Source of the DNA: Verrucomicrobiota bacterium
Lineage (GTDB): Bacteria; Verrucomicrobiota; Verrucomicrobiia; Opitutales; Opitutaceae
Length of the DNA stretch: 64,000 nucleotides
Direction: 5' to 3'
Assembly (NCBI GenBank): GCA_023446735.1
Contig: JAEXPQ010000150.1
Coordinates: 22,257 to 86,256 of the forward strand
Shown: positions 1 to 64,000 of the stretch, piece by piece
How the letters are laid out: every line of letters starts with the position of its first letter
Position numbering within the stretch: position 1 is the first letter of the stretch
Translations under genes and position numbers: made by a program
The notes under the pieces: model-generated
Database searches by the model: none
The model's input: the letters and a program-made list of their open reading frames with translations, nothing else
What the model was told of the DNA's origin: nothing

Positions 1-79
1 CCAAAAAGTTGCGCTTGGGCCGATGCAAGAGCAAAATCCGGCCGTTCTTTGGTAGTTCAACCTCCTCTCATCGATTATT

Positions 80-472
80 ATGAATCATTCAGTGCGATAC
101 CGGGAGGGTTTTACGCTCGTGGAAATCATGATCGTGGTCGTCATCATCGGTCTCTTGGCCGCCTTGGCGATCCCGGCGTTTCAGTACATGCGTATCCGAA
201 CCCTCAACAACACGATGGACAACGATCTCCGGCTCCTGGGGCACGCCGCCCAGCAGTACCTTTTGGAGCATTCGGTTACGGCAGTTCCGTTCGTCTACGA
301 TCTGAACTCCGGAGGGGTCTCCGGGCCGTTGGCCGAGTACGTGCCGCAGATCGGCCGCGGCTACGTCTTCTCGCTCTCGGGCGATTGGACCGAAACGGCG
401 GCCTTCACGGTGGCCTACCCGCCGTTCGGCATCACCAACAGCTACACCGGCATCGGCCGCAGGCAGAATTAG
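80..472 (+). CDS. prepilin-type N-terminal cleavage/methylation domain protein (pilin/pseudopilin-like)
   Basis: 130-aa ORF. The N-terminus GFTLVEIMIVVVIIGLLAALAIPAF is the canonical G|FTLxE prepilin peptidase site followed by a hydrophobic helix. The size fits a minor pilin or pseudopilin. Confidence 0.85.
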   Translation: MNHSVRYREGFTLVEIMIVVVIIGLLAALAIPAFQYMRIRTLNNTMDNDLRLLGHAAQQYLLEHSVTAVPFVYDLNSGGVSGPLAEYVPQIGRGYVFSLSGDWTETAAFTVAYPPFGITNSYTGIGRRQN

Positions 473-829
473 CCGGCAAATCTCACGCTCTCGATGAAGG
501 CAAAAGCAGGGGGCTGTAGCGAAATTCGCCAGAGTTTCGATCTGCCATCGCTGGATCGAAAGCCTAGGCGGCTTTCGCTACCTGCGCCGGGGCAACGGTC
601 CCATATCTCCGCGCTCCCGTTATGCCCTCGTCGCTCGACCCTCGTCGGGTCCAGCGCGGCTCAGGCCTCAAGACTTCTGGATCCCGGCCGATACCTCAGT
701 TCTCGCCAGCTCGCCTGGCTTTTACGTTTTTGTGATACGGGGCCGCTTGACCGAGGTTCACCCCTCGATTGACTTTCCTCGTTCGCAACAGTCAGAGTCA
801 TCAACCCCAACCAACACCTAGGATATCAT

Positions 830-1228
830 ATGAATATTCGTTCCAAGAAGGGCTTTACCCTCGTTGAAATCATGATCGTTGTCGTGATCATCGGTTTGCT
901 CGCCGCCATGGCGATTCCGGCCTTCATGAAGGTTCGTCGTTCCTCGACCAAGAGCACGATGGCCAACGACATCAAGCAGCTCGCCGGCGCCGCCAATCAG
1001 TACTTCATGGAGTTCGGCGTCTCGCAAGTCGTGCACTCCCTGATTGTCAATACCGAAAACAATACCAACGCGGGTTACCTCAAGGAGCTCTCGAAGGGTG
1101 TGATTTCGGACAATTCTACTTACGACATGGGCTCCACCGCGACCATCAGACTCCGCCATCCGAATTTCGGAACGCTCGTGGGCTACGTGGACACCGGTAA
1201 GACTGTCTCTGAGACGGTTTACCAGTAA
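830..1228 (+). CDS. prepilin-type N-terminal cleavage/methylation domain protein (paralog of 80-472)
   Basis: 132-aa ORF with KKGFTLVEIMIVVVIIGLLAAMAIPAF. The first ~55 aa are collinear with the upstream paralog (shared ...QY.(L/M)E...V). The C-terminal third is Ser/Thr-rich. Confidence 0.85.
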   Translation: MNIRSKKGFTLVEIMIVVVIIGLLAAMAIPAFMKVRRSSTKSTMANDIKQLAGAANQYFMEFGVSQVVHSLIVNTENNTNAGYLKELSKGVISDNSTYDMGSTATIRLRHPNFGTLVGYVDTGKTVSETVYQ

Positions 1229-1251
1229 CCGGAAAGGACTCTTGTTGAGCT

Positions 1252-1280
1252 CGCCGCACTTCGGTGCGGCGTTTTTTTTA
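1252..1280 (+). terminator. rho-independent terminator after second pilin gene
   Basis: GCCGCAC-TTCG-GTGCGGC hairpin (1253-1270) followed by T8 (1272-1279), 25 nt after the stop codon. Confidence 0.65.
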
Positions 1281-3223
1281 TGTTCCGTCGTTCCTTGCCT
1301 TCATGGTTCGCACTTCCAATCCCTGAACGTGTCGCGCTCGTGGCGAGCGCAGCTTTGCTGCCGCCGGTAATCGTATTCTTCTCTTGGTTTGCGGACCAAG
1401 CGGCGCTGGTGACGGTACTTCGTACCCTCGGGCTTCCGTTGCTCCTGTTCGTGCTGGGAACCGTGACCGTGACCGTGGGGGGCTCCCTGGTGGATCAGCA
1501 TCGGCGCTTGGGTTGGAGCGGCTGGGGCAGTTCACTGCATCGGCATCGGATGCTCCTTCTGGTGTTCGCGGGCCTGACGGTCTTGGTTATCAACCTGTTC
1601 CCGCCGGGCAGTCGGATCCAATATGATGAGACGTCGATTCTCCTTACCTCGAAGGCGATCCACGAGGAACGGGAGACGATTACCCCTTCAGGTTCGAGGG
1701 CGGTCGGCCACGTACTAAAGTTGCATGGAGCCTTCATCGACAAACGGCCGTTTCTCTTCGCGACGGTTGTTTCGTTTCTCCATGACCTTCGCGGCTACTC
1801 CCCACGCAATCCGTTCTATGTTAATATGCTGTTGGCGGCCGCCACCTTGGCGCTGGTTGGCCTATGGGCTCGGCGCTTGGGTGGATCCGATCGGGGGGCC
1901 GCGCTAGCCATGTTCGCGTTGGCGAGTGTGCCGCTCTTTTGCGAGTACGCGACCGGCGGTGGGATCGACATCGCCAACCTTTTCGCCTTAGCCTTCATGG
2001 GCGTTGCAGCGACAGCCCACCTGGATCACCCGAGCGTGCGTAGTGCCCGAGTCTTGGTCGGGGCGGCGCTTGTCCTCGCTTATGCCCGCTACGAGTCGCT
2101 GATGTTCGCGCTCCTGCCGTTGGCGGTCGTGGCGCTCGTCTACCGGCGGCATCGGCGTCTGTTCTTCGACTGGACCATCCCGGCGATGCTTGCCTCGCTC
2201 TTCCCGCTAGCCTGCATCCATTTTTCCACGCTCCTGGCACCGGCGGAGAACTTCCAGTTCTCCGACAAGGGGGTCACCTCTGCGTTCTCGCTTTCGTTCA
2301 TCGGTCGGAATCTGGAGCACGCGGCAGGGTTTTTTCTCAACACGGAGCACCAATTAACGAACTCGCTCCCCGTCTTCCTCCTTGGCGCCGGCGCTTGGTT
2401 GCTTGCCGCGGTGTCGTGGCCGCGTCGTAGGAAGACAGATATGGACCCCGATGCCTCTCTCGTGTTCTGGTGTTTCTCGGGGCTCGTGCTGCTGGGCTTC
2501 GGGCTGTTGATGTGCTACAGTTGGGGCGAGTTGGATCAACCGGTGGGCAGCCGGCTGTGCTTGCCGCTGTATTTGCTCCTTTCGCTGTCGTTGCCGGTTG
2601 CCTTGCGCGAAGTCCCCAACGTGCGTTGGCTGCCGTCCATGGTCGCCGGCGTCTTGCTGTGGGGCGTCTATTGGCAAGCCATGCCGGTGGCGACCAAGGA
2701 GATGAATACGCGGAACTACGCGGCCGTCATGAAGCTACGCGCCTTCGACGCGTTTCTCGAGGCACAACCGGACAGACGCATCGTCGTCCTCAATTCTTTG
2801 ACGAACTTTTGGGCTACGCGCGACGTATTTGCGATTGCTCCGGCCGACATCGACAGCAATCCGGACTTTCTCAAGAACCTGCTGGCATCGGGTTTTTATC
2901 GAGCGGTCTATCTGATTCAGGAGTCCGAGCGTCCGGGGGCACAAGGCACAGCCCCCTTCGCGTTGGTGCAGCGTGACGCCTACCGTTGCACGCTCGAGCT
3001 GGATGCCATCGAAACGCATAACCTTTGCGACCTCAGCAAGATCGCGATCTACCAGGTGCGCAGCGTTGGATCGGCGAGCAACGATGGGCGGTCGTTGCCC
3101 GCGAGCAAAGTACCGGCTCCGTACTCTACCGCATCTGTTCCATCGCCAGTGTCGGGACCGCGGAGGACCGTTGCTGGCGAAGTCGTCGATGCACGGATAT
3201 CGGTTGCTGTCCCAGCACCGTGA
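1280..3223 (+). CDS. polytopic GT-C-fold glycosyltransferase (ArnT/PMT-like)
   Basis: 647-aa ORF with many hydrophobic spans. An early loop carries IQYDETSILLTSKAI, an Asp-Glu loop motif typical of GT-C enzymes. The start is uncertain: ATG 1280 abuts the terminator T-tract, and ATG 1550 (MLLLVFAGL...) is an alternative. Confidence 0.7.
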   Translation: MFRRSLPSWFALPIPERVALVASAALLPPVIVFFSWFADQAALVTVLRTLGLPLLLFVLGTVTVTVGGSLVDQHRRLGWSGWGSSLHRHRMLLLVFAGLTVLVINLFPPGSRIQYDETSILLTSKAIHEERETITPSGSRAVGHVLKLHGAFIDKRPFLFATVVSFLHDLRGYSPRNPFYVNMLLAAATLALVGLWARRLGGSDRGAALAMFALASVPLFCEYATGGGIDIANLFALAFMGVAATAHLDHPSVRSARVLVGAALVLAYARYESLMFALLPLAVVALVYRRHRRLFFDWTIPAMLASLFPLACIHFSTLLAPAENFQFSDKGVTSAFSLSFIGRNLEHAAGFFLNTEHQLTNSLPVFLLGAGAWLLAAVSWPRRRKTDMDPDASLVFWCFSGLVLLGFGLLMCYSWGELDQPVGSRLCLPLYLLLSLSLPVALREVPNVRWLPSMVAGVLLWGVYWQAMPVATKEMNTRNYAAVMKLRAFDAFLEAQPDRRIVVLNSLTNFWATRDVFAIAPADIDSNPDFLKNLLASGFYRAVYLIQESERPGAQGTAPFALVQRDAYRCTLELDAIETHNLCDLSKIAIYQVRSVGSASNDGRSLPASKVPAPYSTASVPSPVSGPRRTVAGEVVDARISVAVPAP

Positions 3224-3276
3224 GGTGCTTAGTCTGCTGTGATCTCAAGATAGAATCTCGAAGCAGTCTCTTGCCG

Positions 3277-4767
3277 ATGAAGTTCCCTATCTGGCGCCCC
3301 AGCACCCCGTCTTTAGTGTGGCCGGCATTGGCTGTCATAGTCTTCTGCTCTTTGGCGGCCTTTCTGATCGAGAATGCGGCACTAAACACAGACGAAGGAT
3401 TCTATGCCAACGCGTGCCGGTTGGCCTTTCGAGGAGAGCTTCCCTACCGCGACTTCGGTTATACCCAGACGCCGGCCTTTCCTTACCTCCAAGGGCTCGC
3501 ACTCTATTGGGCGAGCTTCACGGTGGGGGCAGAGCGCTGGATCAATGCCTTGTGGACTGGAATCGCCCTTGTGCTAGTCTATCGGAGGCTCCGGTCGGGC
3601 GGATTGTCGACCCTTGGAAGTTCCGGAATGGTGTTGCTGTTTGTGACCTCGGTGCCGTTGCTGTATTACTGCACAATCGGAAAGACCTACGCGCTTGCCC
3701 AGTTGCTGCTGGTCCTCGCCGGTATCGGGCTCTGGCGTGAGAATCCCCGGCACGCTTTGCTGCAGACGGCGTTTTTCGGTACGCTTGCGGTGGGGTGCCG
3801 ATTACCGGTAGCACCGACGGTGGCGGTGCTGTACCTCGCGGTACTCGTTCGCGGTTGGAGAGAGAAAGCCGGCTTCACGTATCTCGTCTTGCCTCCGCTG
3901 ATCTTTGGCGCGGCAGTCTTTCTACCGTTTCTTTTGAGTGCTCCGGAAAATTTCTATTTCTGGAACTGGGAGATTCACCACCTCCGGGATGTGCCTCGTC
4001 GGGCTGCTCTTGATGTTGTTTGGTTGGTGATGCTCTTGGTCCCGAGCCTGTTGGTTGTTGGTTTGGTGGCGCCGATTGCCCGGGGGTGGCGAGGCATCTT
4101 GGCTCCCGAGCGCAGGTCGTTCACCTTTTGCCTGGTCGCCGCGTGGACAGGTATCTTGGTCAATACCGTGGCCGGATCTATGTACGCGGAGTACGTGGTT
4201 CCTTTCTTCGCATTGCTGCTGATCGGCGCCGGAGGGTTGATCTCAGAACGAAGGATCCGGCCATCGGTGCAAGCCGGTTGCTTGGTTTTGGGGTGCCTTC
4301 TGAACCTCGGTGCTCTATCGCTAGAGACGGAGAAGAGCTATATCGAACGCGGCTTCGGTTCCGATTTGCGGGCGGCCGGTAAGTTTCTCCGTGGGAATAC
4401 CTCAGAAGGGGCGCTTGTGATCGGCTCTCTGCTAGACGTGACTTTGGAGGCGGGGCGTGAGTCGCACCCACGGCTGGCGATGGGCTTGTTCACCGTGACC
4501 GGCGATTGCTCGCCTGCTACCGCTGAGCGGTTGCGGATGATGCATCTGGTCGAGTTGGTCTATCTAGTCCAGAGGGGTGACGCCGAGGGGGTGGTTCTAT
4601 GTACGGGCGGCAATGTCAATTTCGAGTATTCCGTGCCGAGTATGAAGCCTTTCAAGGACGCGGGGACCAAACTGCTGCACGCTGCCATCTGGGAAGGGAA
4701 GTATCGGCTGGCTTATCGCAACTCCACCTACATCGTTCTTTTACGGAAGAACTCGACTGGTCTTTGA
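3277..4767 (+). CDS. polytopic GT-C-fold glycosyltransferase (ArnT/PMT-like)
   Basis: Start reassigned to ATG 3277 (MKFPIWRP...). The region upstream of it in the ORF is Arg/Cys-rich and non-protein-like. The first loop NTDEGFYANACRLAFRGELPYRDFGYTQTP carries the DE motif, followed by about 10 TM segments. Confidence 0.75.
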   Translation: MKFPIWRPSTPSLVWPALAVIVFCSLAAFLIENAALNTDEGFYANACRLAFRGELPYRDFGYTQTPAFPYLQGLALYWASFTVGAERWINALWTGIALVLVYRRLRSGGLSTLGSSGMVLLFVTSVPLLYYCTIGKTYALAQLLLVLAGIGLWRENPRHALLQTAFFGTLAVGCRLPVAPTVAVLYLAVLVRGWREKAGFTYLVLPPLIFGAAVFLPFLLSAPENFYFWNWEIHHLRDVPRRAALDVVWLVMLLVPSLLVVGLVAPIARGWRGILAPERRSFTFCLVAAWTGILVNTVAGSMYAEYVVPFFALLLIGAGGLISERRIRPSVQAGCLVLGCLLNLGALSLETEKSYIERGFGSDLRAAGKFLRGNTSEGALVIGSLLDVTLEAGRESHPRLAMGLFTVTGDCSPATAERLRMMHLVELVYLVQRGDAEGVVLCTGGNVNFEYSVPSMKPFKDAGTKLLHAAIWEGKYRLAYRNSTYIVLLRKNSTGL

Positions 4768-4805
4768 GGTTCTCGCTTCTGTTGACCGGCCAGAGAGGGG
4801 GGCGC

Positions 4806-5555
4806 CTACCGGTGGCGGTAGTCGCCGCGGCTGAAATACTTCTCCAGCCAGACGTAGGCGCAGATGAAGAAGTAGCGGGAGCCCATTTCCTTGATCTTGA
4901 GTTTCGCCTCACCGTATTTGCGGTTTTGCCATGAGATGGGGCAAACCTTGAAGGTGAAGCCGCGCACGATGGCCTTTAGGGGAAGCTCGACGGTGAGGTT
5001 GAAGTGCGGTGCGATGAGGGGACGGCAGCCGTCGATCACGGTGCGGCGGTAGGCTTTGAAGGCGTTGGTCGTGTCGTTGAGGCCGTGGCGGAAGCCGAGC
5101 TTGACGAGGAAGTTCGCCAGCCGGTTCACGAGGAGCTTGATGCGTGGGTAATCGACCACTTTGCCTCCCTTGATGAAGCGGCTGCCAAAGGCGCAGTCGT
5201 AGCCCTCGTTGAGGATCTTCCAGTAGGCGACGGCGTCGCTCGGCGAGTCCGAGGCGTCGGCCATCATGATGACGCAGGAGTCGCCGGTCATGTGGTTGAG
5301 TCCACAGATGATGGCGCGGCCGAAGCCGTGCGGGCCGGGATTCCGGGTGGGCGCGAGGGTGGGCACCTTCTGCTTGAGCGCCTGGAGCACCTGCCACGTG
5401 CCGTCCTTTGAGCCATCGTCGACAACGACAATCTCGTGCGGAATGCCGGCGCGGGTGAAGGTCTCGTGGATCTCGGTGACGGTCGCCGGCAGCGACTCCT
5501 CCTCGTCGCGGGCGGGGATGACGACCGAGAACAGTTTCAGCGCGTTGGGGATCAT
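4806..5555 (-). CDS. GT2 polyprenyl-phosphate glycosyltransferase (GtrB/CsbB/ArnC/DPM1-like)
   Basis: FSVVIPARDEEESLPATV...IVVVDDGSKDGT is a GT-A DxD-type N-terminus. At 249 aa with no TM tail it looks like a lipid-carrier sugar synthase. It is clustered with GT-C genes. Confidence 0.8.
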   Translation of the reverse strand: MIPNALKLFSVVIPARDEEESLPATVTEIHETFTRAGIPHEIVVVDDGSKDGTWQVLQALKQKVPTLAPTRNPGPHGFGRAIICGLNHMTGDSCVIMMADASDSPSDAVAYWKILNEGYDCAFGSRFIKGGKVVDYPRIKLLVNRLANFLVKLGFRHGLNDTTNAFKAYRRTVIDGCRPLIAPHFNLTVELPLKAIVRGFTFKVCPISWQNRKYGEAKLKIKEMGSRYFFICAYVWLEKYFSRGDYRHR

Positions 5556-5559
5556 GGGC

Positions 5560-6240
5560 TCAGGCGGCGGGCTTGCGCCCGACGACGAGGAACTGGTGGC
5601 CGAAGATCGGCCAGAGGAGGGGCAGGGCCAGGTAGAGCTTTAGCATCCAGAGCGGGTAACGCAGCTTGCCCGACATCGTGTAGGGAAGGAAAGAGGCGAT
5701 GCGGGACGGGACCTCAAATCCGACGGTTTGCAGGCCCTCGCCGAGGGAGAGGTCGGTAAGGCAGAGATAGTGATCCCAGAAATCCCAGTACTTGCCGGGG
5801 ACGCGGCGGATATTTGGCCCGAGCGCGATCAGGACGCCGCCCGGTTTCAAGCAACGGCGGGCTTCACGGAGCGTGCGTGCGAGCGTGGCCTTGTCGGGAA
5901 GGTGCTCGAAGAAGTTGCTGGTGAAAACGACGTCGAGCGAATCCTCGGCCAGCGGCCACGGCTTGGAGCAGTCCTGTTCGAAGAACTGGATGCCTTGCGC
6001 GAGGTGGCGCGGGGCGTTGGGGTTGAGATCCATGCCGTACTTCCGGCCGGCGTGGATGTTGTTGATGAATTCGCCGTAGCCGCAGCCGAGGTCGAGCACG
6101 GCGCCGTCGGCCGGTACCCATCGCTGGAAGAACGAACCGGTGAGCACCTGCCAGACGGCGTTGCGGTAGGCAACTTGGGCATCGAACCGTTGTTGGTAGA
6201 TTCGTTGCAGCTCGGTGGGTACGGGATCGTTGGCGGACAT
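5560..6240 (-). CDS. class I SAM-dependent methyltransferase
   Basis: Motif I VLDLGCGYGEF, post-I acidic residue, and C-terminal LKPGGVLI. Confidence 0.8.
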   Translation of the reverse strand: MSANDPVPTELQRIYQQRFDAQVAYRNAVWQVLTGSFFQRWVPADGAVLDLGCGYGEFINNIHAGRKYGMDLNPNAPRHLAQGIQFFEQDCSKPWPLAEDSLDVVFTSNFFEHLPDKATLARTLREARRCLKPGGVLIALGPNIRRVPGKYWDFWDHYLCLTDLSLGEGLQTVGFEVPSRIASFLPYTMSGKLRYPLWMLKLYLALPLLWPIFGHQFLVVGRKPAA

Positions 6241-6262
6241 AATGGACCGGCGGATGCGGGAA

Positions 6263-7354
6263 TCAAAAAGGAGCGGAGAGGTCGAGCCACTCCGGGTGTT
6301 TCTGGGCGTGGACGGCGATCTCCTCGAGGATGGCGGGGAGCGGCGTCTGCGGCTGCCAGCCCCAGACTTTGGAGGCGTGGGAGGCGTCGAGCACCATCCA
6401 GGGGATGTCGAAGGGGCGTGGCTGCGGGTCGGAGGCGACGGCGTGTGGGCCGAACCGGCCGTCGCACCACGCGGTGAGCTGCTGGAGCGACATCGAGGCG
6501 GCGGCGCCGCCGGCGATGTTGCAGATGCGCGGCGAGAGCGCGGGAGCAGCCCGTTCGACAGGCTCAGGGCAAGCGAACTGTTTCAATAGCAGCGGCGCGA
6601 GGTCACGCGGGTGCAGGCAGTCGCGCACCTGGTGGCCGCGGCCATCGAAGCCGATGTACTTGAGCGGGCGGCGGCGAAGGTGGGTGTTGATCCAGTAGGC
6701 GAAGATGCCCTGGTCGGGACGACCGAACTGACCGGCTCCGGCGAGCACGCCGCAGCGGTTGATCCAGACCGGAAAGTTGAACGTCTCGCCGTACTCGAGG
6801 GCGAGCGCCTCGCTGGTGACCTTGGTCGCGCCGTAGAGCGAGACGGGCGCGGTGGTGGCGAAGCTCTCGTGCACGCCGGCCGGGCTCACGCCGGCAGGTA
6901 GCGGCCGGTTCGTATCCGGACAGTAGGCACCGCGGTCGGCCACGACCGGCAGCGCGGCGAGCGGGGCGATCGAGTAGACGCGGCTGGTGCTGAGGAGGAC
7001 GAAGCCGGCGCGGTGCGCTTTGCAGAATTCCAGCATGTTCACCGTGCCGATGAGATTGTGCTCCACAAGTTGGCGGGAGCTCGTCTTGCCGTCGATGCCG
7101 GCGAGGACGCTCGGGTTGGCGGCGGCGTCGATCACCCAGTCGACGGCCGGTAGGCACTCGAGGTCGCTGGCGGTGCGCAGATCGCCGTGGTGGAGCTTCA
7201 CGCCGCGGGCCTTCAGGGCGGCGCGGTTCGACTCGGCGCCGGGGCGAATGAAGTTGTCGAGGCCGACGAGCTGCAGGCCGGGCACGGTGTCGAGCAGGGC
7301 GTGGGCGAGCGTGCTGCCGACGAAGCCGCAGATGCCGGTGAGGAGGAGGCGCAT
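6263..7354 (-). CDS. NAD-dependent epimerase/dehydratase (extended SDR)
   Basis: N-terminal Rossmann motif MRLLLTGICGFVGSTLA. A YGATK catalytic YxxxK motif is present (SLYGATKVTSE). Confidence 0.85.
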   Translation of the reverse strand: MRLLLTGICGFVGSTLAHALLDTVPGLQLVGLDNFIRPGAESNRAALKARGVKLHHGDLRTASDLECLPAVDWVIDAAANPSVLAGIDGKTSSRQLVEHNLIGTVNMLEFCKAHRAGFVLLSTSRVYSIAPLAALPVVADRGAYCPDTNRPLPAGVSPAGVHESFATTAPVSLYGATKVTSEALALEYGETFNFPVWINRCGVLAGAGQFGRPDQGIFAYWINTHLRRRPLKYIGFDGRGHQVRDCLHPRDLAPLLLKQFACPEPVERAAPALSPRICNIAGGAAASMSLQQLTAWCDGRFGPHAVASDPQPRPFDIPWMVLDASHASKVWGWQPQTPLPAILEEIAVHAQKHPEWLDLSAPF

Positions 7355-7590
7355 GTACAGTGGACAGTCGACGGTGGTCGGTGGGCAGTGAGGGGCGGGG
7401 GCCGGGAGACGGAAGTCGAGGGAAGAGAGAGTCGAGGGCTAGGGTTGGGGCGGGTGGTGTTCCGGTGTGACGCAGGCTTTCGAGATAATTCTCGTCGGTA
7501 TACCCTATACGAAGCAGTTGGGCTCAGAGGCCATAGCGATAAGGCTGGAGAACCCAGAGCGGCTCCGCCGCAACCAAGGCCGGTGGAACC

Positions 7591-7620
7591 GCTGATGCAC
7601 GCTGATTAACGCTGATCCGG
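7591..7620. repeat. 3 x 10-bp tandem repeat (GCTGATNNNN)
   Basis: gctgatgcac / gctgattaac / gctgatccgg read directly from the sequence. Confidence 0.8.
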
Positions 7621-7675
7621 AAGATTCCGGAAGGCGCGGCAAATCCACACGGAGACGGCATTGGCTCACGCCGAG

Positions 7676-7743
7676 GCGCGGAGACCGCGGAGGGTTCGGA
7701 AGGCGGAAGGGAACGTTTTCTCTGCGTCCTCCGCGGCTCCGCG
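7676..7743. repeat. imperfect hairpin (16-17 bp arms, 34-nt loop)
   Basis: Left arm GCGCGGAGACCGCGGAGG (7676-7693) pairs with CCTCCGCGGCTCCGCG (7728-7743), with one bulged base. Confidence 0.65.
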
Positions 7744-7875
7744 TGCCACCACTCTGGCGTTCGTTCACAGCTGGCGCGCGTGATCGAGGGAAACCTTCCC
7801 GAAAAACGATGGTTTGCTGAGATAGTAGTACGGAGGACGGGGGCGGCGGGGGCGGCGAACATCGAACATTCAACT

Positions 7876-7924
7876 TTGAGTTCGGAACTCCGACTCGAAA
7901 CCCGAAACTCGGAACTCGAAACCG
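7876..7924. repeat. heptanucleotide tandem repeat, ~7 copies (consensus GAAACTC)
   Basis: ttgagtt cggaact ccgactc gaaaccc gaaactc ggaactc gaaaccg, with strict 7-nt phasing. Confidence 0.7.
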
Positions 7925-8078
7925 CGCCGCGCAGCGGCGGGCGTACAGTCCGACCCACCATCGGAGGGACGGACGGAACGGGAAGCGTTCCGCTACCGGA
8001 GTTCCGGAATCCGTGCGATCTGTGCAATCCGTGGTCCCTCCGTCTGCCCGTACCGTTGCGGCGGAGCCGCTCTGGGCA

Positions 8079-8165
8079 GCTCCTGTGATCGAGCTGCCGC
8101 GCGAGCTGCCAGACCTCCAGTTTCTCGAAGCGGAATACTGGTCGTTGCATAGGGTTCGTCTCCAA
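8079..8165 (-). pseudogene. N-terminal stub (~29 codons) of a four-helix-bundle (23S rRNA intervening-sequence protein family) gene
   Basis: METNPMQRPVFRFEKLEVWQLARQLD matches the characteristic F-x-x-L-x-V-W-Q-x-A N-terminus of this family. The similarity stops exactly at the 22-bp repeat at 8076. The remainder of the 213-aa ORF is low-complexity read-through. Confidence 0.6.
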
Positions 8166-8180
8166 AGCGCTCGTCCCTCG

Positions 8181-9239
8181 TCAGTTCTTGGGCCGCTTCC
8201 GCCAAGCCTCGACGATCTGGCGGATCGTCTCCTCGAGGCTCACGGAGATGTCCCAGCTCGGGTAGTGGGAGCGCATCTTCCGGAGGTCGGAGTAGTAGCA
8301 GATGTGGTCGCCGATGCGGTTCTGGTCGACGTAGGTGTAGACCTGCTTTTTGCCGGAGAACTTCTCCGCGATCGCGAACGCTTCGAGGATGGAGCAGCTG
8401 TTGGCCTTGCCGCCGCCGAGGTTGTAGACCTCGCCCACGCGCGGGGCGGAGACGAAGGCGTGCATGAACCGGGCGACGTCGAGCGAGTGGATGTTGTCGC
8501 GCACCTGCTTGCCCTTGTAGCCGAAGACCCGGTACTCCTTGCCCTCGAGGTTGCACTTCACGAGGTAGGAGAGGAAGCCGTGGAGCTCGACGCCGGTGTG
8601 GTTGGGGCCGGTGAGGCAGCCGCCGCGCAGGCAGCACGTGGGCATGCCGAAATAGCGGCCGTACTCCTGGACCATCACGTCGGCGGCGACCTTGGATGCG
8701 CCGAAGAGCGAGTGCTTGGACTGGTCGATGGTGAAGGTCTCGGCGATGCCGTGCTCGTAGGCGGCGTCGGCGTAGTCCCAGCGGGTCGCGAGCTCCTGGA
8801 GCGCGACGCGGTTGGGGGCGTCGCCGTAGACCTTGTTGGTCGACATATGCACGAACGGCACCTCGGGGTTCACCTGGCGGTTGGCCTCGAGCAGGTTGAG
8901 CGTGCCGACGGCATTGGTGTCGAAGTCGTCGAAGGGGATGGCGGCGGCGCGGTCGTGCGAAGGCTGGGCGGCGGTGTGGACGATGACGTCGGGCTTCACC
9001 TCCTTGACCAGGGCGAGCACGCCGGCGCGATCACGGATGTCCAGCTCGTGGTGCTGGAAGCCGGGCAGGTCGCGCAGGAGGCGCTGCTGGTTCCAGCGGG
9101 TGTCGCCCTGCGGGCCGAAGAAGACGGCGCGCTGGTTGTTGTCCACCCCGTGGATCGTGTAGCCCTGCCTGGAGAAATAGACGCAGACCTCCGAGCCGAT
9201 GAGGCCAGAGGAGCCGGTGACGAGGAGACGTTTCGCCAT
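8181..9239 (-). CDS. NAD-dependent epimerase/dehydratase (extended SDR, CDP-paratose-2-epimerase-like)
   Basis: [18 protein letters not shown] Rossmann motif, and a YGASK catalytic YxxxK motif ([11 protein letters not shown]). Confidence 0.85.
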
Positions 9240-9344
9240 AAATTAGAAGGTATGAGAACTGCTTTTGATAAGGCGCTAACTCTTCAGTCGATGCTGGCGC
9301 GAAGTTCTCCGTGCCGGGATCGACGGCGGCCAATGAGCGGCTGG

Positions 9345-10013
9345 CTATTTTGTGTTGGAGAACTCCAAGACTAGCCAGTAGCCAAACGGAAACACGGGGT
9401 GCACCCTGACGTTACTGAGATCAATTGTGGCAAGGAAATCGTCCAGATAGAACAGTGGTTCAAATCCAATAATCCTCGCGAACGGGGTAAGCGCCTTCTC
9501 AATTACGCTCATGAGTGAACCTTTCCGGCTGAAGTGATTTACGATGAAAATTCGGCCCGATTCCTTGGTCACGCGCTTCATTTCACGAATCATCCCTGCG
9601 GGGTCGGGTGTGACAGACGCGACGTACATTGCAACGCTTTGGTCGAATTCGCCATCATCGAACTCTAGACTTCCGGCATCCATTCGAAGCAGTCGGACTC
9701 CCTTGCGTCCACTTCGCGCAATCCGCTGTCGCGCGCGTTCCAGCATCTGCTCCGAAAGATCGATGCCGGTGACTTCGGTTCCAGTCGGGTAAAGGTCCAA
9801 TGATAAACCCGTTCCAATTCCGATCTCTAGGACTCTTTCGGATGTAGTCGGCTTCATTCGGAGGAGTGCTTCGCTGCGGCCTGGACCAAGCGAATGCCCG
9901 AAGATGGTATCGTAAACCCGAGCGTATCGTCGATAGCAGTCACGGACCGACTCGTGCGCAAGCAGTCCTTTGTGGCTTCTCCTGGTGGGGAGCTGAACTG
10001 TAAGGTGTGGCAT
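9345..10013 (-). CDS. small class I SAM-dependent methyltransferase (UbiE/PmtA-like)
   Basis: VLEIGIGTGLSL motif I, GIDLSEQMLERAR, FDQSVAMYV, and a C-terminal hydrophobic tail. The overall pattern resembles bacterial phospholipid N-methyltransferases (recalled from memory, unverified). It lies in an AT-richer block. Confidence 0.75.
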   Translation of the reverse strand: MPHLTVQLPTRRSHKGLLAHESVRDCYRRYARVYDTIFGHSLGPGRSEALLRMKPTTSERVLEIGIGTGLSLDLYPTGTEVTGIDLSEQMLERARQRIARSGRKGVRLLRMDAGSLEFDDGEFDQSVAMYVASVTPDPAGMIREMKRVTKESGRIFIVNHFSRKGSLMSVIEKALTPFARIIGFEPLFYLDDFLATIDLSNVRVHPVFPFGYWLVLEFSNTK

Positions 10014-10022
10014 GTGTGTCGC

Positions 10023-11945
10023 TTACTCTGTGTTCGGGGAGCTGAACGCGAAGGCCTTCTGGCGGATTGTACCTAGAGTTCGCGGGTCGATCGCATTTCT
10101 CGAGATCAGTTCGTGACGCTCATCAGGGTCCGTGACCAGTTCGTATATTTGACCTCCCGAAGTAGAGCCGAGGCTTGTTCGCTGGTAGCTGTATTTGTAG
10201 ACGTCGCTGCCGGTTCTCCAGATGACGGCGTCATCCGCGTGTTTCGATGGGAGTGTGCTTTCATGGAAGCTCCACGGGCTTGTTTCGCCCCTGATGAGGG
10301 ATTGCCCCTGCCATGCAACGGGAATACTCAGCCCGAGAAGGTCAGCAATCGTCGGCGCTATATCGGTCTGAGTTGCGAACCGTGGGGGGCGGGCATGTAT
10401 TAGCGGGGTCGTGGAGTATACTAGAAGGGGAATATGCAAGACGGCTTTCGACATGCCTCGTCCGTGGCCGAATACTCCATGTTCGCCCAGGTTCTGGCCG
10501 TGGTCTGCTGTTACAATTACAAGGGCGTCGGTGAGATAGTTTTTTCGTTCTAGTACTTCGATTATTTGGCGAATTATATCGTCCGCCTGCATCACTCTCT
10601 GATTGTATTCGGCGCTGATAGTGTTCTTTGCGGGAGTTGGGTTTCCCTTGGCTCTTGCTTGGGTGCTGAGAGGTCGTTCGGGTGTCGCGTTGCGAAATCT
10701 CGGCTGCAGGTATCCGACCTCGTGAACCGACATCAAGTGGAAGAAAAAAAAGTGTCGACCTTGATCTGCCGGCGGCAATTGCTCGGCTTCTCTGATGAGC
10801 ATCTCGTCGTCGCATGATCCGTTCGGTCCTGGCGCTGCGGCCCCGTGGATGAATCGGTGGATGGTCCGACCGTAGGATTGCTTCAGGCCGTACCAATCAT
10901 GATTCCCCGACAGGATCATGGTGGATGAGAATCCTTGGTCGACGAGGTAGTCACTCAGCGAGTAACTGAATGGAGTTAGGGTGGAATAATTGCGACTGTT
11001 GAGGATGGCGAGGATCCCTCCACGTGAATCGTTGCTGTTTGCTAGAGCGGAATCGAAGCGGATTAGTGGTCCCATTTCGGCCCAGGCGCGCAAGAAGGGG
11101 TCTGTGATCATGTCGTACCCATATACAGAGAGGTGATCCGCTCGTAGTGCATCGACGATGATCAAGACGACGTTTTTTCGGGCTGGTTGCTGTCGGATCG
11201 CGCCAGTTGCCCGAGCGAGCATATCTTCGCTCACGGCTCGTTGTCGCGCTGGCGTCAGCGGGAGATATGACTGCTTCTCGAAAAAGAAACTGACGAACGG
11301 ATCTTTTCCTCCGATCCCGAACTGTTCCGGAAGTGCGACCGCGCATGCGACCACGCAGACGAATGCGCTGATCACAGTCTGCCGGAACCGTCGGACGCCT
11401 CTGTCGGCAGTTTGATCAATGCCCGTATGGCCGCTGTTGATGTTCCATCGAATACGCAGTAACTGGAAACCGGAAACTAGCACAAGTGGAGGCGCTATTA
11501 CCGCAGAAACCGCGAGGTATCCGGGAATAGAAAGTGTGCGTGCCATCGGGAACAAATCGCGGATTGCGCAGGAGAGTATCTTCCACGTCATCGGCTCCCC
11601 CCAATTGGTGACCCCGATCGCTGAGCTAATGTAGATTACGAAAACTAGGTAGTAGCTTAGGGCAGGGACTGCAGCTGAGATCCGATCTGCGTGGGCCGGG
11701 AAAACTAGGTGTGTCACTCTGGCGACCATCCAGTAGAAAACAAGCGTACCATGGGCCCAAAGCAGGACAACGAGGAGGTGCCCTGCTATCATTTCTCGGC
11801 TTAAGCTGAGCGATTCTTGAAATGAAACTAGGAAGAACAGGGCTGTAAGTACTGGTAATCCAAGAATCGCGAGAACCCTAGACCGGTTTTTTTCGAGACT
11901 AGGAAAGTCGAGGGCGCGGACGGGCTGTGCCTTTTCTCCGATCAT
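10023..11945 (-). CDS. membrane-anchored sulfatase-family (alkaline-phosphatase superfamily) transferase, LtaS/EptA/OpgB-like
   Basis: An N-terminal ~230 aa with multiple TM segments precedes a sulfatase fold: VVLIIVDALRADHLSVYGY metal site and VTADHGQNLGEHGVFGHG. The CxPxR position reads SNDSR, so a formylglycine-type sulfatase is unlikely. ATG 11945 is preferred over TTG 11993. Confidence 0.8.
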   Translation of the reverse strand: MIGEKAQPVRALDFPSLEKNRSRVLAILGLPVLTALFFLVSFQESLSLSREMIAGHLLVVLLWAHGTLVFYWMVARVTHLVFPAHADRISAAVPALSYYLVFVIYISSAIGVTNWGEPMTWKILSCAIRDLFPMARTLSIPGYLAVSAVIAPPLVLVSGFQLLRIRWNINSGHTGIDQTADRGVRRFRQTVISAFVCVVACAVALPEQFGIGGKDPFVSFFFEKQSYLPLTPARQRAVSEDMLARATGAIRQQPARKNVVLIIVDALRADHLSVYGYDMITDPFLRAWAEMGPLIRFDSALANSNDSRGGILAILNSRNYSTLTPFSYSLSDYLVDQGFSSTMILSGNHDWYGLKQSYGRTIHRFIHGAAAPGPNGSCDDEMLIREAEQLPPADQGRHFFFFHLMSVHEVGYLQPRFRNATPERPLSTQARAKGNPTPAKNTISAEYNQRVMQADDIIRQIIEVLERKNYLTDALVIVTADHGQNLGEHGVFGHGRGMSKAVLHIPLLVYSTTPLIHARPPRFATQTDIAPTIADLLGLSIPVAWQGQSLIRGETSPWSFHESTLPSKHADDAVIWRTGSDVYKYSYQRTSLGSTSGGQIYELVTDPDERHELISRNAIDPRTLGTIRQKAFAFSSPNTE

Positions 11946-12029
11946 AGGCTTCGTGAAGGTGGGGTGATAGCTGTGCTTCTGCGAGAAAACCAATTGTGAG
12001 TGAAGCGGGTGGTGTATCGTGAAGGACCC

Positions 12030-12791
12030 CTATCCGTGACTTTCTGCGCCTTTCTCCATCGCCACCAGCATCCGCGTGGCGGAGAGCGAAGGGACGATGG
12101 CGAGGCCGCACTCAAGTGCGCGCACAAGCGGAAGCGCGAAACGGGGGCAAAGCTGCGGACCCCGAAAGCCGCCGCAGAGAAGCCACGTGAGGGCGGGCCG
12201 GTAGCCGACCTCGCGGACCGTCCAACCCGCCAGTCGGTCGGCGAATTCGCCGCGCCGAAAGATGCGCCAGGCGTTACCTTGGGCGGCATAGTAGCGGGTC
12301 GATCGGGGATCCCAGTTGGCTGGGGCCGACCAGGTGATCGGCTGCGCGAGCGCGAGCGGTTCGTGGTGGAAAAGGCCGAGCGCCAACCGCCCGAGCAGCC
12401 CAGCGGCGGGTTCAAACAGGACGAGGCGGCCGCCGGGTTTGAGCACTCGGTGCATTTCGGCGAGGGCGGTGCCGGGATACTCAAGGTGATGAAAGACGTC
12501 GAACAGGATGAGCGCCGCGACCGAGTTGTCGGCGAACGACAGGGCAAAGACGTTCTCGGTGCGGTCGATCCACGGATTGGGAAACAGGTCGGTCGCGACG
12601 GCTTCCGGGATGACGCTCTTGAGGTTGCCGATGCCAGAGCCGCATTCGACGACCGGGCCCTCCGGGCGCCCGTCGAGCCGCGCCGCAATCTCGCGATAGA
12701 ACCCGGCATAGACCTCCCGCAACAGTGGTTTGCGTCGCCAGTGGGCGAGGTTCTCGTGGATCTCCACGTTGTGCTGGTCGATGTCGGTCAT
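12030..12791 (-). CDS. class I SAM-dependent methyltransferase
   Basis: VVECGSGIGNL motif I and LKPGGRLVLFEP. Confidence 0.8.
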   Translation of the reverse strand: MTDIDQHNVEIHENLAHWRRKPLLREVYAGFYREIAARLDGRPEGPVVECGSGIGNLKSVIPEAVATDLFPNPWIDRTENVFALSFADNSVAALILFDVFHHLEYPGTALAEMHRVLKPGGRLVLFEPAAGLLGRLALGLFHHEPLALAQPITWSAPANWDPRSTRYYAAQGNAWRIFRRGEFADRLAGWTVREVGYRPALTWLLCGGFRGPQLCPRFALPLVRALECGLAIVPSLSATRMLVAMEKGAESHG

Positions 12792-12919
12792 CTGGTCTCT
12801 TGGTCTGGGGCTATTCGAGTGCGGCCTCCGGGCCGCGTAGGGAGATCACTCGGGAATGGCGTGGAACTTGTGCGAGGGATGGGTGCCGGTTGTCAGCACC
12901 ATTTCGGCGCAGAGCGCGC

Positions 12920-14545
12920 TCATTCGCACCTCGGTCCTACAGCGGTTGAGTTCGCGGCGGGAGGAGGCCTTCGCCCCAGCACCCTCTCAAGATCAAGTTG
13001 CCACAGGGTGAAATGATCCTCGGCGCCGTGTGCTGTATGGAAGACGAGCCGGACCGGACTGTCCGCCTCGACGAACCATGGCGGCACCGGATGCAGACGG
13101 CCTTCGTGGAGAAGAAAGGCGGTGAAGGCCTTCCCGTTGGCGACCATCTGGATTCGTTCCGCGATGGCACCCAAGTACTCACGGGAATGGACGGTCTGGG
13201 GCAATACTGCGATCCGTGAGTCGCCGAGTTCCATCAACATCAAACCATAACATCCGGGGCGGTGAAATTGGTGTGTGATCACCATGCAGGGAAGGTTGCT
13301 TGCGGTCGAATAGTCCGAGAGAAAACGGCGGACCCGATCGAGGCCGGAACCACTCCACATGCCTTGATAGTACACATCGATCTCCGAAGTTGAAACAGGC
13401 GCTTGCTCAGGATTCGCCCCGATCTGCCAGGAAACGATGCTCCATCGAACCAGCGCCAGCGCGAGGACAGTGGTTGCTCCCGTCATGATCTGGCGGAAGC
13501 CACTCGCGGTAGATCCCCAAGCCAGCCCGAGGAAGTAGATCAGCGGTAGATGTTCGGGCAATGCGTAGCGCCCATAGGTGTTGTTGAAGAAAACACTGTC
13601 GACAAACAGCGAAGTACCCCAGCCGAGGAGGCAGATCCATGCCAAGCCGTCGCGGGTTCTTGGGCAAAGGAAGATGCCCCCGCCGACGAGCAACACCAGC
13701 GGCCAGCCACCGAAATCGAAGTAGTACCTCAGCCACACCACCAGGCGTTCGCCCGCCGACAGCAATAAGCCGGTTCCCGTCAAAGGCGGGAGTGCACTGT
13801 AGCGGTCAAGATGACTGCCCAACTTCAGGAGAGCGGGGCCAAGGCTTGATACGGGGACGACTGCGCCGATTCCGACCATGAGCAGGCCGTGAGCGAAAAC
13901 CGGGCGGCGGGAATGGAACTGCAATCCCAAGTATAGGAGGCCGAGCCAAGGAAGTGCGAGAATTGCGGAGATCTTCAGAAGAAAGGCACTCCCGAAGGCT
14001 GCTCCCGCAGCAACGCAGCACAGGGCGCGTTCTCGATCACGTTGGGCGCGACTTGCTGCAGTGACAAGTCCGACGGCCCCGGCGAGCAGGGTGGTGATAA
14101 ACGGATCTTGCAGCGCGAAACGCTCGTAGAAGACGGCAAAAGGAAGCACCGCCCAGAGCCACAGGCCCACCATTGATGCCCTTCGTCCTGCGAGTTGATG
14201 GAGCGTCCAGCCAACCAAGAGCATGGTTACGATACCTGCGAGTGCGCTCATGACTCTTGCCACCGACAAGGCGTGTGCCGGTAGCCACTTGGTCGGCGCG
14301 AAAAGGTGCACTAGCCACGGCCTCCCTTGGGCCAAGGGGTCGAACGCCTCCCTCACTCGCGGGTCGAGTGAGGTGAGGATGTTTGCGCCCTCGTCGACGA
14401 AAGCCTCCGGCCCCTCGATGTGATTCAGCCGAAGGACAAGCGCAACCAGTACCGGCAATGCATACCACCACCAAGCCGTGGAGCTAGTTCCTTCCTCGGG
14501 TGTATCGGATATCATCGTTGCATCGAGTGTGCGCAAGATTCGCAT
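12920..14545 (-). CDS. polytopic GT-C-fold glycosyltransferase (ArnT/PMT-like)
   Basis: A first TM segment (WWWYALPVLVALVLRL) is followed by the loop FVDEGANILTSLD with the DE motif, then about 11 TM segments and a soluble C-terminal domain. The start is ATG 14545 or 14515; the part of the ORF upstream of these looks non-coding. Confidence 0.75.
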   Translation of the reverse strand: MRILRTLDATMISDTPEEGTSSTAWWWYALPVLVALVLRLNHIEGPEAFVDEGANILTSLDPRVREAFDPLAQGRPWLVHLFAPTKWLPAHALSVARVMSALAGIVTMLLVGWTLHQLAGRRASMVGLWLWAVLPFAVFYERFALQDPFITTLLAGAVGLVTAASRAQRDRERALCCVAAGAAFGSAFLLKISAILALPWLGLLYLGLQFHSRRPVFAHGLLMVGIGAVVPVSSLGPALLKLGSHLDRYSALPPLTGTGLLLSAGERLVVWLRYYFDFGGWPLVLLVGGGIFLCPRTRDGLAWICLLGWGTSLFVDSVFFNNTYGRYALPEHLPLIYFLGLAWGSTASGFRQIMTGATTVLALALVRWSIVSWQIGANPEQAPVSTSEIDVYYQGMWSGSGLDRVRRFLSDYSTASNLPCMVITHQFHRPGCYGLMLMELGDSRIAVLPQTVHSREYLGAIAERIQMVANGKAFTAFLLHEGRLHPVPPWFVEADSPVRLVFHTAHGAEDHFTLWQLDLERVLGRRPPPAANSTAVGPRCE

Positions 14546-14720
14546 TAGGCGAAGGTAATTGCATGGTGTTGCCGCTTGTCTGAGCGGGGGCAACGTCCTC
14601 GGTGCTTGGACGGGCCAGTTCGGGCGGGCTCTTCGGTGGATGGTCGGGCGAGAAAGATGTGGCTTCCTTTCGGGCTTTGGCATTGTTTCCGATCGCACGC
14701 TGTGCGCGCCCGTTTCACCC

Positions 14721-15560
14721 ATGTCTGCCGCTGTCCCCAATGTCCCTGTATTGCGCATCCGTCCTCGGCACGGGTTGGCGGCGTTGAACCTGCTGGAGGT
14801 GTGGGCCTACCGGGACGTGCTTTGGATGTTGACGATGCGCGACATCAAGCTGCGCTACCGGCAGACGGCATTGGGGGTGGTCTGGGTGATCCTGCAGCCG
14901 CTGCTGGCCGGGTTGTTGTTCGCGTTGATCTTTGGGCGGTTCGCAAAACTGCCCAGCGAGGGACAGCCCTACCTGTTGTTCGTGTTTGCGGGCATCATGG
15001 CCTGGAACCTGTTCAACGGGGTGATTCAGCGAGCCGGCAATAGCCTTGTGACGGAGTCGAAGTTGATCACGAAGGTCTATTTTCCCCGACTAGTGATCCC
15101 GCTCGCGGCGGCGTTGTCGGCGCTGGTCGACTTCGCGGTGGCCTTGGTTTTGATGGTGGTCCTGCTCGCAATCCACGGGGTCTGGGCGGGCCCGTGGCTC
15201 GCGCTGCTGCCGGTGGTGGTGGTCGCGAACCTTGCGCTCGCGGTTGGCCTCGGGCTTTGGATCTCGGCGCTGAATGTGAGGTACCGCGATTTCATGTACG
15301 CGCTGCCGTTCCTGTTGCAGGTCTGGATGTATGCCTCGCCAGTGGTGTATGGGCTCTCGCTGGTGCCGGAGCGCTGGCGCGGTTGGTTCGCGCTCAATCC
15401 GTTGTGCGGGCTGCTGGAAGGGTTTCGGCAAGCTTTTCTCGGGACGAGCGGGCTGACCGCGGCTGCGGTGTGGGCGACCCTTTTGTGGGCACTGGTAGCA
15501 CTGGTTTCAGGGGCCGTCTATTTCCGGGCGGTCGAACAGGAGTTTGCCGAGCGGCTATAA
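14721..15560 (+). CDS. wzm: ABC-2 type polysaccharide exporter permease
   Basis: VWAYRDVLWMLTMRDIKLRYRQTALGVVWVILQPLL is the signature ABC-2 (Wzm/TagG/KpsM) N-terminus, and six TM segments follow. The start is set to ATG 14721. Confidence 0.9.
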   Translation: MSAAVPNVPVLRIRPRHGLAALNLLEVWAYRDVLWMLTMRDIKLRYRQTALGVVWVILQPLLAGLLFALIFGRFAKLPSEGQPYLLFVFAGIMAWNLFNGVIQRAGNSLVTESKLITKVYFPRLVIPLAAALSALVDFAVALVLMVVLLAIHGVWAGPWLALLPVVVVANLALAVGLGLWISALNVRYRDFMYALPFLLQVWMYASPVVYGLSLVPERWRGWFALNPLCGLLEGFRQAFLGTSGLTAAAVWATLLWALVALVSGAVYFRAVEQEFAERL

Positions 15561-15590
15561 GAACTCATGCACTCGAACCCGGATATTGAA

Positions 15591-15726
15591 CCACAGAGGG
15601 CACGGAGAACACCGAGAACTGATCCTGAAGAGTTGTCCGGCTGGTCGGGCATGTGCTGTCCAGTGACTTGTCGCTACTGCTTTCCGAGCGAAAGCACTTA
15701 CTCTGTGCTCTCTGTGTACTCTGTGG
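15591..15726. repeat. hairpin-type element with arms built of 3 x 9-mer (NNCACNGAG) repeats
   Basis: Left arm ccacagag ggcacggag aacaccgag (15591-15619). Right arm cttactctgtgctctctgtgtactctgtgg (15697-15726) is its imperfect reverse complement. The core is about 77 bp. It sits in the otherwise unexpected 190-bp gap between wzm and wzt. Confidence 0.65.
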
Positions 15727-15751
15727 TTAACCGTCTGGAGTGGCGTTCCCG

Positions 15752-17002
15752 ATGAGCGACCTGGCCATACGCGTCGAAGGCTTGGGCAAGCGGTTCCGAC
15801 TGCGGCACCAGAATGGTGCGCCGCGTTACCGCACGCTACGGGAGGACCTGCTTGCTGCGCCCCGCGAGCTGTGGGCGCGGTTGCGCCGTCGCCGGGTGGA
15901 GCAGGAGGAGTTCTGGGCGCTGAAGGATGTCTCGTTCGAAGTGAGGCAGGGCGAGGTGCTCGGTATCATCGGGCGCAATGGCGCCGGCAAGAGCACGCTC
16001 TTGAAGATCCTCAGCCGCATCATGGACCCCACGACCGGCGAGGCGACCGTGTATGGCCGGATCGGCTCGCTCCTGGAAGTCGGCACCGGTTTCCATCCCG
16101 AGCTGACGGGGCGCGAGAACATCTACCTCAGCGGTGCGCTGCTCGGCATGAAGCGAGCCGAAGTGCGGCGTCGGTTCGACGAGATTGTTGAGTTCGCCGG
16201 GGTGGAGAAGTTCCTCGACACGCCCTGCAAGCACTATTCAAGCGGCATGTATACCCGTTTGGGGTTCGCCGTGGCTGCCCACCTCGACACCGAGATTCTG
16301 CTCGTGGATGAAGTACTGGCCGTGGGGGATGCGGAGTTTCAGAGACGGTGTCTCGGAAAAATGGAGGAGCTTTCGCGCAACGGCAGGACGGTGGTGCTCA
16401 TCAGTCATAATCTCGGCATTGTTCAGACGTTTTGCAGCCGGTGTCTGGTCTTAAAGGAAGGACGAATTGCCCATCAGGCGGCTGCGGTGGCTGCGGTGCA
16501 GTGTTACCTAGCCTTGGGCGCTATCACTGATGAGATAAACATCTTCCGCCTGTCATCTTCGACTGGCCCGCGCATGGCGGTGATCAGGCGAATTGAGGTG
16601 AGCAACTGGGATGCGGCGCCAAGCATGCTTTCGGTGGGTCCCCTCCAATTCGTCGTCGAATGCGCTTTGACGGCGGACTATAAAGAGGCGTCATTACTGC
16701 TCGGTGTCTACGACATGCTTGGGAACAGGGTGCTCTTTCTGGATTCGACTGTAATCATGGGATTCTCTTTCGCCGGTCATGGCAACACCCAGCGGGTGAC
16801 GATCCGATTGTCCCGGGACTTCGCTCTGCGCCCAGGTAGTTACGCATTGAATGGGGCGCTGCTGGTGGATGCACGTATTGAACATCATATTCCGAACGCA
16901 TGCCGGCTTGAGGTTGCGCCGGGAGGTTTTTTTGAGACTGGCCGGGAGCCGGATAGTCCCGTTTTTGTTAGGCAGGAATGGAACGTGAGCACAACGCTAT
17001 GA
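15752..17002 (+). CDS. wzt: polysaccharide ABC exporter ATP-binding protein with C-terminal glycan-binding (Wzt_C-like) domain
   Basis: Walker A GRNGAGKST, signature YSSGM, Walker B LLVDEVLAVGD. An extra ~160-aa beta-rich C-terminal extension is present, as in Wzt proteins that recognise capped O-polysaccharide termini. Confidence 0.88.
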   Translation: MSDLAIRVEGLGKRFRLRHQNGAPRYRTLREDLLAAPRELWARLRRRRVEQEEFWALKDVSFEVRQGEVLGIIGRNGAGKSTLLKILSRIMDPTTGEATVYGRIGSLLEVGTGFHPELTGRENIYLSGALLGMKRAEVRRRFDEIVEFAGVEKFLDTPCKHYSSGMYTRLGFAVAAHLDTEILLVDEVLAVGDAEFQRRCLGKMEELSRNGRTVVLISHNLGIVQTFCSRCLVLKEGRIAHQAAAVAAVQCYLALGAITDEINIFRLSSSTGPRMAVIRRIEVSNWDAAPSMLSVGPLQFVVECALTADYKEASLLLGVYDMLGNRVLFLDSTVIMGFSFAGHGNTQRVTIRLSRDFALRPGSYALNGALLVDARIEHHIPNACRLEVAPGGFFETGREPDSPVFVRQEWNVSTTL

Positions 17003-18432
17003 AAGCATTCGGCAATGGCATTGATCGACGGGTCCGGCTGGCACTGACGGAGACCGAAGTGTGGCGCCGGATCATGCCGGGCTGGCAGGACTTTTATCGG
17101 CAGCTCTGGCAGGTAGGCCAGATTACCGAGCTTTGTAGACACGGACTTTTGGTAGCAACCGAAGTCGCGGTGCAAAGCGACGGATCGGAGGGCGTGCTGC
17201 AGTTCAGGCAGCCGCGGTTACCTTTTGTTGCCTATCCCTTTGAGTGGTCGGTCGCTATGTTCCGGGCGGCTGCGGAGAAATGCCTCGACCTGCACGAGGC
17301 CCTGTGGGACCAAGGTCTTTGCCTAACGGATTCGCACCCTTGGAATATGGTCTTCCGTGGATCCGACCCTCAATGGGTCGATCTCACCTCGATCACGGCC
17401 TACAATGCCGGGACGGTCGAGGCAGGACTCCGGCAATTCTGCACCTGCTTCCTGCACCCCTTATCACTGCTGAACGAGGGCCAAGGAGAGATTGTGCGGG
17501 CCTTATTGGCGCATGCCTTCGCAGATGTGTCGGACGGGCACGCAGATTCTATCCTGCGTTCTGGGGGGGCGGGCGCCCTCCCTTGGTTCCGCCGCATTCC
17601 CCGTGCATTGCTTGCAGCCCAAGCAAAGCCAGGACAGATTCTAGGTCGTGAGTGGCGGAAGCACGCTTGCTTCGGGCGGGTGAATTTTGGCGCAAAAGCT
17701 GCGGCTCACCAAGTGGTGCGGAGGTTGCGCAGGGAACTAGCGGCCGCCCCCTCGCGGGGTGGGCCGAACGAATGGACCACTTATGTTCAGGCCGGACAGG
17801 CTGACCTTAGTGCAAGGGAGATTTCTGAGCGGAAGATCGACGAAAAACGATTGGAGAATGCGAAGGTGCGGATGCTGGAAAAGTGGCTGGCCAACATGAA
17901 GGCGGAGAGCCGGACCCTGCTCGATCTTGGATGCAACAAGGGCCTTTTCACGCAGATTGCTTGGTTGCGAGGCTATGAAGCCGCCGGGGTTGACACTGAT
18001 CAGGGTGCGATTGACTGCATGTATCAGGTGTCCAGTGCTGGGGGTTTGTCGGTGCATTGCGCCGTCGGCGATTTTGTGGCTCCCCGCGAGGCGGCCGGGA
18101 TGCTGACGAATCCCTTGCCGACATTTGTCGAACGTTTCCGAGCCGACGTGGTTCTGGCTTTCGCGGTGGTGCATCATCTCTATTTTGGACGCTACCGCAT
18201 GGATTTTGAACGCATTGTCCAACTGCTGGGACTCTACGCGCGCAAATATCTCATCGTTGAGTTCGTCCCGCCGGAGGACGGATTTCTGCGTGGTCACTAC
18301 GTCGAAGGCGCTGAGGCAACCGAATACACCAGTGAGAATTTCAGACAGGCGGTTGCACGCACATTCCGGGTGCTTGAAATTGGCCCATCCTTCCCATGTG
18401 GGCGTACGATCTGGGTGTTGCAAAAAATCTAG
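16999..18432 (+). CDS. bifunctional-looking protein: N-terminal kinase-like domain + C-terminal class I SAM methyltransferase (WbdD-like chain-terminator candidate)
   Basis: The ATG overlaps the wzt stop (ATGA at 16999-17002). The N-terminal half carries YPFEWSVAMF...LTDSHPWNMVF...WVDLTSI, a D-x-H-P-x-N catalytic-loop-like plus D-L-T motif. The C-terminal half carries LLDLGCNKGLFT motif I. Confidence 0.8.
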   Translation: MKAFGNGIDRRVRLALTETEVWRRIMPGWQDFYRQLWQVGQITELCRHGLLVATEVAVQSDGSEGVLQFRQPRLPFVAYPFEWSVAMFRAAAEKCLDLHEALWDQGLCLTDSHPWNMVFRGSDPQWVDLTSITAYNAGTVEAGLRQFCTCFLHPLSLLNEGQGEIVRALLAHAFADVSDGHADSILRSGGAGALPWFRRIPRALLAAQAKPGQILGREWRKHACFGRVNFGAKAAAHQVVRRLRRELAAAPSRGGPNEWTTYVQAGQADLSAREISERKIDEKRLENAKVRMLEKWLANMKAESRTLLDLGCNKGLFTQIAWLRGYEAAGVDTDQGAIDCMYQVSSAGGLSVHCAVGDFVAPREAAGMLTNPLPTFVERFRADVVLAFAVVHHLYFGRYRMDFERIVQLLGLYARKYLIVEFVPPEDGFLRGHYVEGAEATEYTSENFRQAVARTFRVLEIGPSFPCGRTIWVLQKI

Positions 18433-18542
18433 CCACGCTTGAAGGCAAGGATATCAACGCTATTGCGGGGCGGGGCGACTGCGGATATGCCCCGCCGGTC
18501 CTCCTGCACCGAGCCAGACGAGCTGCATCCTTCGGGCCGGAC

Positions 18543-19721
18543 ATGAAGCCTCGAATCCTAATCACGAGTTCCGTGGTTCCCGCTCTGGACCGGGGCGGCG
18601 GCTGTCTCGCGCTTCACCGGCATTTTTGTGAGCGACATGATTTTGATGTGGCGGTGGCCAGTCGCTGGCCAGCGCCGGAAGGTTGCGGGACGCAATTTCG
18701 GATCCGCGGCACCAGGGCGGGAGCCGTCGCGCGCCGCATTGGATTGGCACGTTGGGCGGAGAATCTGAATTATCTGTGTAGCGGGGTGCTCCTGCCACAA
18801 GATCTGCTGACGTTCGCGCTGAGTTGGAAACCTGATGCGATTTTCAGTGTCGCTGATGACTTTCATGCCCCGATTGGGCTCAGGCTTGCGCGTCGCCTGG
18901 GGGTCCCTTTCGTGATCAACTTTCAGGATCTGTTCGCCTGCTCGAATTTTCTGCCGCGCCGGCAGCAGCCCTTTCCGTGGATGGTTCCTTTTCTGTTGAG
19001 AAGATATCGGCGTTTACAGGACGAAGCCGACGCTGTGTTTCACACCTGTGAGGGGATGCGGTCTTGGTTTGGAGCCGCTGGGCGCGGCGATGTTCTTTAT
19101 CCCTTGGGCGGTTTCAGTTCCATAAGGGCAGGCGGAGAGGCTGTCCTGCATAGGGGGCGCATGAGCTTGGTCTATGCAGGGAATTGCTATGGTCCGTATG
19201 GTGAGATGATTCTACGCTTAGCCCGCCGATTGGTTGATCATCCCCGGTGGTCGTTGGTAATATTCGCCATGGGTAACGATTGGTGCCGGGAGGATGTATC
19301 CTTCTTGACGCAAGCCGGCGTTTTCCGGGGCTATCGGCCGTTTGCCGATCTGGAGACTGAATTTGCTCGGGCTGGCGCACTGTTGACCGTTATGAGTTTT
19401 CGCCCTGAGGACAGGATCTTTATGGAAACCAGCTTCACGACCAAGGTGGTTGATTATCTAGCCTGCGCAAAGCCGATCCTGGCGTGGGCACCGGAATACT
19501 CCAGCGTGGGTCATTTCGCCGCAGCGACCGGTGCGGCAATCTTGGTGGCGCAACCAGATGAAGACGCTGTGATTGCGGCGTTGGAGGCTTCGCAGAGCGA
19601 TCCCGATCGGTGGCGTATGGTCCTTGCAGCTGCGGCCCGGGTCGCCGGGGAGGGATTTGCACCGGAGCGTCAGCATCGGTTGTTTCTCGACCGGGTCATA
19701 GAACTGGTCGCCCGGTCATGA
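18543..19721 (+). CDS. GT-B fold glycosyltransferase (GT4-like)
   Basis: 392 aa from ATG 18543. The C-terminal METSFTTKVVDYLACAKPILAW resembles the E-x7-E/nucleotide-sugar binding helix of GT4 enzymes. Confidence 0.6.
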   Translation: MKPRILITSSVVPALDRGGGCLALHRHFCERHDFDVAVASRWPAPEGCGTQFRIRGTRAGAVARRIGLARWAENLNYLCSGVLLPQDLLTFALSWKPDAIFSVADDFHAPIGLRLARRLGVPFVINFQDLFACSNFLPRRQQPFPWMVPFLLRRYRRLQDEADAVFHTCEGMRSWFGAAGRGDVLYPLGGFSSIRAGGEAVLHRGRMSLVYAGNCYGPYGEMILRLARRLVDHPRWSLVIFAMGNDWCREDVSFLTQAGVFRGYRPFADLETEFARAGALLTVMSFRPEDRIFMETSFTTKVVDYLACAKPILAWAPEYSSVGHFAAATGAAILVAQPDEDAVIAALEASQSDPDRWRMVLAAAARVAGEGFAPERQHRLFLDRVIELVARS

Positions 19722-19734
19722 TGGATGCCTCTCC

Positions 19735-20220
19735 ATGGTCTTGCGACAGGAACATCGCCGCCTGCTCGAAGCGGGTGGCCGTAGTCTCACCGGCACCAAG
19801 TTCCTCTGGTTGCAAGGGGCCGTGCCCGAGGGCGACCGCGCGCTGACCTTCGACGAGCTGTGCGAACGCAACCTAAAGACCGCGCGAGCTTGCACCCACA
19901 AGGAGACCTTCATCGAGTTCTAGAGCCAGGATAGCGCCGAACGCGGCCAGCACTTCTTCACGCAGTGGTATAACGCCGTCGCGCGCAGCAAACTCGAGCC
20001 GCTCAAGAAGGCCGCACGCACGCTCAAGGCCCATCTGCTTGGCCTGCTCAACTACTTCACTCACCCCGTCACCAACGCGCTCACCGAAGGCTTCAACTCC
20101 CGCATCCAAACCATCAAAGCCGATGCCCGTGGCTTCCGCAGCTTCGCCAACTACCGTATCCGCACCCTCTTCCATTGCGGCAGACTCGACCTCCGCCCAA
20201 CCATCACGCCCCAATCCTAG
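19735..20220 (+). pseudogene. ISL3-family transposase remnant (C-terminal ~160 codons, in-frame TAG)
   Basis: KFLWLQG...LKTARACTHKETFIEF-*-SQD...LLNYFTHPVTNALTEGFNSRIQTIKADARGFRSFANYRIRTLFHCG is the conserved ISL3 C-terminus (N-x3-EG-x-N-x2-I...GF). The N-terminal ~250 codons are missing. A TAG at 19921-19923 sits where family members have Trp. Confidence 0.8.
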
Positions 20221-20383
20221 CCACTAAGGTTCCCGAAGAACCACGTTATTCCAGGCTCACGACCGAAATTCTTCCTAACGGTGCTTGCCGGAGATCCGCG
20301 GCCTGTTGTCTTGCGAACCGTTCACGGTGGTTGAGTTTGGCGAGTGTCACTGTTTGGCTGGGCCATATGAACCCGATCCTAAC

Positions 20384-21130
20384 GTGGTGTTGACGATCAT
20401 CACAATTTCCAAAGGCGATCAGCGTGGAGGCGTAGCCACACTTGCCAGCACCCAGGATTTGCGGGCGCTGCGCGGGGTTGAACATATTGTGGTAGATGGT
20501 GATGGCTCGCTGCGCGAGGAGGCCGAGTCGAGAGGGTGCTGTTGGGTGCGACAGGCTGGAACCGGGATATCAGGAGCATTCAATGAGGGAATTGCGCTGG
20601 CACGAGGAGAGTGGGTTTGGTTTCTCAACGGCGGAGACAGGATGGCGCCAGAACTGCCTCCTAGGTTTCTTGTATCTCTGCTTCAGCTGTCGGTTGCCGA
20701 TGTATTGATCGGGGCGACAAGATACGAAGGAGCCGAGAAACTGACAGATCATCCTCCGCTTCTGGGGCGCTGGCCTCCGGTTCGACCGTGGATCCCGCAC
20801 CCATCGACTTTGGTGCGGCGGCAATTGTTTGCCCAGTTTGGTTCCTTCGACGAGCGCTACCGTATCGCAATGGACTATGAGTGGTGGTTGCGCGTTCTTT
20901 CATCGCATGTTTCAGCGGATGTTCTATCTGTTCCTTTCAGTGTGTTCGCAGGAGGAGGTGTAAGCCAGAGGCTGGAGTCCAAACCACTTATCGCTGACGA
21001 GCGGGACGCCGCAATTCGTCGCCATCAGATCTGCCTCTGGCGGACGATTCTTGTATCAGTGGTGCGTTTTGGTCGGATGTGGCTTGTGGCGTGCGTCGCG
21101 ATGCTTCTTCCTCGCAGCAAGCGGCGATAG
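20384..21130 (+). CDS. GT2 family glycosyltransferase
   Basis: VLTIITISKGD..., HIVVDGDGS, and GISGAFNEGIALARGEWVWFLNGGD form a GT-A core with a D-x-D-like NGGD. The start is uncertain (GTG 20384/20387, GTG 20327 or TTG 20285). Confidence 0.75.
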   Translation: MVLTIITISKGDQRGGVATLASTQDLRALRGVEHIVVDGDGSLREEAESRGCCWVRQAGTGISGAFNEGIALARGEWVWFLNGGDRMAPELPPRFLVSLLQLSVADVLIGATRYEGAEKLTDHPPLLGRWPPVRPWIPHPSTLVRRQLFAQFGSFDERYRIAMDYEWWLRVLSSHVSADVLSVPFSVFAGGGVSQRLESKPLIADERDAAIRRHQICLWRTILVSVVRFGRMWLVACVAMLLPRSKRR

Positions 21131-21158
21131 CAGGACGCTCCGCACATTTTCCAGCCCC

Positions 21159-21842
21159 ATGAAGATCCCTCGTTTTGCGTCAACTATTCTGAGGCGCCTC
21201 TTCCCGAAGTACCCATCCGATCCCCGCCGCCGCTTTCGGCGGATCTACGAGAAGAACCTTTTCGGCGGGAAAGAATCTCGCTCGGGCCCCGGATCGTCCA
21301 TGGAGCAGACCCAAGTCCTTCGCAAAGAGCTGCGAGCACTGCTCGAAAGGCTCGCGGTCAATAGTCTGCTCGATGCACCCTGTGGAGACTGCAACTGGAT
21401 GCGAGCGGCCGACTTGGGCGCGGTTACCTACACGGGTGTGGATATCGTGCCGGAGTTGATCGAAGCGAACCGGACTCGGTTCGCGAGCAGGGGGATACGT
21501 TTTATGGTGGCGGATCTCAGCAGGGATCCTTTGCCGAGAGCGGATCTGATCTTCTGCCGCGATTGTCTTGTGCATCTGCCATTTGAGCAGATACGCGCGT
21601 GCTTGGTGAACTTCCTCGAGAGCGGCGCGACTTACCTCATGGCAACGACCTTCACGGCGACCCAATTGAATCAGGATTTGGAGCCTGGGGCGATCTGGCG
21701 CCCGTTGAATATGGAACGTGCTCCGTTCTGCTTTCCACCACCCGAGTACTTGCTTTTTGAGCAATGCACTGAGGATTCGGGCCGCTATCCGGACAAGTCG
21801 ATGGGTGTGTGGCGGCTCTCCGACCTGAAACCACTCCGATGA
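21159..21842 (+). CDS. class I SAM-dependent methyltransferase
   Basis: LLDAPCGDCNWM motif-I variant, YTGVDIVPELI, and DLIFCRDCLVHLP. The start is ATG 21159. Confidence 0.75.
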   Translation: MKIPRFASTILRRLFPKYPSDPRRRFRRIYEKNLFGGKESRSGPGSSMEQTQVLRKELRALLERLAVNSLLDAPCGDCNWMRAADLGAVTYTGVDIVPELIEANRTRFASRGIRFMVADLSRDPLPRADLIFCRDCLVHLPFEQIRACLVNFLESGATYLMATTFTATQLNQDLEPGAIWRPLNMERAPFCFPPPEYLLFEQCTEDSGRYPDKSMGVWRLSDLKPLR

Positions 21843-21963
21843 GGGCACCTCGGCTGAATACGCGGCGGCCTTGTTCCGGGCTCAAGACGGATTGGGCGAT
21901 TGGGATTTCGCGACGTTTTGTGCGCCCGTTGGTGGGGTACCATGGCGAAAAGGAGCGGTTTCG

Positions 21964-23178
21964 ATGAGTTCGTCCGGGCAGCGCGATCGCGAGCCCGTCC
22001 GCGGGCCGCTCCGTATCCTTGCGCTTGGGCATGAGGCGAGTCGGTCTGGTGCACCGTTGATACATCTTGGCTGGCTTCGTTGGGCCGCGAGGAGGCCAGA
22101 ACGTTTCAAGGTTCATTCTGTGCTGATCCGGGGGGGGGCCTTGTTGGCCGAATGGCCGCAGTTGTCGTCGGTCACCCTTTTGAGCCGAATGGTTAGCCAT
22201 TGCGGACCGTATCGCAGACTGTTTCTGAAGTTTCTCGATCGGCCATACTTTCTGCGATCACGTTTCCGGAGATTATGGACGACCCTATCGTCTGAGGGTG
22301 TTGATGTTGTGCTGGTGAATTCACAGGCGGCGGGATGTATGGTCCCGGTATTGGGAAGGAATCATCCCCCAGTGGTGCTTCATTCCCACGAGTTGGCGGG
22401 GTACTCCAACCGGTTTGTCCACCCCGCCGATCGCCGCTATCTGCGAGAGCACGTCGCGGTTTGGATCGCTGTTTCGGAGGCCGGGGGACGACATGTCATC
22501 GACAATTGGGCCGTCGCGGGCAGCAAAGTGAAGGTAATCCGGAATTTCGTGCTCCCTGTGCCCGGGCTGGATTGTGACCGTTTTGAGTTGAGGCGTCAGC
22601 TTGCCGTTGAACATGGGCTGCCCGGAGATCGCGTTTGGGTACTTGCCGTGGGCGGGCTGGACCCAGTCAAGGGGCCGGAGGTGTTCATAGAGGTGGCGTC
22701 GGAGATGGCGACGGTCTGCCCGGGCTCTGTGCTCTGTATTTGGATCGGAGGCGGGGTGGATGGCCCTTATGGGCGAGCATTGCTCCGTTTGCCTGGAGCA
22801 AGTAATGTATGTTTTCTGGGTGCTCGTACAGACGTTGGCCGTTGGCTTGCGGCTGCAGATATGATGCTTTTGTCATCGATCGAAGAGAGCTCTTCACTGG
22901 CCGTGCTGGAGGCTGCGCAGCTAGGAACCCCTGTGATCGCGTTCAGAGGCACGGGAGGCCCCGATGAAATGCTTGATGATGGCGGAGGCCAACTGGTCCC
23001 GGATCGCACCGGGGCGGCGATGGCGCAAGCCGTCCGCCGATGGCTAGATCATCCGCAAGAGCGAGCTAGTGTGGCTGCCGTCGCACGGGAACGTGTACGG
23101 AAGGAAGCGGACTATGAGCGCCAATGCGAGAAGATTGCGGGTGTCCTAGAATCGGTCGTTCGTGAACCTACAACATGA
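21964..23178 (+). CDS. GT4 family glycosyltransferase
   Basis: LRILALGHEASRSGAPL at the N-terminus. C-terminal LLSSIEESSSLAVLEAAQLGTPVIAF matches the E-x7-E motif. Contains a G9 run at 22130-22138. Confidence 0.82.
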   Translation: MSSSGQRDREPVRGPLRILALGHEASRSGAPLIHLGWLRWAARRPERFKVHSVLIRGGALLAEWPQLSSVTLLSRMVSHCGPYRRLFLKFLDRPYFLRSRFRRLWTTLSSEGVDVVLVNSQAAGCMVPVLGRNHPPVVLHSHELAGYSNRFVHPADRRYLREHVAVWIAVSEAGGRHVIDNWAVAGSKVKVIRNFVLPVPGLDCDRFELRRQLAVEHGLPGDRVWVLAVGGLDPVKGPEVFIEVASEMATVCPGSVLCIWIGGGVDGPYGRALLRLPGASNVCFLGARTDVGRWLAAADMMLLSSIEESSSLAVLEAAQLGTPVIAFRGTGGPDEMLDDGGGQLVPDRTGAAMAQAVRRWLDHPQERASVAAVARERVRKEADYERQCEKIAGVLESVVREPTT

Positions 23179-24152
23179 CGTCGGCCACTGCGATCATTGT
23201 GCTCAACTGGAACGGGCGCTCGCACCTGGAACCCTGCCTCGCGGCGTTGGCGGTTCAGACGTGCCGGGCTCGCGAAGTGATAGTCGTCGACAATGGTTCC
23301 ACCGACGACTCGGTCGCCTGGCTGCGTGACCAGACGAGTCTCCCGGTCCGGTTGGTCGCCCTTGATGAGAACCGTGGCTTTGCGGGTGGCAATGCGGCTG
23401 GACTTGCGGTGGTTGCTCAGGGCATTGAGTTCGTCGTGCTGCTCAACAACGACACCGCACCCGAACCGGGATGGTTGGAGGCGTTGGTCAAGGCGGCCGA
23501 GGCTGACGGGCGCCGTGGCGCTATCGCGTCGCTTCTCGTGGATTGGACTGGCTCCGTGATCGACAGTGCCGGAATCGGGCTACGGGTCACGGGGCGAGGG
23601 TATCAGCGGCAGCGCCGGATGCCGCGGTCCGCGGCGATGCCGTCTGGCCCGGTTTTCGGGGCCTGCGCCGGCGCAGCGCTCTACCGTCGGACGATGTTGG
23701 ATGAAGTCGGCTTTCTGGACGAACGCTTCTTCATGAACGGCGAGGACACGGACCTGTCGTTTCGTGCACGGTTGGCGGGTTGGGAGGTCTGGTACTGCGC
23801 CGAAGCGGTGGTGCGCCACCGGGTGAGTGCCAGCCAAGGGGCGGGAAGTGCGTCGAGTGTTTACTTCAACGAGCGCAATTGGATCTGGTCGGTGATAAAA
23901 TGCATGCCGGCTGGTCTTTGGTGGAAATACTCGTGGCTCCAGATGTTCGAACTACCGGCGCGTGGTGGTTTCTTTTTGTTGCAGGGGCGGTTTGGCCCCT
24001 GGCTACGCGGTATCTTGGTCGGAGTCGCTGGGGCGTGGGAGTTCCGGTCGGATCGACGCCGGATTCAGGGGCGGCGCCGAATCCGGGCGCGGGACCTTGA
24101 TCGTATGCTGGTGTACCCGGCCCAACTTGGTGGACGTGACAACGCGTCCTGA
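23175..24152 (+). CDS. GT2 family glycosyltransferase (rhamnosyltransferase-like)
   Basis: AIIVLNWNGRSHLEPCL...VIVVDNGSTDDS, LLNNDT, and NGEDTDL (DxD). ATGA overlap with the upstream gene. Confidence 0.85.
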   Translation: MTSATAIIVLNWNGRSHLEPCLAALAVQTCRAREVIVVDNGSTDDSVAWLRDQTSLPVRLVALDENRGFAGGNAAGLAVVAQGIEFVVLLNNDTAPEPGWLEALVKAAEADGRRGAIASLLVDWTGSVIDSAGIGLRVTGRGYQRQRRMPRSAAMPSGPVFGACAGAALYRRTMLDEVGFLDERFFMNGEDTDLSFRARLAGWEVWYCAEAVVRHRVSASQGAGSASSVYFNERNWIWSVIKCMPAGLWWKYSWLQMFELPARGGFFLLQGRFGPWLRGILVGVAGAWEFRSDRRRIQGRRRIRARDLDRMLVYPAQLGGRDNAS

Positions 24153-24160
24153 GTGATCCC

Positions 24161-25093
24161 ATGAGAAGCGCGTCCCTGATCGGTGCGGTGGTGGTGACTT
24201 TTCATCCTGATGGGCGGGCGCTGGAGCGGTGGGACGCGATCAAGGCCGAGGTCGGGCGGATGGTAGTGGTCGACAATGGTTCCTCGCGCGGAGTCATTGA
24301 TCGGCTGAGACATTGGACTACGGCGAATGATGCGACGCTCGTTTCCAATCCGACCAATCGCGGGCTGGCGATGGCGCTGAATCAGGGGATCGAGTGGTGT
24401 GAGCGTGCGGGATGCGAGTGGGTGATCACGTTTGATCAGGATAGTACCCCGCTGCCCGGCTTCGCAGCGGCCGGGTTGGCGACCGCCCGGGCCGCTGTCG
24501 ATCGGGAGCGAGTGGCGGTGGTCGGGGCTCGGACGAGCGATGAATGCACGGGCCGTGAGGACCTTTGGTTGCGGCCGGCCTGGCATGGTTTCCGGCGTTG
24601 CCGCTGCGATCGCGAGGACCTCGCGGAGGTGACGTTCGTGATCACCTCGGGGGCGCTGACGCGCGTAGCCGCCTGGCGGGACCTGGGCGGTTTCGACGAC
24701 CGCTTGTTCATCGACTACATCGACCACGATTTCTGTTTGCGCGCGCGCCGGCGCGGCTGGCGCACCATGGTGAGTGCCGGAGCGCGGCTTTCGCACAACC
24801 TCGGGGCGAAGCGTGAGGTCGCTGTCGCGGGTCGGCGCCTGCATCCAACCTTCCATAGTGCGACGCGGCATTACTATATGATGCGCAATCGCATCTTGAT
24901 GTGGAAGCGGCACGGTTGGCGGTACCCGCATTGGTGGCTGTTCGATGCCTGCTTCGGCCTGATGAATTTCGTTCGAGTGTTGCTGGCAGAGGATCGCCGG
25001 GTTGATAAGGCGCGGGCTGCACTCGAAGGCCTGTGGGATGGTTTGTGCGGACGGGGCGGGGCACGGCGGACGGCCCCGTCTGCTCGCCGGTGA
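24161..25093 (+). CDS. GT2 family glycosyltransferase (WbbL/rhamnosyltransferase-like)
   Basis: AVVVTFHPD...VVVDNGSS, TFDQDS, and IDYIDHDFCLRARRRGW. Confidence 0.85.
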   Translation: MRSASLIGAVVVTFHPDGRALERWDAIKAEVGRMVVVDNGSSRGVIDRLRHWTTANDATLVSNPTNRGLAMALNQGIEWCERAGCEWVITFDQDSTPLPGFAAAGLATARAAVDRERVAVVGARTSDECTGREDLWLRPAWHGFRRCRCDREDLAEVTFVITSGALTRVAAWRDLGGFDDRLFIDYIDHDFCLRARRRGWRTMVSAGARLSHNLGAKREVAVAGRRLHPTFHSATRHYYMMRNRILMWKRHGWRYPHWWLFDACFGLMNFVRVLLAEDRRVDKARAALEGLWDGLCGRGGARRTAPSARR

Positions 25094-25152
25094 GTTCTCG
25101 TGTCGGGAAACGTTCTTGCGCGGGAAGATTGGCGACGGCACTCCTTCGTGCG

Positions 25153-27075
25153 ATGGATCTCTCATCGAAGTTACGATGGCTCTCCGGGCCCCTTGTCGGT
25201 TCTGGACGGTGCCATCGGTGGCTGCCTTTGCTCGGGCTGGGCCTGCTTGTGTTTGGGGCACGTTTGGTGCTGATCCAGAATCTGGCCAACGATCTGCCGT
25301 ACATGGATCAATGGGATGCAGAGGCGCGCCAATTGTTTGTGCCGTTTCGTGAGGGCGGCGATTGGTGGTCGGCCTTGTGGGCTCCGCACAATGAACACCG
25401 AATAGTGGGCACGAGGTTCTTGGCTTTGGGGTTGTTGTGGGCCAACGGGCAGTGGGACCCGTTGCTGGAGATGACGGTCAACGCGGCGATCTGTGCGGTT
25501 TGGTTCATGGTCCTCGGGGCGCTTGGGTGGTGGTTGCCGGCCCTCGCTCGGTCCGTTTGGTGGACGGTGCTCGTTGGGTTTGGTGCAGCGCCCTACGGCT
25601 GGGAGAACACGTTGTTCGGTTTCCAGAGCCACGTGTACTTGATGCAACTGTTTGGCGCGGTGGCTTTGGCTCTCGCCTTTCGGGCGCGAGGGCCCAGCGC
25701 TTGTCTTGGGGCAACCACCTTGGCGCTCGTCTCCGCACTTTCGGGTGCTGGCGGGTTCTTGCTCGCTGCCCCGTTCGCATTGATGGCTCTGCAGGAACTG
25801 CGCGCCCGCCGCTGGACGGGAAGCGTGTGGTGGGTGGGGGCGGTTGCGGTGCTTGTTTTTGTTGCGATTGGACTGCGGAACCAGGTTCCCGGGCATGCCA
25901 TGCTGCAATCGAACGATTACGCGAGTTTCGTGGTGGTGTTTCTGTCTTACCTCTCGTGGCCCCTGCCGCCCCAAGGCCTATGGCCGGTGGTGATGATTCT
26001 CCCGTTTCTACTGCTTGGGGTTCGGGTTCTGCGACAGGCCGATTGGCGGGCGCTGGATATGTTCCCCTTGGGCTTGGCCGCGTGGGGCGTCGCAATGGCG
26101 GCTGTGCTCGCGTGGAGTCGTGGGACTCCCGTTCTTTTCGGCAGTGGAGTTTTTTCGCGGTATAGCGAGATGGTTGTGATCATCCCACTCGCGAGCGTGC
26201 TCAGCGCCCTGGTCCTCTGCCGGGCCGCGACCGGCCAGTGGCGGCGTCTCGCCCTAGGTTCTGCTGGAGCTTGGGCCGCGGTCGTTGTCGCGGCTGTCGT
26301 GGCGGGCGGATACGGCGAGCGGGCGCAGTTGGTGGTGCAGCGGATGGTCGACCGTCATGTCAGTGCTCGACTGCTTACTCGGGCGCTCTACCAATCCGAT
26401 GTTGCCGTGATCGTGGCCGCGGCAGCCGAGGCAAGGACCTATCCGGATGCGGCAGCGCTTTGGAGCTACCTGAATTCGCCGGTACTGAGCGTCGTACTGC
26501 CACCGTCGCTGCAACGGCCGCTGTTTCAGGGGTGGCTTGATGCTGGAGGACGAGATCGATCGGTTCTGATCGATGGCGCCAGGGTTCCGACCGCTTGGCC
26601 GATGTACAGCAGTATGGAGCGTAGCGTGCCGAATCGCGCCGAGTCGGTCACGTCGTCGTCGTTTTCCGTCGCCAATGGCGGTGTGCTCTTCGATGTATGG
26701 GTTTCGTATGGAGCAGCGGGGCAGATCAGCGTTGTCGCTGAGGACGGGGCGTGGCGCCAAACGTGGTCTTTGGCGGAGTTTCAGCCGAATGAGTGGACCG
26801 AAGTTCTTCAGACTCTCCCCTCCGGCCCAATGCGATTCGAGGTGGTGACCGAGGACCCTTCGGGGGGGGTATTGATCAGTGCTCCGCGTTGGATCGCTTC
26901 CGGATCGGTCTTTGTGCGTGGCGTGGTGGCCAATGGCAGCAGCTTTGTGCTCGGCGGCGCCGGGATCCTCGTGTTTGCGTTGCTTTGGGGAGCAGGGAGA
27001 GCCTCTTCGGCTGTGAGCGGATTTGCATCGAGGCTGGAACCTCTCGATTGTCCTCTGTCCACCCCAAACCCATGA
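25153..27075 (+). CDS. polytopic membrane protein, possible uncharacterised GT-C-type transferase
   Basis: 640 aa from ATG 25153. The first loop is LPYMDQWDAEARQLFVPF (acidic motif). About 12 TM segments precede a ~200-aa beta-rich C-terminal domain and a terminal TM segment. The function is inferred from context only. Confidence 0.6.
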   Translation: MDLSSKLRWLSGPLVGSGRCHRWLPLLGLGLLVFGARLVLIQNLANDLPYMDQWDAEARQLFVPFREGGDWWSALWAPHNEHRIVGTRFLALGLLWANGQWDPLLEMTVNAAICAVWFMVLGALGWWLPALARSVWWTVLVGFGAAPYGWENTLFGFQSHVYLMQLFGAVALALAFRARGPSACLGATTLALVSALSGAGGFLLAAPFALMALQELRARRWTGSVWWVGAVAVLVFVAIGLRNQVPGHAMLQSNDYASFVVVFLSYLSWPLPPQGLWPVVMILPFLLLGVRVLRQADWRALDMFPLGLAAWGVAMAAVLAWSRGTPVLFGSGVFSRYSEMVVIIPLASVLSALVLCRAATGQWRRLALGSAGAWAAVVVAAVVAGGYGERAQLVVQRMVDRHVSARLLTRALYQSDVAVIVAAAAEARTYPDAAALWSYLNSPVLSVVLPPSLQRPLFQGWLDAGGRDRSVLIDGARVPTAWPMYSSMERSVPNRAESVTSSSFSVANGGVLFDVWVSYGAAGQISVVAEDGAWRQTWSLAEFQPNEWTEVLQTLPSGPMRFEVVTEDPSGGVLISAPRWIASGSVFVRGVVANGSSFVLGGAGILVFALLWGAGRASSAVSGFASRLEPLDCPLSTPNP

Positions 27076-27884
27076 GACTTGTTTCCGTTGTGAGTCGTCT
27101 GATCCCCGCGCGGCATCGGAAGAAGGTCCGGAGGCTACTGGCTCGGCTTGGGTGGGAGCACCGCTTCCTCCGTCTCCGCCGGCCGGGACTAAAACACCTC
27201 AGCGGATCTGGAATTGAGATTGGAGCCTTTGAACATCCGGCTCCTGTGCCGCGGCGGTGCCGCACGAAGTATGTCGATGCAATCACTCCGGAGCAGGCCG
27301 CCGCGTTATTCCCCGAAATCGACGTCTCTGCCCTTCTGGTACCGGATTTTGTTCTCGATGTGAACCGCGATGGTTTGAAGGAATTTCCTGATAGGCGGTG
27401 GGATTATGCGATCGCCTGTCATGTGATCGAGCATGTGGAGAATCCCGGGCGCTTCGTCGGCGAATTGTTCCGAGTGGTCAAGCCCGGCGGGGCTGTGGTC
27501 ATCGCAGCGCCGGACAAACGCTTCACGTTTGACCGGGAGCGGCCGGAGACCCCCGAGGCGGACCTCCAGCGGTACTTCCGCGCCGGTCGGACGGTCACGA
27601 GCGCCGATTATGCCGACATATCGACGTACGTCCAGAAAGGGGATCTCGCGTTGAGCCCGGCCGACCGACAGCTGCGATTGGAAAAGTACCATTCACGGCG
27701 TGAACACTTAAGCGTGTGGACGTCGGCGAGCTTCCGCCGTTTCTGGACCGCGGCAATGCGGTGGAACGGCGTCGACGCGGTTCCGCTCTATGAAGTCGAT
27801 GGCGACCAGAACGGGTTCGAGTACTTCGGGGTTTGGCGAAAGCAATCTGCGTGCACGAGCCCGAGTGTTTCGCGCTCCCAATGA
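27072..27884 (+). CDS. SAM-dependent methyltransferase (Methyltransf_11-like)
   Basis: ATGA overlap with the upstream stop. GIEIGAF..., YAIACHVIEHVENPGRFVGELFRVVKPGGAVVIAAPD. Confidence 0.75.
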   Translation: MRLVSVVSRLIPARHRKKVRRLLARLGWEHRFLRLRRPGLKHLSGSGIEIGAFEHPAPVPRRCRTKYVDAITPEQAAALFPEIDVSALLVPDFVLDVNRDGLKEFPDRRWDYAIACHVIEHVENPGRFVGELFRVVKPGGAVVIAAPDKRFTFDRERPETPEADLQRYFRAGRTVTSADYADISTYVQKGDLALSPADRQLRLEKYHSRREHLSVWTSASFRRFWTAAMRWNGVDAVPLYEVDGDQNGFEYFGVWRKQSACTSPSVSRSQ

Positions 27885-27886
27885 AC

Positions 27887-30280
27887 CTAAATTCCGCAGT
27901 CTCCCTGATTGCGCGCCCTCCGGGCTAATCCTGTCCGAGAATGGCTGATTGCTCGGGATACATCGGAGCCGCTTGTGCCACTCGTCGATACTGGAACGGT
28001 GCCGGCCGGATCGATCGGCGGCTCGGCGCCTATCGATTGGTTGCTGCGGGCGTGGAAGACCTTGTCGACGGGCTCGTTTTGTTGGGTCCGGTACTGGCGC
28101 CATGCTGCAATCCAAGTGACCAAGGCGAGAGCTGAGATTGCCGCACCAATCCAGAAGGCGCTCGGATTGTAGACGAAAACTACCGACTTCGCGCCAGCGG
28201 GAACAACGGCGCCGCGCATCCAGACGTTGACCGGAAAGACCTCAGTCTTGGTTCCGTCGATCTCGGCTTGCCAACCGGGATACCAGGCTTCGGCGAGCAC
28301 GAGAACGGATGGGGTATCGGTGCTCACTCTGAGCGCAACGCGATTTCGACTGAACGCCGCGATCTCTGCGGATCCCGATCCCGCAGCGGACTGGACTGCG
28401 GCCACCGACGGCCAGGCATCCGGTTCGATCAGGGTAGCGCTCCGCGGGTCGGTCCCGTCACGAAGGAGGCGAATCGCGGCCTCTCGGCTCGGGGCTTCAA
28501 TGAGGTTTCTTCCTAGCCAGGTCCGTGCTCCAAGCTCTCCCTCGGGGCGCAGCACTAGTGTCTGCTGTGCCGTGTCCCAGCTTACCTGGATATCGGCTCC
28601 CTTGTAGGGGAACGGGCCGCTGCGGGAATGGATGTCGGGGGACGGAAATGTATTCAGTAGATCGTTTTTCGGAACGCCGGCGACCCCGTGCAGATAGTCC
28701 CATACTCGCGCAGACGTTAGGGCTCCGTAACCGGTCACGAAGGAGTATCCGTTCACCATGCCGCTGTTGGCTTTCAGGATGTGATTTGGGACGAGCAGCC
28801 GAGTCGGGGCGAGTTCGTGCGCTGGATTAATTTTGTCGCGCACTTCGATCGGAAAGTCGCTTCTGGTTGTATGAGGACCGGGGGAGTAGGCTTGGAGCAG
28901 CCGACCGAATTCGGCGGTTGGAGGCACAAAATCGGCTATCCAGGCCACGACCCAGACACCAAAGACCAGGAGGGGCCTTGGGCTGCGTGCTCTAGTACTC
29001 GCTCGATAGATGAGAATTCCCCCGACGACCGCCGCGGCAGCCGCCCATTCAAGGGGTAGCGCTATTCCTCGTGTGGCGAGAACAAACAGCCCGATCGCCA
29101 CCAGCGCCGCATCCGACCAGCAAGTGGAGACAGCGTCATCGCGGCGGCGCCAGAAGCTCACAGCCGCAAGGAGAACTGCCCAGACCGCGAATGTCGCGAA
29201 TCGATTGTTGCACCGGAAGAATCCCATGGCAGGTATTAGGGGATACAGCCAGTCGAAGAATGGTGTCTGTTGTCCGAGGGCGAGAAGCAGCGCGACGACA
29301 GCGAGGCAGAACAAACTTCGCATCCGGATGTCCCCGAGGCGGGCAAGTTGGATGGAACCGAGGGCAACCATCGGGAGTCCGGTGTAGAGCTCCAGCCCTA
29401 ACCAAACGGGTTCGGACGGCGTGGGACGCCAGAGCGATAGTAGCCCCTCGAAGGAAAGGCAGATCGCAGCAGCGAACTCCCGTCCTGGCGTGCGGTTGCT
29501 CTCGTGGGCCAACTCGATCAGCGGCAGGAACTGGATTGCGCAAAGCGCCAGTGCGCCGAGGGCTGCGAGCGCGAGGCCGCCATACGCACGTGCGGCACGG
29601 CGTAGGGAGGGCCCGACGCCTCCGCTGCAACAGCGGGGCAATAGGTAGATCCCGAGGCTGCAACCGCACAGCCAAAAGGCGTGAGGATGGCCGGCAAGGA
29701 AACAGGCGGCGAGCAACGCCGCCAAGATCAGCAGATGGCGTGCTCGCGGTCCCTCGCACAGTTGATCCGCGAAACGGAGGAGCAGGGGCCACCAGGCGAT
29801 CGTACAAAAGAATCCGAGGCAGCCACAGTGCAATGGACCGAGAAGGCTGGGTGAGGCTGCGAACGCGACGCCACCGACGGCGGCAGCGGACATCGGAATG
29901 CCCCAATAATGTGCAAGCCGAGAGAAGCTGCCCCCGCCGATCGCGAAGTGGAGCCCGATGGTTAGCCAGAATGCTATTGATTCCGGAAGGAAGAGAAAGA
30001 GCCACGTTGCCGGGTAGAATGCGGCCACTTCCGGGTCCGCGAGGAAGGGGCGCCCGAGCAAGGAGTATGGATTCCAGAATGGCATCTCATGCGCCCAGAA
30101 TGCTGCGCGGAGGTGCGCCTTCATGAAATGGTGCATGAGCGCGTAGTCGAGGCCGCGCATGATTTGAGGCGGTCCCCAGACGAGCCAGGCCGCGAACGCC
30201 AGCCCTGCTCCCAACCAGAAGGCCAACTCGCGCACGGAAGGACTACGACGTTTGTCTGCACCACTATCAAGCAATGCCAT
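27887..30280 (-). CDS. YfhO-family polytopic membrane glycosyltransferase
   Basis: 797 aa. N-terminal HHFMKAHLRAAFWAHEMPFWNPYSLLGRPFLADPEVAAFYPATWLFLFLP is the typical YfhO opening. About 14 TM segments precede a large C-terminal extracytoplasmic domain and a final TM segment. Confidence 0.8.
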   Translation of the reverse strand: MALLDSGADKRRSPSVRELAFWLGAGLAFAAWLVWGPPQIMRGLDYALMHHFMKAHLRAAFWAHEMPFWNPYSLLGRPFLADPEVAAFYPATWLFLFLPESIAFWLTIGLHFAIGGGSFSRLAHYWGIPMSAAAVGGVAFAASPSLLGPLHCGCLGFFCTIAWWPLLLRFADQLCEGPRARHLLILAALLAACFLAGHPHAFWLCGCSLGIYLLPRCCSGGVGPSLRRAARAYGGLALAALGALALCAIQFLPLIELAHESNRTPGREFAAAICLSFEGLLSLWRPTPSEPVWLGLELYTGLPMVALGSIQLARLGDIRMRSLFCLAVVALLLALGQQTPFFDWLYPLIPAMGFFRCNNRFATFAVWAVLLAAVSFWRRRDDAVSTCWSDAALVAIGLFVLATRGIALPLEWAAAAAVVGGILIYRASTRARSPRPLLVFGVWVVAWIADFVPPTAEFGRLLQAYSPGPHTTRSDFPIEVRDKINPAHELAPTRLLVPNHILKANSGMVNGYSFVTGYGALTSARVWDYLHGVAGVPKNDLLNTFPSPDIHSRSGPFPYKGADIQVSWDTAQQTLVLRPEGELGARTWLGRNLIEAPSREAAIRLLRDGTDPRSATLIEPDAWPSVAAVQSAAGSGSAEIAAFSRNRVALRVSTDTPSVLVLAEAWYPGWQAEIDGTKTEVFPVNVWMRGAVVPAGAKSVVFVYNPSAFWIGAAISALALVTWIAAWRQYRTQQNEPVDKVFHARSNQSIGAEPPIDPAGTVPVSTSGTSGSDVSRAISHSRTGLARRARNQGDCGI

Positions 30281-30610
30281 GACGAATGGTTAACCGTTTT
30301 CCTTGGGGCGTTTGCGACACTGAAATTGCGACCAAGGAACTGGATGGATAGCGTTCCTGTGTTCTCGCACCACGACACAACTGGTTGAGTGGTTTCAACC
30401 TGCTGCGCGGATGAATATGGAAGACCCGATCGGGCGCGTCAGTCGCCGCGGTAGATGTGGCGGACTGCGGAGATTGTGGGTGCACACGGACGATGGCGAT
30501 ACTTCTAGCGGGGTGCCGGCGACCGATCTGGAGGGTGTCAGGGACACGTTTCTTTTCGGTCCACTTTCTCTCGTGTTTTCGGTAGCCGGTCCGAAAATGC
30601 CGTTTTCAAG

Positions 30611-31696
30611 ATGAACGAACGATCGACGGTACTGGCGGCGGTGGTCGACCAGGAGCAGAGACCTAGCCTGCGATGGCCATCGCTCGATGGAGTGCGGGGC
30701 TTGGCGTTCCTGCTCGTTGCGCTCTTCCATCTCAACGAGTTTCTGCGCCATCCGTTTTTTCTGGCCGATGGGCAGGTAGGCGTGTGGCTCTTTTTCGTTC
30801 TGAGCAGCTACCTCCTGTCGCGGCCGCTGCTCGCCGATCCCTCCTCCATGCTTCGTGCCTCAACGTGGACCCGCTATGGCGTGCGGCGGGTGCTCCGTGT
30901 CTTTCCGCTGTTTGTGGTCTATGTAGTTTGCTTGAGCACCATCGCCCACGTCCCTTGGGGGAAAAGTGGCCAGGTTTTGCTGCTCCAGACCACGCATGCC
31001 GTCGACTGGTCGCTCTTTATCGAGTGTCGATTCTATCTGGTGCTTCCTTTTCTTCTCCTTCCACTGGCGGTTCTTGGCCGCCCGCGCCGCTACTGGTGTT
31101 TTCTGCTCCTGGTGGTGGTGGTCGCGGCCGCCGCCTTTCCGTTCTGGCGGGACCCCGGAGCGTGGCCCTTCGCGGGGTATCCGATCAGTGGTCTGGCCGG
31201 AAATGCGGTCTTACTCTCCTACCTCTCCTGTTTTCTTCCCGGAGTGATCGCGGCCTACGCCTCGGTACGGTGGTCCCCGTCGCCGCAGCGGTTGGGGGTA
31301 TGGTGTGACGGTGTCGGAATCCTGGTTTTGCTCTCCCTTCCCGTCATTCCTCTCTTGGTTCCGCAAGGCGAGCCCGGCCATGCCGCGTACTATTTCAGAC
31401 TCGTTCATCTTTGGTTTCCCTATGCCTGTCTCTTTTCGCTGTGGGTCTTCTTGCTTGGTTTGGGGCAAGGTGTCTTCGCGCGCCTTCTTGCCTCGCCGGC
31501 GTTCCGGTTCCTTGGAGCGATCTCCTACCCAGGCTACCTCTTTCATCTCTTCGTTTATTACCGACTTCGGCCTGTGATTACCGACGACCGTTGGTATGCC
31601 ATCGCCGCTTTTGCAGCGGTCTGTGCTGTTTCGTATCTACTCCATCGTGCGATCGAGCGTCCCCTATCCAAGGTCTGGTCTGGCAAGGCCGGCTGA
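30611..31696 (+). CDS. acyltransferase family 3 (O-acetyltransferase, OafA/WecH-like)
   Basis: LDGVRGLAFLLVALFHL signature, 10 TM segments, 361 aa. Confidence 0.85.
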   Translation: MNERSTVLAAVVDQEQRPSLRWPSLDGVRGLAFLLVALFHLNEFLRHPFFLADGQVGVWLFFVLSSYLLSRPLLADPSSMLRASTWTRYGVRRVLRVFPLFVVYVVCLSTIAHVPWGKSGQVLLLQTTHAVDWSLFIECRFYLVLPFLLLPLAVLGRPRRYWCFLLLVVVVAAAAFPFWRDPGAWPFAGYPISGLAGNAVLLSYLSCFLPGVIAAYASVRWSPSPQRLGVWCDGVGILVLLSLPVIPLLVPQGEPGHAAYYFRLVHLWFPYACLFSLWVFLLGLGQGVFARLLASPAFRFLGAISYPGYLFHLFVYYRLRPVITDDRWYAIAAFAAVCAVSYLLHRAIERPLSKVWSGKAG

Positions 31697-31725
31697 TCGA
31701 GCAGTCCCCAACTGTCTTGTAGCGA

Positions 31726-32721
31726 ATGAATCCTCTGCCGTTGCTGTCCGTCATCATCGTCGCCTGGCGCTCGCGGGAGGAGATCCTTGCGTGTGTGCGG
31801 TCGATCCCCCTTCGACTGGCCCAGGGACCAGAGCAGTCCTGTGACGGTGTGGCGGAAGGTCTGGTGGAGGTGGTCGTGGTCGACAACTCGCTGAACGAGG
31901 ATGGCACGGCCGATCTGCTGGCTCGCGAGGCGCCGCACGTTCGCTGTCTTGTGCCGGTGGAGAACCTCGGCTTTGGGCGGGGCAACAACCTCGGCTTCCG
32001 GGAGACGACAGGCGAGTGCGTGCTCTTCCTCAACCCCGACACGGTCTGCAACGGGGCGGCGCTGGAACACAGCGTGGCGCGAGTGTTGGCGGATCGGTCG
32101 ATCGGAATGCTGTCGCCGAAGTTGGTGTTGGCTGACGGCTCGATGGACTTGGCCTGTCGGCGTTCGATCCCGACCGCATGGGATGGTTTCTGCCGAGCGA
32201 GCGGGTTGGCGGCAAGGTTCCCGCGGCGGAAGCTGTTCGCGGGCTACAATCTCACGCACCTGCCCGAGGGCGGCACCTATGATGTCGGTGCCATCAACGG
32301 TGCGTTCATGCTGGGCCGCCGTGAGGTATTCGAGACAGTGGCGGAGTGCGAGAGGTCGACCTCCGGAGCGGTCCGGACGCAAGGTCCGACCCTACAGCGA
32401 TCCGGTGCTGTGTTCGACGAGCGGTTCTTCATGTACGGTGACGATCTGGACCTCTGCTTACGGGTCGCGCGAGCTGGGTTTCGTATCGTGTACGACGGCC
32501 GGGTGCAGATCACTCACCTGAAGGGCACCAGTGTCGCGAAAGATTACGCCCGGATGGCGCAGGCGATTTTCGACGCCAATCGCGATGTGTACCTCAAGCA
32601 CTTCAATCCGCGGGGCTCGCGCTTGGTGGCTTGGAAGTACAGACTGGCGTTTGGGCTCTGGAAGCGTGTGGCTCTGGCGCGAGCCGCGTGCCGCGGTTCG
32701 AAGTGCGTGCGGCCGGTTTGA
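31726..32721 (+). CDS. GT2 family glycosyltransferase
   Basis: LLSVIIVAWRSREEIL..., VVVVDNSLNEDGT, FLNPDT, and YGDDLDLCLR (DxD). Confidence 0.85.
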   Translation: MNPLPLLSVIIVAWRSREEILACVRSIPLRLAQGPEQSCDGVAEGLVEVVVVDNSLNEDGTADLLAREAPHVRCLVPVENLGFGRGNNLGFRETTGECVLFLNPDTVCNGAALEHSVARVLADRSIGMLSPKLVLADGSMDLACRRSIPTAWDGFCRASGLAARFPRRKLFAGYNLTHLPEGGTYDVGAINGAFMLGRREVFETVAECERSTSGAVRTQGPTLQRSGAVFDERFFMYGDDLDLCLRVARAGFRIVYDGRVQITHLKGTSVAKDYARMAQAIFDANRDVYLKHFNPRGSRLVAWKYRLAFGLWKRVALARAACRGSKCVRPV

Positions 32722-32728
32722 GGTGTAC

Positions 32729-34153
32729 TCACTCCGCCGGGTTGCGCCAGCGGGCGAAGGTGAGGAGGAGGATCTGCAGGTCGAGCCAGAGTGACCAGTT
32801 CTCGATGTAGTAGATGTCGTGCTGGATTCGGGCGTGGAGATCGCCGGCTCCGCGGAGGTTGTTCACCTGGGCCCACCCGGTCATGCCGGGCTTCGCCAAG
32901 TGGCGGGGCAGGTAGTGCGGAATCTCCCCGGAGAGGCGGTCGACGTGGAAGGTGCGCTCCGGGCGGGGGCCGACGAGGCTCATCTCGCCGCGCAGCACGT
33001 TCCAGAACTGCGGCAGCTCGTCGAGATTCCAGCGGCGCATGAACCGGCCGATCCGCAACACCCGCGGGTCGTCGCCGGTGGTGCTCTGGTGGAGATGGTC
33101 CTGCGTGGCGGCGTCGGGTCGCATGCTGCGCAGCTTCCACATCGTGAACGGGCGGTGACCGGTGCCGATGCGCTCCTGCCCGAAAAGCACCGGGCCGGGC
33201 GATTCGCGGCGGATGCACCACGCGAGCACGGCGACGACCGGAGCGGAAAGAAGCAGGCCGAGAGCCGCGCCCGCGACGTCGACGGTGCGTTTGAGGACGC
33301 GGCTGAACAGGCGCGTGATGGGAAGGTTCTCGATGCCGAGCACGGGCACGTTGCCGATCGTCTGCATCCGAAGACCGGAAACGAAGACCTGGAAAACGGT
33401 CGGGACGACCTTGAGCTCGACGTAGTTGCGCTCGCAGGCCTGCACGAGCGCCTGCATGCGCTCCGCCGGGAGGTCGAGGTGGGCGGCGATCAGAATGTCG
33501 ATGTGGTGGTGGCGCAATGCTGTGTCGAGTTCGCCGAAGTGGCCGAGTACGAGGGCGGGCAGGTCGGCGCGAGGGTCGGGGCGGCGCCCGGGCTCCTCGC
33601 CGATCAGTCCGACGATCTGGTAGGGGTGGGCCTGCGCTCCCGCGATGGCGTGGGCGAGGCGCGCTGCGTTGTCGTTCCAGCCGAGCACGGCGACGCGCTG
33701 TTGGACGCGCTCTAAGATGGAGCCGCGGCAGATCGCGGCGTAGAAGGCGGAGCGCCAGACGTACTCGAGCAGGACAACGCCAAGGAAGGCCACGGCGACG
33801 AAGAGGCGCGAGATGGGCGGGGAGAATTTGAGGACGAGCGAGACGCCGAGGTAGGCGAGCAGCCAGAGCACGGTGCCTTTGATGATGATGGCGAGCGCCT
33901 GATAACGCCGGAGCAGCAGACGTTCGTCGTAGAGCCCGAGCTGAGCGTAGGTGACGACCAGGAGCGTGACGCCCACCAGCAGGAGCGGCAGGTAGTCCGC
34001 GAACGCCGCTGATTCTACGGGGAGTCCCAACTGGCCGAGCCGCGTGTCGTACCGCAGCCACCACGCCAGCGACAGTCCGGCAAACGCGAACACCAGGTCG
34101 CCCGCGAGCAGGAGCGCGGGCAGAACGATCTGGCGGAGGGTGTTGCGATGCAT
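32729..34153 (-). CDS. polyprenyl-phosphate glycosylphosphotransferase (WbaP/WcaJ-type initiating sugar transferase)
   Basis: C-terminal LKRTVDVAGAALGLLLSAPV...PVLFGQERIG...FTMWKLRSM...DELPQFWNVLRGEMSLVGPRPE is the bacterial sugar transferase domain. There are 4-5 N-terminal TM segments. The start is set to ATG 34153; the ORF upstream of it runs through a heptamer repeat. Confidence 0.9.
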   Translation of the reverse strand: MHRNTLRQIVLPALLLAGDLVFAFAGLSLAWWLRYDTRLGQLGLPVESAAFADYLPLLLVGVTLLVVTYAQLGLYDERLLLRRYQALAIIIKGTVLWLLAYLGVSLVLKFSPPISRLFVAVAFLGVVLLEYVWRSAFYAAICRGSILERVQQRVAVLGWNDNAARLAHAIAGAQAHPYQIVGLIGEEPGRRPDPRADLPALVLGHFGELDTALRHHHIDILIAAHLDLPAERMQALVQACERNYVELKVVPTVFQVFVSGLRMQTIGNVPVLGIENLPITRLFSRVLKRTVDVAGAALGLLLSAPVVAVLAWCIRRESPGPVLFGQERIGTGHRPFTMWKLRSMRPDAATQDHLHQSTTGDDPRVLRIGRFMRRWNLDELPQFWNVLRGEMSLVGPRPERTFHVDRLSGEIPHYLPRHLAKPGMTGWAQVNNLRGAGDLHARIQHDIYYIENWSLWLDLQILLLTFARWRNPAE

Positions 34154-34176
34154 GGGGCGGGGCCGGTGGTCGGTCG

Positions 34177-34274
34177 AGGACGAAGGGCTGATGACGGAGG
34201 ACGGTGGGCTGACGACGGAAGACGGAAGACAGAGGACGGATGACGGAGGACAGAGGACGGATGACGGAGGGCGG
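34177..34274. repeat. 14 tandem heptanucleotide repeats (plus strand (A/T)(G/T)GACGG; minus strand CCGTCCT)
   Basis: aggacga agggctg atgacgg aggacgg tgggctg acgacgg aagacgg aagacag aggacgg atgacgg aggacag aggacgg atgacgg agggcgg. Strict 7-nt phase, starting 24 nt upstream of the sugar-transferase ATG. Confidence 0.8.
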
Positions 34275-34601
34275 GCGGATTGGGCCAGGGGAGTAACAGG
34301 TAACAGGTGCCGCGTGGCAAGTGCCGGAGCGGCGCGGTGGTTGGGGTCCGTCCGCCACCGGACGTCGCTCGTGTGTTTTGCACTCTCAAACAGCGGCCGA
34401 AGTGGGGCGCTGTCGCGAACCTCCCCAGTGTTTCGACCTTTCGCGCGGGCCGAATGCCTCGGCGGGTTCCGCGACGGGTGGAAATGATCGGGCTGGAGCA
34501 CTGCTGCGCGATTGGGCCGAGAAAACGACGGCTCCGGATAATGCAAACCGTCCGGTGTGGTGTTGTGCGCGGGATGTGCCGGGGCTACGGAGACGTCCAC
34601 A

Positions 34602-35576
34602 ATGAGCGACGTCTATTGTTTCGGCCATGTCAGCACCGGTGTCATCTTGCGCCTGAAAGGGCGTTTCCCCGCGCCCGACGGCTACGGCGAGGTCGTGGAG
34701 ACACTCGAGAACCACTCGGGCGAGGCGACGGGCAGCGCGTTGGTGCTGGCCCGGCTCGGGGCGAGCGTCGCGCTTGAGGGCAACTGGATCGGCGACACGC
34801 CGCAGTGCCGGCGCACGCTGGAGTTTCTCCGTGCCCGCGGCATCGACTGCTCCGGGTTGGTCGTGAAGCCGGGATATCAGGGCGTGAACGAGGTCGTGAT
34901 CTCGGACGGCGAGTCGCGGACGGTTTTCGGGCGTTACTGCGACCTGCTGTTCACCACGCCGCAATGGGAGGCACCGAATCCCGAGCGCATCCGGGCGGCG
35001 CGGATCGTATGCGTGGATCCCGCCTTCGGCGAGACGACGCTCACCGTGGCCCGCACCGCCAAGGCGCTGGGGAAGCCGCTGGTCACGTGCGACGCGCGGG
35101 CGGACAGTGAACTCGCGCGGTTGGCGGATGTCGTGGCGGTGTCGGGCGAGATGATGGCGCGCGAGTATCCGGCGGCGTTGAGCGACCCGGAGGCTCGCGA
35201 GCGGTTGTTCGATGAATACCTTGAGCGCTGTCCCGGGCTGGTGGTGTTCACCGCCGGCTCCCGGCCGCTGTGGTTCGGACGGGGCCGGATGGCGCCGGCC
35301 AGCGCCGGCCGGGCAACTCCGGGAGTGCGCGGTGAACTGCCACCTTTCCCGGTCGAGGTGATCGACAGCGCCGGGGCGGGCGACAGCTTCCGCGGTGGAT
35401 TGATCTTCGGGATGCTGCACGGTTGGCGCGACGAGGACACTGTGCGTTTCGCGTGCGCGGTGGCCGCGCTGATTTGCACGACCGCTCCCGGCTGCGTGAA
35501 TCCGCCGACTCTCGCGCAGGTCCGCGCTTTTCTTGAGGCTCGCGGGGCGGCGCTGCCATCGGCCCCGGTCGCTTGA
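34602..35576 (+). CDS. PfkB-family carbohydrate kinase
   Basis: DSAGAGDSFRGGLIFGML is the PfkB signature 2 (DTxGAGD-like). The N-terminal GG-type motif region is present. 324 aa from ATG 34602. Confidence 0.8.
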   Translation: MSDVYCFGHVSTGVILRLKGRFPAPDGYGEVVETLENHSGEATGSALVLARLGASVALEGNWIGDTPQCRRTLEFLRARGIDCSGLVVKPGYQGVNEVVISDGESRTVFGRYCDLLFTTPQWEAPNPERIRAARIVCVDPAFGETTLTVARTAKALGKPLVTCDARADSELARLADVVAVSGEMMAREYPAALSDPEARERLFDEYLERCPGLVVFTAGSRPLWFGRGRMAPASAGRATPGVRGELPPFPVEVIDSAGAGDSFRGGLIFGMLHGWRDEDTVRFACAVAALICTTAPGCVNPPTLAQVRAFLEARGAALPSAPVA

Positions 35577-35621
35577 TTCGCGCGGGCCGGGCGGGCGCCG
35601 CGTCGTGGTGGTGATCGCGGG

Positions 35622-38600
35622 CTATGGCGCGGCGGGGTCGTGCAGCAGCACGACCTCGCGGGCGAGGGCGACGTGCTGCGGCAGCACCTTGCGGTGATCG
35701 TAGGCGCGCAGGACTTTCGAGTAGGCCGTCGGAGCGAGCGATTTGCCGCTGCGCTCCTTGGCAAGGCAGGTGCGCATCGTGCGGGAGAGGCCTTCGACAT
35801 CCCCGGGTTTTACCAAGTAGGCTTCGGCGCGCGGGAGCACCATCTCGGGGATGCCATGGACGTCGGTCGTGACAATCGGGGTACGGAACGCCATCGCCTC
35901 CATCACGACCCGCGGAAACGACTCCTCGTAGCTGGTGCAGACGAAGAGATCCGCGAGCAGGAAAAAGTCGTAGGCCTCGCGGGTCTCGGGCACGAGGGTG
36001 AGGTTGCCCAATCCGAGTTGTTCGATGTCGGCCTCGAGCCAATCGAGGTAGATCCCCGGGCGGGCGCCGACGAGGACGAAGCGCACCGATTGCGCGCCGC
36101 GGTGGTGGCGGTTGAAATGCTCGATGGCGCGGATGAAGACGTGCTGGCCCTTGCGCTCGCAGACGGTGCCGATGTTCACCACGATCGTCTCGTCGGTGCG
36201 GAAACCGTGTTTGCGGCGCAGTTCGTCCCGTGTGTGGGCGGCCCGGAAGGCCTCGATCCCGGCGAGGTCGATCCAGCTGCGGACGAGGCGGAAGTTGTCG
36301 CGGCGGTTGCAGTCCTCGTAGTACGCCCGGGTGGCCGCGCAGAGGAACAAGGTGCGGTCCGCCTCAGCGAGGGCCTGCTCGACCACCCGGTGCATCGGCC
36401 GCGCCAGCATGTGCTCGAAGAACCGGAAGAGCGTGGTGCTTTCGTGGATGTAGAGCAGCGAGGGCTTGCCCGCCTGGCGAGCGAGGGGCACGCCCCAGAA
36501 GCCGACGAGGGTGTTGCAGACGACGAGATCGATCCGGTCGAACGGCAACGTGGCGCGCAGCGTGGCGAGGCGTTCGTGGAGCTGGGCCTCGTTCGGCGCG
36601 GAGTAGAACTGGTGGCGGTCGACGATCCGAATCTCGGCGCCGAGTTCCTCGTAACGGGGGCGGATCGGGCCCTCCTCGTTTGACACGACCGTGATCGTGA
36701 AGCCGGCTTCGCGAACCAGGTGCGTGGCGTACTCGAGCAGGAAGAGCGGCGCGCCTTCCAGGTTCAGGTTGTGCGTGAGCAGCAGCACGTGCAGCCGCCC
36801 GGCGCGGTCGGTGTGGGCGCAGGCCGCGCCGCGGCACCGTGGCCGCATCTGGCCGTCGAGCACGAGGTGGCGGCTGAAGTACGGGTCGCGCGACAGCGGG
36901 TAGCGGCGCACGAAGGCCACGTGCTCGGACTCGTCGAAGGTGACGCCGCGCGTGGCGCTGCCGCGGTGGACGAGCGTCGCTTGCGGCGTGTACACGCACC
37001 GTTGGCCGGCTGCGATGGCGCGCAGGCAGTAGTCGACGTCGTTGTACGCGACGCCGAAATCCCGCTCGTCGAAGCCTCCAAGGTCGCGATACAGCGAGGT
37101 GCGCGTCATGAGGCAGGCGCCGGTGACGGCGGAGACCTCGCGTGCGACGGAGTGCCAGATCACCGGCGTGGCGCGCTCGTCGGCCTTTGCGAGCGGTGTG
37201 TCCGCGAGGCCCTCGTGCGGGCCGATGACGACACCGGTGTGGTTGAGTGTGCGGTCCGGATAAACCAGTTTTGCGCCGACGACCCCTACATCGGGTTGCG
37301 CGAACCAGCCGGCCATCTCCTCGAGCCAGCCGGGCTCCAGCGCTTCGACGTCGTTGTTGAGGTGGAGGATCAGTGGCGTGTCGACGTGGGGCAGCGCGAG
37401 GTTGACCAGATGCGAGTAGTTGAACGGCGCGTGCACGTCGGCCGGCCGGACCACGGTGCAGCGCAGGTCCGTGCGCTGGGCCATCCGCGCGAGAAAGCGG
37501 GTGGCGTCGGCATCGCGGGAGTGGTCGTCGACGATGACGAGTTTCGCGTGGCGCCAGTCGACGGTCTCCTCGAGGTGCTCGATGCACTCCTGGAGGAGGT
37601 AGAGTTTGTCCCGTGTCGGGATGACGATGGTGACGGGGTTGGCGGCGAGAAACGCGCCGCTCCAGCGGAGTTGGTGGAGGTTGAGTCGGCGCTGGCGGGC
37701 CGCTTCCGGCAGGAAGGGCGCGGCGGAAAGGCCGCGGCGGCGCATCGTGTCCTCAAGGGCGAGGCGCGCTTGTTCGATGGCGGGTGCAGCGGGGTCGATG
37801 GTCTCCGGCCGCTCGGCGCGGGCGTGATGGCAGACGAACGGAAGGTGGGCGACCTGCGCGGGAGCGAGTTCGTCGCCGAGGCGTAGCAGTAGGTCGAACC
37901 AAGGGACGTCCGGATACTCGGGGCGGAAGGAGCCGAGGGCGATGAACCGTTCGCGGCGCACGAGGCTGAGCTGTCCGGGGTAGAGGCCGGAGAGCGCGAG
38001 CGCGGGGCTCCAGTCGGGCTTGAAGGCGGGGGCGGAGCGCCGACCGGTGGCGTCCATGCGATCCTCGTCGGTGTAGATCAGCTCGAGGTCAGGTTGCTTG
38101 GCCAGGGCCTCGGCGGCGTGGAGGAGCGCATCGGGCGAGAGACGGGAGTCGCCGGGCAGGAGCGCGAGGTATGTGGCAGCAGATTCTTGGGCGGCGGTGT
38201 TGAGGGCGCGGATGCGGTCCGCGCCGCCCGCGTGTGCGATCGCGCGGCAACGCGGTTCGGCGGCGAGGACGGCGGCAAGTTCGGGCTGAGCGGGGCCGCC
38301 GAGGACCAGGCGTGCTTCCCACTGCGGAAAGATCTGGGCGGTGAGCGAGGCGACGAGTTGCTGCAATTCCGGGCCGCGGCAGCCGTAGCCGTCGATGAGC
38401 AGGAGGAAGCGTGGGCCTTCGGTCTGGAGGGTGGCCGCGGAGGTGCGCATGGCGGCGAGCACGCGGGGGGCGAGGCGGTTGGCGTGCTGCCACGCGGCGT
38501 AGGGATCGGTCGGCGGCGGGACACGTTGGGCGAGGCCGACGGGCGCGTCGCGGCGGAACCCGTCGCGCGTGAGTTTGGCGGCGGCCCAGAGGGCCTTGAG

Positions 38601-39542
38601 CGAGCCTAGCGGGATGCCTTGGCGACGGGCTGCGGCATGAAGGGCGCGCCCCGTTTCGAGAAGGAGCCGGTCGGAGAACTCGGGCAGCGGGCGCTCGCGC
38701 GCGGAACAGGTTCTCTGATACACGCGGCGGACCCACACGAGGTGACGCGAGCCGTCCGCGAGCTCGGCGAAGATGCGGACGCACACCGGGTTCGGCGCGT
38801 CCTCCGCGAGATCGAGCATGCCGAAGAACTGCGCGTTCCGGGCGTACGGATGACCGGGAAACCGGGCGGCGGCCTCCGCGCTTTCGCGGTGCTCGTGCCG
38901 GATGGTGTTCTCGACCTGCGGGTGGGTGCTGCCCAGGAGGCGGACGATGCGCTGGTCCTGATGGATGAGCCAGCCATCGACCCGGATCTTGCCGAACTGC
39001 GTGTCGGCGACGCGCAACGGAGTTTCAAGCACGCCATGGAAGGGCGCGCGGGGCAGGGTGTCGAACGAGAGGGCGGCGGCGGCCGCGGCCAGGCGGTCGG
39101 CGGCGGGCGCGAGGTCGCCGCCGGGTTCGGCGCGGCGGATTTGCAACAGTTCCCGCCAGATCGCGGGGAGGATCTCGACATCGAGCGGCGGCGGGGTTGC
39201 GGGGCCGGAGCGCACTTCGATGGGCGTCCGCCAGATTTCGACCCAGTTGCGGCCGGCGTCGAAGAGTTCGAGGCGGAGCTCGGTCGCGCCGCGGGGGGGC
39301 AGCACATCGATGGCGAAGCCCGCGTGCGGCCGGCCGAGGCGACCGCGGTGACGTTGTTCCGCGTGCGGGTGCGGCAAACCGAGGACGCCGAGATAGACGC
39401 GGCCGCCGATCACGGCGCGAATGTCGGAGAAAACGGCTTCGGTCTTCGCGAGAAACCATCCGGAGATCCGGGTGGTTTGGCCGTCGAAGACCCAGCTGGA
39501 GGGGTGCTCGACGTCGAAGATGTAGGCGTTGTTCTCGTTCAT
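35622..39542 (-). CDS. 1306-aa multidomain glycosyltransferase (two tandem N-terminal beta-domains + GT2-like + GT2 + GT4 modules)
   Basis: GT2 module: VTIVIPTRDKLYLLQECI...LVIVDDHS...HLNNDVEAL. An upstream GT2-like module has IYTDEDRMD. C-terminal GT4 module: HVLLLTHNLNLEGAPL...CTSYEESFPRVVMEAMAFRTPIVTTDVHGIPE. The start is set to ATG 39542 (MNENNAYIF). Confidence 0.85.
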   Translation of the reverse strand: MNENNAYIFDVEHPSSWVFDGQTTRISGWFLAKTEAVFSDIRAVIGGRVYLGVLGLPHPHAEQRHRGRLGRPHAGFAIDVLPPRGATELRLELFDAGRNWVEIWRTPIEVRSGPATPPPLDVEILPAIWRELLQIRRAEPGGDLAPAADRLAAAAAALSFDTLPRAPFHGVLETPLRVADTQFGKIRVDGWLIHQDQRIVRLLGSTHPQVENTIRHEHRESAEAAARFPGHPYARNAQFFGMLDLAEDAPNPVCVRIFAELADGSRHLVWVRRVYQRTCSARERPLPEFSDRLLLETGRALHAAARRQGIPLGSLKALWAAAKLTRDGFRRDAPVGLAQRVPPPTDPYAAWQHANRLAPRVLAAMRTSAATLQTEGPRFLLLIDGYGCRGPELQQLVASLTAQIFPQWEARLVLGGPAQPELAAVLAAEPRCRAIAHAGGADRIRALNTAAQESAATYLALLPGDSRLSPDALLHAAEALAKQPDLELIYTDEDRMDATGRRSAPAFKPDWSPALALSGLYPGQLSLVRRERFIALGSFRPEYPDVPWFDLLLRLGDELAPAQVAHLPFVCHHARAERPETIDPAAPAIEQARLALEDTMRRRGLSAAPFLPEAARQRRLNLHQLRWSGAFLAANPVTIVIPTRDKLYLLQECIEHLEETVDWRHAKLVIVDDHSRDADATRFLARMAQRTDLRCTVVRPADVHAPFNYSHLVNLALPHVDTPLILHLNNDVEALEPGWLEEMAGWFAQPDVGVVGAKLVYPDRTLNHTGVVIGPHEGLADTPLAKADERATPVIWHSVAREVSAVTGACLMTRTSLYRDLGGFDERDFGVAYNDVDYCLRAIAAGQRCVYTPQATLVHRGSATRGVTFDESEHVAFVRRYPLSRDPYFSRHLVLDGQMRPRCRGAACAHTDRAGRLHVLLLTHNLNLEGAPLFLLEYATHLVREAGFTITVVSNEEGPIRPRYEELGAEIRIVDRHQFYSAPNEAQLHERLATLRATLPFDRIDLVVCNTLVGFWGVPLARQAGKPSLLYIHESTTLFRFFEHMLARPMHRVVEQALAEADRTLFLCAATRAYYEDCNRRDNFRLVRSWIDLAGIEAFRAAHTRDELRRKHGFRTDETIVVNIGTVCERKGQHVFIRAIEHFNRHHRGAQSVRFVLVGARPGIYLDWLEADIEQLGLGNLTLVPETREAYDFFLLADLFVCTSYEESFPRVVMEAMAFRTPIVTTDVHGIPEMVLPRAEAYLVKPGDVEGLSRTMRTCLAKERSGKSLAPTAYSKVLRAYDHRKVLPQHVALAREVVLLHDPAAP

Positions 39543-39829
39543 GCCGGGCGGCGCGGAAGGGCGCCACTCAAGACGGCGGCTGGAGCCGGCGCAAGCGCGG
39601 GGGCGGCGGTGGTCGACGCTGGCCTCGGCCAACACGATGCCGTTGCCGCAGGTTCACGAACGCTCGCGCTCGCACCAATGGTACAACTTTGGGTCGGCGT
39701 GCTTGCCGTTTCGACCGGCTCAAGGCCCGCGCCGCTCGAGGGGCGCGCGCTCTCTGACGCGCGAGCATGTTCGCAGCCAGCCCGGCAGCCTCCATCCGCG
39801 GTTTCCGGGGCGACTCGAAGAAGCTGTGC

Positions 39830-40282
39830 TTAGCGCAGGTACTTATCGTTGGAGTAGTAGAACTCCATTGCCGGGACGCTGATGGTGCCGGGGCTGCCTT
39901 GCGGCTGGTCTGGGCTGCGGAAGGGGGCGACTGCGCCGGTGTTGAACTTCAGGGCGTCGCCCACCCGCCGCAGGACCACATCGAAGGTGACGCGGCGGTG
40001 GTTCCCGGAAGAGCTCCGGCTGTAGGTGAAGTACGATTTGAACGTCACCACCTTGCCGTCCTCCGACAGCGTGAGGTCAGCCAAGGAGAGCTTGTCGACC
40101 TCGTTGCCGTAGGGAAAGAATCGGGTCCACACGATCGAGTCGGCTTTGATCTCGATCTTCCCGTCCGGGGCGCTGCTGGTGGCTTGGCTTCTCCACAGAC
40201 CGATGAGGCCGGGGTCGATCTGGGCGCGCAGGCTCGAGGTCAGCAGGACGAGGAACAGAAGGATTGTGGTTCTGGCGATCAT
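39830..40282 (-). CDS. small secreted hypothetical protein
   Basis: 150 aa from ATG 40282. Signal peptide MIARTTILLFLVLLTSSLRAQ. Beta-rich mature part. No family recognised. Confidence 0.6.
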   Translation of the reverse strand: MIARTTILLFLVLLTSSLRAQIDPGLIGLWRSQATSSAPDGKIEIKADSIVWTRFFPYGNEVDKLSLADLTLSEDGKVVTFKSYFTYSRSSSGNHRRVTFDVVLRRVGDALKFNTGAVAPFRSPDQPQGSPGTISVPAMEFYYSNDKYLR

Positions 40283-40523
40283 GGGATTGGGGTGACGGCA
40301 GAACCCTCTCCGTAGTGGAATGGTGTTGCCAAGCCGTTTCTGGCGGCCGCGGGCCACGGGGCCGGCACCTGCTGGCGCGGTGCGCCGCCGGACGCGGTAC
40401 GGATGGGGCGGCCTCGCCGCGTCGCTTGTACCGCGCGTTGTTCCGGACGGCCCACCGAGGAGAGAGGCTGCCGCGCCCTGAGCTTGCGGCGCCCGCGGTG
40501 GGCGACACGATCGGCGGCACCGT

Positions 40524-40970
40524 ATGAACGAACCCCGGTTCAATGGCCCGCTGGCGATTGCGGCAGGGCGCGCCTGGAGCGGAATCCTCCGGCACGGTCG
40601 GCCCGACCCCTGGCCGGCGGAAGTCGACGCGGCGGTGCGCGATCCGGCGGCGGTGCCCTTGTGCGTGAATTGTTTGCAGCCGCAGGCCGGACATTGGTGG
40701 TTCTGTCCGCATTGCGGCGGCGCGACCGGCGAGTACGTGGCGACGATGCCCTACCTGTACATTTTTCAGCAGGGAGAATTCTTCCGCCGAGGGGTGATGG
40801 GGCCGCCGGAGCGGCGCAAGGGCGTGCTGGCGTTCCAGGCGCTCTACGCGGCCGCCAACTATTCGTTTTTCGCACCGCTGTACTGGTTCTGGATGGTGCG
40901 CCGTGCGCAGGGGCGGCCGATCTGCGTCGAGAAACGCCCAGAACTGCCGTGCGAGGAGTCGGGAGAGTAG
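40524..40970 (+). CDS. hypothetical zinc-ribbon membrane protein
   Basis: CVNC-x13-CPHC zinc-ribbon-like motif, then a hydrophobic segment FAPLYWFWMV. Coding status is supported only by ORF length and composition. Confidence 0.5.
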   Translation: MNEPRFNGPLAIAAGRAWSGILRHGRPDPWPAEVDAAVRDPAAVPLCVNCLQPQAGHWWFCPHCGGATGEYVATMPYLYIFQQGEFFRRGVMGPPERRKGVLAFQALYAAANYSFFAPLYWFWMVRRAQGRPICVEKRPELPCEESGE

Positions 40971-41120
40971 GGCGGCCGGGGTCGCCTCTTTGGCTCGGCG
41001 AGCCCTGGCGGAGCGCGCCTGCCGTCCCTTTGCGGTTTCTTTGCGGCGCGATTTCTGCGACTTTCCCCGCGCTGCCGTGTTCTCGTCGTGAACGAACCTC
41101 CAACCAGTGCCGCCGCAGGA

Positions 41121-41681
41121 ATGAGCGACCACGCCGCCTTCACGACGTTTATGCGCAGCTATCAGGACATGGTCTATACCACCGCGATCCGCCTCTTGGG
41201 CAATCCCGCCCAAGCGGAGGACATCTCGCAGGAGGTTTTCCTGAAGGCCTACGAGCACTTCGATGACCTGCGCGACGGCGAGGGGTCCGGCGGGTGGCTA
41301 AAAACGGTCACCACCAACCTCAGCCTCAACCACATCCAGCGTTACCGGAAGCGCTGGAGCTTCTTCTCCGAGCTGCTCCACCGCGACGACGACGGCGGCA
41401 CCGACGAGGCGCCCGTCGATTTCCCGGCGCCGGACAACTTCTTCTCCGAACTCGACGCCGCCGACCGCCGCGAGTGGGTGCAACAGGCCCTCGCGAAACT
41501 GCCCGACAAGCAGCGTGTGCCTCTCGTGCTCTACCATTTCGACGAACTTTCCTACGAGGAGATCGCGCAACGGCTGGGGGTGTCCCTCGCCAAAGTGAAG
41601 ACCGACATCATGCGCGCCCGCCAGGCGCTCGCCCAACATCTGGCCCGTGCCACCGCCGCCCACCGCGAACTCGCCAACTGA
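41121..41681 (+). CDS. ECF-type RNA polymerase sigma-70 factor
   Basis: Region 2: YQDMVYTTAIRLLGNPAQAEDISQEVFLKAY...WLKTVTTNLSLNHIQR. Region 4: LPDKQRVPLVLYHFDELSYEEIAQRLGVSLAKVKTDIMRARQAL. GTG 41088 is an alternative start. Confidence 0.9.
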   Translation: MSDHAAFTTFMRSYQDMVYTTAIRLLGNPAQAEDISQEVFLKAYEHFDDLRDGEGSGGWLKTVTTNLSLNHIQRYRKRWSFFSELLHRDDDGGTDEAPVDFPAPDNFFSELDAADRREWVQQALAKLPDKQRVPLVLYHFDELSYEEIAQRLGVSLAKVKTDIMRARQALAQHLARATAAHRELAN

Positions 41682-41700
41682 ACCCTTTTCCCAACGCGCC

Positions 41701-42162
41701 ATGCCCGACAAAAACCACCAATCGCTCGAAGCCTTCGTGCACCGCGCCCTGCGCGAACTGCCCACGGAGCGCGCCCCGGCCGATCTCGAGGCCCGCGTGT
41801 TTGCCGCGCTCCAGGCGCGCCACCGCCTACCGTGGTGGCAGGCCGGCTGGCGCGCGTGGCCGGCCGTGCCGCGCACTCTCGTGCTCGCGACGGCCGTCGC
41901 CGTGCTGCTGGCCCTCAGTTGGATCTTCCTCGCCGGCGTGAACGCCGCCGAGGCGTTCTCGTGGTCCGACTGGGTGCACGCCCATCTCCCCGGCCTCGCC
42001 ACGCTCGGGTCGGCTGCCTCGGCTCTGGGCCGGGCGCTGGTCCGCTGCGCCGAAGTCTTCCGTCCTTGGCTGCTCGGTCTGGTCGTCGTCGCTGTCGCCT
42101 CGTACGCGGCGTTGCTCGCCCTCGGGTCCGGGCTCTACCGCCACTTCATCGCCAATCGCTGA
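41701..42162 (+). CDS. putative anti-sigma factor / membrane protein
   Basis: It lies immediately downstream of the ECF sigma gene. A short cytoplasmic N-terminus (LEAFVHRALRELP) is followed by TM segments. Assigned by position and topology only. Confidence 0.55.
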   Translation: MPDKNHQSLEAFVHRALRELPTERAPADLEARVFAALQARHRLPWWQAGWRAWPAVPRTLVLATAVAVLLALSWIFLAGVNAAEAFSWSDWVHAHLPGLATLGSAASALGRALVRCAEVFRPWLLGLVVVAVASYAALLALGSGLYRHFIANR

Positions 42163-42174
42163 ACTTTCCCCCTC

Positions 42175-43857
42175 ATGAAGCATCGCACCCTTTTCCTCGC
42201 CGCTGCCGTGTTCGCCGCCGTGTTCGGCGCGCCGGCGCCGGCCCTCCGCGCGAATGATCCCGCGGATACTCCGCCGGCCGCTCCTTCCGCGCCGGCCGCT
42301 GACACTACGGCCCCCGCTCCGGCCGAGGTCGCCGCACCGACACCCGAAGTCGAGGCTCCGCAACCGGCGGCTCCCGCCGTGGCGGCGCCCGCGGCGCCGG
42401 CGTGGGTCGACCGTGGCGAAGTGTTCGCCTTGGGCAGCGACGTCGTCATCCGCGCGAACGAACGCGCCTCGGAGGTGGTCGCGGTGGGCGGCAACGTGAC
42501 CGTGCTCGGCCGGGTCGACGGCGAGGTGTTCGCGGTCGTGGGCGATGTGAAGATCGACGGCCCGGTTGGCGGCGAGGTCGTGGCCGTGCTCGGCCGGGTC
42601 GAGCTTGGCGCGAAGGGTAGCGTGGGCGGCGAGGTCGTCTCCATCGGCGGCGGCGTCCGCAATCCGGATTCGGCGCCGATCGGCGGCAACCAGATTTCCA
42701 TCGCGCCGTTCCTGCCGAAACCGTGGGCGCTCCTGCGCTGGGCGGGGGATTTCGTCTCCCATGTCCGCCTGCTGTCGCCGCAGGTGCTCTGGCCGTGGTA
42801 CGTCTTCGGCGCGGGCGCGTTGCTCTATCTGCTGCTCGCCGCCGCCTTCGGCCGGGGCGTGAATGCGTGTGTGCAATCGCTCGAGGAGCGTCCCGGGGCG
42901 ACGCTCACGACCGCGCTCGCGCTGCTGCCGCTCCTGCCGTTGTTCACCCTGCTGCTCATCTGCACGGGCGTCGGCATCGTGCTGCTGCCGTTCCTCGCGG
43001 TGGCGGTGCTGTTCGGCTTCGCCTTCGGCAAGACCGCGGTGCTGGCTTTTCTCGGACGCGTGGTGCTGCGACCGCTCGGCGGCGCCGTACTGGCGGACCG
43101 GGCCTGGTTGGCGGTGCTTGTCGGCATCGTGATCGCGGCGGTGCTCTACTGCGTGCCGTGGCTGGGCCTGCTCGCTTGGGCGCTGTTGACTTGGATCGGC
43201 CTCGGTATGGTCGCGGCGGCCCTTTTGGAAAACCGCCGTCGGGAGAAGGCGGCAGCGGCGGCGGCTCGGGCGGCGGCGATGCCGGCTCGGGCGGCTACCG
43301 CGGCGGCCATGGCGGTTGCGCCGGACGCGAGCGGGTTTGCGGCGGGAGCCGCGGCGAGTGCCCCGGCGGACCCGGCGACCGTGCCTCCGGTGTCTGATGG
43401 CGCCGCGGGCGTCGCGGCTGTGCCGCCGGCGCCGCCGGTGTTGGTGGCGGCCATGGGATCGGCCTCGGTGGAGACCTCTTTCCCGCGGGCGGAGTTCGGT
43501 GTGCGCTTGGGGGCGCTCCTGATCGACATCGTGCTCGTGGCGGTGGCGACCGGGGTGACGGTGGTTCTGTCGGTGCTGCCCTTCCCGTTGGTGTTCGGCG
43601 TCTACGCGTTCGGCATGTGGCTGTGGAAGGGCACGACCATCGGCGGCATCGTGTTCGACCTGAAGGTGGTGCGTCTCGACGGACGGCCGATCGACGCCGC
43701 GACCGCCGTGGTGCGGACGCTGGTGGCGTTTCTCTCGGTGTGCGCGGCCGGGTTGGGCTTCCTCTGGTGCCTGTGGGACCTTGAGAAGCAGACCTGGCAC
43801 GACAAGGTCGCCGGCACCGTGGTGGTGCGGGTACCGAAGTCGAAACCGCTGGTGTAG
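42175..43857 (+). CDS. secreted/membrane protein with bactofilin-like beta-helix repeats, polytopic core and C-terminal RDD domain
   Basis: Signal peptide MKHRTLFLAAAVFAAVFG. Repeats GGNVTVLGRVDGEVFAVVGDVKIDGPVGGEVVAVLGRVELGAKGSVGGEVVSIGGGV. About 6 TM segments, an Ala/Pro-rich linker, and an RDD-family C-terminus (GVRLGALLIDIVL...WHDKVAGTVVV). Confidence 0.75.
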   Translation: MKHRTLFLAAAVFAAVFGAPAPALRANDPADTPPAAPSAPAADTTAPAPAEVAAPTPEVEAPQPAAPAVAAPAAPAWVDRGEVFALGSDVVIRANERASEVVAVGGNVTVLGRVDGEVFAVVGDVKIDGPVGGEVVAVLGRVELGAKGSVGGEVVSIGGGVRNPDSAPIGGNQISIAPFLPKPWALLRWAGDFVSHVRLLSPQVLWPWYVFGAGALLYLLLAAAFGRGVNACVQSLEERPGATLTTALALLPLLPLFTLLLICTGVGIVLLPFLAVAVLFGFAFGKTAVLAFLGRVVLRPLGGAVLADRAWLAVLVGIVIAAVLYCVPWLGLLAWALLTWIGLGMVAAALLENRRREKAAAAAARAAAMPARAATAAAMAVAPDASGFAAGAAASAPADPATVPPVSDGAAGVAAVPPAPPVLVAAMGSASVETSFPRAEFGVRLGALLIDIVLVAVATGVTVVLSVLPFPLVFGVYAFGMWLWKGTTIGGIVFDLKVVRLDGRPIDAATAVVRTLVAFLSVCAAGLGFLWCLWDLEKQTWHDKVAGTVVVRVPKSKPLV

Positions 43858-44174
43858 GGTTGTACGGCGCGCCGCGAGCCCGAATGGAGCAGATGTCGCC
43901 TGCGGGCGATCGGGATCGCGGTCGCGGGGCGGGCACGGTCTTGCCCGGCGCAGACGTCGGGGACCGCCGTGGGCGGACGGCGCAGGGAAGGTGTGGTTGT
44001 GGGCTTATGCTTCGGAGACCATCCCCCGTGTTTCATTAACAATGGTCGGATGTTGCTGAAGCGACGGGTTTTCCGGATTGCATCCACCAGGGAGGCTTGG
44101 CTTGGTTCGTGCTCGTCGGATCCCCTGCCGCCCGGTCGCACGCCGGGTGAACATCAACCCATACCGAAGAAACT

Positions 44175-47100
44175 ATGAGCAAGCCCACGGTTCGTTTGAA
44201 GGGACTGGCGCGCGTCCTGAGTGTCGGCGCGTTGTCGCCCTTTTTGTTGACGGCAGCCCTGCAATCGCAGACGGCGACCGAGTCGGATACTCCAGCGAAG
44301 GAGAGCGCGGAAGGAGAGGATGGTCTCGTGGTTCTCGACAAGTTCGAGGTGACCGGTTCGCGCATCAAGCAGACGGAAATCGAAGGCCCGTCGCCGATCC
44401 GCATCATTAGCCGGCAGGATATCGAGGTCACTGGCCGGTCCAACCTGACCGAGTTGCTCCGTGACCTGCCCGAAGCCAGTACCATCGCCATCAATGAGGG
44501 AAGCACGATCGGCTCGGTGCGTGGTGCTTCCGCGATGGATCTTCGCAACCTCGGCCCGAACAACACGCTGGTAATCGTGAACGGGCGGCGCACCGTCTTG
44601 ACGGGAGCAAACTCCGCCGGCGTGACCTTTGTAGACATCGGCCGCTTTCCCCTGACGATGGTCGAGCGAATCGAGGTGCTCAAGGACGGCGCTTCGGCCA
44701 TCTACGGCTCCGATGCGACGGCGGGTGTTGTGAACATCATTTTGCGCAAGGACTTCAACGGCTTCGAAGTGAACGCGAGCTATGGCAATTCCTTCGACAC
44801 CGATGTGACCGAGAAGAGTTTCTCGGTCTTCGGCGGCGTCTCCAACGGCAAGTTGCGGGCGAATGTCGGGGTGTCCTACGCGAAACGTGGGGCCTTGGCC
44901 GCCATCGACAAGGATTTCTCCAGCAATGCCGACCTCACCCAGCGCTACCTGGCGAAGGGCGAGCAATATACGGAACTCGCCGAGAGCGGATACTACGATC
45001 TGCGGTCCGGGACGGGCCCGCAGGCGCGCATCAGCCTGAAGTCGGGGCAGGTCAACGGCTCCAACGGTGTCGACATCCCTGGGTTGGCCGCCGGCGCGGC
45101 GATCACGAAGCTGCCGGGCACGGGCGGCACCGCCGCCGGCACCATGGCGTCGGTCTCGCCGAGCTTCTCGAATCCCTACGCCCAGGGGACTAACGGCGCC
45201 TATAATGCCACCGCCGCCGCCACGTTCGAGGCGCAGCGCCTCGCCTGGGGCCAGGAGGGGGCGAGCAACCTCTACAACTTCCAACCCTTCGTGTGGCTGG
45301 TCCCGGCGATGGAGCAGAAGTCGGTCTACACGACCTTCGGCTACGACATCAGCCCGAGCGCCGAGTTCTACCTGGAGTTCAGCTACTCGCGCAAGGAGGT
45401 GGAGACCCATCTCGCGCCCTCGCCGGCCTCGACCGCGGGCGACAACGGCATCTTCGTCCCGAAGACCAACTACTGGAATCCCTTCGGTGTGGATGTGACC
45501 TTCAACTACCGCGCGATTGAGGTCGGTCCGCGCATCGCGAACATCTTGAACAACAACTACACCGTGTTGTCCGGCGTGCGCGGCACCATCAGCCCATTCG
45601 GCCGCGAGTGGGACTGGGATGTCGGCTACGCCCACGGATTTGACGAGGCCACCGACACGACCAGCAACGCGATCTCCGAGAGCCGCCTGCGCGCGGCGCT
45701 CGCCCGCACGGACTCCAAGGCTCTCAATATCTTCGGCGGGGCGGACTTCAAGAACGACCCCGCCACGATCGAGAGCATCAAGGTGAAGACCACCAAGGCT
45801 GGCAATGCCAGCCTCGACCTGTTCGACGCCAAGCTCTCCGGCACCGTGGCGGAGATCTACTCGGGCGATATCGGCATGGCGATCATCGGCGAGTACCGCG
45901 AGGAGACCTTCAACGAGGAGAACGACGCGATCTCGACGACGCTCGACGACATCATCGGGCAGGTCCGCCTGGCCGATTCCACGAGTTCGCGCCGCTCGAT
46001 CTACTCGTTCGCCGCCGAGACGAGCGTGCCGCTGGTCAAGCCGGCCACGATCCCCGGCCTCCACATGCTTGAGTTCAAGGCGGCTGCCCGCTTCGAGGAC
46101 TTCAGTGACGGCTACGACTCCGGCATCAAACCCGGCTTCGGTCTCAAGTACCACCCGATCAAGTCCCTGCTTCTGCGCGCCTCCTACAACAAGACCTTCC
46201 GCGCGCCGACGCTGCCGCAGCTCTATGGCGGCGTGCGCGAGTCCTTGCCCAACGCGCTGCCGGACTACGCCCGTCCCCAGTTGCTGACCGGCGATCCCTT
46301 CGACGGATCGTCCACCCAGCGCCTGGTTCGTGCCGGCGGCAACTCCTCCCTGACCCCGGAGACCGGCACGAGCAAACAAGTGGGCGTGGTCTGGGACGTG
46401 CCGTTCAAGGCGCTCGAGGGGCTCTCACTTGAGGCGACCTATGGTGAAATCCGGCAGGACAACATCATCACCACAGTCGGTACTTCGTGGATCCGCAGCA
46501 ACGAGTTCGGCCAGGCGGCGGGTCTGATCGTGCGCGAGTCGGGCACCGAGACCTACGTCAACAAGACCGCGAACCCGATCACCGTTTACGTCGGACCGGG
46601 CGCCCGCACCGATGCCGCCGCCAACAAGGTCGTGGAGCCGGGTGCCTCGATCACCGTGCCGGGCCGCATCCTGTCCATCTCCGACTCGTACGTGAACTTG
46701 GCCATGCAGCGCATCCGCTATTGGGACTTCGGCTTGCGCTACGACAAGACGACCGTCAACTACGGTCGCTTCTCGCTGCGCAGCTCGATGACCTACACGG
46801 ACGAGTTTGTCTTCACCCGCGACCTCACCGCCGCGCTCGTGAACTACGCCGGGCTCGACGGCTATCCCCCCCCCTACCGGGTGCAGAGCTCGCTCGCCTG
46901 GGAGCGCAAGCAGTGGGGCGCCGGCGTCAGCCATAACTATACCCCGGCTTACGGCTCCATCGATCTCGATGGCTACCGGATCGACCGATACCACACGTTC
47001 GGCGCCTATGTCAGCTACGCCTTCCGCGATGTGCGCTATCTGTCGGGCACGCGCCTGACGGTAGGTGTGGACAACATCTTCGACGCCGAACCGCCGCTCT

Positions 47101-47186
47101 ACTACGACGGTGTCGGTTACGACCAGTCGAAGGTGTCCCGTCCGCAAGGCCGCTTCTTCTACGCCGCACTCAACAAGCGGTTCTGA
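44175..47186 (+). CDS. TonB-dependent receptor
   Basis: Signal peptide, then plug LDKFEVTGSRIKQTEIEGPSPIRIISRQDIEVTG...VIVNGRR...IERIEVLKDGASAIYGSDATAGVVNIIL. A long beta-barrel ends in the C-terminal aromatic ...YAALNKRF. Confidence 0.92.
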   Translation: MSKPTVRLKGLARVLSVGALSPFLLTAALQSQTATESDTPAKESAEGEDGLVVLDKFEVTGSRIKQTEIEGPSPIRIISRQDIEVTGRSNLTELLRDLPEASTIAINEGSTIGSVRGASAMDLRNLGPNNTLVIVNGRRTVLTGANSAGVTFVDIGRFPLTMVERIEVLKDGASAIYGSDATAGVVNIILRKDFNGFEVNASYGNSFDTDVTEKSFSVFGGVSNGKLRANVGVSYAKRGALAAIDKDFSSNADLTQRYLAKGEQYTELAESGYYDLRSGTGPQARISLKSGQVNGSNGVDIPGLAAGAAITKLPGTGGTAAGTMASVSPSFSNPYAQGTNGAYNATAAATFEAQRLAWGQEGASNLYNFQPFVWLVPAMEQKSVYTTFGYDISPSAEFYLEFSYSRKEVETHLAPSPASTAGDNGIFVPKTNYWNPFGVDVTFNYRAIEVGPRIANILNNNYTVLSGVRGTISPFGREWDWDVGYAHGFDEATDTTSNAISESRLRAALARTDSKALNIFGGADFKNDPATIESIKVKTTKAGNASLDLFDAKLSGTVAEIYSGDIGMAIIGEYREETFNEENDAISTTLDDIIGQVRLADSTSSRRSIYSFAAETSVPLVKPATIPGLHMLEFKAAARFEDFSDGYDSGIKPGFGLKYHPIKSLLLRASYNKTFRAPTLPQLYGGVRESLPNALPDYARPQLLTGDPFDGSSTQRLVRAGGNSSLTPETGTSKQVGVVWDVPFKALEGLSLEATYGEIRQDNIITTVGTSWIRSNEFGQAAGLIVRESGTETYVNKTANPITVYVGPGARTDAAANKVVEPGASITVPGRILSISDSYVNLAMQRIRYWDFGLRYDKTTVNYGRFSLRSSMTYTDEFVFTRDLTAALVNYAGLDGYPPPYRVQSSLAWERKQWGAGVSHNYTPAYGSIDLDGYRIDRYHTFGAYVSYAFRDVRYLSGTRLTVGVDNIFDAEPPLYYDGVGYDQSKVSRPQGRFFYAALNKRF

Positions 47187-47204
47187 TCCAGCTTCGTCCA
47201 ACGG

Positions 47205-47240
47205 GCGCCGGAGATTGCTCTCCGGCGCTTTTTTGTTTTC
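47205..47240 (+). terminator. rho-independent terminator after first TonB-dependent receptor
   Basis: GCGCCGGAGA-TTGC-TCTCCGGCGC (10-bp stem, 47205-47228) followed by TTTTTTGTTTT. Confidence 0.8.
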
Positions 47241-47262
47241 ATCCTGTCGATACTTGACCCCC

Positions 47263-49278
47263 ATGAAAGCGCTCCGTCTGGTCTCCCTTCTGCTCTGTCT
47301 GCCGCTCGCCCGTCTGTGGGCAGAACTGCCGCCGCCACTCCCTGTGGAGGTCTTCTTCGAGAACTCCGACATCAGCGGCCTTAGTATCTCCCCGACAGGC
47401 CGGTACTTCGCCTCCCTGCGCCCGGTCGGCGGACGGAAGCAGATCGTCGTCGTGGATCTTGAGAAGGGCACCACTGCCCGCCTCACCGACATGAAGGAGG
47501 AGAACGTGCTCGGTGTGCAGTGGCTCAAGGAGCACCGGCTGGCGTTCTTTATGCAGGTCAAGGGCCAGGAGTCCTTCGGCGTCTATGCGGTCAATGCCGA
47601 CGGCACCAATCTGACGATCGTGCGCCAAGCGACGACCGTCGATGCCAACGACCGCGTTCAGGTCCAAGGCGGGCGCGCCTCGATCCTGCACAATCTGCCG
47701 GACGATCCGAACGAGGTGATCATCGGCATGGTCCGCGGCAGCTCCGGCCTGATGGACCTCTACCGCGCCAACATTCATAAGGAGAACCGGCGCCGCATCA
47801 TCTGCCAGAATCCCGGCAAGGTACGGGACTGGGTGCTCGATTCCAAGGGGGTGCCGCGGATCGGGGTGGCCCAGGACGAACGCGCGACGGAATCGCATGT
47901 GCTCTATCGGGAAAGCGAGAAGGCCGACTGGAAGGAGATTGCCCGGTTCGGTCAGGATCAACCCTCGTGGACTCCGCTTGGTTTCGATAGCGATGACCGC
48001 ACGCTTTTCGTCTCCTCGAATATCGGTCGGGCTACCTACGCGATCTACAAGTACGACCTCGTCGCTCGCCGCCTGGGCGAAGTCGTGGTGGAGGATCCGG
48101 TCTATGATGTCGGGCGCGACGCCTACGGTTTTGACGGCGGGCTCTTGCGGCGAGGCTCAGACCGGAAGGTGATCGGCGTGAAGTACCTGGCGGATCGCGA
48201 GCGCGTGGTGTGGTTGGATCCCGAGATGGCGAAGATCCAGCAGGGGATCGACCGGGCGTTGCCGGACACGCTCAATATCGCCACCTCGTCGACCCGCGAT
48301 CTGTCCCACATGATCGTTCGCGCCTATTCCGATCGCGATCCTGGAATATACTACCTGCTGGATACAAAGAAGATGGACCTGCTGGAGTTGCTGCGGATCA
48401 ACAGCCGGGTGAAGCCGGAGCAGATGGCGTCGATGCAGCACATCGCCTACAAGGCGCGGGACGGCATGCGAATCTACGCCTATCTGACCCTGCCGGCGGG
48501 GGGGGAGCCGCGCAACCTGCCTTTGATTGTTCACCCGCACGGCGGTCCCTACGGGCCGCGCGACGAGTGGGGCTACAACTCCGATGTCCAGTTTCTGGCC
48601 AACCGCGGCTATGCCGTACTCCAGCCAAATTTCCGCGGTTCCGGGGGCTACGGCGAGGCGTACGAAAGCGCTGGCTACAAACAGTGGGGCCTCGCGATGC
48701 AGGACGATCTGACAGACGGCGTTCTGCATCTGATCGAGCAGGGGATCGTGGATCGGAACCGCGTCGGGATCTATGGCGCGAGCTATGGTGGCTACGCGGC
48801 GATGATGGCGATCATCAAGGAACCGGCTCTGTTCCGCTGCGCGATCAATTACGTCGGAGTCACGGATATCGAGATTTTGTTCGAGGGCTTCGCGGACTAC
48901 CCGCTCGTCGCCAAAGAGAGTCTGGCGCGTCGTTTCGGGCATCCGGTGCGCGACCAGGACTATATGGCGGCGAACTCGCCCGTCCGCCTCGTCGATCGCA
49001 TCCAGGCACCGGTGCTCATGGCCTATGGATTTTTTGACCCCCGGGTGAAACTCGAACACGGCGAGCGGCTGCACAACCTGATGAAGTCGAAAGGCAAGGA
49101 GGTGGAGTACATTGTTGCCGAGAACGAGGGACACGGATTCGGCAAACAGGAGAACGCAGTGTGCTTTGCCCGGAGGATCGAGGCCTTCCTTGCGCGGACG
49201 ATGACGGACCGCGCCGACTGGGGCCAGATCGGCGAATCGAAGGTGGTGGAAATGCCGGTCGGTACGCCGGTGAAGTGA
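47263..49278 (+). CDS. S9 family serine peptidase (prolyl oligopeptidase/dipeptidyl peptidase-like)
   Basis: Signal peptide MKALRLVSLLLCLPLARLWA, N-terminal beta-propeller region, nucleophile elbow IYGASYGGYAA, C-terminal ...GHGF (His). Confidence 0.88.
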   Translation: MKALRLVSLLLCLPLARLWAELPPPLPVEVFFENSDISGLSISPTGRYFASLRPVGGRKQIVVVDLEKGTTARLTDMKEENVLGVQWLKEHRLAFFMQVKGQESFGVYAVNADGTNLTIVRQATTVDANDRVQVQGGRASILHNLPDDPNEVIIGMVRGSSGLMDLYRANIHKENRRRIICQNPGKVRDWVLDSKGVPRIGVAQDERATESHVLYRESEKADWKEIARFGQDQPSWTPLGFDSDDRTLFVSSNIGRATYAIYKYDLVARRLGEVVVEDPVYDVGRDAYGFDGGLLRRGSDRKVIGVKYLADRERVVWLDPEMAKIQQGIDRALPDTLNIATSSTRDLSHMIVRAYSDRDPGIYYLLDTKKMDLLELLRINSRVKPEQMASMQHIAYKARDGMRIYAYLTLPAGGEPRNLPLIVHPHGGPYGPRDEWGYNSDVQFLANRGYAVLQPNFRGSGGYGEAYESAGYKQWGLAMQDDLTDGVLHLIEQGIVDRNRVGIYGASYGGYAAMMAIIKEPALFRCAINYVGVTDIEILFEGFADYPLVAKESLARRFGHPVRDQDYMAANSPVRLVDRIQAPVLMAYGFFDPRVKLEHGERLHNLMKSKGKEVEYIVAENEGHGFGKQENAVCFARRIEAFLARTMTDRADWGQIGESKVVEMPVGTPVK

Positions 49279-49572
49279 ACGGTTGGTATGTCTGGATCGC
49301 CTTCCATCATCTGGAAGGCGGTCCCGATGGGCTCGCTCAATCGGTAGCCACCGCCCCGCTTGCGAAGCCTCTGTGCTCGCTTGGTTCAATCCATGAGACC
49401 GTCTCGACGGTCCTCCCGTTCCCCTGCCAGCGAGGCGGGCTTGATGTTTTCACGTACCAAACCGCCGCGCGTTGCGCAAGCCGGCGGTATGCGTTGGCTG
49501 GCTCGATTCGTGCATTGCGATTGCGAATCGTTCGCGATTTCTACCGAATCCCGATCCCACATCAAAGAAACT

Positions 49573-52245
49573 ATGAACAAACCGAAAGCTCGAACCAAGG
49601 TGCTGACCCGTACCTTGAGCCACTTCGCGTGGTCATCCCTGTTGTTGACCGCTGCCCTTCAGGCGCAGACGACGCCCAGCTCTTCCGCCCCAGCCTCGGA
49701 GGTGGAGAGTGAAGACGATGGTGTCGTGATCCTCGACAAGTTCGAGGTAGTGGGTTCGCGAATCAAGCGCATCGACGCTGAGGGGCCGAATCCCGTTGTT
49801 GCCATTCACCGCACCGACCTGAACCTCGCCGGATACTCCAGCGTCGGCGAAGCCCTGCGCTCGATGCCGATCATCAGCGGCTCCTCCCTCCGGCCCGCGG
49901 CGTCGAACAACAGCTTCACCCCTGGCGCCTCGACCGTGAATATCCGCGGCTTGGGCAACAACAACGTCCTCGTCCTGCTCAATGGGCGCCGGGCGGCTCC
50001 GTTGAGCACGCCTGGTTTCGATGGCCTTCAGACAATGTTCGACCTGAACAGCGTGCCGACGGCTGCGATCGATTCGATCGAGGTTCTGAAGGACGGTGGC
50101 TCCGCGATCTACGGCTCGGACGCCGTTTCTGGTGTCATCAACATCAAGATGCGCAAGAACTTCAGCGGGGTGTCCGTCGCCGGCGAGTTCGGCAACAATG
50201 TCGGGACCGACGCATGGGAGAAATCCTTCTCGATGGTCCACGGGACGACTGCGGGAAAGACATCTTTGCTTGTCGCCCTGGACTTCAAGGCGGCCGATCG
50301 ACTCCGAGATCGCCAGTACACATTCTCGGCGAACGCCGACGCCACGGATCGCGGCGGCGACGATCTGCGCAGCTACGCCGGTTATCCGGCGATGGTGTAC
50401 GTTCCGAGTCTGGACTGGTATTACACGCTCAGCGCCCCCAAGGCCAATCCGACGCTGGCCGATTTCGTGGAGGCCGATGTGAGCCACGGTACGTACAACT
50501 TCCAGTCCGTCACCGACTTGACTCCAAAGACCCGGGACTACGGTTTCTATTCCCATCTCGATCATACCTTCAACGAGCACGTCACGGGCTTCATGGAGGT
50601 CTCCTTCCGCCGGTCGCAGTCGGAGATCGGAGCCGCCCCGAGTCCGGTCTTCAGCTATAGCGAGAACGGTACCGGACCGAACACCGGCACTTTGACAATC
50701 CCGTCGACCAATCCGAACAACCCGTTCGGCGAAGATCTCGAGGATGAGTGGTATGCCCGCCTGGTGCATGCGGGCAACCGCATCAACGACGTGACGTCCG
50801 ACACGCCGCGCGTGCTGGTGGGTGTCCGAGGTGAGATCCCCTCATCCGACACTTGGTCTTGGGAGACGGCTGCGCTGTATTCGAAGAATCGTGCCAAGAA
50901 CCTCAACCGCGGCACGGTCTTCGACGACCTCTACCAAGCGGCGTTGAACGGAGTCTCGATCGGCGGCCAGACCTTGTTCGCCAACCCCTTCGGACCGGAA
51001 GACCCCCGCGTGACCGCCACCTACGTTGGCGATAACCCGACGGGCTCCAGCTTCGTCCTCAAGGCCTGGGACTTTTCGACCAGCGGCAAGCTCTTCGATT
51101 TGCCCGCGGGTCAGCTTGGTCTGGCGCTCGGCGGCGAGGTTCGCGCTGAGGACTTCGCCAACAACCAGACGGTCCAAAACGAGACCGGCAACATCGTCGG
51201 TGGGGCCGAGGGTTCCTCGGTTTCGGGGGATCGCGAAGTTTACGCCTTCTACACCGAGTTGGCGGTTCCGATCGTGAAAAACCTCGAAGCGCAGCTGGCG
51301 GGTCGCTTCGAGCACTATTCCGACTTCGGCTCTGCAACCAAGCCGAAGGTCGCGCTCTCGTACAAGGCCGCGCCGTGGCTGCGCTTCCGGACCTCGTTCG
51401 GTCAGTCGTTCCTCGCGCCGAATCTGTCCTATCTCTACACCGAGCAGATCACGACCTTCTCCTCCTCGCCGCTGGTGGACCCCAAGCGTCCGAACGATGC
51501 GCCGCGGCAGATTCAGACCAAGTCTGGCGGCAATCCGGATCTCCAGCCCGAAGAGACGGACACCCTTTACGCCGGCTTTCAATTTGAGCCTGCCGGAGCA
51601 TTCAAAGGCCTGGCTGTCTCGGTTGATTGGTTCCAGTTCAAGCAGAAGAACCTGATCGCCCAGCTCGGCGATAGCTTCATCCTCGCTCACGAGGACGAGT
51701 TGCCGGGCAAGGTTGTGCGCAACTCGCCGGCGTCCGGTGAGACCAACGGCGTTATTAGCTACATCAACGACGCGTACGACAACTTCGACGGCCTCACGTA
51801 TCGTGGTTTTGATTTCGATGTCCGCTACGACTTCGAGACGGCCTCTTGGGGTACGTTCCGTCTCAACGCCGCCGCGACCTTCATGAGTCAGTACGCCTAC
51901 AAGGCGAGCGACGGCATCAGCCAGTTGGCGGGCGAGTACAACCAGCCCAAATGGCGTAGCACCTACTCGGTCGAGTGGCGCCGCGGCAACTGGGGTGCCG
52001 CGGTGTTCTGCGAACACGTCGGCACGTTCCGAAACTACGACGAGTCCGGCTTCATCGGAAATCAGTTCCTCGTGAATCCGCAGGTTTCCTACTCGGGCTT
52101 CGCCCGCACCAAGGTCACCGTCGGGGCGCGCAATGTGTTCGACCGCGATCCTCCCTTCGACCGCCACTCGTCGACCGCATGGAACGACAATATCCACAAT
52201 CCGCAGAAGGCGTTCGTCTACGTGCGACTCGAGCGTGAGTGGTAA
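49573..52245 (+). CDS. TonB-dependent receptor (paralog of 44175-47186)
   Basis: LDKFEVVGSRIKRIDAEGPNPV...LLNGRR...IDSIEVLKDGGSAIYGSDAVSGVINIKM and terminal ...YVRLEREW. It shares the LLTAALQ(S/A)QT signal-peptide end and the AAGAAACTATGA start context with the first receptor. Confidence 0.92.
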   Translation: MNKPKARTKVLTRTLSHFAWSSLLLTAALQAQTTPSSSAPASEVESEDDGVVILDKFEVVGSRIKRIDAEGPNPVVAIHRTDLNLAGYSSVGEALRSMPIISGSSLRPAASNNSFTPGASTVNIRGLGNNNVLVLLNGRRAAPLSTPGFDGLQTMFDLNSVPTAAIDSIEVLKDGGSAIYGSDAVSGVINIKMRKNFSGVSVAGEFGNNVGTDAWEKSFSMVHGTTAGKTSLLVALDFKAADRLRDRQYTFSANADATDRGGDDLRSYAGYPAMVYVPSLDWYYTLSAPKANPTLADFVEADVSHGTYNFQSVTDLTPKTRDYGFYSHLDHTFNEHVTGFMEVSFRRSQSEIGAAPSPVFSYSENGTGPNTGTLTIPSTNPNNPFGEDLEDEWYARLVHAGNRINDVTSDTPRVLVGVRGEIPSSDTWSWETAALYSKNRAKNLNRGTVFDDLYQAALNGVSIGGQTLFANPFGPEDPRVTATYVGDNPTGSSFVLKAWDFSTSGKLFDLPAGQLGLALGGEVRAEDFANNQTVQNETGNIVGGAEGSSVSGDREVYAFYTELAVPIVKNLEAQLAGRFEHYSDFGSATKPKVALSYKAAPWLRFRTSFGQSFLAPNLSYLYTEQITTFSSSPLVDPKRPNDAPRQIQTKSGGNPDLQPEETDTLYAGFQFEPAGAFKGLAVSVDWFQFKQKNLIAQLGDSFILAHEDELPGKVVRNSPASGETNGVISYINDAYDNFDGLTYRGFDFDVRYDFETASWGTFRLNAAATFMSQYAYKASDGISQLAGEYNQPKWRSTYSVEWRRGNWGAAVFCEHVGTFRNYDESGFIGNQFLVNPQVSYSGFARTKVTVGARNVFDRDPPFDRHSSTAWNDNIHNPQKAFVYVRLEREW

Positions 52246-52326
52246 GTCCCGTCAGTTCGCCGGATCCCGCGCTACCGCCCGGTTTCCCGGGCGGTGTATG
52301 AACGGGGGGCGGTAGTGAGATCTCAC

Positions 52327-52352
52327 AAGGCCCGGTCGAAAGACCGGGCCTT
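52327..52352 (+). terminator. strong hairpin downstream of second receptor (possible terminator, no T-tract)
   Basis: AAGGCCCGGTC-GAAA-GACCGGGCCTT, an 11-bp perfect stem with a GAAA tetraloop. Confidence 0.45.
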
Positions 52353-52504
52353 GCTGTGGGCGGAGGCCGCGAACGAAGTTGGGGCGGTTTGAGAGCCGAT
52401 CCCACCGGCCGCAAACGCCACCGCGGCTTCTTGTACTGCGGGGAAAGATAGGAGCTCTGGTGGTTGTCGCTTACACGCCAGGTCGTCATCGTCCCAAAAC
52501 CGGG

Positions 52505-54497
52505 GTTAGCCCGACTTCCGCAACTGGCGGGGTCGGGAAACGCAAGTCGTTGATCCAGCGCCCGACCATGGCAAAGGTCGGGACTACACAGGCCTGCGCG
52601 CCGGACCGATCTTTGGCGGGGGTTGCGCGGGGAGCGAGCGGCCGAGCCGGTCGAGCAGGAGCGCGATGTCGTGGTCGGGTTCGGTGCGGCGGCGCAGGAG
52701 CAGCTCGCGGCCGTCGGTGGTGGGGATGATCACGTCGAGCATCTGCAGGCCGGCGAGTTTCTCGAGGACCACGCGCGGCATCAGGCCCGGGGCGAGCGGG
52801 CGCAGCTGTTGGCGCAGGGTGATGGACAAGCAGTACGCCAGGAAGGCGACGAAGAGGTGCGCCTCGATGCGCTCGGGCTTGTGATGGAAGATCGGACGCA
52901 GCCCCAGGTCGCCCTTGAGGGTGCGGAAGGCTTCCTCGACGTGGCACAGCTGCATGTAGCAACGCCAGACCAACGCAGGGTCGTCGGCGCCCAGGTTGGT
53001 GCGCAGCAGGTAGCGGCCCTCGCGGCAATGGGCCCGCCACAGCGCGGCACGATCGAGCTGGTAATCGAGGGCGCCGGTGGCGGCGACCTCGACCTTCACC
53101 AGACCGGTGACGACGCGTCCGGCGGCGTGCTGCGCGGCGCCGAGCTTCTTGAGCAACGTGTCGCGGTCGGGCTCTTGTTTCTTCAGTTCGCCCAAACGTT
53201 TCCAGTACGCCCGCAGCAGCCGGCGGCGCATGCCGCGCTCCTTGCCGATGCGCGCGCCGCTTTCGGCCAGCACGTAGAGTTCGCCCTCCTGCGGGAGCAG
53301 TTTCACGCGCAGCCGCTCGCGGACCTCGCTCCAGGGCAGTGCGGCGAGCTCGGCCTCCAGCTTGGTCAAGCGCCCCTTGGGCGTACCGACCAGATAGCGC
53401 ACCTGCGGATCGGCCGCGCGCAGTTCGGCAAGGACCTTCTCGGTGGGGATGCCGCGGTCCATGACCCAGATCCGTTCGGCCTGGCCGTAGCGGCGCTGGA
53501 TCGTGGCGAGCATGTCGCGCAGCGTGGTTTTGTCGGCGGTGTTGCCGGGCAGCATCTCGTAAGCCAAGGGCAGCCCGTCGGGGGTGACCACCAGCGCCAC
53601 CACGACCTGGACACAGTCGCCGCGCTTGTCGCGGCTGTAGCCGAAGCGCCGCGGATCGTCGGGGTCGGCGGGCACGGCGCACTCGAAGTAGGTGCTGGTC
53701 AGGTCGTAGAGCAGCACCTCGAACTTCGCCGCGAACAGGTCGCTCCAGCGCGCGCGCAGATGCCCGAAGAGCTCCTCCTTGTGCGGCAGCAAGAGGTCGA
53801 GGCAGCGGTAGAGCGTGTCGTCCTGCGCCGCACGCTCGTCGACCCCCAGCAGGTCGGGCAACGCGGTCGTGCCGAACCAATGCCGGTGCAGCCGCCACTC
53901 GCTGCCCGGCGCGAGCAGCCGGTAGATCGTCAGGATGCGCAGGATCTTCTCCCAATCCGTGCCCTCGCGGCCCAGGGGCAGACGCGCGCCGAAGAAGTCG
54001 TCCAAATGCAGCGTGCGCCAGAGTTCGTCGGCCAGCCAACACGCGCCCCACTGCCGGGGCTGCTCCAGCCGCAGTCGGTCGAGACGGACCTGCACCGCGT
54101 CGGCCCCGTCGGGCGGGAGCCGGTCGGCCGGGAAGAGCGCGAGCTGGCGCGATTGCCCGCTGTCCTCGTCGAAGACGCGGATGCTGCGCTGCCACGCCTC
54201 CCGCTGGCTGTCGTTGATCTCGCCCAGGTAGAGCACGTGGCGATGCGCCACCTTCCCGTCGCTATACCGACGGCTCTCCACCACCGACCAGGAGCGGTGC
54301 TCTTTGCCGTCCTTCTTGCGGATACGACACTTCAGGAACACGCCCGCAGTTTACCAGCCCGCCACCGGCGTGGATAGAGGGCAGGTCGGGACTACATGCA
54401 CTTTGGCAAAGTGCGATCACGCCCAGCCAACGACTTGCGCGCGCCAATCCCCCGAAAATACCCGGAAATCGCCGCCAGTTGCGGAAGTCGGGTTAGC
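52505..54497 (-). mobile_element. IS1634-family insertion sequence (~2.0 kb) with 26-bp imperfect terminal inverted repeats
   Basis: Left end GTTAGCCCGACTTCCGCAACTGGCGG (52505-52530). Reverse complement of the right end (54472-54497) is GCTAACCCGACTTCCGCAACTGGCGG, a 24/26 match. A second subterminal inverted match CGCAAGTCGTTG lies at both ends. It carries a single long transposase ORF. Confidence 0.85.
52584..54341 (-). CDS. IS1634-family (IS4 superfamily) DDE transposase
   Basis: 585 aa, uninterrupted. N-terminus MFLKCRIRKKDGKEHRSWSVVESRRYSDGKVAHRHVLYLGEINDSQREAW is the characteristic opening of this transposase family as I recall it. Confidence 0.85.
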   Translation of the reverse strand: MFLKCRIRKKDGKEHRSWSVVESRRYSDGKVAHRHVLYLGEINDSQREAWQRSIRVFDEDSGQSRQLALFPADRLPPDGADAVQVRLDRLRLEQPRQWGACWLADELWRTLHLDDFFGARLPLGREGTDWEKILRILTIYRLLAPGSEWRLHRHWFGTTALPDLLGVDERAAQDDTLYRCLDLLLPHKEELFGHLRARWSDLFAAKFEVLLYDLTSTYFECAVPADPDDPRRFGYSRDKRGDCVQVVVALVVTPDGLPLAYEMLPGNTADKTTLRDMLATIQRRYGQAERIWVMDRGIPTEKVLAELRAADPQVRYLVGTPKGRLTKLEAELAALPWSEVRERLRVKLLPQEGELYVLAESGARIGKERGMRRRLLRAYWKRLGELKKQEPDRDTLLKKLGAAQHAAGRVVTGLVKVEVAATGALDYQLDRAALWRAHCREGRYLLRTNLGADDPALVWRCYMQLCHVEEAFRTLKGDLGLRPIFHHKPERIEAHLFVAFLAYCLSITLRQQLRPLAPGLMPRVVLEKLAGLQMLDVIIPTTDGRELLLRRRTEPDHDIALLLDRLGRSLPAQPPPKIGPARRPV

Positions 54498-54586
54498 TGG
54501 GAGGTTGATGAGGGCAACCGGCAACGACAAACCGATCTCCTTGGGGAGCGTTGATTGTCGGTAAGCGGGGCAATGCGATGAGGTAT

Positions 54587-55192
54587 CTATCCCCCCCCCG
54601 CGACAGTCATCGCTCCCTGCCGCGTGGATTGATGGGTGTCGTTGCGGCGCTGCTCGTCCTTGAAGTCCATCCACGCGTTGCCCCGCCCTGCCCCTGCTGG
54701 TCGTTCTTGGGCCGGAAGCTCTTCAACGAAGCCCACGCCTCGATCAACGTGCCATCGACGCTGAAGTGCTCGTCGGAGATCCAGCCATGTGAGGTAGGCC
54801 AACTCGACGACCTCGGCGAAGAACAGGTCGGCCACGGCGAGGGAGATCAGGCGCCCCTAGTTCTTGCTGAAGACCGAGGCGTCGAAGACGGCCTGCTCCA
54901 AGGGCGGGTCGATGAACCAGCGGAACAGCAGGTCGGTCTGCAGCCGCGCGCACAGCTGCTGGTCCGAACGCACCGTGTAGAGTGCCTGCAGTACCTTTGC
55001 CCTCAATAGGGGATCCGGCGGGTTCCAGGGTGCGCCGTCCTCCGCGTCGATCTCGTCGAAGTGCGCATCCATCTCCCGCAGCACCTCGTCGCACATCCGC
55101 TTGATCGCTCGGATCGGATGATCGGCGGCGATCAACGTCTCCACGTTGATCAGACTCACGAAACTGGGCTGGACGGGACGATGGCCTCGCAT
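54587..55192 (-). pseudogene. IS5/IS1182-like transposase remnant (N-terminal half, stop + frameshifts)
   Basis: DHPIRAIKRMCDEVLREMDAHFDEI...LLRAKVLQALYTVRSDQQLCARLQTDLLFRWFI...VFSKN is an InsH/DUF772-type N-terminal domain ending at an in-frame TAG (54857-54859). The continuation (...SDEHFSVDGTLIEAWASLKSFRPK..., ...DFKDEQRRNDTHQST) is only readable by switching frames. A C9 run lies at 54591-54599. The gene is cut off at the IS1634 right end. Confidence 0.75.
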
Positions 55193-55437
55193 GGTGACTC
55201 CAAAAACCAAGAACACGCAGTTTCGTTCAATCAATCTCGGACTTTCCCAGCAGCCTGCTAAGCAGCAACTCGTTGATAGCCATTTTACGGGTGAGCGGAG
55301 AAAAAGTGTTGATGAAAAGGTGTTGTTCGGAAGCGTTTTTTTCTAACGCGGATTCGGCCCACACGGATTAGAGCGTAGTCAATAACCAGAAACTTACTTC
55401 AGGGAAAACCTGAGTTGGTGGCTGCTGCCTGTTCGTA

Positions 55438-56319
55438 GTGTGTAAAATGCGCAAGTACCCAAGCTTGGAATCTGACCTGCCGGAGTGGTTCCATCCATTT
55501 CGGCCACCTCGAAACTTCTCATGCATGAGAAAGGCTGTACCGAAGCGAACAGCAGAACACCCCGTAGATGGAGGATTGATCGTCGCTTCTAGTGCCCTTG
55601 TTCGACAAGAGTTAAGGGCGGGAGTTTGTGCAGTTGTGAAGAGTGCCCCTGTGCGTGTCGTCCAAAGGGGGGAGTGTGCGCTCGTCACTCTACTGGAAAA
55701 GCAGGTCAACATCCTTGTGATTGGTCTGTCACTTCCCGACTGGGATGGGATCGACGTCGCATTGGCTGCGCAACGTATTGGTGCGGCCCGGCAGATTGTG
55801 CTGTGTGTGGACCGTTCGTGCGAGCGGGACTTTGATCTGCTGCATGTAAGTGAAAGCACGCTACTCTCGAGTTCTTGTGTTTATCCGGGGTACTGGCTTA
55901 GGCAGGAGGTCGTGTTTGCGACGGGTTTGGGCCGTAGCAGTGGTCGGCACGTGAGTGCGGATCTCCAGAGAGATTGGCGTCGACGTAGGGTTGAACGGCG
56001 GTCCTATCTTCACCGATTAACACCCGCCCAGGTGCGTTTTCTGGCGTTCGCAGGCGGCGGCCTCGGGGATAAAGAAGTTTCTGACCATTTTAGGATCAGC
56101 GTGCATACAGCGCGCGCACACCGTAAAGATGTCATGAGAAAGTTAGACCTTCACTCTCATGCGGAAATGATTCGCTACGCGTCCATCTGCGGGCTGGTGC
56201 GTTTCACTGAAGAGCGCGTTCTGCGCCCGGGGTTCGATGTTGACCAACTTATGGCTTCAGCGGCAAAGCAAATAGCTCTTCGCGCAAAGAAGTGTCCTTT
56301 AGTTGCACCGTCGGTTTGA
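55438..56319 (+). CDS. LuxR/GerE-type HTH transcription regulator with degenerate receiver-like N-domain
   Basis: C-terminal LTPAQVRFLAFAGGGLGDKEVSDHFRISVHTARAHRKDVMRKLDLHSHAEMIRYA is a GerE-type HTH. The N-terminal domain has receiver-like beta/alpha spacing, but the acidic pocket is replaced (LIVASSALV instead of DD; ILVIGLSLPDWDG instead of D). The start is uncertain (ATG 55438 or internal MRKAV). Confidence 0.75.
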   Translation: MCKMRKYPSLESDLPEWFHPFRPPRNFSCMRKAVPKRTAEHPVDGGLIVASSALVRQELRAGVCAVVKSAPVRVVQRGECALVTLLEKQVNILVIGLSLPDWDGIDVALAAQRIGAARQIVLCVDRSCERDFDLLHVSESTLLSSSCVYPGYWLRQEVVFATGLGRSSGRHVSADLQRDWRRRRVERRSYLHRLTPAQVRFLAFAGGGLGDKEVSDHFRISVHTARAHRKDVMRKLDLHSHAEMIRYASICGLVRFTEERVLRPGFDVDQLMASAAKQIALRAKKCPLVAPSV

Positions 56320-56420
56320 ATGCCGGCCCCTCCCCCTCTTGGCGACCGATCTCTATGCTCTACGAAGCTTGTTCGGAGAAGCCGAGAAAACCATTCCCAC
56401 TCTGTGCGTAGCCCCAAAAC

Positions 56421-56429
56421 GGGGGGGGG
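56421..56429. repeat. G9 homopolymer in regulator-adaptor intergenic region
   Basis: ccaaaac-GGGGGGGGG-caag, 94 nt upstream of the HlyD-type gene ATG, in a locally ~50% GC context. Confidence 0.9.
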
Positions 56430-56522
56430 CAAGTTTGGTTCGTGGATCCCCTAGCTCAAATTGGGGTATTCGGTGGAATTGTGGGCGAACGGGTGGAGGT
56501 ATGAGAATCAGATAAAGTCGGA

Positions 56523-57713
56523 ATGGATAATGACCGAATGCTTCCTGCGGTTGCGCGCGCCCGCGATACAGTAGAGGCGCTAAACGCCGAGAACGGAACT
56601 CCCCGCAACTGGGTGTTCTGGTCGGCCGTTGCAGCTTCGGCAGCGTGTTTGATCGCCCTTCCCTTGGTGGAAGTAACCGTGACGGTGCGAGCCCCCGGAA
56701 TTGTCAGACCGGTCGAAGCTCCAGTGGAGATCCGAGCGCCGGTATCAGGTTGTCTCGCTGAAGTATTTGCAAAGGAGAATGTTGCGGTCTCTGCGAATGA
56801 ACCTCTATTCGAGATCGGCGCGCCTGAAAGTGACGAGCGAATGGAGACCCTGCAGCGACGCAGCGACGAACTTGAACCACTGCTGCACGATCTTGTCGCC
56901 CTTACAGAAGCCAATGACCTCAAAGAGGTGATTGTGCCTTCCGCGGTTGCGGAAGGCGCTCTCCGGACTCCACTTTACCGTAGTGAGCTTCTGAGGCTTC
57001 GCTCGGTTCTTGCGGCGTCAAATGTTGAGCGAGCCCAACTCGCCCGGGAGCTAGAGCGCACGAAGGCTCTTCACTCGCGGAGGTTAATCCCCGATAAAGA
57101 CCTCGACGCGGCGTGTGACGCGATCGGCCGTATCGAAGCATCTACAGATGCGACTGTTGCTGACGTTCTGGCTCGTTGGCAGGCAGAGCGGAGGAACTGT
57201 GAGGACACGAGAAAGTCAATTCAGAGCGATATCCGTGAACTGGTGGAGCTAAGGGCTCGCCGGCTTGTGCGGGCCCCTGTTGCTGGGGACCTTATCGGCT
57301 TTAGTGGTTGGAAGAAAGGGGTGTTCGTTGCTGAGGGACAGGTTATTGCGGCAATCTCGCCTCCAGGGGCCATGCGGGTAGAGACGTCGATCCGTTCCCG
57401 GGACCTTGCGCTACTGGCTCCGGGCCTTCCGGCGCGTGTTGAATGCGAAGCATTTCCGGCCACCGAATGGGGGTACCTCGATGGCTTTGTCGAGTCGATC
57501 GATCGTGATGTCAGATGGATCGATGGCCTCGCCAGTCGACGAATGCTGGTCGGCTTCATGCCAACTGGGCCAGAGGGTGGCGCAAAGTATGCGAATCGAT
57601 TGCAGAAGGGGATGGGCGCTGTTGTTCGAGTCGTCGTCGGTCGTCGCAGTCTCTGGCACTATCTCACCGAAAGTACAAATCGTTGGCTGGAGGAGAGTCC
57701 GAATGGAAAATAG
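56523..57713 (+). CDS. HlyD-family periplasmic adaptor (bacteriocin/microcin secretion accessory protein, CvaA-like)
   Basis: N-terminal TM segment WVFWSAVAASAACLIALPLV. Lipoyl-like VRAPGIVRPVEAPVEIRAPVSGCLAEVFAKENVAVSANEPLFEI. A coiled-coil middle. VRAPVAGDLIGF...GQVIAAISPPGAMRVETSIRSRDLALLAPGLPARVE beta-barrel domain. Confidence 0.85.
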   Translation: MDNDRMLPAVARARDTVEALNAENGTPRNWVFWSAVAASAACLIALPLVEVTVTVRAPGIVRPVEAPVEIRAPVSGCLAEVFAKENVAVSANEPLFEIGAPESDERMETLQRRSDELEPLLHDLVALTEANDLKEVIVPSAVAEGALRTPLYRSELLRLRSVLAASNVERAQLARELERTKALHSRRLIPDKDLDAACDAIGRIEASTDATVADVLARWQAERRNCEDTRKSIQSDIRELVELRARRLVRAPVAGDLIGFSGWKKGVFVAEGQVIAAISPPGAMRVETSIRSRDLALLAPGLPARVECEAFPATEWGYLDGFVESIDRDVRWIDGLASRRMLVGFMPTGPEGGAKYANRLQKGMGAVVRVVVGRRSLWHYLTESTNRWLEESPNGK

Positions 57714-57781
57714 GCGAGTCAACCAATCGCGGATGCATGTGCACTGCTGCTCTGCTTGCTCGCTTCGAGTAAAGGTCGAAT

Positions 57782-57810
57782 TTTACTACGCCAATATGGT
57801 GTAGTATATT
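57782..57810 (+). promoter_or_regulatory. candidate sigma-70-type promoter for the peptide genes
   Basis: TTTACT (57782-57787), 17-nt spacer, TATATT (57805-57810), 26 nt upstream of the first peptide ATG, in a ~35% GC stretch. The consensus for this phylum is assumed, not known. Confidence 0.35.
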
Positions 57811-57835
57811 GTAAGGCAAAACAAAACGGTAACCC

Positions 57836-58024
57836 ATGAATATGCAAAAATGCTTAGATGAATCGGAGCTCGCATCAATTGGCGGTGGCTTTGCCCCCTT
57901 GGGGGGTGGCAACTTGCCGCAGCCCCCGTCGAATACTGGTATAGATTTCACATTTAACTTTCTCTGGATGCTCCGAAACCTTTCGGAGCCCAGCAATACT
58001 TGGAGGCCGCGCGAGAGTGATTGA
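57836..58024 (+). CDS. double-glycine-leader precursor peptide 1 (class II bacteriocin/microcin-like)
   Basis: 62 aa. The leader MNMQKCLDESELASIGGG fits the GG-leader consensus relative to cleavage after G18 (-1/-2 GG, -4 I, -7 L, -8 E, -12 L). The 44-aa core is FAPLGGGNLPQPPSNTGIDFTFNFLWMLRNLSEPSNTWRPRESD. Confidence 0.7.
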   Translation: MNMQKCLDESELASIGGGFAPLGGGNLPQPPSNTGIDFTFNFLWMLRNLSEPSNTWRPRESD

Positions 58025-58078
58025 GCGGGATTCGGGCTCCCGAGCAATTTGTCCTGATCTAAAATTTTAGCGAACAGA

Positions 58079-58279
58079 ATGTCCCAAACAAACACTAAAA
58101 ATATGAAAGAGCTCACAGTAAATGAGATGCAAGCAATACAGGGGGGGCTGGCTCCTCTTGTGTATATTGGTTCCCTTCTTGTTGGCGCGGGGGGGTACGT
58201 GCTAAAAGATATATATGACAACTGGGGGGTTTTTAAGGAAGGTTTTGCGGATGGGCAGAGTGTCTGGAAAAAAAAGTAA
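58079..58279 (+). CDS. double-glycine-leader precursor peptide 2
   Basis: 66 aa (or 58 from the internal MKEL start). The leader ...MKELTVNEMQAIQGG has -4 I, -7 M, -8 E, -12 L. The 43-aa core LAPLVYIGSLLVGAGGYVLKDIYDNWGVFKEGFADGQSVWKKK has a GxxxG-type hydrophobic helix and a cationic tail. Confidence 0.75.
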   Translation: MSQTNTKNMKELTVNEMQAIQGGLAPLVYIGSLLVGAGGYVLKDIYDNWGVFKEGFADGQSVWKKK

Positions 58280-58281
58280 CA

Positions 58282-58461
58282 ATGGATACACTAAATGATA
58301 GCCAGATGGCTCTTGTTAATGGCGGTGGCGCGGAGGCTGTCCGCGATATTGCCCAGTTTTGTGGCGGATTTTGGGAGGGGCTAAAGATTTTTGGCCCTGG
58401 CCCAGATGGTCACTTTACTGGGGCGATAGCAATGGGGATCGTCTCTGCCAAGAGCAAATAA
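58282..58461 (+). CDS. double-glycine-leader precursor peptide 3 (below the 60-aa ORF-track cutoff)
   Basis: Hand-translated as MDTLNDSQMALVNGG|GAEAVRDIAQFCGGFWEGLKIFGPGPDGHFTGAIAMGIVSAKSK (59 aa). The leader has -4 V, -7 M, -12 L. It starts 3 nt after the stop of peptide 2. Confidence 0.65.
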   Translation: MDTLNDSQMALVNGGGAEAVRDIAQFCGGFWEGLKIFGPGPDGHFTGAIAMGIVSAKSK

Positions 58462-58473
58462 TCTATATCTCGG

Positions 58474-58504
58474 GTCGCCGGGCAAGATCTGCTCGGCGAC
58501 TTTT
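58474..58504 (+). terminator. weak rho-independent terminator/attenuator after peptide 3
   Basis: GTCGCCG...CGGCGAC 7-bp stem (58474-58480 / 58494-58500) followed by TTTT. Confidence 0.4.
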
Positions 58505-58515
58505 CGATTGACTAC

Positions 58516-58644
58516 ATGAGAATCTCCAACGATGAACGAAGCGCGATCCTTGGGATCGTTAGCGGTTGGATTGTTGCAATTTCGCTAGTTGAAAACTGGA
58601 CTGCGCTCGTGCGGTTGGTGGCGATATTGATGAAGTGGAGTTGA
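58516..58644 (+). CDS. 42-aa hydrophobic ORF (speculative immunity/accessory peptide)
   Basis: Hand-translated as MRISNDERSAILGIVSGWIVAISLVENWTALVRLVAILMKWS. It has one or two hydrophobic helices. It sits between the precursor peptides and the exporter, where immunity genes often lie. There is no other support. Confidence 0.25.
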   Translation: MRISNDERSAILGIVSGWIVAISLVENWTALVRLVAILMKWS

Positions 58645-58928
58645 CTCGATCCGTTCTGGTTGGGGCGCAAGTTCTTTGGAATGTTGTGCCGAAGTAGCTC
58701 TCGCATTTTCGGTAGCGCGAATATTCGACCGATTTCAGGCTTTAGTGACGGAACGCGGTTGCTGGTACGTCGTTTGTTTGCGTCTCTGGCCCGCGTAAAG
58801 CATGCCTCGCGAGCAGGGTGAGTCGATTTGTCTGGCTCAGCGGGTCAGCTTGTTCATCAGTTTTGTTCGTTGTCGCCGGTGGGCGCTATAGCATGCAAGA
58901 AGATCGCTGATGTGTGGAAATCAAACTC

Positions 58929-61058
58929 ATGAGACAACGAGACCAGTCTGACTGTGGGCCAACCTGCCTGGCCTATCTTGCCCGCCGTTACGGCCTGCGG
59001 GTTTCGATTGCTCAATTGCGCTTGGCTGGTGGAACGGACCGGCAGGGCACGTCTGCGCTTGGTTTGGTTAATGCGGCGAAGACAATAGGCCTATCCGCTC
59101 GGGGATTTCGCGCTGAGTTGAGTTCGGTCGGCGAGGCGCCTGTGCCGTTTATAGCCCATTGTCGCTTACCCAATCAGTTGCTTCACTATGTTGTCGTTTG
59201 TGGGTTTCGGATTGGGGTGCGCGTTCGGGTTATGGACCCGGCTGTGGGTCGTGAAGAATGGTGGCCTTGGGAGCAGTTTTCTGCTGTGTTTACTGGGGTG
59301 CTCTTGTTGGTTTCCCCAGAACCGTCACTCGCCCCAAGCGATAGGCGCGATGTCGGTCGGACTCCGCTCCGTCGTCTTTGGTTGTTGTTGCGGCCGCATC
59401 GGACGCTTTGGCTTCAGGCATTTGTCGGCGCGGTGTTCTCTACTGCATTGGCGCTTGCGACATCCCTTTATGTCGAGAATTTGATGGACCGTGTTATTCC
59501 TGACAGCGATCGCCGTTTGCTTATCCTAATGAGTTTAGGCATGCTTGTCGTGCTTGGTTTGCGAGTAATGCTCGGTGTGCTGCAGAACCGTCTCGCTTTA
59601 TATACGGCGCAGCGTATCGATGCGAGTCTCATCCTGGGTTATTACAAACATCTGCTTGGGTTGCCGCAAGTTTTCTTCGATTCGATGCGAGCCGGGGAGA
59701 TAGTGTCCAGGGTTAGTGATGCTGTTAAGATCCGTGAGTTTCTCAATAGCACTTTGGTTAATATTGCTCTTCAGCCGCTTATTCTGATTTTTGCCCTGGT
59801 TGCGATGTTTATTTACTCTTGGAAACTGGGCCTTATTTCAGTAGCCTTGGTTCCGTTGTTGGCGGCCGTATGGTGGTTCGCCAATCGATGCAACCGACGG
59901 CAACACCGAGCCCTCATGGAGCGTAGTGCTGATTTCGACGCTCAACTGGTCGAGTCGCTTCATGCGCAACGCGTGATTCGTGGATTTGGTCTCGAAGAAG
60001 AGTTTGCGCTCCGAAACGAGAGTCGTCTTGTCCGGCTGTTGCGCACAGTCCGGGGAGTGGCGAACACTGGAATACTGACCGGTTCCGCAAGTGCGCTAAT
60101 AACCCAGGGGTTCTCTCTGCTATTGCTTTCGTTTGGGACCTCTCTTGTTCTTTGTACGGAGATCACTCCGGGTGAGCTTTTCTCATGCTATACGTTGGCT
60201 GGATACCTTACAGGCCCTTCGTTGGCGCTAGTCGGGCTCAATGCCAGTATTCAGCAAGCGCTAGTGGCGACGGATCGTCTGTACGAAATCATGGACCTGG
60301 AGCTTGAGAAGGAGTCGGGTTCGGTTCACATGGTTGAGCGCCATGCGAAGTGGCCGATTGTGTTCGACAGGGTTACATACCGCCATGCGGGGCGGCTGCC
60401 TGTGCTCGCCGACTTTTCCGCGACTATTGCTCCAGGGGCGGTATCTGTGTTTACCGGTGCATCGGGATGTGGGAAAAGCACAGCATTGGCTTTATTGCAG
60501 CGTCTATACCGACCCGAGACAGGTCGGATTATGATCGGGCAGATTGATCTAGCCCACTATACCTTCGGCAGCTTAACTGCAGCGATTGGTGTCGTGCCGC
60601 AAAAGGTGGATCTGCTTGCTGGTACGATCTTGGAGAACTTGGTGCCTGGGACAGCCGAACCAGACCTGGAGGCGCTAGTTCGTTTGTGCCGAGAGGCAGG
60701 TTTCATGGATTTTATAGATCGCCAACCTCAAGGCTTCTTCACGCTATTGAATGAGAACGGGCTGAATTTGTCGGGTGGGCAGCGCCAAAAGCTTGCGATT
60801 ATCCGCGCTCTGTTTCGGCGACCTTTGATTCTTTTGCTTGATGAACCGAGTTCTGCACTGGACGAAGAAGCCGAGTCTCAGCTAATTGAGATGCTCCGAC
60901 GGAGGCGCGAACATGGCACCACCATCGTGATGGCTGCGCACAGCCCCCGACTTCTCTCTATCGCAGACAATTTAATCCATATTGGCGCGCGCCCGAGTGC
61001 AGCGGAGCGGAGTTGCGATCATATGGCTCTATGTCGTACAGAGGCTGCGATGAAGTAG
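58929..61058 (+). CDS. peptidase-C39-containing ABC transporter (PCAT/AMS-type bacteriocin maturation and export protein, CvaB/ComA-like)
   Basis: The N-terminal C39 domain has all catalytic residues: Q-x5-C (RQRDQSDCGPTCLA), His (LLHYVVVCG) and Asp (VMDPAVG). Six TM segments follow. The NBD has GASGCGKST, LSGGQRQ and LLLDEPSSALD. GTG 58914 is an alternative start. Confidence 0.9.
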   Translation: MRQRDQSDCGPTCLAYLARRYGLRVSIAQLRLAGGTDRQGTSALGLVNAAKTIGLSARGFRAELSSVGEAPVPFIAHCRLPNQLLHYVVVCGFRIGVRVRVMDPAVGREEWWPWEQFSAVFTGVLLLVSPEPSLAPSDRRDVGRTPLRRLWLLLRPHRTLWLQAFVGAVFSTALALATSLYVENLMDRVIPDSDRRLLILMSLGMLVVLGLRVMLGVLQNRLALYTAQRIDASLILGYYKHLLGLPQVFFDSMRAGEIVSRVSDAVKIREFLNSTLVNIALQPLILIFALVAMFIYSWKLGLISVALVPLLAAVWWFANRCNRRQHRALMERSADFDAQLVESLHAQRVIRGFGLEEEFALRNESRLVRLLRTVRGVANTGILTGSASALITQGFSLLLLSFGTSLVLCTEITPGELFSCYTLAGYLTGPSLALVGLNASIQQALVATDRLYEIMDLELEKESGSVHMVERHAKWPIVFDRVTYRHAGRLPVLADFSATIAPGAVSVFTGASGCGKSTALALLQRLYRPETGRIMIGQIDLAHYTFGSLTAAIGVVPQKVDLLAGTILENLVPGTAEPDLEALVRLCREAGFMDFIDRQPQGFFTLLNENGLNLSGGQRQKLAIIRALFRRPLILLLDEPSSALDEEAESQLIEMLRRRREHGTTIVMAAHSPRLLSIADNLIHIGARPSAAERSCDHMALCRTEAAMK

Positions 61059-61116
61059 GTTGTTTGCTCCAGTTGGTGGCGCCAACCCGGCGAGATCATT
61101 AGGCGGGTTTGGACGC

Positions 61117-62109
61117 TCAGAAGAGCGCGCCGGCGGCGACGCCCACGGCGCTGATCGGACCCTGGTCGCTCATGCCGTCGAGCGCGCGGTCGGCCTTGCG
61201 GACCACGCCCTGCACATCCTTGTAGAGCTGCTCGTCGGTGAGCAGCTTGCCGAGGGTGCCCTGGCCGCTGTTGAGCTTGGTCGAGAGGTCGCGGAAGTTG
61301 GCGACGGTGAGCTTCAGGTTGTCGGCGGTGGCCTGGTCGTAGAGCAGCGTGCCCACGGCGCCCTGGCCGGACTTCACGTGGTCGATGATGCCGCGGGTGT
61401 CGGCGACGAAGGTCTTCGCCTCGCCGGCGGCGGAGCGGATCTCGGCGATGGCGGCGAGCAGTTCGTCGTGGGCGGTGGGCTCGTTGATGAGCTTGCCGAT
61501 GGTGCCCTTGCCGGAGCGGATCTCGGTGGTGATCGCGTTGAGGTTGTCGATCGTGCGCGTGAGGTTCTCGCTGTTGTTGGTCACCAGCGTGTCCAGCTTC
61601 TGGAAGAGACCGCCCTGACCGCCGGCCGCGCCGGTCATGCCGCTGATGCCGGAGACGGCGCCCTTGATGTCGCCGGCCACGCTGCCGAGGTCGGCGAGGA
61701 TGGTGTTGATGTCGGCGCTCTCCTTGGTGGCGAGCTGGCCTCCGGCCTCGAGATAGCCGGCCTCCTTGGTGCCGAAATCCAGCGAGATGTAGCCGCCGCC
61801 GAGCAGGCCGGCCATGGCGATGGTGGCGGTGGCGTCCTTGGCGACGCGGGTGTCGTTGTCGAGAAGCAGCACCGCCTCGGCGTGGCCGTCGGCCAGGCGG
61901 GTCTCCTTGACGGAGCCGATGCGCACGCCGGCCTGGCGGACATCGTCGCCGGGCTTGAGCTCCTTGAGGGTGTGGAAGCGGGCGACGACGGCGTAGCCCT
62001 GCTGGCGGGCGAAGGTGCCGCCGTTGAGGGCCACGTAGGTGACCCAGAGCAGCGCGACGCCGATGAGGAAGAAAAGGCCGACGCGGGCCGACATTTGGGC
62101 GTTGTTCAT
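61117..62109 (-). CDS. mlaD: MlaD/MCE-family substrate-binding protein
   Basis: N-terminal TM segment, then the MCE domain YAVVARFHTLKELKPGDDVRQAGVRIGSVKETRL...AVLLLDND, and a long helical C-terminal extension. Confidence 0.8.
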   Translation of the reverse strand: MNNAQMSARVGLFFLIGVALLWVTYVALNGGTFARQQGYAVVARFHTLKELKPGDDVRQAGVRIGSVKETRLADGHAEAVLLLDNDTRVAKDATATIAMAGLLGGGYISLDFGTKEAGYLEAGGQLATKESADINTILADLGSVAGDIKGAVSGISGMTGAAGGQGGLFQKLDTLVTNNSENLTRTIDNLNAITTEIRSGKGTIGKLINEPTAHDELLAAIAEIRSAAGEAKTFVADTRGIIDHVKSGQGAVGTLLYDQATADNLKLTVANFRDLSTKLNSGQGTLGKLLTDEQLYKDVQGVVRKADRALDGMSDQGPISAVGVAAGALF

Positions 62110-62912
62110 GAGGAGACCTCCAGTTGCTTGAAGCGCGGATGTTGCAGATCGATTTTCGGATTCAGAAAGTCCTGCACGGCCGGATCGCGCAGGGCGCGCA
62201 GCTCGGCGGGTGTGGAGACGGAGACGAGCCGGCCCTTCATCAGGATGGCGACGCGGTCGGCGATCGTGAGGGCGAGGTCGCGGTCGTGGGTGACGACGAT
62301 CGTTGTCACCGAGATATGCTGACGGAGTGTGGCGATGATCTCGGAGATCGTGGCCGCCATGATCGGGTCGAGCTCCGAGGTCGGTTCATCGAAGAGGATG
62401 AGCTGGGGCTCCATCACGAGAGCGCGGGCGACGGCCACGCGTTTCTTCATGCCGCCGGAGAGCTCGGAGGGGTACTTGTGGGCGGCGGACTCGAGGGAGA
62501 GGACCTTGAGCGCGCGCATGACGCGGTCGCGGATCTCGCCCTTCGGGCAGAGACGGTGCTCGAGCGGGTAGAGCGCGAGGTTGTCGTAGACCGTGAGCGA
62601 GTTGAAGAGCGCGCCGGCCTGGAAAACGAGCGCGAGGGCGTAGCGGTCGCGGGTGTCGGGCTCGGCGGGATCATGGCCGTCGACACGCACGCTGCCGGCG
62701 GTGGGCAGGTCGAGTCCGGCGATCTGGCGCAGGAGCACGCTCTTGCCGGAGCCGCTGGGGCCCATGATGGCGAAGATCTCGCCCGGCTGCACCGCGAGGT
62801 TGATGTCGGCGAGCACGCGCTGCGGACCGAAGGCCTTGGCGAGGCCTTTGACTTCGACGGCGACTGGCTGGCGATCGGAGCTGCGGGCCACGTGATGGGT
62901 GGTGGTTTTCAT
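62106..62912 (-). CDS. mlaF: ABC transporter ATP-binding protein (MlaF-like)
   Basis: GPSGSGKSVLL Walker A, LSGGMKKRVAVARAL signature, ILFDEPTSELD Walker B. ATGA overlap with mlaD. Confidence 0.85.
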   Translation of the reverse strand: MKTTTHHVARSSDRQPVAVEVKGLAKAFGPQRVLADINLAVQPGEIFAIMGPSGSGKSVLLRQIAGLDLPTAGSVRVDGHDPAEPDTRDRYALALVFQAGALFNSLTVYDNLALYPLEHRLCPKGEIRDRVMRALKVLSLESAAHKYPSELSGGMKKRVAVARALVMEPQLILFDEPTSELDPIMAATISEIIATLRQHISVTTIVVTHDRDLALTIADRVAILMKGRLVSVSTPAELRALRDPAVQDFLNPKIDLQHPRFKQLEVSS

Positions 62913-62924
62913 CGTTGGCGGCGC

Positions 62925-63680
62925 TCAGGCGAGGAGTTTGGTGACGAAGAAATCGAGCACCAGGATGAGGATGAGCGAGATGACCACGGCACGGGTGACC
63001 GCGGCGCCGATCTCGCGCGGGCCGCCGCGGGTGCGCAGGCCTGTGTTGCAGGCGGTGAGGATCACCACAAAGCCGAAGATCTCGCTCTTGATCAGGCCGT
63101 GCGTGAGATCGGTGGTGGTCAGGAACTCCTTCAACGACCGGAAATAGATCTCGGGCGAGATGCTGATCAGCGGCTCGAAGTTGCAGACGACCATGCCGCC
63201 GAGCCAGCCGATGATGATGCCGACCAGCGCGAGCAACGGCATGAAGAGCAGCACCGCGAGCAGACGCGGCAGCACCAGGAAACGCTCCGGCGGGATGTTC
63301 ATCGTCACCAGCGCGTCGACCTCCTGATACACCCGCATCGAGGCGAGCTCGGCGGTGATCGCGGAGCCCACGCGGCTGGCGAGGATGATGGCGACCATCA
63401 CGGGACCGAGTTCGCGGGTCATCGATTCGCCCACGAGCGTGCCGATCATCGACTGCATGTTCAGATCGGCGACGGAGATGCCCGACTGCAACGCGAGCAC
63501 GGCGCCGATGAAGAAACAGAGGATGGCGACGATCGGCAGCGAGCTGTAGCTGCCGAGGTAGGCCTGCTCGACGACGCGCTTGATGATGCGCGGCGCGGTC
63601 GGCAGCGAGGCGAAGGAACGGTAGGCGAGGATGAGCGCGCTGCCGATGCCGTCGCAGGTTTCTGGAACGATGTGTTTCAT
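62925..63680 (-). CDS. mlaE: MlaE-family ABC transporter permease
   Basis: ELGPVMVAIILASRVGSAITAELASMRVYQEVDALVTMNIPPERFLVLPRLLA matches the MlaE/YrbE core motif (E-x-DAL). Confidence 0.85.
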   Translation of the reverse strand: MKHIVPETCDGIGSALILAYRSFASLPTAPRIIKRVVEQAYLGSYSSLPIVAILCFFIGAVLALQSGISVADLNMQSMIGTLVGESMTRELGPVMVAIILASRVGSAITAELASMRVYQEVDALVTMNIPPERFLVLPRLLAVLLFMPLLALVGIIIGWLGGMVVCNFEPLISISPEIYFRSLKEFLTTTDLTHGLIKSEIFGFVVILTACNTGLRTRGGPREIGAAVTRAVVISLILILVLDFFVTKLLA

Positions 63681-64000
63681 GGAGGTCCGTCGGCTGGCGC
63701 CGGGGCGGAGGAGGCGTTGGCGGAATCGGGGGCGCGGCGATCGAAGAGCGCCGGAAGAAGGGAGAAGCGGGTGCGGTCGCCCTCGCGGCCGAGGCGGCAG
63801 AGCGGGCCGAGCGCGATGCGCCAGCTGTCCGCCTCGCGCCGGTAGGTGACGAGGTCGAAGACGAACGACGTGCGCACGGCGTCGGCCGAGCGGCGGTCGA
63901 ACCGGAAGAGGGCGAAGAGGGGCGACCAGAGTTGGCGCACGCGGTCGTCGTGCTGGTAGAAGACCTCGAACGGGCTGAGGGCCTGCACCTGCCGGCGTCC
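63677..64000 (-). CDS. hypothetical protein, C-terminal part (gene runs off the window)
   Basis: The reading frame is open to position 64000. Its stop overlaps the mlaE start (ATGA). No family recognised. Confidence 0.5.
   Translation of the reverse strand, partial: GRRQVQALSPFEVFYQHDDRVRQLWSPLFALFRFDRRSADAVRTSFVFDLVTYRREADSWRIALGPLCRLGREGDRTRFSLLPALFDRRAPDSANASSAPAPADGPP

Follow-up and report, generated by a model that had tools for sequence, protein, structure and literature searches.

The window analysed here, a 64-kb stretch of an Opitutaceae genome (Verrucomicrobiota), contains an island of seven ORFs, all intact, in the order regulator, HlyD adaptor, pep1, pep2, pep3, 42-aa ORF and PCAT (Table 1). 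The host agrees with an earlier note on this DNA, which had judged the genome to be Verrucomicrobia-like. The island (55235-61060) has 54.1% GC versus 62.4% for the whole window, and no other part of the window is so AT-rich, the lowest value among 495 other 5.8-kb windows being 58.2%. With windows of 500 nt, GC is 0.47-0.60 inside the island and 0.61-0.71 on either side; likewise, GC3 is 0.46-0.58 in the island genes and 0.79-0.96 in the TonB receptor, the IS transposase and mlaDFE. The tetranucleotide L1 distance between the island and the remainder of the window is 0.356, 4.5 sd higher than that of other segments (mean 0.176, sd 0.04, maximum 0.271), and the composition of the island is thus foreign by both measures. 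The block is therefore AT-richer than its surroundings, as had been noticed, although the 35-42% GC then quoted was overstated: the drop goes to ca. 54%, and the 60-nt lines of the island have a median GC of 55% (minimum 32%), with just 6% of them at or below 42%, against a median of 67% in the Mla region. The AT-rich leader is presumed to be the promoter region of the regulator gene.

Table 1. Features of the island and of its borders, in window positions.
Feature	Position	Strand	Details
Complete IS1634-family insertion sequence	52507..54495	-	Transposase ORF 52584-54341
IS1182/IS5-family transposase remnant, N-terminal DUF772 part alone	54857..55234	-	Adjoins left island edge
Island 5' non-coding leader, AT-rich	55235..55524	+	GC 0.493; composition shift begins here
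LuxR/NarL-type transcription regulator, degenerate (pseudo-)receiver	55525..56319	+	264 aa as called
HlyD-family periplasmic adaptor (membrane fusion protein), type I secretion-like exporter	56523..57713	+	PF13437 HlyD_3 45.3 bits
pep1 (pepC) precursor	57836..58024	+	62 aa; leader MNMQKCLDESELASIGGG; hydrophilic Pro-rich core, 44 aa
pep2 (pepA) precursor	58079..58279	+	66 aa, or 58 aa from ATG 58103; GG leader
pep3 (pepB) precursor	58282..58461	+	59 aa; 15-aa GG leader MDTLNDSQMALVNGG
42-aa single-helix membrane protein	58516..58644	+	Best 19-aa hydropathy window 1.75
PCAT: C39 peptidase, six-helix transmembrane domain, nucleotide-binding domain	58929..61058	+	709 aa as called
Right junction, PCAT stop to convergent mlaD stop	61059..61116		58 bp

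At the left border, the transposase remnant matches PF05598 DUF772 (47.8 bits) and the IS1182 model NF033551 only over profile positions 6-107 of 488; a profile search of the minus-strand ORFs farther downstream of it gave no matches. Inverted repeats of 24 nt with 96% complementarity (52507-52530 and 54472-54495) bound the IS1634-family element, whose transposase matches NF033559 with 293.7 bits (cut-off 100) as well as DDE_Tnp_1. Its GC3 is host-like (0.91), and the element is context outside the cassette, inserted into the adjoining remnant. The island had been described as IS-flanked, with two stacked IS elements; there are indeed two at the left, but none at the right, and of the pair the inner element is a remnant. 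At the right, the stop codons of PCAT (61058) and mlaD (61117) confirm the abrupt border.

The regulator ORF is open from a GTG at 55438, and its product shows a GerE domain (29.6 bits) and resembles NarL-class response regulators weakly over its full length (E 1e-10). Its receiver has AS in place of the DD of the acidic pocket and Gly in place of the phospho-acceptor Asp, which are both retained in the homologous regulator of the related locus L095. Because the phospho-acceptor Asp is lost, control of the operon would be independent of a histidine kinase.

The HlyD adaptor is 64% identical to that of the nearest cassette, L100 (pN 0.24, pS 0.72), and reaches 72.6 bits with TIGR01843, under the cut-off (209) of this curated NCBIfam subfamily. 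The PCAT, for which GTG 58914 is an alternative start, matches Peptidase_C39 (105 bits), ABC_membrane (160 bits) and ABC_tran (85 bits); its TIGR01193 score of 340 is under the curated subfamily threshold (524). It also matches PCAT1 (PDB 4RY2; E 1e-102) and ComA (8HF4; E 1e-84). In the alignment with 4RY2 the catalytic Gln, Cys, His and Asp are all retained, as had been claimed, and the domain is not a catalytically dead C39-like one; the family alignment shows no variation in Walker A, the signature, Walker B-Glu or the H-loop. In line with the first reading, outer-membrane factors, histidine kinases and modification enzymes are missing from the island and were not found among the 10 large upstream ORFs scanned, and we saw no outer-membrane factor at any related cassette locus inspected. 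The island is flanked by Mla and TonB-dependent receptor genes, indicating that the host has an outer membrane; since the island encodes no outer-membrane channel, to call its maturation and export system complete was too strong.

A position-specific GG-leader pattern applied to the 3000 start-stop combinations of at least 35 aa in the window matched four distinct ORFs, and three of these are the tandem peptide ORFs of the island, to which such leaders had been attributed. The pepC leader fits the pattern at -12 L, -8 E, -7 L, -4 I and GG; the C-terminus of this peptide diverges from its homologues, which lie directly 3' of HlyD in L100, L014, L096, L095, L012 and L101. The pepA core, of 43 aa, consists of a hydrophobic helix, with SLLVG only and no strict GxxxG, and then YVLKDIYDNWGVFKEGFADG; its C-terminus bears a distinctive motif, K[DG][IV]x[DN][NH]WxxFKxG, common to all the peptides inspected (26/26). 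Searches with pepA retrieved 97 representatives at E<=1e-3, mostly small peptides and otherwise long multi-stretch proteins, and its identity with P0134 is 58%. It scores 25.2 bits with TIGR03949, the model for class IIb lactobin A/cerein 7B, and 17.8 bits with TIGR01847, above their cut-offs of 21.5 and 15.7, respectively, and NCBI labels its relatives, by automatic annotation, as "lactobin A/cerein 7B family class IIb bacteriocin". The 44-aa core of pepB contains GxxxG motifs (GFWEG, GHFTG) and one Cys, and its homologues are found immediately 3' of pepA in L100, L014, L095, L097 and L101. Neither pepB nor pepC matched curated bacteriocin models, and the peptides showed no similarity to known microcins in Pfam or NCBIfam. 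With net charges of +1, 0 and -1, the mature peptides are close to neutral, unlike many class IIb peptides, which are cationic.

The 42-aa protein has homologues (38-47 aa; a helix and then [NH]W..[IL]K) just 5' of PCAT in L011, L100, L014, L095, L097 and L101, and is 48% identical to the L100 copy (pN 0.44, pS 0.72). No immunity gene had been recognised previously, but the conservation of this ORF in position and sequence makes it a candidate for an immunity or accessory protein. Across the four small ORFs, pN is 0.26-0.44 against a saturated pS of 0.72-0.84 (for instance, 0.33 and 0.84 for pepC versus the L100 copy, 0.30 and 0.78 for pepB), and all four are under purifying selection. The following 284 bp, up to PCAT (58645-58928), contain no clear gene; in their place, the nearest cassette (L100+L011) has two extra small membrane-protein genes. 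The copy in the window could thus be partly decayed, because it retains one of these genes versus three paralogues in L100+L011.

The order HlyD, pepC, pepA, pepB, small membrane protein and PCAT also occurs in L100+L011, L014, L095 and L101, and L097 keeps it minus pepC. L012 lacks pepB and has only a pepA-like peptide that is more distant, and both peptides are missing from the ATG-start ORFs of L096. The cassette is found in many Opitutaceae/Lacunisphaera MAGs, and for this phylum it is not an exotic one.

Two close relatives with flanks collinear with the window lack the island. In L098, mlaD is followed by 737 bp and a TonB receptor; in L099, an RDD gene is followed by 99 bp and mlaD. Homology with both ends exactly at the mlaD stop (61114-61117 in blastn against the window). 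Together with the foreign GC3 and the tetranucleotide deviation, these empty sites make the horizontal acquisition of the island, already proposed in the earlier note, well supported. We consider it very improbable that there is no foreign island, with the low GC being a local property of the gene family or the junctions a metagenome mis-assembly, and the two island-free relatives argue against it in general. Related cassettes are slightly GC-poorer than their own flanks (0.63 versus 0.63-0.68), but the homologous PCATs of other hosts have a host-like GC3 of 0.75-0.89, against 0.55 for that in the window. The genome is a MAG, and the assemblies all seemingly come from one sequencing project; however, both junctions (IS remnant/island and island/mlaD) recur on contigs that ENA, NCBI and Logan list separately.

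With its regulator, HlyD, three GG peptides, small hydrophobic ORF and intact PCAT, the island has the class II bacteriocin or class II microcin architecture that had been recognised in it. We estimate at roughly 70% the probability that this is an acquired cassette for making, maturing and exporting unmodified GG-leader peptides, in which pepA and pepB constitute a two-peptide, class IIb-like (microcin-like) bacteriocin. The C39 domain would cleave each precursor after GG, PCAT would move the ca. 43-44-aa cores across the inner membrane, and HlyD would link PCAT to an outer-membrane channel of TolC type, encoded at another locus, on the pattern of colicin V (CvaAB-TolC). The always adjacent pepA, with its hydrophobic helix and DNWxxFKxG tail, and GxxxG-rich pepB would act jointly as a membrane-active bacteriocin that targets related bacteria; protection of the producer may come from the conserved 42-aa membrane protein, and pepC may be a third exported peptide, either a further toxin or a signal.

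The cassette shares with the class IIb two-peptide bacteriocins of Gram-positive bacteria (lactobin A/cerein 7B, TIGR03949) the GG leaders, two adjacent small precursor genes, GxxxG-type helices, a dedicated PCAT, the absence of modification enzymes, a small membrane protein beside the peptide genes and a pepA above the model cut-off. Unlike in these, the host has an outer membrane, which accounts for the HlyD adaptor and calls for an outer-membrane channel; no curated model matches pepB or pepC, the C-terminal motif of the pepA core is distinctive, the peptides are near neutral and not cationic, and complementary two-peptide activity is a prediction. The colicin V-type class II microcins of Enterobacterales (CvaC with CvaA/CvaB/TolC; PMC9746304, PMC10233263) likewise combine a Gram-negative host, an unmodified GG-leader peptide, a CvaB-like PCAT, a CvaA-like HlyD adaptor, an outer-membrane factor in trans and a small immunity protein (a candidate in the island), often on mobile DNA. 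They belong to another phylum and differ from the island in its three precursors without microcin similarity, its paired pepA/pepB and its LuxR-type regulator within the cassette. PCAT1 of Clostridium thermocellum (PMC6959990) and ComA align over the full length of the exporter, with catalytic and ATPase motifs kept, but operate without an outer membrane or an HlyD adaptor and with unrelated cargo peptides. Genome mining has also revealed GG-leader clusters with C39 ABC export in non-Firmicutes phyla with outer membranes, such as the cyanobacterial bacteriocin clusters with C39 transporters and HlyD (PMC3140520) and the class II precursors predicted by IIBacFinder across Gram-negative phyla (PMC12648112).

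It is unlikely that the exported peptides are instead signals (a pheromone, a quorum-sensing molecule or a developmental cue) to which the LuxR-type regulator responds directly or indirectly. PCATs such as ComA export pheromones, the cassette begins with a regulator gene in the window and in L095, and two-component genes lie near the related cassettes L012, L095 and L101, but the island itself lacks a histidine kinase and its receiver the phospho-acceptor. Likewise, pepC is hydrophilic, not membrane-like, and the most consistently present of the peptides, whereas pepA and pepB are hydrophobic, of GxxxG type and paired, with pepA in a curated bacteriocin family. Further, a conserved tiny membrane protein occupies the usual position of an immunity gene, and the cassette behaves as a mobile, patchily distributed accessory locus, as is typical of bacteriocin loci. 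Less probable still is a recent acquisition carried passively, inactive and in decay, with no outer-membrane partner, a crippled regulator and lost immunity paralogues. All seven ORFs are intact, as are the catalytic and ATPase motifs of PCAT, and pN is well under pS in every gene compared; these features outweigh, in our opinion, the geneless gap before PCAT, the divergent pep1 C-terminus and the IS activity adjoining the island. The degenerate receiver also fits with decay, but pseudo-receiver regulators are often functional.

The bacteriocin reading also bears on the suggestion that GG-leader systems have not been characterised in this phylum. In the literature searched, we found no experimental studies of such systems in Verrucomicrobia and no published description of the cassette or of its peptide families, and Verrucomicrobia are absent from the main text of PMC12648112. 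The suggestion thus stands for experimental work, but the same cassette order occurs in many MAGs and the pepA family already carries an automatic class IIb annotation. In all, the island appears to be a clean example, in uncultured Opitutaceae, of a known kind of peptide-toxin secretion kit.

GC content is 54.1% across the bacteriocin block and 62.4% across the whole window, and the lowest value among 495 other 5.8-kb windows was 58.2%. In 500-nt steps, GC ranges from 0.47 to 0.60 within the block versus 0.61 to 0.71 on either side. Likewise, GC3 is 0.46–0.58 for the regulator, the HlyD protein, the three peptide genes, the small ORF and the peptidase-containing ABC transporter (PCAT), and 0.79–0.96 for the neighbouring TonB-dependent receptor, IS transposase, IS remnant and mlaD/F/E. 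The tetranucleotide L1 distance of the island is 0.356, against a mean of 0.176 for other segments (sd 0.04, maximum 0.271). The AT-richer block described in the earlier note is therefore real, but the 35–42% GC quoted for it fits only its most AT-rich lines: the 60-nt lines have a median of 55%, and just 6% of them do not exceed 42%. A second GC-poor stretch (0.54–0.56) contains a sulfatase-family gene inside a glycosyltransferase/Wzt ABC polysaccharide cluster; regions of this type are often compositionally atypical.

Positions of the features discussed, in the window or in the related loci named
Feature	Sequence	Positions	Strand
Second GC-poor stretch	window	9500-12000	
Sulfatase-family gene	window	10023-11993	minus
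Variable interval between the RDD gene and mlaD	window	43857-61116	
Bacteriocin island	window	55235-61060	
Direct repeat, left copy	window	55413-55422	
LuxR-type regulator	window	55525-56319	
HlyD-family adaptor	window	56523-57713	
Sigma-70-like promoter match	window	57782-57810	
pepC (pep1)	window	57836-58024	
pepA (pep2)	window	58079-58279	
pepB (pep3)	window	58282-58461	
Database calls for pepA and pepB	window	58079-58461	
Database calls for pepA and pepB	L002	9175-9533	
42-aa ORF	window	58516-58644	
284-bp gap before the PCAT	window	58645-58928	
PCAT	window	58929-61058	
Direct repeat, right copy	window	61071-61080	
Small membrane-protein paralogue	L100	2174-2380	
Small membrane-protein paralogue	L100 (= L011 200-316)	2536-2652	
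Small membrane-protein paralogue	L011	342-545	
Extra ~300-600-aa protein	L012	4938-6674	
Extra ~300-600-aa protein	L095	5653-7437	
Extra ~300-600-aa protein	L101	5770-6678	
Cassette near mlaEFD	L097 (Lacunisphaera MAG GCA_035549095)	1-7218	

Homologous PCATs at seven other loci have GC3 values of 0.75–0.89, like those of their own hosts, so the low GC is not a property of the gene family, and we rejected this explanation. The donor was a lineage of lower GC for which sampling has so far yielded no high-identity match. A contig search of species-representative genomes, among which the source genome does not figure, retrieved only Pedobacter PCATs with 41% identity; among the matches listed in a search of metagenome contigs with the PCAT family alignment, in which generic ABC motifs weigh, PCATs came from other lineages and did not exceed 43% identity.

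The host is an Opitutaceae MAG assembled from a metagenome, and the named relatives of its MlaD belong to Opitutaceae or Nibricoccus. L098, the closest relative found (MlaD 89% identical), has a spacer of 737 bp between mlaEFD and a convergent gene for a TonB-dependent receptor; in a second relative (L099, MlaD 83% identical), the spacer after mlaD is 99 bp and leads to an RDD-domain gene. Blastn homology of both loci to the window spans the mla operon, ends at 61114–61117, which is the mlaD stop codon, and resumes only at ca. 43.86 kb, at the RDD gene. The flanks are thus collinear and the island is missing from the same site in both relatives. Between the RDD gene and mlaD, the window contains two TonB-dependent receptors, a peptidase S9/S15-type hydrolase, an IS, an IS remnant and the bacteriocin island, whereas the same interval is empty in L099 (the 99-bp gap) and holds a single TonB-dependent receptor in L098. 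The whole stretch of ca. 17 kb is therefore a variable hotspot, of which the bacteriocin block is the outermost insert. Comparison with close relatives, as proposed in the earlier note, together with the foreign composition and the host-like GC3 of the homologues, makes a strong case for the horizontal acquisition that it had put forward. In a more distant locus, L097, the cassette also lies near mlaEFD, ca. 3.4 kb upstream and in a different orientation, which may be coincidence or may reflect a preferred neighbourhood.

To the left of the island there is a truncated transposase remnant of the IS1182/IS5 family, comprising the N-terminal part, into which a complete IS1634-family element, bounded by inverted repeats of 24 nt, has inserted. 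Both are host-like in GC3, indicating that neither came in from the donor together with the island. As to mobility functions of its own, we found no integrase in the island, no flanking IS pair (IS sequences occur on the left only) and no convincing att repeat. The sole repeat common to both borders is the 10-nt direct repeat AGTTGGTGGC, present once near each, with ca. 0.09 chance matches expected for the zones compared; because the AT-rich block begins ca. 180 bp further left than the left copy, we did not take it as an att site, and it is probably due to chance.

Searches against Pfam, NCBIfam and PDB confirmed every gene that the earlier note had named. The PCAT contains a C39 peptidase domain (PF03412, 105 bits for a cut-off of 22), ABC_membrane (160 bits) and ABC_tran (85 bits), and a full-length alignment was obtained with both PCAT1 (4RY2, E 1e-102) and ComA. 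The Q, C, H and D of the protein coincide with the catalytic residues of PCAT1, in 'RQYDLTDCG', 'LAHFVVI' and 'ADP'; all of 23 family members have the H, and at least 90% of them have the Q, the C and the D, each taken separately. The catalytic set is hence intact, as anticipated, and a dead C39-like domain of the HlyB type was rejected, as Cys and His are present. Walker A (GASGCGKST), the signature (LSGGQRQ), Walker B-Glu (LLLDEP) and the H-loop (AAH) are all found in the PCAT and are invariant across the same 23 members. Scores remained under the curated cut-offs of the PCAT subfamilies TIGR01193 (bacteriocin_ABC, 340 vs 523.85 bits), TIGR03796 (350 vs 853) and TIGR01846 (355 vs 726), so the protein is a PCAT by domain architecture that falls in no curated subfamily. 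The HlyD protein (HlyD_3, 45.3 bits, cut-off 22.2) is an adaptor of the type I secretion type.

In all three peptide ORFs, positions -12, -7 and -4 are hydrophobic, position -8 is Glu or Gln, and GG occupies -2/-1. Among the 3000 start–stop combinations in the window that encode 35 aa or more, the double-glycine (GG) leader pattern [LIVMF]x3[EQD][LIVMF]x2[LIVMF]xG[GAS], representing a leader class of 15–25 N-terminal aa ending in GG, matched four distinct ORFs, three of which are these tandem ORFs. PepA exceeded the cut-offs for TIGR03949, the class IIb lactobin A/cerein 7B family (25.2 vs 21.5 bits), and for the bacteriocin signal TIGR01847 (17.8 vs 15.7 bits). Membership in TIGR03949 applies to PepA only, since PepC remained under the cut-off (15.8 bits) and PepB gave no match, and none of the three matched a microcin family in Pfam or NCBIfam. 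In PepA, a hydrophobic helix leads into the tail K[DG][IV]x[DN][NH]WxxFKxG. The gene pepB lies directly 3' of pepA, at 2 bp in the window, and the pair is also adjacent in five related loci (L100, L014, L095, L097 and L101); the PepB core opens with (D/G)(S/A)xxx(R/K)D(I/L)xQF(I/C)GG. Both peptides are hydrophobic and rich in small-xxx-small motifs, with GxxxG-type motifs in PepB (GFWEG and GHFTG) and PepA (SLLVG and GFADG). PepC is hydrophilic and Pro-rich, and its gene lies directly 3' of HlyD, being present in every related locus examined except L097. Just upstream of the PCAT, in a position kept in related loci, is a single-helix protein of 38–47 aa ending in [NH]Wxx[IL]K, to which the 42-aa ORF corresponds.

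Each small ORF has homologues at the same position in related loci. Compared with the nearest cassette, that of L100 and L011 (PCAT 74–75% and HlyD 64% identical), pS is saturated (0.72–0.84) and pN is 0.26–0.44 in the four small ORFs, which indicates purifying selection. Together with the leaders and the homologues in the same positions, this marks the small ORFs as real genes. Database annotation captures them in part: NCBI and ENA call a PepA of 58 aa and a PepB of 51 aa, and the exact sequences of PepC and the 42-aa ORF were not found in the protein collection, with no gene called there in three loci examined. The 51-aa call for PepB is probably wrong, since its leader would be 7 aa long and lack position -12, and the 59-aa ORF would be correct. 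The nearest cassette contains three small membrane-protein paralogues between pepB and the PCAT, one per GG peptide, and the window one; a second such gene in the 284-bp gap was rejected, because this sequence has no convincing homology to the paralogues of L011. In alignments with PepA, the product of the 42-aa ORF shows the same succession of a hydrophobic helix and [DN/S][NH]Wxx[FI]K; comparison of the small membrane proteins with PepA cores gave an hhalign probability of 34% and a pairwise E value of 4e-4 over 26 columns.

From what is established for PCATs and the CvaAB-TolC system, the C39 domain would cut the precursors after GG, with cleavage of PepC after GGG favoured by the hydrophobic spacing, and cores of 43–44 aa would be exported via the PCAT, the HlyD protein and a TolC-like channel encoded elsewhere. 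That the host has an outer membrane follows from the Mla and TonB-dependent receptor genes flanking the island. No TolC-like factor was found in the island or among the 10 large upstream ORFs scanned, and its gene may lie at another place in the genome, as it does in E. coli. PepA and PepB would most likely form a two-peptide membrane-active bacteriocin, with the 42-aa membrane protein as a candidate for immunity by its position, and PepC might be a third toxin, a chaperone-like partner or a signal. As in class IIb bacteriocins, there are two different adjacent precursor genes in one operon and GxxxG motifs. The encoding of a PCAT and an HlyD-family adaptor with the precursors, in an operon order common to relatives, resembles colicin V-type systems, although the island peptides lack homology to known microcins in Pfam and NCBIfam. 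No modification enzymes were found in the island. The leaders, the intact protease and ATPase, the adaptor and the conserved operon order are directly shown. The architecture and interpretation proposed in the earlier note were essentially right. We consider it very probable that a GG-peptide maturation and export cassette was acquired here by horizontal transfer, and lean modestly towards a two-peptide toxin with immunity; for the full statement, combining both, we estimate a probability of about 0.7.

The exported peptides could instead be signals, given the presence of a regulator in the cassette and of PepC. The regulator has a GerE/LuxR helix-turn-helix (PF00196, 29.6 bits, cut-off 23.5) and resembles NarL-class response regulators weakly, though over its full length. 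However, in an alignment with the homologous regulator of L095 and E. coli NarL (the latter sequence entered by hand), its receiver has AS in place of the acidic pocket DD and Gly in place of the phospho-acceptor Asp, both of which L095 retains. It is thus a regulator of the pseudo-receiver type, in keeping with the lack of a histidine kinase in the island. The dead receiver, the lack of a kinase and the bacteriocin-type PepA and PepB make a signalling role rather unlikely. A sigma-70-like match (TTTACT, 17 nt, TATATT) lies 26 nt upstream of the pepC start and carries little weight; promoter and terminator scans of the region gave match counts not above the shuffled expectation.

That the cassette is a decaying passenger would agree with the single small membrane-protein gene in the window versus three in its nearest relative, but all ORFs and motifs are intact, and we regard decay as improbable. 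An assembly artefact, or DNA that is not foreign, is far less credible still, being contradicted by the empty sites, by the GC3 of the homologues and by both island junctions, which recur on contigs that ENA, NCBI and Logan list separately. Returning to the toxin reading, the putative immunity protein may be related to the toxin subunit as a paralogue without a leader, as the helix followed by [DN][NH]WxxFK or [NH]WxxIK is common to both and the hhalign probability is 34%. It is a long shot that this extends to an Opitutaceae-wide three-peptide system, with leaderless pepA paralogues as immunity proteins and PepC as a signal to the pseudo-receiver LuxR regulator. If true, tiny membrane proteins would protect by mimicking or intercepting the PepA toxin, and the feedback of PepC on a kinase-less regulator would constitute a GG-peptide quorum circuit in an outer-membrane-bearing phylum.

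The rarity in the phylum suggested by the earlier note did not hold, because the cassette is common, and automatically annotated, in Opitutaceae metagenome genomes. PCAT relatives include three with 75–76% identity and, with the best 120 matches listed, well over a hundred with 50–57%; the named ones among these 120 are all from Lacunisphaera or Opitutaceae MAGs. The same cassette occurs in different chromosomal neighbourhoods, and in L095 it is preceded by a canonical REC+GerE regulator. Three loci (L012, L095 and L101) contain an extra protein with no Pfam domain on record, absent from the window, whose gene sits between pepC and pepA or else between HlyD and pepC. In an exhaustive profile search for the pepA family, 97 of 1.84 billion representatives matched at E ≤ 1e-3; these are mostly small peptides, and the long multi-stretch proteins are probably spurious. 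The C-terminal motif was present in all 26 peptides inspected, and NCBI already names two PepA relatives (P0133 and P0269) 'lactobin A/cerein 7B family class IIb bacteriocin'.

Large-scale mining has widely predicted class II precursors in Gram-negative phyla (PMC12648112), class II microcins are reported from Enterobacterales (PMC9746304), and GG-type clusters are reported from cyanobacteria (PMC3140520). In the literature on Verrucomicrobia and Opitutaceae, we found no relevant experimental or descriptive study of GG-leader, PCAT, microcin or bacteriocin systems. Opitutaceae are an abundant freshwater and soil lineage in which, to our knowledge, peptide-mediated antagonism has not been studied experimentally. 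Systems of this kind are well known; the island adds an uncharacterised member and reveals no new mechanism. It does provide a tidy case of a bacteriocin locus inserted in a variable hotspot between conserved genes, for which both the empty site and the compositional signature are available. Our results extend PCAT/HlyD-exported, unmodified GG-leader peptides to the Opitutaceae, within the Verrucomicrobiota, and define a cassette that recurs, along with three peptide families, as yet uncharacterised, whose members could be synthesised directly.

Follow-up and report, generated by a model that had tools for sequence, protein, structure and literature searches.

[quoted passage not shown] In class IIb systems, two adjacent peptide genes share an operon and a single immunity gene, and a GxxxG-type motif in each peptide is the proposed hallmark of their helix-helix pairing (PMC2850506). 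In Gram-negative bacteria, research on class II microcins has been centred on Enterobacterales (PMC9746304, PMC12219008). Immunity genes of microcins and bacteriocins encode small membrane proteins and lie beside the toxin gene (PMC12219008, PMC2761928), as in the four-part cluster mcbABCI of Moraxella catarrhalis, which is located on the chromosome or on a plasmid (PMC2761928). For Verrucomicrobiota, no characterised bacteriocin was found in the literature searched.

The DNA analysed here (the window, 64,000 nucleotides) probably derives from a diderm host, a member of the Opitutaceae (Verrucomicrobiota). It contains three small tandem genes, pepA, pepB and pepC, which most likely encode secreted peptides acting as antibacterial toxins. 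The reading favoured here, with a probability of about 0.65, is that the locus is a candidate class II bacteriocin/microcin system with unmodified peptides, organized around a two-peptide toxin. The features of the locus are:

52584-55234, reverse strand: IS remnants at the island border, in two transposase pieces
52584-54341, reverse strand: DDE transposase (PF01609, E 1.7e-13)
54857-55234, reverse strand: DUF772 transposase fragment (PF05598, E 1.5e-12)
55438-56319, forward strand: LuxR/GerE-type regulator whose receiver-like N-terminal half is degenerate (PF00196 GerE, E 5e-7; public call from 55525)
56523-57713, forward strand: HlyD-family membrane-fusion (periplasmic adaptor) protein (PF13437 HlyD_3, E 1.6e-11; TIGR01843, E 2.9e-20)
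57782-57810, forward strand: sigma-70-like promoter match TTTACT-17-TATATT (consensus match), 26 nt 5' of pepA
57836-58024, forward strand: PepA, 62 aa, with an 18-aa GG leader and a core of 44 aa that is rich in Pro and Asn and has an aromatic patch
58079-58279, forward strand: PepB, 66 aa, with a GG leader of 23 aa (15 aa if translation starts at the ATG at 58103) and a 43-aa core
58282-58461, forward strand: PepC, 59 aa, with a 15-aa GG leader and a 44-aa core
58470-58507, forward strand: GC-rich hairpin followed by UUUU, a terminator or attenuator candidate just 3' of pepC
58516-58644, forward strand: single-pass membrane protein of 42 aa, an immunity candidate with conserved counterparts at this position in most related loci
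58676-58798, forward strand: possible second small membrane ORF, uncertain, 40 aa with a TTG start, product AFSVARIFDRFQAL
58914-61058, forward strand: PCAT, consisting of a C39 peptidase, a transmembrane domain and an ATPase (public gene call from 58929)

The peptide locus is carried by a low-GC island of about 6 kb that adjoins an IS element, the GC content dropping from 63-72% to 48-58% over about 55000-61000. Within this island, the peptide cluster (57836-58461) lies between the gene for the HlyD-type adaptor and the gene for the C39-peptidase ABC exporter, and its three ORFs on the forward strand have exactly the coordinates that a first-pass annotation of this DNA had given. The same annotation had reported no modification genes nearby, and none was found in the island or its flanks, the island comprising the regulator, the adaptor, the peptides, the small ORFs and the PCAT. 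A gene for an outer-membrane factor of the TolC type is likewise absent from the island, and Rfam and tRNA scans of the window gave no matches. The number of sigma-70-like matches in the region is not above shuffle expectation. The hairpin 3' of pepC has a minimum free energy of -23.5 kcal/mol (z -5.3; equally good folds in 0/200 shuffles), and it is not flagged by a simple terminator scan because its T run consists of four T only. A terminator after pepA was also considered and is unsupported (z -0.27).

All three peptides have GG leaders with hydrophobic residues at positions -4, -7 and -12, as expected of PCAT substrates, whose leaders have about 15-30 aa and end in G-G/A/S. The leader is MNMQKCLDESELASIGGG in PepA, followed by a core starting with FAPL, MSQTNTKNMKELTVNEMQAIQGG in PepB, followed by LAPL, and MDTLNDSQMALVNGG in PepC, followed by GAEAV, so that predicted GG cleavage gives the proposed core lengths of 44, 43 and 44 aa, respectively. 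The residues at -4/-7/-12 are I/L/L, I/M/L and V/M/L, and position -8 is occupied by Glu in PepA and PepB and by Gln in PepC, all as described earlier. These features extend to the relatives: positions -7 and -12 are hydrophobic in 14/14 relatives of PepC, and in relatives of PepB this applies to 22/24 sequences at -7 and to 20/24 at -12. The Pro soon after the cleavage site, first noticed as xAPL in cores 1 and 2, is a real and general feature. It is found exactly at +3 in nine of the 24 parsed PepB relatives, at +2 or +4 in others, and also in two of three PepA-type sequences.

Clustering of such leaders is far above chance. A strict motif ([LIVMF]xxx[EQ][LIVMF]xx[LIVMF]xGG, at most 30 aa from the start codon, in ORFs of 40-120 aa) has four matches in the window, three of which are PepA, PepB and PepC, compared with a mean of 0.145 per window and a maximum of two in dinucleotide shuffles. 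In the shuffle comparison that the first-pass annotation had proposed, none of 200 shuffles contained three same-strand matches to a looser motif inside 1 kb. The fourth strict-motif match, at 10313-10534, looks like a chance occurrence. In the profile searches proposed there, PepB exceeds the curated cut-offs of two models, with 25.2 bits for TIGR03949 (cut-off 21.5) and 17.8 bits for TIGR01847 (cut-off 15.7), while PepA, with 15.8 bits for TIGR03949, and PepC stay below every curated threshold. The TIGR03949 match of PepB is confined to the leader plus ~15 residues at the start of the core, and 13 of 27 PepB family members match this model. The calculated masses of the unmodified cores are 4978, 4703 and 4495 Da for PepA, PepB and PepC, and their net charges are -1, +1 (pI 8.3) and 0 (pI 6.8), respectively. 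Characterised class IIb peptides are typically cationic, a property that the cores of PepB and PepC do not share.

The core of PepB consists of a hydrophobic helix followed by KDIYDNWGVFKEGFADG, and an AF2 model predicts a helix-kink-helix structure (pLDDT 76). The LLVGAGGYVL helix and the KKK tail of this core had been singled out at first; the helix is not the conserved part and the tail is not kept in relatives, conservation being found in the motif KDIYDNWGxFKxGxxxG. PepB contains the GxxxG-type motif GFADG, and W..FK.[GAS]xxx[GAS] is found at a fixed position in 22/27 relatives. At E<=1e-3, the PepB family has 26 members among 1.84e9 representative proteins. Two large proteins in the PepB profile search, P0010 (2549 aa, with Ig-like repeats) and P0020, were set aside as repeat-driven chance matches. 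In PepC, an amphipathic helix (VRDIAQFCGGFWEG) is followed by a Gly/Pro loop and a hydrophobic C-terminal helix; the AF2 model has a low pLDDT of 61. Its conserved motif is (V/x)xD(I/L)GQFxGG, and its GxxxG-type motifs are AQFCG and GFWEG, with QFxG[GAS]xxx[GAS] at a fixed position in 13 of 14 relatives. The single Cys noted for this core is present in the window and is not kept in the relatives. PDB sequence searches with the profiles of both families gave chance matches only (E > 0.2). PepC reaches 14.7 bits with the microcin V (MccV) model, below the threshold of 27 bits, and sub-threshold matches are given by eight of the 14 PepC family members (best E 0.011), covering the leader and the N-terminal core (RDIA..GQFxGG). 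A true kinship of PepC with microcin V was considered for this shared segment; the similarity stays sub-threshold, and no such claim is made.

PepA is a different case. A word-indexed homology search of 5.8e9 proteins gave zero matches, PepA itself included, and its gene is called in none of the public annotations. By synteny, a homologue was found at the same position in the related loci L002/L004 (BLASTP E 8e-7, with a shared FxPLxG..PQxP), and L023/L024 contain a weak positional analogue (E 0.22). PepA is an optional component, for which one other locus type has a clear homologue and a second has a positional analogue. PepC had been expected to escape standard annotation, which proved wrong: it is called as a 51-aa protein starting with MALVNGGG (NCBI/ENA) and at its full 59 aa (Logan). 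The members absent from the protein collection are PepA and the 42-aa ORF at 58516-58644, so that public gene calls miss two of the five small genes and shorten the leaders of two others.

The comparison set consisted of the window and the related loci L002-L024, of which L003 and L014 have PepB cut at a contig end. Wherever a related locus is intact at this site, PepB and PepC are neighbours, and neither was seen apart from the other among these loci. In the window, pepC starts 2 nt past the stop codon of pepB; elsewhere, the gaps are mostly 1-15 nt, reaching 31-38 nt in L012-L014, and the genes overlap in L005/L017. Because both peptides co-occur and abut in intact loci while PepA is optional, the functional pair is taken to be PepB and PepC. 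The multi-peptide toxin suggested by the first-pass annotation is supported in this form, with peptides 2 and 3 as partners and not 1 and 2. A profile search of genome contigs with the PepC alignment gave no relative, and the PepB alignment was needed to obtain five genome matches, all of them Opitutaceae MAGs. This fits the Verrucomicrobia guessed at first, and the placement of the window in the Opitutaceae is based on these relatives together with gene content. The related loci keep the peptide genes with mostly synonymous changes, which argues that the genes are real. In the C-terminal part of PepB, 18 synonymous and five non-synonymous codon differences separate the window from L002, and 21 of 28 DNA differences fall on third positions, a pattern which indicates that PepB is under purifying selection. 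The gene order regulator - adaptor - (PepA) - PepB - PepC - small TM protein - PCAT is found again in L020/L021 and is partly kept in L002/L004, L014, and L023/L024, with identities across these loci of 53-76% for the PCAT and 35-65% for the adaptor. In L023, the trio is accompanied by an additional GG peptide and an additional TM protein. A PCAT or adaptor is lacking within 6-8 kb of most Opitutaceae copies (L005-L019), and many of these pairs may therefore be orphans, perhaps with a different role.

The exporter genes agree with the first-pass description of a neighbouring C39 exporter. The PCAT, whose gene starts 453 nt 3' of pepC, has all expected domains (PF03412, E 3e-30, residues 3-137; PF00664, E 1e-46; PF00005, E 7e-24; TIGR01193, E 3e-101), and its C39 domain is complete, with Gln8, Cys14, His91, and Asp108 present. 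The PCAT shares 76% and 53% identity with its counterparts in L014 and L020, respectively. The adaptor is 65% identical to that of L002 and 35% to those of L020 and L023, and it is always encoded directly 5' of the peptides. A PCAT and a HlyD-family adaptor are encoded together with the peptides, as in microcin systems, in the window and likewise in L020 and L023.

The 42-aa membrane protein encoded at 58516-58644 is likely the immunity factor of PepB/PepC, as suggested by its position and conservation. A small TM protein of ~37-50 aa is kept in L002-L005, L008, L015-L020, and L023, with an invariant Trp and the motif GW...(N/H)WxxIKxF. The protein of the window matches L002 in a tblastn search (E 2.5e-9), and its best 19-residue Kyte-Doolittle window scores 1.75. 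There are two candidates for a second immunity-like ORF in the window, 58676-58798 and 58828-58932. The product of the former is weakly similar to that of the fifth small ORF of L002/L003, AFAFFRHWDAFKSL; it has no significant tblastn match, and the DNA alignment is ambiguous. In an hhalign comparison, the terminal (N/H)W-x-x-(I/F)K-x-F of the small TM proteins aligns exactly onto DNW-x-x-FK-x-G of the PepB core (E 5.5e-4, probability 30%, with 0.6% for the PepC family as control). Furthermore, the immunity slot of L014 is occupied by a TM helix that lacks a leader and continues into a complete PepB-like tail, FEHWDDFKQGFRDGQHVF, and P0015 is built in the same way. A tentative and rather doubtful extension of the favoured reading would be that PepB and PepC are the first diderm two-peptide GG-leader bacteriocins, specific to Opitutaceae-like Verrucomicrobia, and that their immunity proteins are leaderless, membrane-retained derivatives of PepB. 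If true, this would be immunity by mimicry, in which a decoy PepB in the producer membrane captures PepC or fills the receptor.

For the two-peptide bacteriocin reading, we infer the following course of cleavage, export, synergy, membrane targeting and immunity. PepA, PepB, and PepC would be synthesised as prepeptides, and the C39 domain of the adjacent PCAT would cleave them after the Gly-Gly site, at G18, G23, and G15, respectively. The 43-44-aa cores would then be exported by the PCAT, the HlyD-type adaptor and an outer-membrane channel encoded at an unlinked site. PepB and PepC, which are presumably co-translated and are both predicted to be helical with a GxxxG-type motif at a fixed position in each, would form the two-peptide unit. 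Most likely, this unit would permeabilise the inner membrane of related bacteria, either by inserting into it or by docking on one of its proteins, while the 42-aa membrane protein would shield the producer. PepA would be exported as a third, optional cargo and act as a toxin in its own right or as an accessory peptide, and the upstream LuxR-type regulator probably governs the operon.

Several other explanations have to be weighed against an unmodified two-peptide toxin. Multi-bacteriocin arrays are common, and the three peptides might be independent one-peptide bacteriocins that share nothing but an operon, PepB and PepC each killing alone. The extra GG peptide and TM protein of L023 would suit such an array, and a second immunity-like ORF, possibly present in the window, L002, and L003, would be in keeping with several toxins. 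This explanation is nevertheless unlikely, given that PepB and PepC are not found apart in intact loci and have abutting genes, that one small TM protein follows the pair in most loci, and that both partners have GxxxG-type motifs at fixed positions. It is quite unlikely that one or more of the peptides are PCAT-processed signals which act via the LuxR-type regulator instead of as toxins. Most loci whose flanks are long enough (L005-L021) have, next to the peptide cassette, a GerE-type regulator homologous to that of the window (E 1e-9 to 8e-19), PepA is variable and optional, and GG peptides include the signals ComC and BlpC (PMC7018657, PMC7595303). Three-component pheromone systems would have a histidine kinase and a canonical response regulator beside the peptide gene, whereas no histidine kinase is adjacent to the peptide genes here and the receiver domain is degenerate in the regulators of the window (13.1 bits for Response_reg vs a cut-off of 30.2), L005, and L008. 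In addition, the 43-44-aa cores, the membrane-type hydrophobic helices and the conserved downstream TM protein form a toxin/immunity pattern, while known inducer peptides are shorter (~17-27 aa) and cationic. The combination of a toxin with an inducer, once considered for the trio, is less likely because there is no adjacent histidine kinase and PepA, with its Pro-rich 44-aa core and net charge of -1, does not resemble a known inducer. The adjacent regulator leaves room for a signalling role.

PCATs also export lanthipeptides and other RiPPs, and the peptides give weak, leader-only matches to the Mersacidin and lanthipeptide leader models. That they are RiPP precursors whose modifying enzymes are encoded at other sites of the genome is still very improbable, as the island and its flanks contain no modification gene, the sole Cys (in PepC) is not conserved, and conservation falls on aromatic residues, Gly, Lys, and Asp and not on Ser/Thr/Cys patterns in the core. 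Finally, it is hardly credible that the three genes are unexpressed chance ORFs with leader-like motifs. The lack of any match to PepA in 5.8e9 proteins and the additional strict-motif match at 10313-10534 would agree with this. However, the shuffle statistics, the bias towards synonymous substitutions and the syntenic homologues of PepA, PepB, and PepC on other contigs speak against it, and for PepB and PepC it is effectively refuted. The initial view of unmodified GG-leader bacteriocin precursors with a C39 exporter is supported by the conserved coding genes, the complete C39 domain and the absence of modification enzymes.

If the two-peptide reading is correct, the locus is a compact system in which three short, predicted-unmodified peptides are accompanied by a dedicated exporter and one or two tiny candidate immunity genes. 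Such a system could carry the biology of two-peptide bacteriocins into diderms, yield narrow-spectrum agents against Opitutaceae, which are abundant in soil and freshwater, and reveal the origin of immunity proteins. It is also a practical lesson for the annotation of small genes.

The locus resembles the class IIb systems of Firmicutes in having two distinct GG-leader peptides, encoded by abutting genes in one operon and followed by a small membrane immunity gene, which is a candidate here. Further common traits are leaders of 15-23 aa, predicted-unmodified cores of ~40-45 aa, GxxxG-type motifs in both peptides and a dedicated C39 ABC exporter. PepB also exceeds the cut-off of the lactobin A/cerein 7B model, a match that is mainly leader-driven. 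In contrast to class IIb systems, the producer would be a diderm, all genome matches being Opitutaceae, and a HlyD adaptor is present because of this cell envelope type. The cores are near-neutral and not cationic, the motifs KDIYDNWGxFKxGxxxG and DxGQFxGG have no counterpart among described class IIb peptides or solved structures, and a third GG peptide, PepA, precedes the pair.

With the class II microcins of Proteobacteria, such as MccV with CvaAB-TolC-Cvi (PMC9746304, PMC12219008), the locus shares a GG peptide of <10 kDa, a PCAT and a HlyD-family adaptor, a small inner-membrane immunity protein beside the toxin (a candidate in this case), and peptides that are unmodified (a prediction in this case) and often neutral or anionic. 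It differs in its conserved pair, known microcins acting singly, in its phylum, Verrucomicrobiota, and in an island without a TolC-like gene; all MccV matches are sub-threshold, which places the peptides outside the described Pfam family MccV. The mcbABCI cluster of M. catarrhalis (PMC2761928) is similar as a Gram-negative cluster with the HlyD-like McbA, the PCAT McbB, the GG-leader bacteriocin McbC and, as McbI, a short immunity ORF without database similarity. It differs in having one bacteriocin of ~100 aa and in lacking a regulator, its genes are arranged as adaptor - PCAT - toxin - immunity, and its peptide shares no sequence similarity with those described here. PepA, PepB, and PepC represent previously undescribed peptide families in a system of a known kind.

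The three consecutive open reading frames at 57836-58461 encode precursors of 62, 66 and 59 aa (PepA, PepB and PepC), all of which carry the double-glycine (GG) leader pattern described in the first-pass annotation, with N-termini that fit it exactly. With the predicted cleavage site marked by a slash, they read MNMQKCLDESELASIGGG/FAPL..., MSQTNTKNMKELTVNEMQAIQGG/LAPL... and MDTLNDSQMALVNGG/GAEAV..., respectively, leaving predicted cores of 44, 43 and 44 aa with near-neutral net charges of -1, +1 and 0. The genes and their surroundings are as follows:

52584-54341, minus strand: DDE transposase
54857-55234, minus strand: DUF772 transposase fragment
55438-56319: GerE/LuxR regulator, upstream of the peptides
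56523-57713: HlyD-family adaptor, upstream of the peptides
57836-58024, plus strand: PepA
58079-58279, plus strand: PepB
58282-58461, plus strand: PepC
58516-58644, plus strand: 42-aa single-pass membrane protein, candidate immunity protein
58676-58798: candidate small ORF between membrane-protein gene and exporter, weakly similar to the fifth small ORF of the related loci L002/L003 (FFRHWDAFKSLF type)
58828-58932: candidate small ORF in the same interval, its 3' end forming an ATGA overlap with the annotated exporter start at 58929
58914-61058: peptidase-containing ABC transporter (PCAT) with C39, ABC_membrane and ABC_tran domains, downstream of the peptides

That these are chance ORFs is hardly credible. 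Short ORFs with a strict leader motif number four in the 64-kb window, PepA, PepB and PepC among them, against a mean of 0.145 in dinucleotide shuffles; even with a relaxed motif, none of 200 shuffles placed three matches on the same strand inside 1 kb. The fourth strict match (…LYRSELRTVGGG/…; 10313-10534, plus strand) is antisense to a sulfatase gene (10023-11993, minus strand) with no exporter in its vicinity, and is most likely due to chance. When the window is compared with L002, codon differences in the conserved C-terminal region of PepB are 18 synonymous versus 5 non-synonymous, third positions hold 21 of the 28 nucleotide differences, and the frames of PepC, PepA and the membrane protein are also kept. 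Public gene calling of 57836-58644 is poor: PepA and the membrane protein have no gene call in public data, and the NCBI/ENA versions of PepB and PepC (58 and 51 aa) start at internal Met codons, which costs part or most of the leader; the Logan calls of both are full length.

Relatives of PepB were obtained from database searches (P0002 and P0003), and an exhaustive profile search of 1.84 billion representatives yielded 26 proteins at E<=1e-3, most of them GG-leader peptides of 50-95 aa. DNA-level scans added 11 loci from metagenomes and 5 from genomes, the latter all titled as Opitutaceae MAGs. PepB and PepC are a fixed pair: a PepC homologue follows the PepB homologue in every locus extending that far, with a gap of 2 nt in the window, 1-15 nt in most loci and 31-38 nt in L012-L014, while the two genes overlap in L005/L017. 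PepA is optional at these loci. Its slot is filled by a clear homologue in L002/L004 (BLASTP E 8e-7; FDPLTGPLAPQLPGGNTDF vs FAPLGGGNLPQPPSNTGIDF) and by a Pro/Gly-rich positional analogue in L023/L024 (E 0.22); PepA is absent from L020-L022 and from all orphan cassettes described below.

In the PepB family the leader is followed, in most members, by a Pro between +2 and +4, then by an Ala/Gly-rich hydrophobic helix and KDIYDNWGxFKxGxxxG(W/Y/Q)N. The 'xAPL' start noted in the first-pass annotation for cores 1 and 2 is thus a PepB-family trait shared with PepA. The KKK tail of PepB and the single Cys of PepC, emphasized there as well, are present in the window and not conserved in the families. 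In the PepC family, the leader is followed by G(D/E)xxxxD(I/L)GQFxG(G/A) and, beyond a variable loop, by a hydrophobic helix at the C-terminus. Both families keep a small-xxx-small motif at a fixed position (PepB, 22 of 27 relatives; PepC, 13 of 14 relatives). For every characterised class IIb bacteriocin, the two peptides are proposed to pair helix to helix through GxxxG motifs present in each of them (PMC2850506). AlphaFold2 predicts helix-kink-helix for PepB (pLDDT 76) and, with low confidence, helix-loop-helix for PepC (pLDDT 61); neither family profile matched a solved structure. Directly 3' of PepC, a strong hairpin followed by UUUU (58470-58507, plus strand; dG -23.5 kcal/mol, z -5.3) fits a scheme in which the structural genes are highly expressed and read-through to the immunity and export genes is attenuated.

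In most loci the pair is followed by a small membrane protein (37-50 aa) that has a single hydrophobic helix and carries (N/H)WxxIKxF at its C-terminus; the window's version is encoded at 58516-58644. These immunity-type proteins share W-x-x-(I/F)-K with the PepB core, and hhalign superposes the two motifs (E 5.5e-4, probability 30%; control against PepC, 0.6%). At 985-1188 of L014, the immunity slot encodes a leaderless transmembrane helix that continues into a complete PepB-like tail, and the database protein P0015 has the same leaderless, membrane-bound build (full C-terminal motifs FEHWDDFKQGFRDGQHVF and YVLVDIYDHWGAFKAGFAEGY, respectively). In evolutionary terms, both could connect the toxin to the immunity protein. 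Together with the shared motif, they are suggestive of immunity proteins that may be leaderless descendants of the toxin.

A homologous GerE regulator lies beside the cassette in most loci with sufficient flank. Adaptor and PCAT genes occur in the window, L002/L004, L014, L020/L021 and L023/L024, with identities to the window of 76% (PCAT, L014), 53% (PCAT, L020/L021) and 35% (adaptor, L020/L021). L023 additionally encodes a fourth, Ala/Gly-rich GG-leader peptide of 70 aa (3745-3957) and, downstream of it, a membrane protein of 68 aa with two helices (4035-4241), and therefore constitutes a multi-bacteriocin array. Orphan cassettes (L005-L007, L012, L015-L019), found in Opitutaceae MAGs and metagenome contigs, comprise the pair, the membrane protein and the regulator, without adaptor or PCAT within 6-8 kb. 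Their chromosomal location is conserved, next to a POT-family transporter whose copies share 76-80% identity across the loci.

The window block at ~55000-61100 has a GC content of 48-58%, compared to 63-72% on both flanks, and is bordered by the DDE transposase gene and the DUF772 fragment on the left and by an Mla operon on the opposite strand on the right; it thus resembles an acquired island. The low GC and transposase remnants suggest horizontal acquisition of the bacteriocin cluster. Positions 1-52300 are rich in cell-envelope polysaccharide functions, including a 1337-aa multi-glycosyltransferase (35622-39635, minus strand), other glycosyltransferases, two TonB-dependent receptors (44175-47186 and 49360-52245), a sulfatase and an S9 peptidase. 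The window contains no tRNA genes or Rfam matches.

From these features we infer, with a probability of about 0.65 for the mechanism as a whole, that the PCAT, whose C39 domain retains Gln8, Cys14, His91 and Asp108, would cut the prepeptides after Gly-Gly and export them via the adaptor together with an outer-membrane channel encoded at another site. PepB and PepC would jointly target the inner membrane of related bacteria, with the 42-aa protein conferring immunity and PepA as additional cargo. Action of the three peptides as independent one-peptide toxins is unlikely. It is rather improbable that they are signals working through the regulator. The regulators of the window, L005 (6690-7586) and L008 (7065-8027) have the GerE helix-turn-helix, with receiver domains at 13-23 bits (cut-off 30.2) and a phospho-acceptor Asp position that appears substituted in pairwise alignment; in the homologue from L020 the receiver is canonical. 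Modification enzymes are absent from the island, and it is very improbable that the peptides are RiPP precursors whose modifying genes lie at other sites. The preferred reading remains an exported bacteriocin pair; the first-pass annotation had found a real system and recognized its kind.

The system is of an ordinary type, in an unusual lineage and with undescribed peptide families; literature searches yielded nothing specific on bacteriocins of Verrucomicrobia or Opitutaceae. Two points are of real interest: the conservation of a two-peptide pair in a phylum of diderms, and the lead on immunity-protein origin. Typical class IIb peptides are cationic. The near-neutral window cores are unlike these and closer to microcins. 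PepB exceeds the curated cut-offs of NCBIfam TIGR01847 (bacteriocin GG signal) and TIGR03949 (class IIb bacteriocin, lactobin A/cerein 7B family), belonging to the latter formally, by a match spanning only the leader and first ~15 core residues. PepA and PepC gave sub-threshold profile matches only, among them repeated ones of PepC to MccV. The locus resembles a class IIb two-peptide bacteriocin operon (PMC2850506) and also microcin-type systems, with which Moraxella mcbABCI (PMC2761928) is grouped. Class II microcin systems likewise combine a PCAT and an HlyD adaptor with a small inner-membrane immunity protein (PMC9746304, PMC12219008), a role predicted here for the 42-aa protein.
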